Positions 1 through 32,000 of a stretch of 32,000 nucleotides of DNA are shown piece after piece; the first letter of the stretch is position 1, and the number at the start of each line of letters is the position of its first letter. A program made the translations under genes and the position numbers. Origin of the DNA: Candidatus Saccharimonadota bacterium (lineage in GTDB: Bacteria > Patescibacteriota > Saccharimonadia > Saccharimonadales > UBA4665); assembly GCA_016699935.1 (NCBI GenBank), contig CP064992.1, positions 810,001 through 842,000 on the forward strand. The letters run 5' to 3'. The notes beneath the pieces were generated by a model. It searched no databases. It worked only from the letters and a program-made list of their open reading frames with translations, and was not told the DNA's origin.

Positions 1-1704
1 CCCATTCCTGTACTCCCCTGTTTGTTGAGATTTCGGTGGCGACTTTCAGGTTGGCGCGTGCTACTACTGCCGTTACTGGATTCCGAGTCATATTGCGACT
101 TGCTTCCCCGTAGTAGCTAGCAGGATACAGTGTACCAATCAGCTGCGTACCGTCGGGTGAGAAAAAGACTGGCACAAAACCTTCGGCGAGTTTTTTCAGT
201 TTTTCACGACTTCCGTCTACAACACTGACATAGAAGTAAGTGCAGCCAGTGTAGTAATGGTACTTGTTTTGAGGGTAATTGCAGCCATCTTCTACGTCGG
301 CAACCAGCAGGACGCTATTATCTGGTGCAGCATCTATGTAGAACTCAGAAACGTTTTTTGAATGAGTCAGTTTGGTGGCTTCTGTTTGGCCGCTGGCTAT
401 TACCCATATATTTGACTGTGCATCGCTAGGATTACCGTTTTTACTATTGGTTCGGCTGAAATAGATATTGCCGTTTTGAGCGTAACCGCCACTTAGCAAA
501 CCATCGACTCGTGGTGCTACGATTGTGGTAATTTGGCCTGTTTCAAGATTCACATTTTCTATGGTAGTCAATTTGTACAGCATAAATATCGGATCAACCC
601 AGTAGTTAGAATCGTTGCCAGTTGAAGTTACAGGAAAGACACCAGGGCTAGCGCTAATGACCCCGTTTGGTCTACTGCTTTTTGATTTTAAGGCTGTCAG
701 AACACCATTCGTCACATCCGAGCTAAATGAGTTGTTTGTTGCCGCATATCGTTTATTGCTCGGCGAGTAAGAAATGGTATATATCCTATCTGCTTGGATA
801 TCAACTGGCTCGGCGAAATACAATGATTGCCATTGACTATACTGATGATAGGTCTGGATATAAATATCGTTATTGGATGCAAGCAATGTGCCATTTTTAG
901 CCCACAAATTTATATCATAGTAAGCGTAGTCCCCATCCGTACAGACTGGGTTATATAAACCCTCGCTATCGTAGTTATTGCATGCTGGCACATAAACACT
1001 TGCCCCTGCGACGTATCCGTCGATACTGCTTTTAAACTTTAGACCTAGTTCCAGGTCAGTATTATCTTGATATATACCTGGAACAATACCCCCTGTGTAT
1101 CCTTCCCATATGCTTTGTGAGTAATCCATCGGGTCTGTAACGCGGGTAACTAAAACATTTTTTCCGTCTGGAGAAATTGATAGTTCCCTGACGCTATCGT
1201 AAACGGGTACTCCCTCAATCATAGGATTGAAAGTAACTACATTTTCAGGATTTGAGATTGGGTTGCCATTTTTGTCAATGGTAACAGATGATATTGAAGC
1301 TTGGCTTCGTAGGTTTGGGTCTTCGCCAGTGCAAGGATTTTGCGATGTGCTGTCTGTATCGTCGATAACCTTGCTATCATTCGTACACTTGGCTTGTTCT
1401 GAATAAACGATTGTGTGATTTCCGTCGGTGTCTGGTGCGGAAATAGTGGCTGTTTCTACGCCGTTGCTTGTTTCGGCGGCCACGATATTGCCAGTACCGT
1501 CGGACGCGGAGGTGATTACCTGACTTACGGACTCTTCAGTTTCAGTTTCTTTATTTACATCCGATGAAGTGATGTCGGTGTATAGTATTCTGCCATTGTC
1601 GCCCTCTAGTGCGGCATAGGCATGCGACGGCGTTAGCGCAGCTAAGCCGAAAACCGTAATTACCGCCAGAATAGGTGGTAATACTATTTTGTAACTATAC
1701 TCAT
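1..1704 (-). CDS. Secreted DUF4082-like / PD40 beta-propeller-repeat protein; 3' end runs off the window start
   Basis: Not in the ORF track because it is open at the window edge. My minus-strand translation is stop-free from ~1690 to 1. It shows a signal-peptide-like KIVLPPILAVITVFGLAALTPSHAYA and PD40-like SISPDGKNVLV and FSPDGTQLIG. It also has a DUF4082-like block: LGLKFKSSIDGYVAGASVYVP..INLWAKNGTLLAS..QWQSLYFAEPVDIQADRIYTISY..NYWVDPIF. The GAGGGGAG RBS plus ATG at 1704 joins this frame only if the A4 run (plus-strand T-run 1687-1690) is really A5. Confidence 0.55.
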
Positions 1705-2027
1705 AGCACAAACTCCCCTCGTTAAAGCTCACATTGTGTCTTCGTTATACTCCCGTGTTTTTCGGCTGTCAATGATCTGTGTTACTTGTCAATTTCGCCA
1801 CGATTTTGCATGGCAGCGGCGAACTAAATAAGCATTAATTCCTTGACGGCTAGTATGCTAAAGCCCTCTATCTCTTAAAAATACTTTTAACCATCGTCAA
1901 AAAGAACACCACATAGCCATACGATGCCATTATCCGTTTGCTAATCTGGCGAGATTTTTCTCAGAAGTCAGTCGTTGTTTGTAAGAATTATCACAAATAT
2001 TCTTGTCTATTTACCAGGGCCTATGTG

Positions 2028-2604
2028 CTACAAAAAGCTGCGGGTTTCGGGAGTGACGGGAGTGCCGTAGGCGTATTCGCTGAGGATGGCGGTGATTTCG
2101 CGGGTCAGTTTGGGGAGGCCGCCCTGCTCTTTTCGCTAAACTTCTGGAGCACAAAGTCGGCCGAGTCGATTTGCTCGGGTGTTTTGGGCCGATACCCACC
2201 CTCACGCGGGCGTAGTCAGGGCTGCCGAGCATCTTCGTGACGCTTTTTATACCGTTGTGACCCGCGCTACTGCCGCCTATGCGCATGCGGATTTGGCCAA
2301 ATTCGATATCTATCTCGTCATGGACAACGACTATGCTTTCACCCGGAACTTTGTAAAAATGCGCTATGGCTTGCACGGCCTCGCCACTGAGGTTCATGAA
2401 TGTCGTTGGTTTGCACAAAATTACACGGGTGTCATTCATCTGTTTCACCGCGGATAAGCATTTCATATCTGTTTTGTTTACCCAGGATGGAAAGTCATTC
2501 TTTTTTGCAAATTCGTCTAGACAGATAAATCCCACATTGTGGCGAGTACCATCGTACTCTTTGCCTGGGTTGCCCAAGCCGACAAACAGCAGTGTTTTGT
2601 TCAT
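2028..2604 (-). CDS. pth: Peptidyl-tRNA hydrolase, C-terminus out of frame at two homopolymers
   Basis: ORF 2011..2664 contains MNKTLLFVGLGNPGKEYDGTRHNVGF..NLSGEAV..HDEIDIEFGQIRMRIGGSSAGHNGIKS, which is canonical Pth. The likely start is MNK at 2604. After GIGPK the track ORF becomes Arg/Pro/His junk. Adding one base in each of two A4 runs (plus-strand T-runs 2182-2185 and 2130-2133) gives ..PEQIDSADFVLQKFSEKEQGGLPKLTREITAILSEYAYG..SFL with a stop at 2028-2030. Confidence 0.85.
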
Positions 2605-2664
2605 GCCAAAAGTCGTGAAGCTGATACGGTCGCCTATTTCTGGGCGACGCTGGAACAAGGCCAT

Positions 2665-2685
2665 TATGCGACCTCCGGTCGCATA
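2665..2685 (-). terminator. 9-bp stem hairpin between der and pth (TATGCGACC-GGA-GGTCGCATA), no U-tract
   Basis: A perfect inverted repeat is seen directly downstream of the der stop and ~60 nt upstream of the likely pth start. There is no following T-run, so its function as a terminator is uncertain. Confidence 0.3.
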
Positions 2686-2753
2686 ATTACGAATGATGAA
2701 TTATGAATTATGAATTGAGAAAAGCTGCATTTGCATGATTCATGATACATACT

Positions 2754-4175
2754 TCATGATTCCTTCCGTTTGCTACGCGCCTTGTTTTTCACGATTTTGC
2801 GTTGGGTGGTGGAGCGTTCGGGTTTAGTCGGGCTGTTGCCGTGTTTGTGGCGGCCGTCTTTTTCGATAAACCAGAGTTGTATAGCGGTGCCGTCGAAGTT
2901 CCACTGCGTCCGCAAGTCGCGTTCCATGTAGCGTCTGTAGCTCCAATGGAGGAACTTGGTGTGGGCGCCGAATATTTTGAAGGCTGGTGTAGGATTGTCA
3001 TCTTCCTGAACCATATAATTGAGTTTTGGTGCACGGTTTTTGAGTCCGGCTGGCGGGTGCTTGCTAATCACGCTAGCGAGCCAGTTGTTGAGCTGACTGG
3101 TCGGGATACGTGTTTTGCGATGTTCGGCGACCTGGAGGGCGAGGTCGAAGATTTTGGTGACGTTTTGACCGGTGACACTGCTGGTAAAAACCAGTGGTGC
3201 CCATGCGACAAAATCAAAGGCGTGTGCAATTTGAGGCGCAAGCGCATCGCGCGTGAAGGCATCTTTGCCCTCTACGCTGTCCCATTTGCTTACAACGATG
3301 ATGAGCCCTTTACCTGCCTCTTTGATCATGCCGGCAATTTTTTGGTCGAGGGCGGTGCTTAGTTCGTTCACGTCTATGAGCAACAGGCAGACATCTGCTT
3401 GCTCGATAGCGCTTAATGTGCGGATGACACTGAAATGCTCGATACCTACGCCAATCTTACCAGGACGGCGAATACCAGCCGTATCCATGAGCTCGATTTC
3501 CTGGCCGATGTACTTTACGGTGGTGCGGTTAATATCGCGCGTGGTGCCTGCGCGGTCAGCAACAATTGCCTGCTGCTTTTTGGCAAGGGTATTGAAGAGC
3601 TGCGATTTACCCACATTCGGTCGTCCAAGGAGAGCGATGCGGAGCCGGCTACTATCTTCAACGAGCGTGGCGTGCGGAATCTGCGAGATGAGTGTATCGA
3701 GCAAGGTATCGATGCCCCGTTTTTGGGTGGCACTGGTCGGGAAGATCGGCTTGATACCTAGGCGTTCGAAGCCCTCGAGGTCGCCACCACGCGCTCGGTC
3801 GACTTTGTTGATGATGAGAAAAACGGGTTTTTTGCTCTTGAGGGCGAGCTTGGCGACGCGACGGTCTTCTTCGTTGACTGGCACATTTGCCTCCACGACG
3901 ACCCAGATGATATCGGCACTATCGGCCGCTTGGATGATTTGTTCCTGAATGGTGAACTCGAAATCATCGGTTGCATCTTTCATGCCAGCCGTGTCAACTA
4001 GCCAGAAATTATGATCTTTCCATTCGGCTTTGGCGGTGATGCTATCACGCGTGGTGCCGGCCTCAAGCGCCACGATGGCTTCGCGCCTGTCGAGGATGGC
4101 ATTGAACAGAGAGCTTTTGCCCACATTCGCCCGCCCTACGATGGCGACAATTGGTAGTTTTGTACTCATTACCAC
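2754..4175 (-). CDS. der: Ribosome-associated GTPase Der/EngA (tandem GTPase domains plus KH-like C-terminus)
   Basis: Intact 473-aa ORF with two P-loops (GRANVGKSSLFN and GRPNVGKSQLFN), DTAG motifs (LVDTAGM, LMDTAGI) and NKVD / SKWD G4 motifs. It ends in a basic C-terminal tail. Confidence 0.92.
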   Translation of the reverse strand: MVMSTKLPIVAIVGRANVGKSSLFNAILDRREAIVALEAGTTRDSITAKAEWKDHNFWLVDTAGMKDATDDFEFTIQEQIIQAADSADIIWVVVEANVPVNEEDRRVAKLALKSKKPVFLIINKVDRARGGDLEGFERLGIKPIFPTSATQKRGIDTLLDTLISQIPHATLVEDSSRLRIALLGRPNVGKSQLFNTLAKKQQAIVADRAGTTRDINRTTVKYIGQEIELMDTAGIRRPGKIGVGIEHFSVIRTLSAIEQADVCLLLIDVNELSTALDQKIAGMIKEAGKGLIIVVSKWDSVEGKDAFTRDALAPQIAHAFDFVAWAPLVFTSSVTGQNVTKIFDLALQVAEHRKTRIPTSQLNNWLASVISKHPPAGLKNRAPKLNYMVQEDDNPTPAFKIFGAHTKFLHWSYRRYMERDLRTQWNFDGTAIQLWFIEKDGRHKHGNSPTKPERSTTQRKIVKNKARSKRKES

Positions 4176-4236
4176 ACAGTATAACAGAGGTAAACTACCT
4201 TTGCAAAAAACTTATTCTGATGGTATTATTCACACT

Positions 4237-4922
4237 ATGTTTTCTCATCGTTTACCAGGTGTAGAGTCTCTTGGGCAAGTCAGTTTTATTAGCGGGGTGA
4301 GTCCCAATGCTTTCTCGGTAGATCCCGAAACAGGATTCTTTATACCGAATAATCAAGCTGAAGATGGCTTAAGAACGTACCTGGGATTTATTGGTCTGTA
4401 TGGAAGCGACGGCGGGTTTAATGGATTGAGTGAGGTGACGATGGCATGCTTCATTCAATTACCAAGCTAAACGACGTGCCTCAAGAGTTCCAGACAGTGA
4501 GCTGGCAAGGAAAAGGCGTTGGCGCTCGACTGTGGAATATGCCTGAGGGCCCAATGGGTATGCCACATCCACCGTACAATATCGGTGCCTTCACATAGCA
4601 TCCCAGAAGATGGGTTGCTGGATATGCGTGGGCTACAGACAACTCAGAAGTTTTCAAACAAATCCGCCGTCAGCTGGCGGTTGGGCTTGGTGCTTGCACC
4701 CTTGAAGATGTTACTGAGGAGGTTGGAGCTTCATATGGCAGCGTTGCGGCTGTGCTTCGCCGGATGCCACCTCAAGCCCTAATCCACATGCAGGAGCGGC
4801 TGCCACATGTTTCATGGCACCTGAGGCCATCATTTATGCTTGTTCGCGGCCCGAGCAGTGGCTTGAAGATGGTGGGACAAGTGTCTTTGCCCGGATTTCC
4901 GCATAAAGAACCAAAATCATAG
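4237..4922 (+). pseudogene. Disrupted hypothetical gene (one frameshift ~4440-4470 and one in-frame TAG ~4595-4597); C-terminal part has an HTH-like segment
   Basis: Three consecutive open segments can be joined: MFSHRLPGVESLGQ..GFNGLSEV / MLHSITKLNDVPQEFQTVSWQGKGVGARLWNMPEGPMGMPHPPYNIGAFT / (TAG) / HPRRWVAGYAWATDNSEVFKQIRRQLAVGLGACTLEDVTEEVGASYGSVAAVLRRMPPQALIHMQERL.., with a stop at 4920-4922. I recognise no family. Confidence 0.35.
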
Positions 4923-4931
4923 CGACGTTGC

Positions 4932-5103
4932 TTAACACAGGGTTTGAAGGTAGCTGGTTAACTCGCCGAGTCCTTGTGAGCCAAATTGGGTGCGGTTGAG
5001 GGTTGAGACGCTGCAGCCTAGAGCGGCAGATATTGCGGCGGGTTTGGCGGTTGCGGCCTGTGGGTGGGTGTACTTCGTAGGAGTGAGAGCTGTTCTCTTG
5101 GGG
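4932..5103 (-). pseudogene. Orphan 3'-end fragment of an RsuA/RluB-family pseudouridine synthase gene (copy A)
   Basis: On the minus strand, one frame reads ..SYEVHPPTGRNRQTRR and the adjacent frame reads AALGCSVSTLNRTQFGSQGLGEL..stop. Together these give the family C-terminal motif EGRNRQIRRM-AALGY-V--L-R--FG. About 75-80% nt identity to 9187-9290 and 10556-10640. There is no upstream catalytic domain. Confidence 0.6.
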
Positions 5104-5110
5104 TCATACT

Positions 5111-5194
5111 TTAACCTCAATTCGACATAAACGTACTACAAAGGCTCTACTCGCCCTCCACTTCTGAGGTCGACAGTTATGTCGAGCTCAGGCT
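5111..5194. repeat. Inverted-repeat arm Y-A (pairs with 10341-10508), contains a 9-bp hairpin
   Basis: TTAACCTCAATTCGACATAAACGTACTACAAAGGCTCTACTCGCCCTCCACTTCTGAGGTCGACAGTTATGTCGAGCTCAGGCT is the reverse complement (~90% identity) of 10341-10508 once an 83-nt insertion in the latter is removed. The hairpin GAGGTCGAC-N6-GTCGAGCTC lies just after the ABC transporter stop. Confidence 0.8.
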
Positions 5195-5216
5195 ACTAGA
5201 CCCGTTTATGATGTCT

Positions 5217-7362
5217 TTAGTGCAGACTTATGACGACTTCGTCATCTTCGTTCTTCCGCAGAAGCATCTTTAGGGTCACTGGGGTACCGCGTGAGGCTAC
5301 AGCGTACACTTGAGAGTCTGGTTCTTTATAGTCTTGGATTGCATTTTCCGTGACAACTGACTGCGCGATGGGCATGCTCTTCTGGGCTAAACCAATATGT
5401 TTGTCGATAACCTCTGGCACAATGTATTCTTGCTCATCCTGAATTTGTCGTTGTATCATCGCCTCATTTACCCCCTCAAGACGCTGTAGATATACATCCA
5501 GGCCGCCGAGCTCGTTGACGTTGTGGAGCTGGCCTTCCTCGAGCACGTATATTGTGTCCATGAGCGCAAGGAGTGATTTGCGGTGGGTCACCATGAGTAC
5601 TGTTTTGTCGCGGATAATTTCTTTCAGTGAGTCGCGGATATAGTTTTCACTCTTGGCATCGAGGGCGGCAGTCGGCTCATCGAGACACAGTATGGGTGCT
5701 TGCTTTATGAGCGATCGGGCTATCGCGACACGTTGGCGTTGCCCGCCGCTGAGGGAGCCACCATTTTCACCAGTGGGCGAGTTGATGCCCATGGGCATTT
5801 TTACGGCAAATTCGAGCACATTTGCAACCTGCACGGAGTATTTCACTTCCTCCACGCTGATCTGGCGGTAGACGTCGCCGTCGTATATGTTCTCGACAAT
5901 TGTTTGATCGAATAACTGCGGATTTTGACTGACCCAAGCGATTTTCCGGCGGAGCTGCTGTAACGAGATTGACTGTGTATCAATACTGTCTATCAGTACC
6001 CTGCCCGACTGCGGCGTGATAAAGAGTGGAGCAATTTCAGGATTGTGCTCTTGCCGCCTCCACTTGGGCCGATGATGGCAACTTTTTCATTTTGGTTGAT
6101 ATGGAGATTCAGGTTCTGGAAAACAACCTGTCCGTTGTACGAGTAGGTAACATTTTGTAGGTCTATAACCCCCGGATATTGGGTGGCAACATGCGGTCAG
6201 AGCGCAAATTTTCGATGTTCTCGTGGTCGCTCAGGACTTCGTAGACGCGACCGACGTCAATTATCTTTTGGTAGCGTGAGGTGATTTGCTTTACGAGGCT
6301 TTCAATAGGCCCCAGTAAGTACCCCATATATGTCATGAAAATGAGCAGCTCACCAAAGGTCATTTTGCCCTGCATCGCAGCAGTACCGCCAAAGTACATG
6401 ACTGTAGATGTCGCTAGAATAACCAAAAATGAATTAGTATTTGCGAGTAGGTTATTCCAGGTAAGACTCTTGCGTGTGGCACGGTATCCCTCGTGCCACA
6501 GCGTATCCACCTTCATGAGTTGCTTCTCTTCAAGTGTAAACGCTTGCACTGTCTCGGCGTTATCGACGGCTTCGTTTATGCTGGAAGCGGTCTTGCTGTT
6601 TATCTCAGTAAGTTGCTGGGCGTATATGCCCATATGAGGGGCAATCAAGCGCATAGTGAGGTACAAGAGTGGCATGAGCACTACCGACACTAACGTGAGT
6701 ACTGGATTGAAGCTGAACATGATGGCTAAAACACCGAGTATCATGATGATAGAACTGATGATAGATGCTGTTGTGCCGAGTACCAATTCTGATAGACTGT
6801 TGGTGACTACATTTTGGCGATAGACATAGTCCCCTTTTGCTAGGCGCTGTTGATGGTAGAGTGGCAGGTGCAAAATGTGACGGAATGATTCGGCTTTTAT
6901 GGAGCGATTGAGCCAAAATCCAATTTTGAGCAAGAGGACATCACTGAACCAGGAAAATCCTGCACCGACCAAAAAAAGTACTATAGACATGAGAGCGGTT
7001 ATAGCGATAAGCTTGGGTTGCCCTGTGAATTGTTCAAGCGGACCCGGTGCTGGGATTGTATTGAATGCCGAATCGGCCATAATTTTTATTGGCCACGGTT
7101 TCAGGAGCGAGACAGCCGCTTCGACTAGGCCAAGTGTTACCACAATCGCTATGGCTGGCCGGGCGCGTTTTTGGTACTTTTTAAGCCATGTTTTGAAATC
7201 AGTTCGGATGGTCTGACGACCATTTGTCTTGAGCCAGGCATCAACAGCTTGATTCACGAGATCTTTTGGCCAACCCAAACCGGTCAGTACATCTGCCAGC
7301 ATGTTTGGAGGGACACCACTAGCAACGGCCATATCAATGGCTTCGTATAGTTTTGGCATCAT
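5217..7362 (-). CDS. Fused ABC exporter (6-TM ABC_membrane domain plus ATPase), split into three ORFs by two frameshifts
   Basis: ORF 6163..7362 gives the N-terminal and transmembrane domains. The middle piece carries Walker A GPSGGGKSTILKLL. ORF 5217..5855 carries LSGGQRQRVAIARSLIKQAPILCLDEPTAALD (signature plus Walker B). The break at 6169-6173 is a 5-base C/G run that needs 6 bases (..PNIRGVIDLQNVTYSY..). The second break is near 6027-6035. Confidence 0.85.
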
Positions 7363-7586
7363 ACGGTAATTTTCCTCATGAGTCTTATGCTTACTTTAGT
7401 ATATAAGAGGATGTGGTGATTGACCAACAACATTGACGCATATACTTTTCCGCTGCTTATCAGTTTTATATATAGAACCGTTTATTAATAGATTTGACGA
7501 GGGATATGTTGCGTAGTATAGTCATATTGCATATGGTAAAAATATTGTATTAGAAAAATAAATAACTAATGAAGGAGGCGAGAGGC

Positions 7587-8947
7587 ATGGTGCGAGCAGC
7601 GGATGATGGCGGTAGTAGCAGCTCATATAGCTACTCTAATGATGTTGAAGAGAATCGATTGAAAAACCAAGCCGCTGTTGCACAGGCCGCAGCCGCACAG
7701 GCTGCAGCTGCTAAACAGCGCGAACAAGAGAGAGCTTTTGCAGCTAAGCAAGCCGCTGCTGCACAAGCCGCAGCCGCACAGGCTGCAGCTGCTAAACAGC
7801 GTCAACAAGAGAGAGCTTTTGCAGCTAAGCAAGCTGAGGAAGCCGCTGCTGCCGCGCAGCTTAACGCACAATACAATTCGATTGAAGATCGTAAGCTTGC
7901 GAACCAAGCAAGCATTGCTCAGAACGACCTTAACAACAGCCGCGAAGATCGTAAGCTTGCAAGTCAAGCGGCAGCCGCACAGGCTGCCCAGCAGGCTCAA
8001 ACCAATTCTCAATACAATTCGATTGAAGATCGTAAGCTTGCGAACCAAGCAAGCATTGCTCAGAACGACCTTAACAACAGCCGCGAAGATCGTAAGCTTG
8101 CAAGTCAAGCGGCAGCCGCACTGGGAAGGCTGCCCAGCAGCTCAAACCAATTCTCAATACAATTCGATTGAAGATCGTAAGCTTGCCAACCAAGCAAGCA
8201 TTGCTCAGAACGACCTTAACAACAGCCGCGAAGATCGTAAGCTTGCAAGTCAAGCGGCAGCCGCACAGGCTGCCCAGCAGGCTCAAACCAATTCTCAATA
8301 CAATTCGATTGAAGATCGTAAGCTTGCAGAACCAAGCAAGCATTGCTCGAACGACCTAACAACAGCCGCGAAGATCGTAAGCTTGCAAGTCAGCGGCAGC
8401 CGCACAGCATGGCATTGACTCACATGTTGAATTAGGTGATGCTTTAACGTCTAGCCCTGGTGATGTTCCTAACCCCGGTGGTGGCTCCAACCCCAGTTCT
8501 GACGACTCGCCCACTCCAGGTGATGTTGGTCGTGTGGAAACTGTCAGACCTGGTGACACGCTAAGCAAGATCGCGCTACGGCATGGTACTACCGTAGAGG
8601 AGCTAGTAAGATTGAATAATATTCAGAATCCAGATTTAATCTTTCCAGACCAAGCTATCAAATTGCCGAACTCTCTCGGTGGCGCTGCTCAGGCGCGGCT
8701 GACTCAGACGGAGTACAGGATTACGTTGTAGTAAAGGGTGATACATTAGTGAAATAGCACAACGCCGTGGTCTTGATTATCGGGAGATTGCAAAGGCAAA
8801 TAACATCGATAACCCAGACATTATTCGCAGTGGTCAGGTAATCAAACTACCGTCAAGTCCGGTTGGTGGTGGTATGGCTGGTGTTGGCGATGATAATGCT
8901 CTTGCCACTACGCCAATAAGTCTGACGAGTTTTACCAAGAATCCCTA
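7587..8947 (+). CDS. Ala/Gln-rich tandem-repeat protein with two C-terminal LysM domains; several frame breaks
   Basis: GGAGG RBS sits 8 nt before the ATG at 7587. Repeats are AAAQAAAAKQR(E/Q)QERAFAAKQ x2 and NSIEDRKLANQASIAQNDLNNSREDRKLASQAAAAQAAQQAQTNSQY x~4. LysM1 is VRPGDTLSKIALRHGTTVEELVRLNNIQNPDLIFPDQAIKLP. LysM2 is VVKGDTLVKIAQRRGLDYREIAKANNIDNPDIIRSGQVIKLP, reached only by adding one A at 8752-8754. Stop at 8945-8947. Confidence 0.7.
7671..7832 (+). repeat. 81-bp coding tandem repeat x2
   Basis: 7671-7751 and 7752-7832 are near-identical (gccgctg(t/c)tgcaca(g/a)gccgcagccgcacaggctgcagctgctaaacagcg..). Confidence 0.85.
7869..8400 (+). repeat. 141-bp coding tandem repeat, ~3.8 copies (units start at 7869, 8010, 8155, 8296)
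   Basis: The unit is caatacaattcgattgaagatcgtaagcttgc..caggctcaaaccaattct. Copy 2/3 junction carries a 5-nt insertion (tggga) and a 1-nt deletion. Copy 4 carries at least 4 single-base indels. Confidence 0.9.
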
Positions 8948-9019
8948 GCTGTATTGGCACGTAAACAATCTACTCGACTTACGTGGCAACTCCCATGACC
9001 CCAGTTTCGCTAGGAGTGT

Positions 9020-9300
9020 TTATATGTCCTCTATTCTGTCGTCAGTGGAGCTATCTTCTCTGATTCCTTCAAGATAAAGGAGCTGCTCAGGAATCGCTCC
9101 TGGACAAGGCTGGTGCAGGTGTGATTCCCGTGTCCGTCGAGTGTATGATGACGATATCTTTGGCTGTGCATAACTAAGATTATATGAGCCAAAGTGGGTG
9201 CGGTGGAGGGTGGTGACGTTGTAGCCGAGAGCGGCGAAATGTGCGGCGGATTTGACGGTTGCGGCCTGCGGCTTTGTGTACTTCCCCACGTCTCTTTGTT
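9020..9300 (-). pseudogene. Orphan 3'-end fragment of an RsuA/RluB-family pseudouridine synthase gene (copy B)
   Basis: On the minus strand, one frame reads AGRNRQIRR and the adjacent frame reads AALGYNVTTLHRTHFGSYNL... Core homology with copies A and C is at 9187-9290. The shared 12-mer cggttgcggcct is at 9256-9267. Confidence 0.55.
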
Positions 9301-9609
9301 GTAGGTTGGACGGAGTCCAGCTGGCCATAACAGCTATGCTATCACACCCGGTGTCGGCTTCGTGGGTGACAATCGCTTCGAGCCCATTGAGGACTGCTTA
9401 GATTACATCATCAGGCGGCCTCATAACATACTAAGCGGTTGAGTAACTGCAAGTGCTAAGACGGGCTTTGCGAATGCTACACCGGATACGAGAGCCACGT
9501 ATGTTTCGTCGGTCTACCTCTTGTGCAAATTCATGTATCATAAACTAATTGAGCTCGCTTGATAGGAAAAGGTTATTGGTGTATAACAAATGACCAGAAA
9601 GGTTATGAC

Positions 9610-9828
9610 ATGGATACTGAACAAGCTCCCGTCGTAGGTTCCCCTGCGGAAATATATGGTGTGCCTAGAGAAGCCGAAGACTTAAGAGGATTTGGTGGTT
9701 TGTGCATGGTTCTAGTGAGACGAGCCGCAGCCTTAGCTTATGGTGCTGCATTAGTCATTGCCGGGATACAGAAAAATTTGAATAGGACAATAACAGATAT
9801 ATTACGACGCGCTCCTTCGCTACATTGA
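9610..9828 (+). CDS. Hypothetical small protein
   Basis: Part of track ORF 9559..9828. The plausible start is MDTEQAPVVG at 9610. It has a C-terminal hydrophobic segment AAALAYGAALVIAGI. I recognise no family. Confidence 0.3.
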   Translation: MDTEQAPVVGSPAEIYGVPREAEDLRGFGGLCMVLVRRAAALAYGAALVIAGIQKNLNRTITDILRRAPSLH

Positions 9829-9951
9829 AAAATAGTGATACTTCTGCGCCATCCAGAAATGACAATAATACTATTAGGACGGGCTTGCTTCCCGTTTATT
9901 AATTATGGCATAAATCGTGTGTTCGATTTGGTCTTGTGCGCCAAGAAAGTA

Positions 9952-10332
9952 ATGTATAATAACCAGATGGATTTTAAAAAATACCCTAGACGTTCAACAA
10001 CATTACTATTGTTATTGGTGGTTGCTTTTGTTTGTTTTTCTATTATCGCGAATACGTTTGGAATGGCTGCACAATCCAAAGGAGCAACAGACGGCGGCGC
10101 TCCCTTTCTAGTCGCATTCTTTTTATTAGGGCCAATCCTGCTTATTTGTGTAATTGCTGGGCTTCTCATCTATAGCTCAATGCATAAAAAATCAACACCG
10201 AATGCTATGGCTGTACCTATGGTCAATAAGCAAACAGTACATGATAGCTCTGCGGTAACTACTACGGCAAGCAATCCAAATCAATTACCTCAGGTTAATC
10301 CTGAAGTGCCAGAACAAGTAAATCGTCAGTAG
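9952..10332 (+). CDS. Small two-TM membrane protein
   Basis: Part of track ORF 9835..10332; the likely start is MYNNQMDFKKYPRR at 9952. There are two hydrophobic helices (TLLLLLVVAFVCFSIIANTF and FLVAFFLLGPILLICVIAGLLIY). The Y-C hairpin follows directly. Confidence 0.45.
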   Translation: MYNNQMDFKKYPRRSTTLLLLLVVAFVCFSIIANTFGMAAQSKGATDGGAPFLVAFFLLGPILLICVIAGLLIYSSMHKKSTPNAMAVPMVNKQTVHDSSAVTTTASNPNQLPQVNPEVPEQVNRQ

Positions 10333-10340
10333 CTTAATTT

Positions 10341-10508
10341 AGCCTCGAGGTCGACATAACTGTCGACCTCAGAAGTGGAGGCTCGCCCTCCCCACTTTTG
10401 GCTGGAGTAAATCCAGCCAAAAAGTTCCCCACCCTAAAGGCACTGTCTCGCATCGCTGCTGACGGCGAGTAGAGCCTTTGTAGTATGCGTATGTCGAATT
10501 GAGGTTAA
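10341..10508. repeat. Inverted-repeat arm Y-C (pairs with 5111-5194), carrying an 83-nt nested insertion at 10382-10464
   Basis: It is the reverse complement of Y-A. It has a perfect hairpin GAGGTCGAC-ATAACT-GTCGACCTC at 10347-10370. Its outer end ..CGAATTGAGGTTAA overlaps the TAA stop (10505-10507) of the pseudouridine synthase gene. Confidence 0.8.
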
Positions 10509-11279
10509 TATATCAATTCGTACGAACCGCTTGGTAACCTTAGCACCGAGTATTTACCAAAGTGGGTTCGGTGGAGGGTGGTCACGGCGTAGCCGAGGCG
10601 GCAGATGTGCGGCGGATTGGCGGTTGCGGCCTTCGGTCATGGTGATTTGGTATGAGTCTGGGAATTCTTTTCTCCATTGATAAGGGAGGCTCGCCTCCCT
10701 CGGGCGTGGCCATCGCTTCTGCTCGGCCGCAGCCCGCTTCACTCGCTCGCTGTTCGCTCGCGCCGGTGCTACGCACCGGTTCGCAAATTCTCGTAACCGA
10801 GAATTTGCTCAAGCCATCCTCTAGCGTCACGCCGTGATCAGCAATGATTTGCTGATGGAGTGGCTGGAGGGGTTTGTCGAGGTGACTTCGTAGACCTTGG
10901 TTTTAGCATAACGAGGATGGGTCAGCTCATTTGCGAGATCGCCATCATCTGTTAGCAGTAGTAGACCAGAAGAATCTTTATCGAGTCGGCCGATGGGTTT
11001 TAGGTGATGGTACTCAACCGGTAAGAGGTCGTAGACGGTTGCGCTGCCCTGTCCGGCTCGAGAACAGACATAGCCTACTGGTTTGTTGAGCATGATGGTC
11101 GTGTGGTTTGTGCGCGGGGTTAGCTTCACCGCATCTGGGCAAACGGTATCTGTTGAGTTCACCTGGGATCCTGTTTCGGCAATCTGATCATTGAGCGTGA
11201 CGCGTCCGTCTGAAATTGCCTTGTCGGCTGCTCGCCGACTGAGTGATGACGCTGAGGCTATAAATTTGTTGAGACGCAT
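10505..11279 (-). CDS. RsuA/RluB-family pseudouridine synthase (S4 domain plus catalytic domain); about four frame breaks and a GC-rich in-frame insertion
   Basis: ORF 10827..11279 reads MRLNKFIASASSLSRRAADKAISDGRVTLN (S4 domain) ..KPVGYVCS..GRLDKDSSGLLLLTDDGDLANELTHPRY (catalytic Asp motif). Shifted frames continue as ..GVTLEDGLSKFSVTRI..(insertion)..KEFPDSYQITMTEGRNRQ..LGYAVTTLHRTHFGKYSVLRLPSGSYELIY, stop at 10505-10507. Confidence 0.8.
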
Positions 11280-11524
11280 GTATCTATGGTAGTCGTCTGC
11301 GACATCGGAAGCAATGTCTTTAGAGTGCTATGCTGTTGGGGTCTTCGCCTGCTGAAGGGGCTGTAGCGACAGGTTGTTGTGCTGGAGCTGCAGGTGCAGA
11401 TGTGGCGACGGTAGGCTGAGGCGTTCCGGGGCTGCCTCTTCTTTGGCTACTTCTTTGGCGAGAAGCTCGTCTAGGTTTGGTCCACTGGTAATATCGTTAA
11501 TTGGTCGTATGACCTTTTTGCCGG

Positions 11525-12112
11525 CTACGTTGACCTGGTCTGATTCATCTGTAGAAGGGGCCGACGGGTGGCAACGCTCTCGGGAGAGGCACTCTGAGGA
11601 ACGGTATCGGTAGGAAGAACTGGCGGCGATGCTGCTGCCGCATTTTCGACAACTGCTTCCGTGCTCGGACTGACCGAAGGCGTTACGTTTGTTGGTTCTT
11701 GAACTTCGGCGTTGGTTACGGTAGTTGTTTCTTCACCTGGGACTGTTTTTTGACTTGGCGGTAGAATCATAGCTGGCGGTTCATTGACGGCGGCAGCCAA
11801 ATCTTCAACTGCCTCAGTCAGGGCTGCTTCATTAGAGTCGGTTACACTTTGGCTGTCGGTGCTTTGGGGCAGCGGGCTTACTGAAGACGTGGTCTGATTA
11901 TTTGCAAAAGCAGCAATTTGAGACTCCACACTGGCCTCTTCTGCGGCAGAGGTTTGTTGTTCGGTGGCTGTGTGAGTGTCAGCGGCTACTATGTTTACGG
12001 GTACTTCGACTTGTGGGGATGATGGTGACACGGCAGCGGTTTGCTCAGGCTTGTCGACCGTTGCTCCTGCTGGTGTAGTTCCTGGTGTCTCCACCTCAGG
12101 GTTTGCAATCAT
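11525..12112 (-). CDS. Pro/Thr/Ala/Glu/Val-rich low-complexity protein or protein tail; reading frame uncertain
   Basis: Track ORF. The whole minus strand from 11290 to 12500 is open, in pieces, in similarly biased frames. The last segment ends ..GKKVIRPINDITSGPNLDELLAKE..EDPNSIAL, stop near 11320. It may be continuous with the receiver protein upstream. Confidence 0.3.
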   Translation of the reverse strand: MIANPEVETPGTTPAGATVDKPEQTAAVSPSSPQVEVPVNIVAADTHTATEQQTSAAEEASVESQIAAFANNQTTSSVSPLPQSTDSQSVTDSNEAALTEAVEDLAAAVNEPPAMILPPSQKTVPGEETTTVTNAEVQEPTNVTPSVSPSTEAVVENAAAASPPVLPTDTVPQSASPESVATRRPLLQMNQTRST

Positions 12113-12295
12113 GCCACTTTGATGGGTGACGATTGGTGTTGGTGTTGCTGCCGGTGGGGTGGCGTATTGGTTGCTTGCATCGTTGGAAGAACGAGGGGTC
12201 GGGGTCTTGCACGGTAGTGATAACTGGTTGCGCGACCTGTTGGCCGAGCGAAGTATCTATCGGTTGGGTGAACATGGGTGCTGGTAAAGGTACGT

Positions 12296-12916
12296 TTAGT
12301 GAGGTATCTGTGCCAGGTGCTGGGACGGCTGTTGGATATGGCTGCGTTGGCGTAGCAGGTGGGGAATGGGGTTTGGGTCAGCGTCTTGTGTGCTAACTGG
12401 TGCGATTGGTTGATCTACGGTTGGAGAAGCCGTAGACATACCGGCAGTAGCGGAAACAGCCGTTGCGGTAGCTGATGCTGTCGCAGTGGTTGTTTGGTCT
12501 GGATTAGGAGTAACCACCGTTGTACCATTCAGCAAATCACGAGCGCAGTTCACGATGTCCTCTAGGGTTACCTGAGATTTCACGAGGTATTTATCGGCTC
12601 CCAGTTTGTCGGCGCGCGCTTGGTCTTCAGCTTGTCCAAGGGCTGTGAGCATAATAACCTTCGTATTTGCGAGTTCTGGAGTAGTACGCAAGATATCGAG
12701 CATCTCGAAGCCGCTGATGCGTGGCATCATCACATCGGAAATGATGAGGTCGGGTCGGTGTTGCTTTGCAACAGATAGGGCTTCTTCGCCGTTCTGCGCG
12801 GCTACAATATCATAGCCCTCGGCGCTGAGCCGCGCCTGATAGATTTCCCTGAGGTTGTTGTCGTCTTCGACGAGAAGTAGTTTTGCCACGTTAGCCGCCT
12901 TTATGCGTGAAAACAC
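12296..12916 (-). CDS. Response regulator with receiver domain only, followed by a Thr/Ala/Pro-rich tail (no DNA-binding output domain seen)
   Basis: KLLLVEDDNNLREIYQARLSAEGYDIVAAQNGEEALSVAKQHRPDLIISDVMMPRISGFEMLDILR..KVIMLTALGQ..ADKYLVK is a canonical REC domain with the phospho-acceptor Asp in IISDVMMP. Confidence 0.8.
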   Translation of the reverse strand: MFSRIKAANVAKLLLVEDDNNLREIYQARLSAEGYDIVAAQNGEEALSVAKQHRPDLIISDVMMPRISGFEMLDILRTTPELANTKVIMLTALGQAEDQARADKLGADKYLVKSQVTLEDIVNCARDLLNGTTVVTPNPDQTTTATASATATAVSATAGMSTASPTVDQPIAPVSTQDADPNPIPHLLRQRSHIQQPSQHLAQIPH

Positions 12917-12939
12917 TTATGTTTATATGTGAAAGTATA

Positions 12940-14307
12940 TCATGCTGATGCCGTTGTCGATACTGCTGTTGGGGCTGATGATGTAATGGTCGTTGCTCCA
13001 AGTGGACTTGCTGCTTCAGCCGCCATTTGCTCCTCGGCTTTTTGAGAGGTCAATCGAGGGATATTAATGTAAAACGTACTGCCTTTGTTCAGCTCGCTCT
13101 CGACCCATATCCGACCCTGGTACAGTTCCACAATCTTACGGCAGATGAAGAGACCAAGACCGGTTCCGCCGATAGTGCGAGTGGCGCTATTGTCGACGCG
13201 GTAAAATTTTTGAAATAAGTGGGGGATGTCTTCTGGCGGGATGCCAGCACCGGTATCCCGGATATATACCTGCACAACGCCATCGTTACCGGTTAGCCCT
13301 AAACTCACCTTGCCTTCTTCGGTGTATTTGCAACCGTTATCGAAAATGTTCGTAATAACCTCTCGCATGCGGTCTGGGTCAACCTGCACGTAGTACAGTG
13401 GCCGTACGACTTTGTTCATATCACGTACTTCACCATTGTTGCCGCTGGCGTCTTTGATCTGTGAATTGCCGAAGAGGAACTCCATAAAAAGACCCTTTTT
13501 TTCAGCCGAGAACCTAAGATCTTGAGCAAGCTGTTCAAGGAAGGCACCCATTTCGATTACTTTCGGGTGGTTGGTCAGGCGGCCGTCTTCGGCTTTGGCG
13601 CTCGTGAGGAGATCTTGGAATAACTGGCCGAGATGCTTCGTACTGCTATGAGCTTTTTCGAGGTAGTCGCGGGCGCGATTGTCGATGGTTGCAACCTTCT
13701 CGTTTAGTGCCAGGCTGAGGTAGCCCTCTATGGCAGCGACTGGTGTACGCATTTCATGGCTGGCAGTGCTGATGAACTCGGCCCGTTGACTTTCTTCGGC
13801 GCGCTCTTCGCTAACGTCACGAAACGCCGCAACCATACCTGTTGTGCGCTTGGCGGCGTTGACCAGCGGCGAAACGCTAAAGTTGGTTGCAACGGTCGTC
13901 ATAGCTTTTGTACTCAGGCTGATGGTGTTGTCTCGTACTGATAGGCCGCTTGAAAATGCTTTGGCGAGTGGTGTTTGCTCGGCTGGAGTCGTTTCGCCCT
14001 TGGTGTTGGTAAATTTAAAGACAGATTGCCAATCGAGACCTTCGGCTTCTTGCTTTGTCCACCCGGTGATATTGGTAGCGCCTTGATTGAAGTGTCGGAT
14101 AACCTGCTGGTCGTCGATGAGTACAACGCCGTCTTGTATAGCGCCAAGGATAATGTCTGACTTGGCTTTTTCATCTTTCAGCGAAGTCGCCAGTTTTCCG
14201 GTGACTGCGGCCCCACTGCCCTTTCGTTTTATTGCGAGCACCCAGCCAATTGCTCCAAGCAAGGCGACCACTACAACCCCACCACCGAGAATCAGATATT
14301 GTTTCAT
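12940..14307 (-). CDS. Sensor histidine kinase (TM, PAS-like, HisKA, HATPase_c)
   Basis: Track ORF 12940..14412; the likely start is MKQYLILGGGVVVVALL at 14307. H-box is FISTASHEMRTPVAAIEGYLSL. N-box is NIFDNGCKYT. G-boxes are IRDTGAGIPPEDIPHLFQKFYRVD and GGTGLGLFICRKIVELYQGRIWVESE. The ORF is intact. Confidence 0.88.
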   Translation of the reverse strand: MKQYLILGGGVVVVALLGAIGWVLAIKRKGSGAAVTGKLATSLKDEKAKSDIILGAIQDGVVLIDDQQVIRHFNQGATNITGWTKQEAEGLDWQSVFKFTNTKGETTPAEQTPLAKAFSSGLSVRDNTISLSTKAMTTVATNFSVSPLVNAAKRTTGMVAAFRDVSEERAEESQRAEFISTASHEMRTPVAAIEGYLSLALNEKVATIDNRARDYLEKAHSSTKHLGQLFQDLLTSAKAEDGRLTNHPKVIEMGAFLEQLAQDLRFSAEKKGLFMEFLFGNSQIKDASGNNGEVRDMNKVVRPLYYVQVDPDRMREVITNIFDNGCKYTEEGKVSLGLTGNDGVVQVYIRDTGAGIPPEDIPHLFQKFYRVDNSATRTIGGTGLGLFICRKIVELYQGRIWVESELNKGSTFYINIPRLTSQKAEEQMAAEAASPLGATTITSSAPTAVSTTASA

Positions 14308-14463
14308 AAACTGCTTACGTATAAGTATCTGTTTTTTCCCTGTAAAATGCAAGGTGCATGTCCAGCGAGATATGGACGAAAACTGCCAGATATGGTAACC
14401 TGTTGAAGCCAATTTGAAAATTGAGAACAGTTAATTGAAAATTGGTGCACGTCTGCGCCACCT

Positions 14464-14538
14464 GGCCCCATCTTCTAACGGTTAGGAAATCGGGTTCTCA
14501 TCCCGGAAATAGGAGTTCGATTCTCCTTGGGGTCACCA
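14464..14538 (+). tRNA. tRNA-Glu(CUC): tRNA-Glu (anticodon CUC), CCA encoded, discriminator A73
   Basis: Cloverleaf read by eye: acceptor GGCCCCA/TGGGGTC, D-arm TTCT-AACGGTTA-GGAA, anticodon arm TCGGG-TTCTCAT-CCCGG, T-arm AGGAG-TTCGATT-CTCCT, then A-CCA. Confidence 0.85.
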
Positions 14539-16126
14539 AAAGAGACTTTTCAGGTTCTGAAAGGTCTTTTTTATTGGCTATGTATCTGTAAAGTGGACTA
14601 ATTTTATCGGTTCCAAAGTGCATGGTTTCCATATCAAAGGTTGTACCCTCTGGAAACAGCATAGTTTGGAACCGTACCCGTAGGTCGTAGTCTGCGTCAA
14701 TCCATTGTTTGGCAATATCGTGCATGTGGTTTATAGCATAAGTAATCTTGGCTTCTTGCACCGTCTGCTGGTCTTCTAGCTCGTCTAATTTATCTTTAGC
14801 GTCCAACTTTCTCACATCTAATCGCTCTATCAAGTCTGATAGCTCCTGCTTACGCTTGTCATCTTTTTCAAGCAGCCTGTCCTCGATGGCGTTTAAACGT
14901 GTATCAGCAATATCGTCTAGCACTTCACGCTGTGCTTTCACTTGATCGTTAATACGTCCATTCTCTTTGGCTGCTTGGCGTATCAGAATCTCTTTGTAAC
15001 CTCTTAGGAAGCCCTCTGTGGGTTGTACGTTGCGTAGCATGTCTATCCACGCCTTATGAGCTTCTCCAATGCCTAGAGAACGCTTTGTAACTGTTTTGGG
15101 GCACTTGGGTCTGTAACAGTGGTACCGAGGAGAACTATTCTTCTTACCACCAGATAACGGTGCGGAGCCATATAGCGGTAGATTGCAGCCTACGCACAGT
15201 AGAACTTCTTTGAGTGGATATGTTGGATTGTGTTTGGAATAAGTTTCTTTGACCTTAGCTTTTTTATTCAGGAGCTTCTGATTGTGCCAGTACAGCTCTT
15301 TACTGATAATAGCTTCGTGTTTCCCCTCGACTAGCTCATAGTTCGTGAACTTATCATGAACATAGCCAGCATACTCTGGACGCTTTAATATCTGATAGAC
15401 CCCATTCTTGCCAATTAGCTTTGGCGGTACTCTGGTGCCGTCTTTTTTTGTGTAGGGTTTTGTTTTAACACCTAGCTCATGTGCATAGCGATGTAGCTGT
15501 GCTGGGTTAATATCTGCTTCACTATATTGTTCGAGGAGTTTCTTAATAAGTGGAGCTGTTGCGTCAGGCTTGATAGTGGGACGAGGCTTACCAACATCAT
15601 TCATTATCGTATGTTTCTGGTAACCGAGGATTGGACCATGTTGCCAGTACCCCTGCATAGCCAATGAACGCATATTGTCTGTTGTATTTGAACCTTTGAC
15701 TTCGTTATCAAGCTGACCGTTTAAGACAATCATACCTTCCAAGAAACGACCTATCGGGGTATCGTCCACCATAGGTTCACTTGCTGACCGTATGCCGATA
15801 CCCTTACTTGCCAGTACACCCTTTACCTGCGAGTAATAGGACATAACGTCCCTTGAGCCACGATTTAGCTTGTATACCAAAACCAAGTCAATCTTCTTGG
15901 CATTTTTAACCGCAAGTTTCAGTAGGTTTTGCAGTTCGGTACGTTCGGCATTTTTGCCAGAACGGGCTTCGTCAAAGAACCAGTCGGTAATTATAATATG
16001 ATTCTCATCGGCATATTTTTGTATTACTTTACGCTGTGTTTCGGGGCTTTCACCGTCAATCTGCTTCCTGTCGGAAATCCTAATATAGGCTAGTGCAAAG
16101 CGTGTTACTTGGTAGCTGGTATCCAT
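14498..16126 (-). CDS. Large serine recombinase (integrase)
   Basis: Intact 542-aa ORF. N-terminal resolvase-type catalytic domain: ALAYIRISDRKQ..ETQRKVIQKYA..LVLVYKLNRGSRD. Then a recombinase domain, a Cys-rich zinc-ribbon (CVGCNLPLYG..YHCYRPKCP) and a long coiled-coil (DDIADTRLNAIEDRLLEKDDKRKQELSDLIERLD..). The last ~13 codons are antisense to the tRNA T-arm and acceptor stem. Confidence 0.9.
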   Translation of the reverse strand: MDTSYQVTRFALAYIRISDRKQIDGESPETQRKVIQKYADENHIIITDWFFDEARSGKNAERTELQNLLKLAVKNAKKIDLVLVYKLNRGSRDVMSYYSQVKGVLASKGIGIRSASEPMVDDTPIGRFLEGMIVLNGQLDNEVKGSNTTDNMRSLAMQGYWQHGPILGYQKHTIMNDVGKPRPTIKPDATAPLIKKLLEQYSEADINPAQLHRYAHELGVKTKPYTKKDGTRVPPKLIGKNGVYQILKRPEYAGYVHDKFTNYELVEGKHEAIISKELYWHNQKLLNKKAKVKETYSKHNPTYPLKEVLLCVGCNLPLYGSAPLSGGKKNSSPRYHCYRPKCPKTVTKRSLGIGEAHKAWIDMLRNVQPTEGFLRGYKEILIRQAAKENGRINDQVKAQREVLDDIADTRLNAIEDRLLEKDDKRKQELSDLIERLDVRKLDAKDKLDELEDQQTVQEAKITYAINHMHDIAKQWIDADYDLRVRFQTMLFPEGTTFDMETMHFGTDKISPLYRYIANKKDLSEPEKSLLVTPRRIELLFPG

Positions 16127-16147
16127 ACTTTTATTCTACTGTACCCG

Positions 16148-16336
16148 CTATTTTTTTGGAACCACTTTTTGATTCAACATCATACTACTACTCTCGGTCA
16201 GGGTGAGTATAAGAAGTTCTATTTGGTCATCTGTCATGCCGTTACCGTCCGCTCCTAAGAGCTTACGCATTTCTTTAACGCTAATAATGAGCTGTGGTTC
16301 ATAGGAATGTGCCACCTTGGTTCTTTCTTGAACCAC
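16148..16336 (-). CDS. Small protein upstream of the recombinase (possible directionality factor or HTH); function unknown
   Basis: 62-aa track ORF 22 nt upstream of the recombinase gene. It has a segment ISVKEMRKLLGADG resembling excisionase-type HTH starts. The evidence is weak. Confidence 0.3.
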   Translation of the reverse strand: MVQERTKVAHSYEPQLIISVKEMRKLLGADGNGMTDDQIELLILTLTESSSMMLNQKVVPKK

Positions 16337-16470
16337 GAGAACGGTTTATTACCGAACCCCCACTGAGAATGCCGTAAACCTGTGTGTGACCTGTAATCAA
16401 AAGAACGTTGCAGGTCAGACGGCTTCAAGTCTACTACTTAAAACAATCTGGTGTGCAACGTTCCATCTTT

Positions 16471-16499
16471 AATTATACGCAAGCAGAAGCAGTTTGTCA
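16471..16499 (-). promoter_or_regulatory. Consensus sigma70-type promoter TTGACA-N17-TATAAT reading toward the small ORF and recombinase
   Basis: The plus strand has tgtcaa at 16494-16499 and attata at 16471-16476 with an exact 17-nt spacer. A 10-bp inverted repeat GAACGTTGCA/TGCAACGTTC (16405-16414 / 16454-16463) lies just downstream of the predicted start site. Confidence 0.5.
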
Positions 16500-16613
16500 A
16501 TACTTTAGTGCTTATTTTTGCGGTTAACACAAACATATATCGGCGAAAAAAAATAATGTGTACGGTAACACTGTCTTTCTTGTTGCGAATAAGTGAACGG
16601 TTTCACTGCTAAC

Positions 16614-16973
16614 TCACTGCTGTTTGTTTGATTTCACAACTTCGATAACTAACTTAGGTCTGTCGAAGAAGCCTGTTTTGTCTTCCATGATGTAACTTCT
16701 GTCCTGATGTTCAGCAAGCCATCTGACGGCTCGTACGTCGCCCTCAAGAGCCTTCTTAATCATAGCCAGTACCATTGCCTGTGCGTAAGAGGTGGGCTGT
16801 CCTTTAGCTAGGTCAGTTAAGTGGGTACTGAATAGTAGGTTGGCTCCTGCATTCTGCTCTAGTAGTTTACGGACTATCGTAGATATATTCTTAGAACCCT
16901 GCTTGCGTCCAGCAGGGTTACCAGATTGTCCTGACTTCCAAGGCTTTAGATTTGGGTAGTTTTTGTTATACAT
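16614..16973 (-). CDS. DUF5681-like phage-associated protein
   Basis: The N-terminal motif LKPWKSGQSGNPAGRKQGSKN matches the (K/P)GQSGNPxGRPKGSKN signature of DUF5681 proteins found in phage and satellite modules. Confidence 0.55.
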   Translation of the reverse strand: MYNKNYPNLKPWKSGQSGNPAGRKQGSKNISTIVRKLLEQNAGANLLFSTHLTDLAKGQPTSYAQAMVLAMIKKALEGDVRAVRWLAEHQDRSYIMEDKTGFFDRPKLVIEVVKSNKQQ

Positions 16974-17017
16974 CTCTCTATCTATTGTACTAAAAACGGG
17001 TTTGGCACCGTCTCTAA

Positions 17018-18326
17018 TCAGGGGTCGAGTCGTTTCGGACCACGATAGAGGTAGGTAACTTCTCTTACGTTTGAAACGTCCAGCAGTTTCATTAGTAGTC
17101 TGCTAGGGCTTAATCCGAGACCGCCATGTGGAGGACAGCCATACCTAAAGAAGTTAAAGTAAAACTCTAGGGGCTCTCTGTGTAGTCCTTTTTCCTTGGC
17201 TTGTTCCAGCAATTTCTCGTAACGGTGTTCACGCTGTGCACCTGTGGTTACTTCAATTCCGTTCCAAAGCAAGTCAAAGCTCTTGGTCAGAGTCTCATCA
17301 CTCTCTAGACGCATGTGGTAGAAAGGTCGTGCCGTGACAGGATATTCAGTTACAAATACAAACTCGTGACCGTGCTGCTCTTTTATAAGCTCTGATAATT
17401 TACGTTCTTCTTCTGGGTTAAGGTCGTCTACTTTGTCTGACTCAATCTTAAATGGAGCCAGTAACTCTTTAGCTTGTTTCATAGTGACCTGCGGAAAAGG
17501 TATAGTCGGAACTACGATTTCTCGGTTATACGCTTTAAGAATCGCTTCACCGTGCTTCTCCTTGACAGCTCCAATCATAGCAACCAGCCACTTTTCTTCT
17601 TCCGCAATAACGTCTTGGTGTGACTCTACAAAAGACAGCTCCATGTCATATCCTGTGAATTCGGTATCATGTCGAGAGGTAAAAGATGGGTTCGCCCGAA
17701 AAACAGGACCAGTTTCAAAGATACGTTCGAAGCCCGAAGCCATAGCCATTTGCTTGTATAACTGCGGTGATTGAGCAAGATAAGCGGTACGTTCAAAATA
17801 CTTCACCTCAAACAGTTCCGCAGCACCCTCACTAGGTATGCTCATGAGCTTAGGAGAGTGTATCTCCATGTACCCATTTTCAGTCCAGTATTGACGGGCA
17901 GCTTGCTCCATAGTCGTCCACGCTTCAAAGATAAGTCGTTTGTCAGTTCTTCGTAGGTCAAGCCAACGCCAGTCAAGACGCTTCTGCTGTTCCGCTTCGT
18001 TTTCAGCATTCTCAGATACGGGTATAGGTAATTCTGGGTCTGCTAGCGAGAGCACTTCCAAATTATCAACCATTATTTCAACGCCGTGTGGTGCGTTCTT
18101 TTCTAGTTTTGCCGTGCCATTTACTTTAATCACTGACTCGATCGTCAGGCTCTTACTGGCTTCGTAGGCAGGGAGCTTTTGAGAACAACTGATTGAAAGC
18201 TGCCCTGATTATTACGGATAATTAAAAGACAATACTGCCTTGGTCACGAACTGTTTGGAGCCAACCATCTACTACGACAGCCTCTCCTGCTTTCTCGGTT
18301 AACTCTGTTGCTGATAGATGTTTCAT
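17018..18326 (-). CDS. aspS: Aspartyl-tRNA synthetase, archaeal/eukaryal-type class IIb (no GAD insertion); N-terminal OB-fold out of frame at two homopolymers
   Basis: ORF 17018..18133 shows motif 1 (GYMEIHSPKLM), motif 2 (FRANPSFTSRHDTEFTGYDMEL), motif 3 (GCPPHGGLGLSPSRLLM) and the type-2 AspRS C-terminus EVTYLYRGPKRLDP. Upstream, AGGAG plus ATG at 18326 gives MKHLSATELTEKAGEAVVVDGWLQTVRDQGSIVF. Adding one base at run 18224-18227 and one at 18177-18180 restores ..LIIRNNQGSFQSVVLKKLPAYEASKSLTIESVIKVNG. Confidence 0.8.
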
Positions 18327-18339
18327 ACTGCTCCTTTCC

Positions 18340-18590
18340 GCAAATATAAAAATACCCTTACAGTAAAGCTGATTATTCAGTTCTACTGCAAGGGTGATAA
18401 AGTCACGGTGCCACCTTGCTTTGTTGCTCTATTGCTATTGCAACCTTTGTACCTGCGAAAGGAATATGCTGTAACGGGCATGTCCGAGGAGTTCTAATAA
18501 CCTTACGGCGTTCTTCTCCTAGCTCAGCAGTGTCGGCTGCGTCATAGCTCCTAGGCACTACTTTACCACAGAGCTTAATGATTTGCTAGT
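18340..18590 (-). promoter_or_regulatory. T-box riboswitch leader (terminator/antiterminator type) upstream of aspS
   Basis: The minus-strand RNA contains AAAGCAAGGUGGCACCGUGAC (plus 18402-18423), matching the T-box consensus AAnnnGGGUGGUACCGCG. The antiterminator pairing is GCAAGG..CCUUGC, with bulge UGGC able to pair with a tRNA 3' end GCCA. The AAAGUAGUG element near the 5' end resembles the Stem I AGUA motif. A mutually exclusive terminator follows. Confidence 0.7.
18346..18395 (-). terminator. Intrinsic terminator of the T-box leader
   Basis: A 12-bp stem ACCCUUGCAGUA / UACUGUAAGGGU (one G-U pair) is followed by AUUUUUAU. Its 5' strand overlaps the 3' strand of the antiterminator. Confidence 0.65.
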
Positions 18591-18644
18591 GTTTTAATAA
18601 GATTGCATAATAAGTAGCCAAAGCTCGATATTGTATAATATATG

Positions 18645-18685
18645 TATAGGGACTGGACAATTTCGCCCAACCACTTGCTCACTTC
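18645..18685. repeat. Repeat S1 (~80% identical to 22141-22180)
   Basis: ATAGGGACTGGACAATTTCGCCCAACCACTTGCTCACTT versus ATAGGGTTGGGACCATTTCGCTCAACTATTTGCTGACTT. Read on the minus strand, both lie just upstream of a gene (T-box-aspS and the DUF3592 gene) and include a -35-like TTGTCC/TGGTCC. Confidence 0.6.
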
Positions 18686-18799
18686 ATAATAATACAAAGC
18701 ACACCTGATAATCCAACTAGATAAGCCATAGGTTCACAACTACGCAGGGAGAGGTAATGACCACTGTACTCCCTTGAGTAACTCTACCCAACGCAGTAT

Positions 18800-18985
18800 C
18801 TCCTCACAGATAAGGTTCCAGTTCGCCTCTATCAGGGTCACCAAGTAAAAAGCTCAGCCATAAGGCTGGGCTTTTTACTTGGTTCCTTCAGGCTGAGGCG
18901 AACTCTGAAGAACGAGCGAAGCGAATGGGGAGTTCGCTAATCGAGGGTGCGCGTTAGGAGCCAAAGCTCCGAGCACGCCGCAAGA
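18800..18985 (+). repeat. Repeat R1: GC-rich hairpin element, containing a tRNA-3'-end-like remnant and a terminator-like hairpin
   Basis: It shares tcctcacagat(a/g)aggttcca..cttggtt(c/t)cttcaggc(t/c)gagg(c/t)gaactc(t/c)gaagaacgagcgaagcgaatggggagt with 21023-21100. Local hairpins are GCGAACTC..GAGTTCGC and GGAGC-CAAA-GCTCC. The extra segment 18821-18883 reads gttcgcctctatcagggtcacca plus ACCAAGTAAAAAGC..GCTTTTTACTTGGT. Confidence 0.7.
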
Positions 18986-19309
18986 ATATACAAAGTATTC
19001 TCCTTGGGTCACAAATAAATTGCAAAGCAAATGCCAGTATCCGCAAATTCAGCGTCGTCGTTACTCCAGCGAGTGATTGTAACCTCATCCCCTCAATCGC
19101 CATAGCAGCATTTTGAACCGGCACTTCTTAAAAGTAGCTGGCATATTCGTCCTTCAGCTCGTCTATGGATTAAGTAGCCCTAACTTGTAATTTGCGTATC
19201 AACTAAAATCGTACACCAAGCCCTACAATACGAACAGCGGGCATCGTTGATTTTCTATAAGTATGGGGCTATAGTTTTTTTAGTAGTTCATGATATCGAA
19301 AGAACAAAT

Positions 19310-20188
19310 ATGCAAGATGATGAAAACACTAAACTCACAGATATTAACCTCACTACTCCTATTCCGCTAACCGCGGTACCAAGTGGTCAGAAAGAAATTC
19401 ACCCCTCACCAGCCTTTGTGGAGGAGCTACAAGCTCAGCAGCAACAAACCCCGCAGCCCCTACAACCTACGGTTGTTAGCTTAGAGCCCGCCCAACCTAG
19501 TCAACCAACACCTTCACAACCTATACACCCCGGCTTTAGAGCACCTTCTAATGGTCAAATGCAAGTGGGTATGTCGGCAAGTCAAATGGGGTATAACGAA
19601 CCAAAGAATAAATTACTTGACTTTAACCCTACGAAGCTGATTACTAAAGCTGTGGTGGGTTTTGTGGCTCTGGGTGGTATTCTTGCAGTTCTTGTAGCTA
19701 CAAACATCATTCCTCTAAGCCAGTTTAAGACAATTGAATATGTCAACTCCAAGGGCATTCACTACAGATTGAACTTCTATACTAAGCACAGCACAAAGAC
19801 AATAAGCGCAGGTAACACCCAATTAGTGTCCAAGGTTTCGAAAGGTGGTAAGTTTCCGCTTACTCTATCCATAGCAAATGGTGATGAGAGCTGGTATAGC
19901 CGAGTAAAGAATTGTGGTAGTTACACTAAGGTCTTTGATGTCCAAAACGATAATCTTGACCAAAAGATTTCTGTTTGCAACCTACCGCTCGGACAGAATA
20001 CGCCAGCTGGCGTTTACGTTGCCGGTATTCTCTACAATAATCAAACCAGCATTGTCACGTTTAGCCAAGACCTGTCGGGTACAGATTTATCTAGCCCGAG
20101 TGGTGCACAACAATCGCTCGCTAAGTTTGGCCTAGACCCCTATCAAGACGACATTAGGAAAATAACAGCTTCAATCAAAGTTCGGTAG
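19310..20188 (+). CDS. Hypothetical single-pass membrane protein (Gln/Pro-rich N-terminus, TM, ~150-aa C-terminal domain)
   Basis: Track ORF 19247..20188; the likely start is MQDDENTK at 19310. The TM helix is AVVGFVALGGILAVLVATNIIPL. I recognise no family. Confidence 0.5.
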   Translation: MQDDENTKLTDINLTTPIPLTAVPSGQKEIHPSPAFVEELQAQQQQTPQPLQPTVVSLEPAQPSQPTPSQPIHPGFRAPSNGQMQVGMSASQMGYNEPKNKLLDFNPTKLITKAVVGFVALGGILAVLVATNIIPLSQFKTIEYVNSKGIHYRLNFYTKHSTKTISAGNTQLVSKVSKGGKFPLTLSIANGDESWYSRVKNCGSYTKVFDVQNDNLDQKISVCNLPLGQNTPAGVYVAGILYNNQTSIVTFSQDLSGTDLSSPSGAQQSLAKFGLDPYQDDIRKITASIKVR

Positions 20189-20240
20189 TATTAACCAAAA
20201 CCCCAAATTTAGGTTTTTTAGTTCGTACTGCCGAAGGAAG

Positions 20241-20906
20241 TCATTCACGGCTTGAAATCGAGTGTCGTATTGGCGCCCAATCAATAAGCTGCATTTGCTT
20301 CATAATTAAATAGCCCAGGATTATGAAACCTATGATTATAAAAGGTGCAAGCACTCGTATGAACCTTGACTTAATAATTCCAATGATAAGTCCGGATATT
20401 CCTGCACCCGCCAGATAACTTAGCGTTCTACGGCTATCGCCTGCCATGTTTCCCCGTATCAACCCGCCTAAGACGCCCGATGAAAGTGGCACTTCAGGGT
20501 TTGGGTCATCGCTACCTTTTGTGACTATGGCTTCTGTTTTCAGTTTTAGGTCGAGTAAGAAAAGTAAATCATCTGGGTTAATCCGTGGTTTGAACTCAAT
20601 TATTTTTCCAAATTCGCCCCTGTCAAGCCAGCGGTAATGACACTTTATACAACTATCAATAATAATGCCGGTCGAGTTATAGTCTACGCGGTTCATTATT
20701 GCGCCACAGTGCGGGCAAACAAGTTCGCTATCCCGTTTAGGTATTGGCGCGGAAGTGTCCGTCTCCATAACTTCAACTTTGCTTTCAAGCTGTATGTCCT
20801 TATCAAGTAGATGGCTACTGATTATTAACACTCCGTCATCATTAGGGCATATAAAACTGTCGTCTGCTATGGGGTTAAGGGATCTATTACATATCGGGCA
20901 ATTCAT
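20241..20906 (-). CDS. Zinc-ribbon (zf-TFIIB-like) membrane protein
   Basis: MNCPICNRSL..FICPNDDG and CPHCGAIMNRVDYNSTGIIIDSCIKCHYRWLDRGEFGKI match the CxxC..CxxC..WLDxGE pattern of the PF13453-type zinc-ribbon. The C-terminus has hydrophobic helices (AGAGISGLIIGII and LAPFIIIGFIILGYLIM). Confidence 0.6.
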   Translation of the reverse strand: MNCPICNRSLNPIADDSFICPNDDGVLIISSHLLDKDIQLESKVEVMETDTSAPIPKRDSELVCPHCGAIMNRVDYNSTGIIIDSCIKCHYRWLDRGEFGKIIEFKPRINPDDLLFLLDLKLKTEAIVTKGSDDPNPEVPLSSGVLGGLIRGNMAGDSRRTLSYLAGAGISGLIIGIIKSRFIRVLAPFIIIGFIILGYLIMKQMQLIDWAPIRHSISSRE

Positions 20907-21022
20907 ACCTTAAACTATAGTAGTTTTTGACTTATCTTTCTATCATGATTAGTACGTATCTGTTGCTGCAGGTAATTCCAACGACTAAAGTCGTTTACAG
21001 CGCATTCGTTTCCATTGAATTA

Positions 21023-21150
21023 CCTCCTCACAGATGAGGTTCCACTTGGTTTCTTCAGGCCGAGGTGAACTCCGAAGAACGAGCGAAGCGAATGGGGAGT
21101 GCGATAACAAGCTAGCTCTCGCAGGAGCTCGCTCCGAGAAAGCTCGTGGT
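21023..21150 (+). repeat. Repeat R2: GC-rich hairpin element
   Basis: See R1. This copy lacks the tRNA-like/terminator insert. It contains the hairpin GGAGC-TC-GCTCC. Track ORF 20985..21179 (minus strand) overlaps it and is probably spurious. Confidence 0.7.
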
Positions 21151-21220
21151 CTATCGTGACTAATTACCAATTCGAGCATGCTAGAACAGTGCTCTGATAC
21201 ATGAGGTCTGGTTTCTTTGA

Positions 21221-22126
21221 CTAAGTTTGAGAAGGTGGAGGTGTAGGGTTTATAGGTGGCGTTGAGGGTCCTCTGTGCGCAAGTGGAGTGACCTGCTTAT
21301 TTTGCGTTGCAGATTTGATGAGCTCTCCTATTCTTTGAGGGGTAAGATTAGGTATATCGGCAACATCCACATAGTAGTCTTGAGGACGTAGAGGGTCTAT
21401 ATACACATCTATTGGAATCGGGGTATTGCGAAAATCAGCCACAGCTAATCCTCCAATCCCCGTTAACGAATCGCTAGTATAATTCTGTACCGCACCACTT
21501 GGGTCGGTAGCCGCAACAACAATCTTGTAACCACTATTATTGTTGCTGCCATCAGGTCGTATATCTACTAAGATGCCTTGTAGCTTCTGGCCGCTTTGCA
21601 TAAGCTGGTTGATGTTGTTACTACGCCTAGCGGAACGAATAAAGGCATACGGAGCTATAGCCAGACAAGCTACACCAACCATAGGGAACAAATATATGAT
21701 CCACTGGGTACTGGCACTCTGCACCACTTTTGATTGGTCTGGACGAACAGGGTTATATGCAATCTCTCTTTTTTCGCCTATGCGTGGATATGATGATGAG
21801 CTTATACTACTAGCTACTCTATACGATTGACCGTTCACCTCGTATTGTACAATCGGTGAGTAAGTTGTAGAGCCGTCGTTCCTATGGCTTGAAGAATCAA
21901 CAACCTCGCCCGTAACTCTTGTCCAGCTAGGGTCTACTTTGTTTGATATGAGCGCAAATACACCCACCCCAGTAAAGATTGCTCCAAACAACATTAAGAA
22001 TAGGAGTGAGCCTATACCAAACTTTTGTCGTCTGGCTTTGTAATTTGCCATATTTGGACGGAAGTTTATATTCATATTGTAAAGATTATCACAAAAATGC
22101 TTACGGCTAATAGCGACATCGATCAA
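21221..22126 (-). CDS. DUF3592-like membrane protein
   Basis: A TM helix (LLFLMLFGAIFTGVGVFALI) is followed by TRVTGEVVDSSSHRNDGSTTYSPIVQYEVNGQSYRVASSISSSSYPRIGEKREIAYNPVRPDQ and a second TM. This is the typical DUF3592 layout. The true start is probably MANYKARRQ at 22051. Confidence 0.6.
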   Translation of the reverse strand: MIDVAISRKHFCDNLYNMNINFRPNMANYKARRQKFGIGSLLFLMLFGAIFTGVGVFALISNKVDPSWTRVTGEVVDSSSHRNDGSTTYSPIVQYEVNGQSYRVASSISSSSYPRIGEKREIAYNPVRPDQSKVVQSASTQWIIYLFPMVGVACLAIAPYAFIRSARRSNNINQLMQSGQKLQGILVDIRPDGSNNNSGYKIVVAATDPSGAVQNYTSDSLTGIGGLAVADFRNTPIPIDVYIDPLRPQDYYVDVADIPNLTPQRIGELIKSATQNKQVTPLAHRGPSTPPINPTPPPSQT

Positions 22127-22140
22127 TACCGGACTATCAC

Positions 22141-22180
22141 CATAGGGTTGGGACCATTTCGCTCAACTATTTGCTGACTT
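22141..22180. repeat. Repeat S2 (pairs with 18645-18685)
   Basis: See S1. Confidence 0.6.
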
Positions 22181-22183
22181 TTA

Positions 22184-22240
22184 ACAAGCTAAGCCCTAAG
22201 GACGGGCTTCTTACCTGATTTTTTCAGGCTGAGCCGAACG
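22184..22240 (+). repeat. Repeat R3: partial R element (terminator-like hairpin plus ttcaggctgagccgaac)
   Basis: About 80% identity to 18846-18903: AAGCT(C/A)AGCC.TAAGG.C.GGGCTT.TTAC.TG.....TTCAGGCTGAG.CGAAC. Confidence 0.6.
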
Positions 22241-22324
22241 CATTGCGTGATGCAGACAGCCCCCACCATAGATCAAACCAAATATCATCATACCTATTAA
22301 TCACATTTCGTGATTTACAAGAGT

Positions 22325-23623
22325 TCAACCCACTGTTGCTGATGTTAGTTCATGTATTTTTCGGTGTTTGTATATGTAGAAATCTCGGAAACCATCGGAT
22401 AGCATAGATACCTTATATTTTTCAAATAGCAGATAATCTATGGCTTCTGTAAGCTTTACTACGTCAATCTCTCCTGTTTGGAGCCTGTTCGTCAGCTCGT
22501 CGAAAGTATCTTTGATATATGTTAGTACTGCCTCTGCATCTTCATTGTGGTAGATAAAGTGTCCATTTGTGTCAATGTCATACTTCCGCCCCCCTATCTC
22601 AATACTATCTATGATTGTAATACCGTTTTCGCTGATAAATGTGTCGTATTCATTACCAAATAGGTCTTGATCATCAAGGATGTCCGTAGTGTAGTCTGCT
22701 GGTGTCTTGGCATCGAGACGTTGCTGAACAGCAATGGCTACTTTTGCTGGCGTAGGTGGTGGCCCTTGCGGGTCGGATGCTGATAATTCTTTTCCACTAT
22801 TGTTGGCAGATCTTTTCTATCTGTCATCAGTCCAAATTGTTGCTCAGATAGCCCGTATTTTTCGTAGACAGTTTGTAGCAATTCCGTGAAACCAGTCAAA
22901 TCCCCTTGAAAAAGCAGAGATAAATATAATCTTTAACCTGCTCAGCCGACAATGGCCGGAGTATGCCACTAGTGTCATACGTGCCTAGCTCGAGAGTAAC
23001 TGCGTCGTTAATTACCTGATTCAATAGGTCGCGATAGTCTTCGTAGGTTTCATGCACACCAGGAAAATGTCTATAGCAAGCTGTTCCGTTACGGCCTCGT
23101 TGAATGCCAGGAAGTAGCTGCTTGTTAATTGGTTTTCTTTGCCTTTTCGTATATCAAGTCCGAAATGTCTGCGAAAACCGACGTTGTTTTGTTGAGCAAT
23201 AGGCGAATCAGCGCGTACAGCCTCGTCATAGTTGCGCCCATTGTGTGATAAAAAGTGGAGGTATTCATGAATAAATACTTTAGTCTGGCCGCGCGATCCG
23301 CTGGGTATCTGCCCCGTGACGATTGTAATAGTGTTTTTATCCGAATCAAAGTACCCTGCCCAATGAGGATAGTCTAAGTCTGCATCTACAAACTGGATAG
23401 TGGGCATCGCTAGGTTAGGTCTGGTCAACAAGTTGTTGCTGCCCAAGATACTGTTAACTTTACGTTCTACGAGTGAAACGCCCGTATTTACAACTTCGTC
23501 TTGCTCGGGCGTAAGGGTAGGAATAGTTTCCAGCTCAATCACACCTTTTGGCAATGAAATTGGGGGGCGTTTGCCGTAATATTCGTTGAGGTTTGCTACA
23601 GTTTTTTCTGGTGTTGGTTGCAT
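22325..23623 (-). pseudogene. HExxH-motif protein (~430 aa if repaired); at least 4 frame breaks downstream of 23021
   Basis: ORF 23021..23623 contains VFIHEYLHFLSH (HExxH). My frame-walking continues it as ..AIDIFPGVHETYEDYRDLLNQVINDAVTLELG..YLCFFKGDLTGFTELLQTVYEKYGLSEQQFGLMTD..PPPTPAKVAIAVQQRLDAK..GRKYDIDTNGHFIYHNEDAEAVLTYIKDTFDELTNRLQTGEIDVVKL..HELTSATVG, stop at 22325-22327. This explains why no ORF of 60 aa or more appears in 22127-23020. Breaks fall at short C, G and A runs. Confidence 0.45.
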
Positions 23624-23739
23624 AATGTAATATTGTGTTATAAAAATGGCTCTTGCTAAGTGGGTAGACCTTACCTAAATATATAATAACACTAAAATGT
23701 AATAAAGCAAATAGGTAATATACAAACTATTGCTTATGG

Positions 23740-24171
23740 TTACTTGTGGTATGGCAGCCCGGCGTTGATGGTGCTGGCGCGGTAGAGGGCTTCGGCCGTG
23801 ACGACCATAGCGAGATCGTGCGGAAGTGTCAGGCGGCCAAGTGACCACTGGTAGTCTGCGGTGTCGCGTACTGCTTGTGGCAAACCATTTGGTCCCCCGA
23901 TGATGAAGCTGACTTCCCTGCTTTCAAGCTCACGGGCACGCAAAAAATCGGCCAGTTTTTCGCTGGTGTATTCCACCCCGTTTATTTCAAGCACCACTGT
24001 TATTGTGCCTCGTATTTCACCCAGGATGTGCTTTACGTCGTCGGCGTATTTATCGGCCAAATGCGTTGTACGCACCTGGTGTAGTTTTTGCAGGCGGGCG
24101 AGATACTCATCCCAGCCTGATTTGGCATAGTCTAGCTTTGGCTTCCCGATGGTGACGAGGTGCAGTTTCAT
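23740..24171 (-). CDS. rlmH: 23S rRNA (pseudouridine1915-N3)-methyltransferase RlmH
   Basis: 143-aa SPOUT protein: MKLHLVTIGKPKLDYAKSGWDEYLARL..FIIGGPNGLPQAVRDTADYQWSLGRLTLPHDLAMVVTAEALYRA. The ORF is intact. Its start overlaps the upstream stop (ATGA at 24168-24171). Confidence 0.9.
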   Translation of the reverse strand: MKLHLVTIGKPKLDYAKSGWDEYLARLQKLHQVRTTHLADKYADDVKHILGEIRGTITVVLEINGVEYTSEKLADFLRARELESREVSFIIGGPNGLPQAVRDTADYQWSLGRLTLPHDLAMVVTAEALYRASTINAGLPYHK

Positions 24172-24785
24172 AGGTGGATAACTCCCAGATTATGCACAAC
24201 CGTTATTTCGGCTGTGGAGAAATATTCGTGGGTTGCTTTGGCTGCACCCGGTAGTGCTTCTCGGGAATAATCATCGATAATGATGGTACTACCGTGAGCC
24301 ATGTGTGGCACGACTAGTCGCAGTGAATCTCGAATGCTTTCGTAGAAATCGCCATCTAGAAATGCAAAGGCAATCTTGTCCGGAATGTCGGTAGGACTAA
24401 GGTCTTTGAACCAGCCTTTGTGAACAATGGGTGGCTGCAAGTGGGCTTTCTGGAACTCACGGAGAAACTGTTTTTTACTAACTGCCAGTTCGCCCGCGGT
24501 GAACTGTTCCCCTGTTATCGAAGCGTCCCAGGTGGATTTGGTCGGTAAACCTTCAAATGAATCATACACGTGGAACGGTATGTATGCGGACTGTCCTCGC
24601 GCATCGAGCAAGCGACGGATAAAGAGGCTGGTCGTGCCGATGTAGCAACCAAACTCGACGACTGCTCCTTCTACTCCACCATCAAGCACGCGCGTTAGCT
24701 CGCGCAAAATGACCTCAACCTGCTGCTTACTGACCTGGTCGGAGATGAGGGAGTGTTTGGCTAGAAGTGAATCGAAAACATTCAT
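24168..24785 (-). CDS. TylF/MycF-family class I SAM-dependent O-methyltransferase
   Basis: VVEFGCYIGTTSLFI..FHVYDSFEGLP..IVHKGWFKDL..IAFAFLDGDFYESIRDSLRLVVPHMAHGSTIIIDDY fits the Methyltransf_24 (macrocin O-methyltransferase) pattern. Confidence 0.75.
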   Translation of the reverse strand: MNVFDSLLAKHSLISDQVSKQQVEVILRELTRVLDGGVEGAVVEFGCYIGTTSLFIRRLLDARGQSAYIPFHVYDSFEGLPTKSTWDASITGEQFTAGELAVSKKQFLREFQKAHLQPPIVHKGWFKDLSPTDIPDKIAFAFLDGDFYESIRDSLRLVVPHMAHGSTIIIDDYSREALPGAAKATHEYFSTAEITVVHNLGVIHL

Positions 24786-24948
24786 GAGGATAGATTAGCC
24801 TTTATCGTGTCACCTGTCACCATGCTGCGGGAATAATGGCCAAATGATACTTGCCAAATTTCTGCTTAATGCAACCTGATGTGTCTGCTAAATGTATAGC
24901 CAAACACCACACATGAGGTATTTCGGGAAGCTGTGGTGTTTGGGCATG

Positions 24949-25698
24949 CTACAGGGTCTGCCATAGGTGGTCGAAAAGTTCTTTTTGGAGGTGCGTGACA
25001 CCGGGGTTATTGATGACTATAGCAGATAAAACATTGGCGTCGTTCATGGTTATTAGGGCAGTTTTGTCACCGAAGATTAGCGTGTAGCAGTTTGGCGCTT
25101 CGCCCCGTGTGGCTGGTAGCTCTCTGCGCTCGCTGAGTTCATCGGTGCTGCCACCGCTTCCGACGCCGATGACGCGCACGCTGATACCTTCGGCTATGCG
25201 GCGTTGGGTGAAGTTGGGAAAGTTATGGTACAGATACTGTCGAACACGTTTGGTTGAAATGACGCGGTAGGCTTGAGCATCCTGCTCGCGGCAGGTGGCA
25301 AGGACATCGCGTAATATGGCGGCGACACCCTCATGGTCTTCGTAGAATGTAGCGAATGATGCTGCTTCTATTGCTGCTTGATCTGGCCGAGGGAGATTTG
25401 CGATGTAAGATTTGGCGAGCATTTCGGCGGCAGCGGCTTGCTCCTGCCGCTCCTTGAGGAGCTCAATTATGACCTCTGGGTTACTAGCGGTGTAGCGGCG
25501 TTGCTTGCCGACCTCTATAGAGCCCACAAGTCCCTGCTCTGCCAGCTTTTTCATACTTTCGTACACGCTGCCGCGGTTTATACCCGTATCGGCTGCAATC
25601 TTCCGCAAACTGCTCTGCGGGCTAGCAACGAGCGCCTCATACACCCGCCTGTCACGAGTTTCCAAGCCAATTTCCTCAAATCGAAATGCATTTGCCAT
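24949..25698 (-). CDS. TrmB-family transcriptional regulator (N-terminal winged HTH)
   Basis: EEIGLETRDRRVYEALVASPQSSLRKIAADTGINRGSVYESMKKLAEQGLVGSIEVGKQRRYTASNPEVIIELL matches the TrmB N-terminal domain pattern. Confidence 0.7.
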   Translation of the reverse strand: MANAFRFEEIGLETRDRRVYEALVASPQSSLRKIAADTGINRGSVYESMKKLAEQGLVGSIEVGKQRRYTASNPEVIIELLKERQEQAAAAEMLAKSYIANLPRPDQAAIEAASFATFYEDHEGVAAILRDVLATCREQDAQAYRVISTKRVRQYLYHNFPNFTQRRIAEGISVRVIGVGSGGSTDELSERRELPATRGEAPNCYTLIFGDKTALITMNDANVLSAIVINNPGVTHLQKELFDHLWQTL

Positions 25699-25813
25699 GT
25701 GCTCGGATTATAACAGACATCACATGGTTATGATTAATGTCACATATTTATGGCCACTCACTGTTTTGATTCACTATATTTCATTTATAATGAAAACATA
25801 AAGGAGTATTGTT

Positions 25814-26250
25814 ATGCCCTTGCAGTCACTTGAGCAGCTTGGTTCTGTGCAAATAAGACCAGATCATTTTTTATTCACAGGCGTAGAATGTTCTAAATAT
25901 AGGGGTTCTGTTGCGACCCAATGTATCAAAGAGGCTGTAGATCTCGCAGAAGAACGATCGCACAGAGTACTACCGAACGGTCTAATTTTGAGGTTTCACC
26001 CGCTATTCAAGAATCTGATTCGTTCATGCAGATTGCGCACACTCTTGGTGCAAGTGCTGTTACCTTTCAATCTGACAGATGGAGCTCGACTGGTAACCCC
26101 TGGCGAGACGAATTGCGAGAAGCCCGAGAAGTTCTATTCCCATCAACTAAACCGGCTTGCCCTTCCCGCACTCTAAGTTCTGCTGCATCGCGAGAAGTTG
26201 CTCATCAATTCGTACTTCACGCCTGTCATGAGAGGGTAGTCGCTGCCTAG
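25814..26250 (+). CDS. Hypothetical protein, probably one frameshift (track ORFs 25814..26176 and 25921..26250)
   Basis: AAGGAG RBS sits 8 nt before the ATG at 25814. Two overlapping frames are each partly plausible. I recognise no family. Confidence 0.3.
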
Positions 26251-26369
26251 TAGGAGCGGTTCATTGCTTGTACTATGGGTAATACGGTCCAGTTGCTGGT
26301 GTAGTGGGGCTGAGCATGTAACTGTGCGGGTTTCCGAGCGCTACTGAGAAGTTCGGGTGCCGGGCAGTT

Positions 26370-27605
26370 TTATATGTCCCTTACGCTGCCGAAAGGGACT
26401 CGTTTGATGATGACATCCTGCATGTTTGCCATGGTGGCGGGTACAACGGTGTACTCGCCGTAGCGGTCATTTAGGGTGTCTGTTGCTCTGGCGAGCGAGC
26501 GAGTGTTCAGCCTAGTACCGTCGAACAGGCCTAGCTGTAGCGGTGTGACGGGCTGCACGTCGAATGCGGCAATGTTTAGGTGGATGACTCGGGCGGGGAT
26601 TTCTACCAACCTAAAAGGCGCATGATATTTAGGTACAGTTCCTGGGTGGAGTACGCTGCTGCTGGTAAGCGACGACTTTTACCCCACCAGCTGTGGTTTT
26701 CGAAGCCCAGGCCTAAAAATATGCCATTCGCTTGGTAGCCGTGCTGCCGTAGCCGTCGCCCAGTCTTTTCGCAAAGTTTCATTATGAGCTTTGCAATTTT
26801 TTCTGGGTCTGCAGTTTTGTCGCCTACAGCGTAATCATTGCCAAAACTACGCGTGCGAAACTGTTCGGCATCTATTTCGTATCCGCGTAGGCGTAAATAC
26901 CAGTAGTAGCCAGCTATGCTTTTAAAAACCTCTTTTTGAGCTTTACCATAGGCGCCTCCAGAAAGTCTAGCGGTGTGTATATGCCCGCTAGGTTGAGCCG
27001 AGCTGCGTAGCGGTGGTTGATGCCGGGTAGATCCATAAGACCTAGCTGGCCGTATATATTGTGGATGTCGACGTAACGTATGGTGTCTAGCCCGTTTGGT
27101 TTGTCGAGGCTGGCGGCAATTTTTGCCAGGAACCGATTTGGGCCTATGCCTATGTTTACTGTAACGTATTCGCCCAGTTCGTCGTGTATGTCGCGTTTGA
27201 TGGCGCGCCCGACGTCTGCTAAGGGCTGGCCGTTTTGCAGCGCCAGAGAGCCGCTGAATTCCACAACAAATTCATCTATAGATTTTGGCACAACCTTGTT
27301 TGTGTACCGCTCTAGTACCTTTTTGAAGCGCCTGTGGGCGTCGAAATATTTCTCTGGGTCGGGCGTGAGGATGACGATGTTCGGGTCCAGCTTTTGGCGT
27401 CCCGGATGCGCATGAGTTTTATACCCTGCCGCCGAGCTTCGTACGATGAGGCTATTATGAAACCTCCTGGGCTGTCATATGCCGCCACGCCAACTGGTTT
27501 ATGCCGGATTAGTCTGTTTGCCTGTTGCTCTATGATGGCGTAGCAGGAATTGAGATCTATGTGCATGGTGAGGGGTTTGGCAGTGTTAATCGGCAAGTCC
27601 GTCAT
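26370..27605 (-). CDS. Y-family DNA polymerase (UmuC/ImpB-like), split into four pieces by three frameshifts
   Basis: The N-terminus is MHIDLNSCYAIIEQQANRLIRHKPVGVAAYDSPGGFIIASSYEARRQGIK. It continues ..RDAKKLDPNIVILTPDPEKYFDAHRRFKKVLERYTNKVVPKSIDEFVVEF..IGIGPNRFLAKIAASLDKPNGL..LPGINHRYAARLNLAGIYTPLDFL.., then ..YWYLRLRGYEIDAEQF.., and the C-terminus is VIHLNIAAFDVQPVTPLQLGLFD. Two of the three breaks are A4 runs that need to be A5. Confidence 0.8.
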
Positions 27606-27608
27606 GTG

Positions 27609-27851
27609 TTACCTCAGAACCCAGTGCAGATTTGAGCTGTCCAGCCGCAGGCGAAACCACATGGTCTCTGCCTTGTCTGTGAGTTCAAATATATGCTGAC
27701 GTTCTCTGCCCTCAAGAAAGGTGTGATAGTAGTCGACTTTAGCCAATAGGTAGTCATTATTCTGCCAATGCAGCAGATATGGAGTGAAACGTTTATGGCG
27801 GGCGCTGTAGTAACTGACGACGCTTACTTCTTGGTTGATTTTTGCTTTCAT
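27609..27851 (-). CDS. 80-aa protein P1, immediately upstream of (3-nt gap to) the Y-family polymerase
   Basis: AGGAG RBS sits 6 nt before the ATG. It is a paralog of 28761..29015: shared M..INQ.V.V...Y at the N-terminus and (I/L)F(E/D)(L/M)......(F/Y)RL......W.L at the C-terminus. It occupies the position that UmuD or YolD holds in known operons, but I cannot assign it to either family. Confidence 0.55.
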   Translation of the reverse strand: MKAKINQEVSVVSYYSARHKRFTPYLLHWQNNDYLLAKVDYYHTFLEGRERQHIFELTDKAETMWFRLRLDSSNLHWVLR

Positions 27852-27870
27852 TGCATGCTCCTAGTTATGA

Positions 27871-27915
27871 GTTCCGTGCTGGTTATTAGCACAGCTGGCC
27901 AGCACGAAACTCGTG
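27871..27915. promoter_or_regulatory. Inverted-repeat operator candidate in the divergent P1-polymerase / SRAP promoter region
   Basis: GTTCCGTGCTGG (27871-27882) and CCAGCACGAAAC (27899-27910) form a 12-bp inverted repeat with one mismatch. CACGAAACTCGTG (27903-27915) is itself a small palindrome. It abuts TACAAT (27916-27921), which ends 6 nt before the SRAP ATG. Confidence 0.45.
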
Positions 27916-27927
27916 TACAATTTAATT

Positions 27928-28590
27928 ATGTGCGGACGATATACACTAGACGCCTCGGCAGAAGATATCTCGCGTCGTTTTGGCGCCCCTGCTCGGCAGG
28001 TGAAGGTGAGTCCTAGCTACAATGTCTCACCTGGCCAGCTTATGCCAGCTATTACGCTTGAAAGTGATGGAACTCGAGCCATTGAGTTGATGGTGTGGGG
28101 TATTCATCGATTTTTCGGCAAGGATAAGACAAGAGTGCTCATAAACACCAGAGCCGAGAACGCGTTCGGCGGCTTCTGGCGCAAGACAGTTTTCGCTCAG
28201 CGTTGTCTTATACCGGCAACTGGATTTTACGAATGGAAACTTACGAAAGACGGCAAGATTCCCTACTGCATACGCCCCAAGGATGACGCGCTGTATGCCT
28301 TTGCTGGCATATGGGAGGACTGGCAAAACGACGAAGGCCAGCGACTGCGGACGTATTCCATCATGACGAGCGCCGCCAACGAAGAAACAAAATGTATCCA
28401 TGACAGAATGCCCATTGTGCTGCACCGAACGGACGAAGCTGCGTGGCTTGACGTGGCTAGTGGCTCCCAGAATGCGATAGAGAGGCTGCTGTGCCCGTCT
28501 GAAGACGGTAGATTTGAAATGTACGAAGTGGGTACGGCGGTCAATAATCCGCGCAATAACGGTAGCTCGCTGCTACTGTCTGCCAAGTAG
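27928..28590 (+). CDS. yedK: SOS response-associated peptidase (SRAP; YedK/HMCES family)
   Basis: MCGRYTL (catalytic Cys2) ..SYNVSPGQ..MVWG..INTRAE..FYEW...YAFAGIWE..TYSIMTSAANE..IHDRMPIVL. I placed the start at MCGR (27928), not at the track start 27913. Confidence 0.88.
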   Translation: MCGRYTLDASAEDISRRFGAPARQVKVSPSYNVSPGQLMPAITLESDGTRAIELMVWGIHRFFGKDKTRVLINTRAENAFGGFWRKTVFAQRCLIPATGFYEWKLTKDGKIPYCIRPKDDALYAFAGIWEDWQNDEGQRLRTYSIMTSAANEETKCIHDRMPIVLHRTDEAAWLDVASGSQNAIERLLCPSEDGRFEMYEVGTAVNNPRNNGSSLLLSAK

Positions 28591-28764
28591 ACTCACCCAG
28601 GGGTTTGTGATTTCTCGCCATTGCGGCACTACCAATATTCTACGGGGCGTGAGCCTGGGTGCTATGGTGACGTCAAAGGGTGTTTTCAGCGTGACGGCAC
28701 GGGCCCCTGGGAAATAGCGGCGGATTTGCGCGAGGTCTTCATGGAGGTATTGGCGTGTTTTCAT
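28573..28764 (-). CDS. Hypothetical 63-aa ORF overlapping the P2 stop (ATGA)
   Basis: Track ORF. Its 4-nt start/stop overlap with 28761..29015 suggests translational coupling. Its 3' end overlaps the SRAP 3' end. I recognise no family. Confidence 0.25.
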   Translation of the reverse strand: MKTRQYLHEDLAQIRRYFPGARAVTLKTPFDVTIAPRLTPRRILVVPQWREITNPWVSLLGRQ

Positions 28765-29015
28765 ACCGTCGCCCCCTTGGTGCCGAGGAGCGTCCAGCTG
28801 TCGCCTTTCCGGCTGAGCCGGTAGACGAGGCCGTCTTCACTGCGCATATCAAAGAGCTGCAAGGCTTCTTGGCCGCGTTGGACGAGGTAACGCAGGCCGT
28901 CGGCGAACTTGACCGCCCTGCCCTCTAGTTCGATTTCGCGCGGGAAGGTTTTCATGTCGCTGCCGGAAAAGTAGATGGCATTGACGTTGACTGTTTGATT
29001 GATAGTTTGGGTCAT
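28761..29015 (-). CDS. 84-aa protein P2, paralog of P1
   Basis: GGAGA sits 6 nt before the ATG. See P1 for the shared motifs. Confidence 0.5.
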   Translation of the reverse strand: MTQTINQTVNVNAIYFSGSDMKTFPREIELEGRAVKFADGLRYLVQRGQEALQLFDMRSEDGLVYRLSRKGDSWTLLGTKGATV

Positions 29016-29030
29016 GGGTGTCTCCAGTAT

Positions 29031-29065
29031 GAGAGTTAAGAGTTATGAGATAAGAGATAAGATGT
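29031..29065. repeat. Five tandem heptamers (GAGAGTT AAGAGTT ATGAGAT AAGAGAT AAGATGT) 15-50 nt upstream of the P2 start
   Basis: Seen directly. On the coding (minus) strand they read ACATCTT ATCTCTT ATCTCAT AACTCTT AACTCTC. Confidence 0.7.
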
Positions 29066-29322
29066 CGAGACGACAAAAACGCCAGAGAGAGCTCTAGCGG
29101 CGGATTTGGAGGTTTTATGAGATGCCTGTGGCGAGGAGACCGTCTACCCCTGCCCGACTAAGGAATCTGGTATGGCGTAAAGGCGCACAGTGACCGAAGT
29201 ATGCTTGCCTGTATATAAGTCTGTGGGGTAAATCTAGCTGGTAGCCAAAAGTCCTCACATGGCTGGACTACATACTATACGCTTGTGCTTGAGCGGTGCA
29301 TAGTGTAGTTTTGCCAACAAGA

Positions 29323-29500
29323 CACGAGTTTCGCACCAGCCAGCCTGCCGTCCAGCAGAAGCTGGCCGCACCGCTGTCTTCTCCAAACTCCTGCACAGAG
29401 TTTTTTTCCTCTCCAGTACTCTCTTCACCGTACTTTAGTACGGCTCGTTCCGTGCTTCGAGGAGAAAATGCTTTAAGAGCGTGAGAGTGCGAAACTCGTG
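29323..29500. repeat. 14-bp perfect inverted repeat CACGAGTTTCGCAC / GTGCGAAACTCGTG separated by 150 nt
   Basis: The arms are at 29323-29336 and 29487-29500. The left arm plus its flank (CACGAGTTTCGCACCAGCCAGCCTG) resembles the reverse complement of 27891-27915 (CACGAGTTTCGTGCTGGCCAGCTGT). GTTCCGTGCT at 29447-29456 also recurs at 27871-27880. Confidence 0.75.
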
Positions 29501-29568
29501 CAAGATATACGAAGGCTGTACGCGGTGCGGGCTTTCGTGCCTCTACCGTCCAGCGTCTACCCCCTAGC

Positions 29569-29979
29569 CTACTTCTCTGATTCGAGCTTTCTCAGGAATT
29601 CGACTAACTGGCGGGGCGTGATTTCGGCTTTCACGAGGTAGCCGTCCGCCTGATGTTCTATATCGGCGCGGACGTCGTCACGCTGTTCGAGGTTGGTCGT
29701 GATGATGATACGAGCGTGCATCTTAGGAGTTTCACGTGGGTCTCGAAGTGTCCGTAGCACCTCTATGCCAGTTATGTTTGGCACCATGAGGTCGAGGAGG
29801 ATGATGTCATAGGTGTCTGTTTGGGCAGCAGCGAGTCCTTTTTGACCGTCGAGCTGGATATCGACTTCGTAGCCAGCCTTCGTCAGTGCGCGCGCATAGA
29901 GCTCGCTGATGAAAAATTCGTCCTCTATGCAGAGAATTTTTTTGAGCTTGGGTGGTTGTGGGGTGGTGTCTGGTTCCAT
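29569..29979 (-). CDS. Single-domain (CheY-like) response regulator
   Basis: KKILCIEDEFFISELYARALTKAGYEVDIQLDGQKGLAAAQTDTYDIILLDLMVPNITGIEVLR..IIITTNL..ADGYLVK. It is 136 aa with no output domain. Confidence 0.82.
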   Translation of the reverse strand: MEPDTTPQPPKLKKILCIEDEFFISELYARALTKAGYEVDIQLDGQKGLAAAQTDTYDIILLDLMVPNITGIEVLRTLRDPRETPKMHARIIITTNLEQRDDVRADIEHQADGYLVKAEITPRQLVEFLRKLESEK

Positions 29980-29990
29980 AGGTTCCTATC

Positions 29991-31480
29991 TTAGTCCCGG
30001 TAGAGTGAGTGGTTTTTAATCCAGCCGTGGGCTCCCCGGGTTATGCCATTAGTATTGCCTGTTTTGCCTGACTCTGCAAGTGTAGCGTACGGCAAGACGG
30101 TAAACGTGAAGGTACTACCCTCGTCTACCTTGCTGCTGACCGATATTTGGCCGCCGTGTGCCTGAACAATGGCATGGCTAAGGTATAGGCCGAGCCCAGT
30201 GCCGCCTATCTGGGCGCGGTTGCGATGATTTCGGTAAAATTTTTCGAAAATGTGTGGCAAGATAGTTGTGTCTATGCCAAGGCCGAAGTCTTTGACACTG
30301 GTTTCGACCATACCGGCGGCATTGAGGGTGGCGTTAAGGTGAACTTCTTTGGTACCTTTGGAATATTTGATTGCATTGTCGAGCAGGTTGGCGACGACTT
30401 CATAAATGCTGTATCGGTCGACGCCAACGCTTGGTAGGTCTCGGGCGACGGTGGCTTTGATGGTGACACCGCGCACGCCAGCTCGAAGCCGCAAATCATT
30501 TATGACGGAACGGAGGACGTCTTCCCATTTCTCTTCTTTGAGCTGGAGTGTGAGCTGGTTGTCCTCTATTTTGGCAACGTTTAAGATGTTGTCGACGAAT
30601 GCGGCGAGCTGCTGAGCACTGGCATCCATTTTTTCATAAAATCTTTCAATTCGGCACTTAGGCTGGGTCCAAGCTCTTCATCGAATACCTCTATATATCC
30701 GCGAAGAAGCGTTAGAGGTGTGCGTAGCTCGTGGACGGTCAGCGCTACAAAGCTCATTGCCTGGTCGTCTTGGCTGTAGACCTCAGTGTGGTCAAAAAGT
30801 ATGAGGAGCGTTTCGTAGCCCATAGGGTTGTCACTGTTGAAATGTGCGGCGAGGTCGAACTGTTTTGTGTCTTTTTGGCCTGGCAGACCAATCCGGACGC
30901 GCTCCCAGCGCATACTGGCAGTCACGCTCGATCGCCGAACAGTTTGTAGCCAGCTGTGTAAGGTTTGATCGTCGGAAAACGCCATATCGAGAGCGGTGTA
31001 GAGGTTCTTGGTCTCAAGCTCGTCGACCGGCCGTGCGAAATATTGTATGGCGGCTTCATTGGTGTAAACGATATTGTCGTCTTTGTCCAGTACGACCACA
31101 GGTAATGGCAGTGAGTTTGCGAGAAAATTGGCGTGAATATCTTGGATTTTCTTAGCATTTGTCTTTTCGACGTCACTTACAACACTCGCCATCTGATAGA
31201 CATGATTGACAAGGTTGGAAACGAGCTCGCGACCGTACTGCAAGCTATCGATGTTTGGTGATGGCTGGGGTTCGCCGTGCGGTGCAATGTGTTGGACGGC
31301 CTGCCAGATCATGTGGATAGGTTCGGCACTTGCATGGCTGGCGAAGCGAGCAAACAGGACACTGCCACATACCGAAAGAACATACATTGCGATAAGGATG
31401 GTGGTCGTTGATACAGTATCTCTGGTGGCAAGTAACCAGCCTGTTCCAATGACTAATGCCTGAAACACAAACATAATCAA
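29991..31480 (-). CDS. Sensor histidine kinase (TM, PAS-like, HisKA, HATPase_c), one frameshift at a T/A run 30629-30634
   Basis: ORF 30581..31480 ends in the H-box FVALTVHELRTPLTLLRGYIEVF and ..LKDFMKK. ORF 29991..30629 reads MDASAQQLAAFVDNILNVAKIE..NLLDNAIKYS..VKDFGLGI..GGTGLGLYLSHAIVQAHGG. Reading A7 instead of A6 joins them. The start may be at 31527 (MDFFSKYRRQL..) if a T5 run is really T6. Confidence 0.82.
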
Positions 31481-31559
31481 TACGAGCTGGGTCGTGAGCT
31501 GCCGGCGGTATTTGCTGAAAAATCCATAATCTACTGGTATGCTAAGCGGTCTGTGCCAC

Positions 31560-32000
31560 TTAGGAGGTTATCCATGTTTGGCCGGGGTTGAGTGAGAGTG
31601 GTTTGCCGGCGCCGTCAGTGAATGTCAGGGGTGCGGCGGTGTCACTCTTGCTCCAGGTGCCAGTGGTAACGGTACCATCCTGAAACACAAATGCCTGGCC
31701 ACTACCTAGTACGTCGTACTGGGAGTGTTTGTCGCTGGCAACACTGTAAGTCGTGATGATAGCAACGACAACCTTCGGGTGTAACTGAGTTTGTGCGCCC
31801 GTGCTGTCCACGACCATGTGTGCTGCCCCACCTTGGCTGCGGTTGTATGTGTTGCTGGTGGTATCGTAATCGAATCGAGCATTGTATTGCCCGCTTGAGA
31901 TATTGAAATTGATACCGGTGGCGGGTGTGCGTGTGTCAGTTGTGGCAGTTTGTTTCTGATTTGGTGTGGTAGCTGCTGGCGCCTTGTAGGGCTGCTCGTT
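31560..32000 (-). CDS. DUF3048-like protein, C-terminal part (5' end beyond the window)
   Basis: The ORF 31560..31817 tail is GSGQAFVFQDGTVTTGTWSKSDTAAPLTFTDGAGKPLSLNPGQTWI, which matches the DUF3048 C-terminal pattern. The frame stays open to the window end. Confidence 0.55.
   Translation of the reverse strand, partial: NEQPYKAPAATTPNQKQTATTDTRTPATGINFNISSGQYNARFDYDTTSNTYNRSQGGAAHMVVDSTGAQTQLHPKVVVAIITTYSVASDKHSQYDVLGSGQAFVFQDGTVTTGTWSKSDTAAPLTFTDGAGKPLSLNPGQTWITS

Follow-up and report, generated by a model that had tools for sequence, protein, structure and literature searches.

Nested 3' ends of rsuA in a variable slot between rsuA and der of a Saccharibacteria genome

Why should the end of one gene lie three times along a chromosome, each time in the same orientation, when only one complete gene is present? 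The question is raised by a locus in a Saccharibacteria genome, which we analysed within a stretch of 32 kb (the window). A preliminary description had noted three copies of the 3' end of a pseudouridine synthase gene, with a 5.4-kb segment between inverted repeats of ~85 bp, and had read the layout as the product of serial insertions into a conserved gene's 3' end. With an nhmmer profile of the rsuA 3' block from 75 distinct relatives, only three matches were obtained in the window, all on the minus strand, namely copy C at 10648-10545 (E=1.3e-18), copy B at 9270-9177 (E=5e-20) and copy A at 5059-4976 (E=1.3e-11), so that the three ends do share one orientation and both orphan copies, A and B, match the synthase family significantly. 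The features of the locus are listed below; the loci of relatives are designated L001, L002, L009-L013, L024, L047, L060, L082, L089-L092 and so on.

2754-4169, minus strand: der (EngA GTPase), intact, downstream border of the variable slot
4234-4922, plus strand: gene X, function unknown, convergent with copy A; tblastx matches to L010, L082, L012 and L024
4932-5110, minus strand: copy A, read as the oldest stranded rsuA 3' end; profile match and tblastn matches in two frames
5111-5196, plus strand: MITE-L, short form by internal deletion, outer terminal repeat abutting copy A
5217-7362, minus strand: ABC exporter, membrane domain and ATPase (Pfam PF00664, PF00005)
6590-8960, no strand: recent recombination tract, ~97% identity to CP065016.1, with 76-80% in the flanks and core genes
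7569-8945, plus strand: LysM repeat protein gene with tandem repeats of 81 and 141-145 nt, in several frames as assembled
9132-9290, minus strand: copy B, stranded 3' end of rsuA, still followed by its native sequence; profile match and similarity to CP065016.1
9316-9399, minus strand: stranded internal fragment of der, codons ~23-50, directly upstream of copy B; found with nhmmer
9559-9828, plus strand: 89-aa open reading frame, assigned to the newest module
9955-10332, plus strand: small predicted membrane protein of 126 aa from ATG (open reading frame list), assigned to the newest module
10339-10508, minus strand: MITE-R, long form, IS982-derived, outer terminal repeat TTAACCTCAATTCGACATA(C) abutting the rsuA stop
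10505-11279, minus strand: rsuA/rluB-type pseudouridine synthase gene (S4 and PseudoU_synth_2), ending in copy C

The host gene has the S4 domain, the PseudoU_synth_2 domain and the C-terminal block of an RsuA/RluB-type enzyme: PF01479 and PF00849 were found with Pfam in its N-terminal open reading frame, and the conserved G-R-N-R-Q block was recovered by reading the frames. The reconstructed protein shares 64-69% identity with Saccharibacteria pseudouridine synthases of 218-278 aa and is similar over its full length to more than 7000 family members (best E=8e-96). Compared with relatives, the gene carries a clade-specific variable insert (~10665-10790) and four 1-nt deletions, mostly beside homopolymer runs. 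Read directly, the frame of copy C ends with a stop codon at 10505-10507, within the terminal TTAA of the repeat, as had been described. Copy C completes the working rsuA gene, in agreement with the first reading, with frame corrections required in C as well as in A and B as assembled; B and A are earlier ends, stranded and decaying.

Copy B has one extra base relative to the sequences of relatives. Its identity to the corresponding rsuA end in CP065016.1 is 87-90%, with 87% when the downstream sequence is included, and the two stay collinear past the stop codon. Copy A, which starts at the boundary of MITE-L near codon 220, is 77-82% identical to its orthologues; it shows a stop codon at the start and a frameshift that lies in no homopolymer. 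In local alignments the identities are 84% for A and B (101 columns), 77% for A and C (106 columns) and 88% for B and C (83 columns), and a repeat search paired A (4977-5076) with B (9185-9284) at 82%, as well as returning the three-copy families D7 and D8. Divergence is greatest in A and less in B, which fits the order of nesting proposed below. The shared 12-mer pointed out earlier is indeed there, CGGTTGCGGCC being exact in copies A, B and C, and is nothing special: the sole invariant run of the three copies, GGCCGCAACCG, encodes G-R-N-R and occurs in 39 of the 75 orthologous genes, and we attribute the 12-mer to ordinary coding conservation at these codons.

The inverted repeats proved real and bound the interval 5111-10508, with arms of ~85 and ~170 bp instead of the two 85-bp units first supposed. 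Positions 5106-5158 are 89% complementary to 10461-10513, and 5155-5189 are 97% complementary to 10347-10381; the right arm holds ~80 extra bases (10382-10460). Two occurrences of the 19-mer TTAACCTCAATTCGACATA were found in the window, one at 5111 (plus strand) and one at 10508 (minus strand), against a chance expectation of 0.01. The 19-mer stands also at both ends of four IS982-family elements of ~1040 bp in L089-L092, of which the outer 19-20 nt of each arm are the terminal repeats; against NF033520 (IS982 family; cut-off 130) their transposase reaches 238 bits, and it also matches PF13612. The outer terminal repeats at 5111 and 10508 face outward, with 0 and 1 mismatch, respectively, to the insertion-sequence consensus. 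Each arm is itself small and non-coding and has terminal repeats at its two ends: in MITE-L, 5111-5130 pairs with 5177-5195 over a span of 85 bp, and in MITE-R, 10341-10359 pairs with 10489-10507 over 167 bp, the inner repeat being degenerate (15/19). The inner repeat of MITE-L (5177-5196) lies 20 nt past the stop of the ABC exporter gene and that of MITE-R (10339-10359) 7 nt past the stop of the 126-aa frame. The long form is strongly structured (z=-6.6 and -4.7) and was seen a third time in L060 (5863-6037), upstream of rsuA; a search for further copies found none elsewhere within the 32-kb window. TACT possibly flanks MITE-L, only if its inner end is taken 3 nt shorter, and reading of the flanks revealed no consistent target duplication at MITE-R or at the four full IS982-family elements.

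We read the inverted repeats as a pair of non-autonomous, IS982-derived miniature elements of one kind, and not as the ends of an island. Like known elements of this kind they are 85-175 bp long, lack a transposase, have matching terminal inverted repeats, fold strongly, occur in at least two genomes and occupy intergenic spaces beside stop codons. They are unlike typical ones in that only three copies were seen, target duplications are not clear and the internal sequence is unrelated to that of the parent element. The two copies in the window sit in junction and terminator spaces of the locus, probably act as hairpin terminators, and may have supplied one joint of the rearrangements considered below.

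The enclosed genes are as previously described, with the terminal ones reading outward. The segment 5111-10508 encodes the ABC exporter, the LysM protein and small open reading frames, with no recombinase; as had been remarked for the segment, no integrase or transposase was found there, nor was any integrase, recombinase or transposase found in the whole 32-kb window. The ABC exporter gene contains two 1-nt deletions as assembled; the N-terminal 399 aa of its product are 98.5% identical to the ABC protein of L001 and the C-terminal part 76%. PF01476 is present in the L001 orthologue of the LysM protein. A database search with the 126-aa protein returned only itself, and no family was matched by the 89-aa frame. 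Gene X, in which the assembly shows one frameshift and a single in-frame stop, is the orthologue of a 238-aa gene between rsuA and der in L010; its best database match is 49% identical, and no Pfam or NCBIfam family was matched. The der gene is free of indels and its product is 89% identical over the full length to those of L001 and L002. It should be noted that even the closest relatives reach only this 89% in the der protein, and that the module-specific proteins have no close relatives. The der fragment beside copy B was detected with a profile of the der 5' region from 82 relatives (nhmmer, E=1.5e-9), gave 50% identity over 32 aa in tblastn and is 70% identical in DNA to 4039-4105; it lacks codons 1-22 and the promoter.

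The slot was then compared with its counterparts in relatives, as the preliminary description had suggested for the adjacency of the two genes. In all 80 relatives in which both genes are visible, rsuA precedes der as its neighbour, with gaps of 79-7230 bp, and the content of the 69 gaps longer than 300 bp falls into 54 mutually unalignable groups. In the Saccharimonadales, rsuA and der are always neighbours and the slot between them is variable. CP065016.1 has an intact rsuA followed by LysM and ABC genes, in the same order as B-LysM-ABC and with no duplication; the order in L013 is the same, and L012 has ABC-X-der. In L001, L013 and L012 the LysM-ABC pair stands in the rsuA-der slot without the repeats; the same content without repeats in relatives had been named in the preliminary description as a finding against its reading. 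The arrangement A-X-der corresponds to that of L010, in which ~15 bp separate the convergent rsuA and X genes (10 bp in the window). Sliding identity to CP065016.1 rises from ~76% to ~97% across 6590-8960 and falls back again, der and a histidine kinase gene being each 79% identical; we take this jump as direct sequence evidence of recombination between lineages at the locus, and regard the tract as recent. Stranded ends are also found elsewhere: L011 clearly has one, with a 146-aa cargo gene followed by an rsuA end without a gene body and then der, and L047 holds a weak candidate (nhmmer E=0.16). Both are independent short-read assemblies.

On balance, we consider it probable that the slot is a hotspot refilled repeatedly, without an integrase, by rsuA-anchored recombination with related lineages, which stranded the old gene ends. 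The slot would then consist of three nested modules, each an rsuA 3' end with its cargo: the newest with copy C, MITE-R, the two open reading frames without relatives and the der 5' fragment, the middle one with copy B, LysM and the ABC exporter, and the oldest with copy A, gene X and der. DNA of related Saccharibacteria, probably taken up by natural competence, would have entered the locus repeatedly by recombination; genes for competence and pili are frequent among Patescibacteria, and a part in DNA uptake has been proposed for them (PMC12455944). Each event would have been anchored by homology in the conserved rsuA body, and the far joint, at the resident 3' end or slightly ahead of it, would have been either illegitimate or placed in a repeat element. 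Given such a joint, a complete donor 3' end with its cargo would be installed beside the gene body and the old end pushed downstream. The codons at which A and B begin almost coincide (~220-230), which would be chance if the joints were random and illegitimate; the unalignable variable insert just upstream may hide a longer homology. The der fragment, without its first codons and promoter, calls for a minimum of one further event. To our knowledge, one-sided homology-anchored recombination is documented in a few competent bacteria, and not in Saccharibacteria.

Chromosomal hotspots of gene flux are known that have conserved core flanks, many of them without recognisable mobile-element genes, and they are attributed to recombination in the flanks. 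The present locus resembles them in its invariant neighbours rsuA and der, its variable content, the recombination between lineages and the lack of an integrase. It differs from the usual hotspots in that the arriving DNA extends over the upstream core gene's 3' end and that nested scars are kept, including one of der. One homologous anchor combined with one non-homologous joint, which would fit a donor end and cargo placed beside rsuA, recalls homology-facilitated illegitimate recombination, described for transformation in Acinetobacter, Streptococcus pneumoniae and Pseudomonas stutzeri and for conjugation in E. coli (PMC3240628). It differs from what is proposed here in that the documented events are small and usually delete recipient DNA, and it is not known to have been demonstrated in Saccharibacteria.

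The original analogy was with islands that bring a replacement end to the 3' end of a gene. Such islands are known at tRNA and tmRNA genes, with tyrosine integrases, and SCCmec uses Ccr serine recombinases to enter rlmH (orfX). Here, elements whose attachment site copies the rsuA 3' end would have integrated serially at a fixed core in rsuA, the recombinase having been lost or acting in trans. There are several points of likeness: the gene end is directly repeated in one orientation and nested by the gene, the nearest copy completes the gene, a serial arrangement is possible, the starting codons of A and B nearly coincide, and L011, possibly also L047, has a stranded end of its own. Layout and surrogate ends of the preliminary reading stand. 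What separates the locus from such islands is the lack of any recombinase in segment or window and of a fixed identical core, since the only invariant stretch covers the G-R-N-R codons shared with just over half of the orthologues and the stranded end of L011 lacks GGCCGCAACCG. Furthermore, the cargo is ordinary chromosomal content of this locus in relatives, LysM-ABC without flanking repeats and X in L010, and a fragment of the downstream gene der is stranded too, an outcome not expected of site-specific integration in rsuA. Taken together, the der fragment, the resident cargo and the missing recombinase leave the analogy unsupported, and we regard site-specific integration as unlikely. Similarly doubtful is a dedicated exchange without integrase, in which, for instance, circular cassettes carrying ~100-180 bp of the rsuA 3' block, perhaps excised by IS982-type ends, would enter by a single crossover; if true, it would explain the recurrent stranded ends in independent genomes, the nearly coincident codons at which A and B begin and the exact abutment of a miniature-element end on A.

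A composite transposon, with an IS982 transposase in trans moving the whole 5.4-kb block into rsuA by its miniature-element ends, would account for the perfect or near-perfect, outward-facing termini, and IS982-family elements do occur at the rsuA-der locus in L001 and L009. It is nonetheless improbable: there is no target-site duplication at 5111/10508 (flanks ...CATACT and TATATC...), no transposase lies in the window, and the cargo is resident in relatives that lack the elements. Moreover, removal of the block leaves tandem rsuA ends, C then A, and no intact gene; such a tandem pair of ends was seen in 0 of 80 relatives.

An artefact, with strain versions of the slot joined in tandem during noisy long-read metagenome assembly, is a little less probable still. 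The 1-nt deletions by which the window differs from relatives are many, lie mostly next to homopolymers and affect even the essential gene pth; together with a source contig of 1.23 Mb they are hallmarks of error-prone long-read assembly from a mixed community, and the apparent frameshifts are probably such errors. Yet a divergence of 12-23% between the copies is too great for false joins by overlap, the joint between the der fragment and B is not a homologous overlap, and the short-read assemblies have a clear stranded end in L011 and a possible one in L047. Local tandem duplication of the rsuA end within the lineage, with later divergence of the copies and cargo inserted between them, would suit three nearby copies in one orientation and is the least credible account, given that B is nearer to the CP065016.1 orthologue (90%) than to A (84%) or C (88%) and retains the downstream non-coding sequence and gene order of CP065016.1, and that A retains the downstream gene of L010.

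The locus is a clear and fairly ordinary hotspot of gene exchange between two conserved genes. Its nested stranded gene ends and the der fragment are an unusual feature for a hotspot of an otherwise known kind.

Along the minus strand of this Saccharibacteria (TM7) chromosome, genes for a histidine kinase and a response regulator are followed by an rsuA/rluB-type pseudouridine synthase gene, the segment under study, der and pth; every related der locus came from genomes so named. The main features are:

2031–2664: pth; reading frame broken as assembled
2754–4169, minus strand: der
4234–4922, plus strand: gene X, between copy A and der
4932–5110, minus strand: copy A of the rsuA 3' end
5111–5196 (85 bp): MITE-L, the short left repeat arm; IS982 terminal repeat at the outer end, degenerate copy at the inner end
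5217–7362: ABC exporter gene; reading frame broken as assembled
9132–9290, minus strand: copy B of the rsuA 3' end
10339–10508 (approx. 170 bp): MITE-R, the long right repeat arm; IS982 terminal repeat at the outer end, degenerate copy at the inner end
10505–11279, minus strand: rsuA/rluB-type pseudouridine synthase gene (S4 and PF00849), ending in copy C (3' block 10545–10648); reading frame broken as assembled
11323–12889: response regulator gene; reading frame broken as assembled

The reconstructed synthase shares 64–69% identity with proteins named as Candidatus Saccharibacteria or Saccharimonadales pseudouridine synthases. In its clade, a low-complexity variable insert of approx. 35–55 aa precedes the G-R-N-R-Q block (10665–10790 in the window; P0001–P0017), and the insert-bearing proteins are 255–278 aa long, against 218–230 aa in other Saccharibacteria. 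A second histidine kinase/response regulator pair (29617–30802) is paralogous to the one upstream of rsuA, with 33–34% amino acid identity.

In all 80 related loci with both genes visible, rsuA is followed by der at a distance of 79 to 7230 bp (median 818 bp). In the 69 cases with more than 300 bp between the genes, the intervening sequences fall into 54 groups that cannot be aligned with one another. With its neighbours fixed and its contents unalignable, the slot between the two genes is thus hypervariable.

The three same-strand copies of the rsuA 3' end noted in the preliminary description were recovered by a repeat search, as were both parts of the inverted repeat; pairwise identities of the copies are 84% (A–B), 77% (A–C) and 88% (B–C). 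A DNA profile of the 3' block, built from 75 distinct relatives and run on the window, matched exactly three times, always on the minus strand (E-values of 5e-20 for B, 1.3e-18 for C and 1.3e-11 for A). The invariant 12-mer of the three copies codes for G-R-N-R, and 39 of the 75 orthologues contain its 11-nt core.

Each copy has its own downstream DNA. Copy C is unbroken with the rsuA body, its stop codon falling within the terminal TTAA of the repeat; downstream lie MITE-R and two ORFs without relatives, namely a 126-aa membrane protein (9955–10332), whose sole match in a set of 5.8 billion proteins was the protein itself, and an 89-aa ORF (9559–9828) with no match in Pfam. Copy B aligns collinearly with the end of rsuA and the DNA beyond it in CP065016.1, where the rsuA end is not duplicated; the genes for a LysM repeat protein and the ABC exporter come next, with order and orientation conserved. 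Two other relatives show the orders rsuA–LysM–ABC–...–der (L013) and ABC–X–der (L012). On its upstream side, copy B adjoins a stranded piece of der (codons approx. 23–50; E=1.5e-9 with a profile from 82 relatives). Between copy A and the convergent gene X are 10 bp, and der comes next; this arrangement is matched in locus L010, whose rsuA faces a convergent X across approx. 15 bp. Homologue searches with gene X gave no close relatives; a decayed DUF3800 gene like that of locus L002 was considered for 4175–4932, which gave no match to it and corresponds to gene X. An inversion of the segment between both miniature elements was also rejected, as LysM and ABC are oriented with respect to rsuA just as they are in relatives. 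Identity to orthologues is 77–82% for copy A and 87–90% for B and C; as A is the most diverged and carries a frameshift outside any homopolymer, these sequences fit an arrival order of A, then B, then C.

Within the cargo, 6590–8960 is approx. 97% identical to CP065016.1, dropping sharply to approx. 76% on both sides; der and the histidine kinase gene are 78–80% identical to their counterparts there. This 2.4-kb tract, which comprises the LysM gene and 780 bp at the 5' end of the ABC gene, indicates a recent recombination or conversion event between lineages inside the cargo. The LysM gene contains nested tandem repeats (7569–8420; 81-nt units and 141–145-nt units holding 36-nt sub-repeats), which encode Ala/Gln-rich segments and differ in number from those of the CP065016.1 orthologue.

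It should be noted that LysM and X, too, are broken as assembled. Compared with relatives, 1-nt deletions occur at four sites in rsuA, two in ABC and two in pth, mostly next to homopolymers; no indel disrupts the frame of der or of the histidine kinase gene. The window is part of a 1.23-Mb contig. Since pth is essential and all frame-breaking indels measured in rsuA, ABC and pth are single-base deletions, the breaks are most likely uncorrected long-read assembly errors and not pseudogenes, and the apparent pseudogenes of the window serve as a practical warning.

The inverted repeat is real, its terminal 19-mer occurring twice in the window in opposite orientations versus 0.01 occurrences expected by chance, but the arms are not equal at approx. 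85 bp, the right one having approx. 80 extra bases. The 19-mer matched exactly at five loci in metagenome contigs, in four of which it forms the terminal inverted repeat at both ends of an approx. 1040-bp element, whose single ORF encodes an IS982-family transposase (NF033520, 238 bits at a cut-off of 130; PF13612). The terminal repeats of this IS982-type family (contigs L089–L092) read (T)TAACCTCA(A/G)(T/C)TCGACATAAG. Because the 19-mer corresponds to IS982 terminal repeats and each arm has a degenerate inner repeat, the arms are, by their sequence, two IS982-derived miniature elements, a mundane explanation for what had seemed puzzling island ends. An IS982-type miniature element family is thereby defined in Saccharibacteria. 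No transposase was found within the 32-kb window; related IS982 elements occupy the slot in two relatives, between LysM and ABC in CP065016.1 and 1.2 kb upstream of der in L009, a contig that ends inside its copy (1–130). Another genome (L060, 5863–6037) has a third copy, of the long form, 12 nt upstream of its rsuA, so MITE-L is a deletion derivative. Given their strong folding (z down to −6.6) and their position directly after convergent stop codons, the miniature elements probably also act as terminators. A fuzzy search for terminal-repeat pairs was too permissive and returned mostly noise. The sequences flanking MITE-R and the four complete insertion sequences show no consistent target duplication, and at MITE-L a TACT duplication would be a candidate only if the inner end were 3 nt shorter. 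Resemblance of the arms to tmRNA fragments (TTCGAC motif, CTCGCCCTCCA tail) was dismissed, as ARAGORN and Rfam were negative in the window and the metagenome loci, and the loci suspected as tmRNA turned out to be IS982 elements. The motif GGAGGCTCGCC(C)TCC is shared by the additional segment of MITE-R (10377–10391) and the variable insert of rsuA (10685–10699), where it is within coding sequence and aligns with the matching part of the L010 rsuA; these two matches, versus 0.06 expected, may be coincidence.

The contents of the slot are best accounted for by repeated recombination of relatives' DNA. In each event the conserved body of rsuA would serve as the anchor, and the far joint, no further along than the 3' end already in place, would be non-homologous or repeat-mediated. 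Serial arrivals, each with a surrogate gene end as originally envisaged, fit the arrangement. Transformation has been used to engineer cultivable, naturally competent Saccharibacteria strains. Patescibacteria commonly have competence and pilus genes, proposed to mediate DNA uptake (PMC12455944), and recombination anchored by one-sided homology has been documented in other bacteria (PMC3240628). As the der scrap lacks the first 22 codons, the scheme needs one further event or more. In the collections searched, no genome was near enough to be a donor, a recipient or an intermediate, and no intermediate arrangement was recovered from them.

The starts of A and B lie within approx. 10 codons of each other, and this closeness might be the mark of a process with more specificity; longer homology would, however, be hidden by the unalignable clade-specific insert just upstream. 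The main alternative, of low probability, would be a cassette-like, more systematic route targeting the conserved rsuA block. Misassembly, with strain variants strung together, is unlikely, as the copies diverge by 12–23% and an independent short-read assembly also has a stranded rsuA end: in that clear case (L011, 18–620), an end reading '...YTVTTLHRTHFG...' without the 12-mer and without a gene body follows a 146-aa coiled-coil cargo gene and precedes der. A weak, decayed candidate end lies between two cargo genes in L047 (9305–9360; E=0.16). The proposed analogy to integrase islands is not upheld: the segment encodes no recombinase, the 12-mer core is ordinary among orthologues, and the conversion tract is a between-lineage one.

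The locus is a well-preserved exchange hotspot between core genes, colonised by miniature transposons, and hotspots flanked by core genes are already a known kind. It is a concrete, legible record of how genes continue to be exchanged among very small, host-dependent bacteria that have few mobile-element genes: one slot has been refilled repeatedly from related lineages, and dated scars are left in the form of stranded gene ends, a fragment of der and a conversion tract of 97% identity. If stranded ends are common, they may serve as markers for the number and order of gene transfers in genomes for which metagenomes are the only source.

Follow-up and report, generated by a model that had tools for sequence, protein, structure and literature searches.

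Organisation of the integrative element

The window, the whole 32-kb stretch of a Saccharibacteria (CPR) chromosome that was analysed, contains an integrative element of 4305 bp (14539–18843, minus strand). It comprises a serine recombinase gene, a 62-aa ORF, a gene for a DUF5681 protein and an aspartyl-tRNA synthetase gene (aspS), together with the T-box leader of aspS, a promoter and a pseudo-tRNA arm. The element adjoins an intact tRNA-Glu(CUC) gene with encoded CCA (14464–14538, plus strand; identified by ARAGORN, Rfam tRNA score 56 bits), which is the integration target and forms the attB side of attL. The attL core, TCACCA (14533–14538, plus strand), corresponds to tRNA positions 71–76 and is the point at which identity to a second copy of the element begins. 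At the far end, a pseudo-tRNA 3′ arm (18812–18843, plus strand) terminates in the attR core, again TCACCA (18838–18843). Just outside attR, an inverted repeat (I2) and a terminator scan mark a hairpin with a T-run (18846–18883, plus strand), which is probably the native tRNA-Glu terminator, displaced by the insertion.

The borders are fixed by two other assemblies, APMI01083369.1 (locus L047) and contig k127_480401 of ERZ965287 (locus L113), in which the same element is found, save for two homopolymer indels, between flanks that differ from those of the window on both sides. The identity, 100% apart from these indels, spans the recombinase, DUF5681, aspS and T-box regions and a further 257 nt, ending at TCACCA; beyond this point both sides are unrelated. 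The host of L113 has another tRNA-Glu(CUC), identical at 60 of 75 nt, with other flanks, and the flanks swap at the TCACCA hexamer. An earlier reading of the sequence alone had placed aspS and its T-box within a serine-recombinase island; this placement stands, and the island can now be delimited at 14539–18843 by identity to an independent copy that ends at TCACCA on both sides. This comparison places the element at the 3′ terminus of tRNA-Glu(CUC) and the crossover within TCACCA, and we infer that the recombinase catalysed its movement. Another candidate for attR, a ATTCTCCTTGGG-TCAC repeat at 18997–19013, is rejected since the comparison with L047 and L113 sets the border at 18843; this repeat probably remains from an earlier event. 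Neither the viral contigs nor the loci compared here contain the predicted attP junction of an excised circle, CTCTATCAGGGTCACCA joined to AAAGAGACTTTTCAGG. The predicted empty attB in tRNA-Glu reads GGGGTCACCA followed by AGTAAAAAGCTCAGCC.

The recombinase (542 aa; 14498–16126, minus strand) is a large serine recombinase with Pfam Resolvase (PF00239, 2.8e-21) and Recombinase (PF07508, 5.3e-08) domains and a match to the PHROG 95 integrase family (phrog_95, 4.9e-67); its scores against NCBIfam CcrB, CcrC and XisF are far under the cutoffs. The final 13 codons of its gene, with the stop, extend across attL and run antisense to the tRNA. The 62-aa ORF (16148–16336, minus strand), immediately upstream of this gene, has no family match, and the DNA at 16279–16500 is conserved in the related elements of loci L006 and L048. 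The ORF may encode a regulator or directionality factor, although no directionality factor was identified as such in the element. The DUF5681 protein (119 aa; 16614–16973, minus strand; PF18932, 4.3e-13; phrog_26239) has a counterpart in the element of locus L005 (80% identity by tblastx), and none in those of L006 and L048.

The element shares several features with the phiC31/Bxb1-type phage integrases and with SCCmec (CcrAB, rlmH 3′ end), namely the Resolvase and Recombinase domains, a short crossover core, a recombinase gene that abuts the att site, site-specific integration at the 3′ end of a conserved gene and, in L113, tandem accretion. It differs from them in its small size (4.3 kb), in having no phage, conjugation or resistance genes, in targeting the TCACCA end of tRNA genes, and in having as its sole cargo a housekeeping-type aminoacyl-tRNA synthetase (aaRS) with its riboswitch. 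A phage origin was considered and rejected, since a comparison by exact peptide words, which has low sensitivity, finds that neither the AspRS nor the recombinase has relatives in viral contigs. A minimal integrative element with an aaRS as its one cargo appears to be new, and a literature search for aaRS genes associated with serine recombinase islands returned nothing relevant.

An archaeal-type AspRS

The aspS gene (17018–18326, minus strand; ATG at 18326–18324, stop at 17020–17018) encodes an archaeal-type AspRS of the aspartate–tRNA(Asn) ligase family, 436 residues long once two 1-nt deletions are repaired. The repaired protein matches 436-aa database proteins along its entire (100%) length at 97% identity, and its nearest named homologues are Saccharibacteria enzymes annotated as ‘aspartate--tRNA(Asn) ligase’. 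Database protein P0001, 97% identical to the repaired AspRS, was scored against two NCBIfam equivalogs and exceeds the cutoff for both (NF003483, 467.4 bits against 353; TIGR00458, 382.5 against 368.4). Residues 5–436 align end to end with residues 7–438 of the archaeal AspRS structures 3nel and 1b8a, whereas bacterial AspRS enzymes align with the N-terminal part alone (residues 12–250), which indicates that the GAD insertion is missing. The full-length alignment and the NCBIfam scores thus bear out the earlier description of a short-type enzyme without the bacterial insertion. The ‘archaeal/eukaryal’ type named in the same reading does not, however, show the gene to be foreign: enzymes of this type are the usual AspRS in Saccharibacteria and other CPR bacteria.

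A full-length alignment, a length of ∼430 aa, the lack of a GAD insertion and membership of the same NCBIfam equivalog are shared with Thermus thermophilus AspRS2 and the archaeal AspRS (1n9w, 3nel, 1b8a). In Thermus, however, the archaeal-type enzyme is a second AspRS alongside a bacterial-type one, whereas in Saccharibacteria the archaeal type appears to be the usual one. As judged from its sequence, then, the window enzyme is the archaeal-type AspRS standard in the phylum and is probably non-discriminating. No gat genes occur within the 32-kb window, and a literature search on Saccharibacteria AspRS or CPR GatCAB found nothing relevant.

Structure of the T-box leader

The leader of aspS (18348–18553, minus strand) is identified as a T-box by covariation across 15 homologous leaders together with a local match to the Rfam T-box model RF00230. 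In a local search of 501 nt this model scores 43.6 bits (E = 2e-8) at 18387–18554 (minus strand), a significant match that is nevertheless under the gathering score of 93; at that score nothing is found in the window, nor in any of the 11 relatives tested. Assignment to the T-box family therefore rests on our own structural analysis. The shortfall is accompanied by a distinct change in architecture, in that 74 Stem I positions of the model are replaced by 4 nt in the window leader. In the structure that we propose, 96.3% of cells are paired over the 15 leaders and 25 of 40 pairs show compensatory changes. Slid alignments, used as controls, give 31–44% paired cells and 2–9 compensatory pairs, and shuffles give 0 of 500. 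A covariance model of our own has 21 full-length matches, every one directly upstream of aspS, including leaders outside the training set from L008 (150 bits) and L011 (122 bits).

Stem I (18521–18549, minus strand) is ultrashort, its covariation-supported part being just 29 nt. A 3-bp base helix is followed by a K-turn (UAU bulge, tandem GA/GA) and a 4-bp helix, which the 6-nt apical loop CCGACA (18536–18531) caps; the two helices (1 and 2) are 98–100% paired in the 15 leaders, with compensatory changes in 5 of 7 pairs. The next region (18466–18520, minus strand; helices 3–6) comprises Stem II (18520–18487), with its conserved internal loops AAGAA and AUUAGAA, and the Stem IIA/B pseudoknot, in which 18486–18475 pairs with 18469–18466 and compensatory changes occur in 3 of 4 pairs. 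Stem III (18423–18444, minus strand; helix 8) shows compensatory changes in 4 of 5 pairs.

The T-box core AAGCAAGGUGGCACCGUG is present, and the conserved T-box sequence AAGGUGGCACCGUG lies at 18416–18403. It belongs to the antiterminator (18388–18419, minus strand), whose 7-nt bulge UGGCACC spans 18413–18407 and whose helices 9 and 10 (A1 and A2) are 100% paired over the 15 leaders, with compensatory changes. The intrinsic terminator (18348–18394, minus strand) is formed by a hairpin (18394–18355) and a U-run (18352–18348); the hairpin and the antiterminator overlap, through the 5′ strand of the former and the 3′ strand of the latter. The terminator hairpin is much the more stable (−25.3 kcal/mol, z = −7.2, against −9.8 kcal/mol for the antiterminator), and in the leader alignment it shows partial covariation and an invariant U-run. 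The Shine-Dalgarno sequence AAAGGAG (18331–18337, minus strand), read from the sequence and the alignment, lies 10 nt past the U-run, outside the hairpin and unsequestered. A few nucleotides upstream of Stem I is a putative extended −10 promoter, TGTGGTAAAGT (18560–18570, minus strand), whose TGnTAnAnT block is conserved across the aligned leaders, although a simple consensus scan makes no call at this site. The antiterminator, the competing terminator and the U-tract described in the sequence-only reading are all present, but the leader has no distal Stem I and its RF00230 score is well short of gathering.

The specifier

The specifier triplet is GAC (18534–18532), in the apical loop of Stem I and followed by A (18531). 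In all 17 distinct leaders this loop has the form C-N-GAC-A or C/U-N-AAC-A, and on this alignment the specifier of the window leader is that for Asp. Two other triplets had been put forward earlier, and both prove to be wrong, as they stay unchanged where the apical loop goes from GAC to AAC: the GAC in AUGACG (∼18541–18543) is the GA motif of the K-turn, and the AAC in GAAGAACG (∼18510–18512) belongs to the invariant AAGAA internal loop of Stem II. The accompanying idea of an Asn specifier is realised, not in the window, which reads Asp, but in five relatives (L108, L109, L065, L017 and L008) that have AAC. The presence of Asn specifiers on orthologous leaders gives an indirect hint that the predicted AspRS may also charge tRNA-Asn. 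The UGGC of the antiterminator bulge (18413–18410) fits a G73 tRNA, either tRNA-Asp or tRNA-Asn, and not the neighbouring A73 tRNA-Glu, as had been proposed.

Comparison with known T-boxes and a model for regulation

T-boxes with an ultrashort Stem I have been described as a class from actinobacterial ileS leaders (Sherwood et al. 2015), with structures for those of M. tuberculosis and N. farcinica (6UFG and 6UFM); we take the definition of the class from a review (PMC7583486). In that account transcriptional T-boxes require the long Stem I platform for fast enough capture of tRNA, and the platform-less ultrashort Stem I is assigned to slow translational switches in Actinobacteria (PMC7583486). 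The window leader shares with the actinobacterial ileS T-boxes a short Stem I that has no distal platform for the tRNA elbow and has the specifier in its apical loop, followed by a purine, as well as Stem II, the IIA/B pseudoknot, Stem III and a UGGN bulge. The actinobacterial leaders, however, are translational and sequester the Shine-Dalgarno sequence, whereas in the window leader a terminator with a U-run takes the place of such sequestration and the Shine-Dalgarno sequence is free; they regulate ileS, whereas this leader belongs to aspS, has a specifier for Asp (for Asn in relatives) and is found in Saccharibacteria, within the CPR. With the canonical transcriptional T-boxes (RF00230; Bacillus tyrS and glyQS) it has in common the K-turn, the T-box sequence, competition between antiterminator and terminator, a purine after the specifier and a downstream aaRS gene, but it does not have the ∼74 model positions of Stem I that make up the specifier internal loop, AG bulge and distal loop.

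The strong intrinsic terminator with its U-run and the free Shine-Dalgarno sequence indicate that the leader acts on transcription. We conclude that it is a functional-looking, probably transcription-attenuating T-box without a Stem I platform. An ultrashort-Stem-I T-box predicted to work by transcription termination looks new, and a search of the literature for T-boxes in Saccharibacteria or Patescibacteria found nothing relevant.

A third point of comparison is a Clostridium acetobutylicum T-box with an Asn specifier that reportedly, according to Saad et al., controls an operon of non-discriminating AspRS and gatCAB. Regulation of an archaeal-type or non-discriminating AspRS is common to both systems, as is the Asn specifier in L008, L017, L065, L108 and L109. 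The window leader differs in its Asp specifier and in its Stem I architecture, and its gene lies on a mobile element with no linkage to gatCAB.

In the model that these features suggest, the terminator of −25 kcal/mol would form by default and halt transcription ahead of aspS. When uncharged tRNA-Asp builds up, its GUC anticodon would pair with GAC in the apical loop of the very short Stem I, and the codon–anticodon duplex would probably be clamped, as it is in the ileS T-boxes of Actinobacteria, by Stem II and the IIA/B pseudoknot. The tRNA could then pair through its free 3′ GCCA with the UGGC bulge and stabilise the antiterminator, so that RNA polymerase would continue into aspS. We infer such tRNA binding and read-through from the predicted structure.

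Related elements and genomic contexts

The T-box–aspS pair is found in ten distinct genomic contexts among AspRS with identities of 86% or more. Three of the related elements (L005, L006 and L048) have the same ends as that of the window, with TGGTGA and a pseudo-tRNA arm ∼500 nt upstream of the aspS ATG and TCTCTTnTGGTGA at the 3′ end of the recombinase gene. TGGTGA with the arm is also found upstream of aspS in L113, and in L001 the core TGGTG lies beside a tRNA-Gly. Long inverted repeats surround aspS in L001; none is present in the window, L005 or L006.

The recombinases are far more variable than the enzyme they accompany. That of the window is 36% identical to the L005 recombinase and 25% identical to that of L001, and overall the recombinases adjoining aspS are 25–38% identical while their AspRS are 90–97% identical. 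This suggests either that the recombinase module is swapped more often than the cargo or that different elements have hit the same neighbourhood.

Relatives without a recombinase have an AspRS 86–90% identical to that of the elements, with the same T-box. In three of these (L107, L111 and L112) aspS is followed, after 1–5 genes, by tRNA-Glu, a histidine kinase (HK) and a response regulator (RR), rluB, der and pth. The earlier view that aspS stands outside any housekeeping context is correct insofar as the gene lies within a mobile element, but these recombinase-free relatives, whose AspRS are 86–88% identical, keep it at the syntenic tRNA-Glu/HK/RR/rluB/der/pth site, so that part of what that reading had named as its own refutation is observed. 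L107 has a 129-aa gene between its aspS and tRNA-Glu. No homology links this gene to the 130-aa gene in the element of L048, so that a view of L107 as a decayed element gains no direct support.

Role and origin of the mobile aspS

We consider it likely that this 4305-bp element at tRNA-Glu carries a T-box-controlled AspRS of the standard Saccharibacteria kind that is the working enzyme of the cell, and that the gene was captured by the element or born with it. The capture, or birth, would have taken place at the tRNA-Glu site that lies beside aspS in relatives, and the element would now carry aspS from tRNA site to tRNA site and from host to host. A captured housekeeping gene is more likely than a resistance paralogue, because the predicted enzyme is of the normal Saccharibacteria type and because recombinase-free relatives keep aspS beside tRNA-Glu.

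Mobile copies of resistant aaRS genes are known, as with the plasmid-borne, mupirocin-resistant IleRS. It has accordingly been suggested that the element delivers an auxiliary or inhibitor-resistant AspRS, a second aspS that the T-box induces when an inhibitor such as an aspartyl-adenylate mimic blocks the resident enzyme or when charging of Asp/Asn-tRNA drops. Having been transferred between two hosts, the element must, at least transiently, have brought a second copy on arrival; the T-box would switch on exactly as tRNA-Asp charging falls; and some Saccharibacteria do have two AspRS genes, L109 having a paralogue (53% identical) and an AsnRS-like gene beside its T-box copy. The element enzyme, however, is not divergent, being 86–90% identical to the recombinase-free aspS with the same T-box at the tRNA-Glu syntenic position, and it is of the type standard for the phylum. 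No known resistance-conferring sequence feature was identified in it, and the 32-kb window contains no second aspS or anything else that favours a resistant or second-copy role. We regard this explanation as unlikely.

Less probable still is that aspS is a fixed chromosomal gene, outside the mobile unit, and that a recombinase element simply landed between it and tRNA-Glu. The recombinase-free synteny of L107, L111 and L112 is what such a history would leave, and the low mutual identity (25–38%) of the recombinases adjoining aspS also fits it. The identity of the window to L113 and L047, however, runs from the recombinase through the T-box and 257 nt beyond it and stops at TCACCA, with unrelated sequence outside. 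Moreover, L005, L006 and L048 share the end formed by TGGTGA and the arm upstream of aspS although their flanks differ, and in L005 the entire module is inverted relative to the HK/RR flank.

In the assembled sequence the reading frame of aspS is broken twice within 55 nt, by 1-nt deletions in a T-run (18227–18224) and a C-run (18173–18171). The first of these sites had already been suspected as an error at 18224–18227; the other suspect, 18177–18180, gives way to the C-run. The element copies of L047 and L113 have one extra base at each of the two homopolymer sites and no further difference over 4305 bp, so that there is not a single substitution across 4.3 kb. At least five other genes in the window are frameshifted as well (pth, rluB, a second histidine kinase, an ABC transporter and IMS). 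Given these intact, otherwise identical copies and the similar frameshifts elsewhere in the window, both interruptions are, on this comparison, homopolymer undercalls of sequencing or assembly. A decaying pseudogene, in which both frameshifts are real and aspS is dead, as had been feared from the twice-interrupted frame, is thus very improbable when both sites are homopolymer undercalls, two other assemblies have the gene intact in copies without a substitution, and at least five window genes show the same kind of damage.

Implications

If aspS on the element is the sole copy, the arrangement would amount to an addiction mechanism and offer a route to aaRS replacement in reduced genomes: a gene essential for translation would then be physically mobile, and loss of the element would not be tolerated. 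We put forward tentatively, as something that may well not hold in full, a broader picture in which, in one Saccharibacteria clade, the cell's only aspS is the sole cargo of a selfish 4.3-kb element that hops among tRNA CCA ends and among hosts and cannot be lost, while its leader represents an undescribed class of platform-less, terminating T-box whose specifier toggles between Asp and Asn across species. Even apart from this, an element that has a housekeeping-type aaRS and its own riboswitch as its only cargo, and that is identical in two hosts, indels aside, is an unusually clean case of the movement of a core translation gene by site-specific recombination.

The switch of specifier from Asp to Asn among orthologous leaders points to the tRNA that limits AspRS demand in each lineage, and also to use of a non-discriminating AspRS. 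A covariation-supported, terminator-coupled and platform-less T-box family in the CPR provides a natural test of the view that transcriptional T-boxes require the platform (PMC7583486). As this family is invisible to Rfam at the gathering score, T-boxes are probably under-counted in CPR genomes.

Structure of the AspRS gene product

The aspS open reading frame runs on the minus strand from an ATG at 18326 to a stop codon at 17020–17018, with two interruptions in its 5′ part; once one base is added in the T-run at 18227–18224 and one in the C-run at 18173–18171, it encodes a product of 436 aa. Database proteins of this same length match the repaired AspRS over its full length at 97% identity, and proteins with the NCBI name 'aspartate--tRNA(Asn) ligase [Candidatus Saccharibacteria]' are 90% identical to it. 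The protein passes both NCBIfam equivalogs for archaeal-type or non-discriminating AspRS (NF003483, TIGR00458), and archaeal AspRS structures and Thermus AspRS2 align with it end to end. Alignments with bacterial AspRS are confined to its N-terminal part, and we conclude that it lacks the GAD insertion.

The same 4.3 kb is present in metagenome contig APMI01083369.1 (locus L047) and in ERZ965287 k127_480401 (L113), which is longer and was assembled from the same data. Two differences are seen in 4305 bp, each being one extra base in L047 and L113 at one of the aspS homopolymers, and these bases restore the frame. Housekeeping genes of the window are also broken relative to their orthologues: pth lies in three frames (2011–2664), the ABC exporter is split (5217–7362), rluB changes frame (9176–11279), and IMS/UmuC (26914–27605) and the second histidine kinase (29991–31480) are each in two pieces, the orthologues of pth, rluB and the kinase being those of locus L107. 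These breaks point to pervasive indel errors in the assembly, and the aspS frameshifts are assembly errors.

The T-box leader

At the Rfam gathering score no T-box is found in the window, and RF00230, the Rfam T-box family, detects none of 11 tested leaders from relatives. A local RF00230 search matches the leader at E = 2e-8, scoring 43.6 bits where the cutoff is 93, and the match lacks 74 positions of Stem I. The leader was aligned with the orthologous leaders of 14 further loci, spanning AspRS identities of 57% to 97%, and an explicit structure was tested on this alignment. The proposed structure has 96.3% of cells paired and compensatory changes in 25 of its 40 pairs; none of 500 shuffles equals these values, and sliding the partners by 1–3 columns gives pairing in 31–44% of cells and 2–9 compensatory pairs. 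A covariance model made from the collected leaders and run on ∼1 Mb of fetched loci yields 21 full-length matches, all directly upstream of aspS and including two leaders outside the training set.

All elements of the structure lie on the minus strand. Stem I comprises a 3-bp base helix (18549–18547 with 18523–18521), a K-turn formed by a UAU bulge and tandem GA/GA, a 4-bp upper helix (18540–18537 with 18530–18527), both helices being supported by covariation, and the 6-nt apical loop CCGACA (18536–18531). Stem II (18520–18487), with invariant internal loops AAGAA and AUUAGAA, leads into the Stem IIA/B pseudoknot (18486–18475 with 18469–18466; compensatory changes in three of four pairs), a small hairpin and Stem III (18444–18423). 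The antiterminator (18419–18388), with the bulge UGGCACC, shares its 3′ strand with the 5′ strand of the terminator (18394–18355; z = −7.2), which precedes a U-run; their folding energies are −9.8 and −25.3 kcal/mol respectively. Since the terminator and U-run are present and the Shine-Dalgarno sequence (18337–18331), past the U-run, is unsequestered, control by the leader would be transcriptional. An extended −10 box, TGTGGTAAAGT (18570–18560), is conserved a short way upstream of Stem I in the leader alignment; a simple consensus promoter scan did not call it.

'Ultrashort' Stem I T-boxes bear the specifier triplet and its 3′ purine in the apical loop (PMC7583486). The apical triplet and 3′ purine of the window match this layout, and we conclude that the specifier is GAC (18534–18532), for tRNA-Asp. 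The two candidate triplets of the sequence-only reading fall instead in the K-turn and in a Stem II internal loop, neither of which varies when the specifier does. An apical loop C-N-GAC-A is shared by the window with L006, L048, L005, L001, L106, L107, L111, L112, L049, L053 and L011, with U replacing the final A in L007; in L108, L109, L065, L017 and L008 the loop is C/U-N-AAC-A, with an Asn triplet. These Asn specifiers would fit a non-discriminating AspRS. G73 is the established discriminator of tRNA-Asp and of tRNA-Asn, and the UGGC bulge is compatible with it; the leaders of L017 and L011 have UGGU.

Borders of the mobile element

Adjacent to tRNA-Glu(CUC) (14464–14538) is a large serine recombinase of 542 aa (16126 to 14498, minus strand; Resolvase and Recombinase domains, PHROG 95 integrase), whose final 13 codons run antisense into the tRNA gene. 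Identity to L047 and L113 starts at the TCACCA of tRNA-Glu (14533–14538) and ends at a second TCACCA (18838–18843), the last bases of a pseudo-tRNA 3′ arm. Beyond the two hexamers the window and the two contigs are unrelated. The mobile unit deduced from these borders and the parallel loci comprises the recombinase, a small ORF, (DUF5681), aspS, the T-box and the pseudo-tRNA arm, and in the window it measures 4305 bp. Support for the borders comes from one wastewater data set, assembled twice, and from the parallel architecture of four other loci. The element would presumably recombine and excise. Scans with exact peptide or DNA words, which are insensitive, found neither the attP junction nor a viral contig related to the AspRS or the recombinase.

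Lying 154 nt past attR, the stretch 18997–19013, ATTCTCCTTGGG-TCAC, agrees with tRNA-Glu of the window over its 3′ end (14520–14536) at 16 of 17 positions; an earlier integration at this gene may have left it behind. An intergenic repeat is seen in three partial copies, 77–91% identical (18788–18940, 21012–21107 and 22182–22239), the first covering the pseudo-tRNA arm, attR and the flanking hairpin; the copies could be remnants of att sites or members of a small family of repeats.

Copies at other loci

The element in L113 adjoins a different tRNA-Glu(CUC) (60 of 75 nt identical to that of the window), indicating a different host. Another recombinase element lies upstream of it, and its 593-aa recombinase likewise reads into the pseudo-tRNA arm of the aspS element. 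L113 shows tandem accretion, with recombinase elements arrayed one after another at a single tRNA-Glu. The 593-aa recombinase (L113 3451–5232) is 23% identical to that of the window, its end crosses TGGTGA (5129–5134), and Mrr, DUF3768 and an FtsK-gamma gene lie upstream. The architecture recurs within other flanks in L005, L006 and L048, where TGGTGA and an arm are found ∼500 nt upstream of the ATG and ..TCTCTTnTGGTGA at the recombinase 3′ end; the module of L005 is reversed relative to the conserved flank of histidine kinase (HK), response regulator (RR) and rluB. L001–L004 (CP065017.1 and three independent assemblies) have the core TGGTG and tRNA-Gly(CCC).

The T-box and aspS of L001, as of L002–L004, lie within perfect 172-bp inverted repeats (7452–7623 / 9341–9512) and the adjacent recombinase within perfect 105-bp inverted repeats (9508–9612 / 11300–11404), the middle block 9341–9612 being identical, in reverse complement, to the attP junction as predicted. 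This layout is common to the four independent assemblies, and the bracketed blocks may be invertible segments. A large serine recombinase of window-like architecture in L108 (12955–14583), unlinked to aspS, overlaps with its 3′ end the 3′ end of tRNA-Gln; a general targeting of tRNA CCA ends by this family in Saccharibacteria is suggested.

Origin of the aspS gene

The sequence-only reading proposed that the island may bring in an auxiliary or inhibitor-resistant AspRS. Coexistence of two AspRS genes in L109 makes a second copy possible in this phylum. No second aspS is found at the syntenic place in the 32-kb window, and analyses of the window and its relatives gave no support for inhibitor resistance. 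L107, L111 and L112 have an AspRS 86–88% identical and the same T-box, without recombinase or pseudo-tRNA arm, in the order aspS, (1–5 genes), tRNA-Glu, HK, RR, rluB, der, pth, in synteny with the window. L106 and L115 (89–90%) also lack the recombinase, and their aspS is directly upstream of a convergent tRNA, tRNA-Met and tRNA-Tyr respectively, with att-like repeats kept in L115; in L108 (81%) aspS lies among rnc, rpsP and trmD. Recombinases adjoining aspS share 25–38% identity. Our reading is that the window aspS is the lineage's own gene, a native neighbour of a tRNA integration hot spot captured by a recombinase element. On this reading it has since moved between hosts and between tRNA sites, and the recombinase module is often exchanged or lost.

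L109 carries three class IIb synthetase genes in a row (8001–12035): the T-box AspRS with the Asn specifier, an AspRS-type paralogue (53% identical, above the NF003483 cutoff) and an AsnRS-like protein of 439 aa, below the AsnRS cutoffs.

Relation to known systems

The T-box, the archaeal-type AspRS and the large-serine-recombinase element are each of a known kind. According to a review (PMC7583486), T-boxes with an ultrashort Stem I are translational and actinobacterial, and the platform is essential in those that act on transcription. The TBDB search with its short-Stem-I model covered only Actinobacteria and truncated class I hits; our literature search found no paper linking T-boxes with Saccharibacteria or Patescibacteria. 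An ultrashort-Stem-I T-box without platform, predicted to act through transcription termination in CPR bacteria, appears to be new. So do a minimal integrative element that has as its sole cargo a housekeeping-type aaRS gene under riboswitch control, and for which there is direct evidence of host-to-host transfer, and Asp/Asn specifier switching across orthologous aspS leaders. Binding of tRNA by the leader, read-through and the specificity of the AspRS are predicted.

Other genes of the window

The remaining genes comprise pth, der, the ABC exporter, rluB, two two-component pairs, rlmH, a TylF-type methyltransferase, TrmB, IMS/UmuC and SRAP; this content and the names of homologues identify a Saccharibacteria (CPR) chromosome. 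An ORF at 7569–8418 that runs on in a second frame encodes an Ala/Gln-rich low-complexity protein with internal tandem repeats ..AAAQAAAAKQREQERAFAAKQA.. and ..NSIEDRKLANQASIAQNDLNNSREDRKLASQAAAA.., without a Pfam match. The C-terminal ∼45 codons of rluB are present twice (9176–9281 and 10511–10646), ∼1.3 kb apart and flanking a 165-aa membrane-protein ORF (9835–10332), an arrangement suggestive of either an insertion that duplicated its target or an artefact of assembly.
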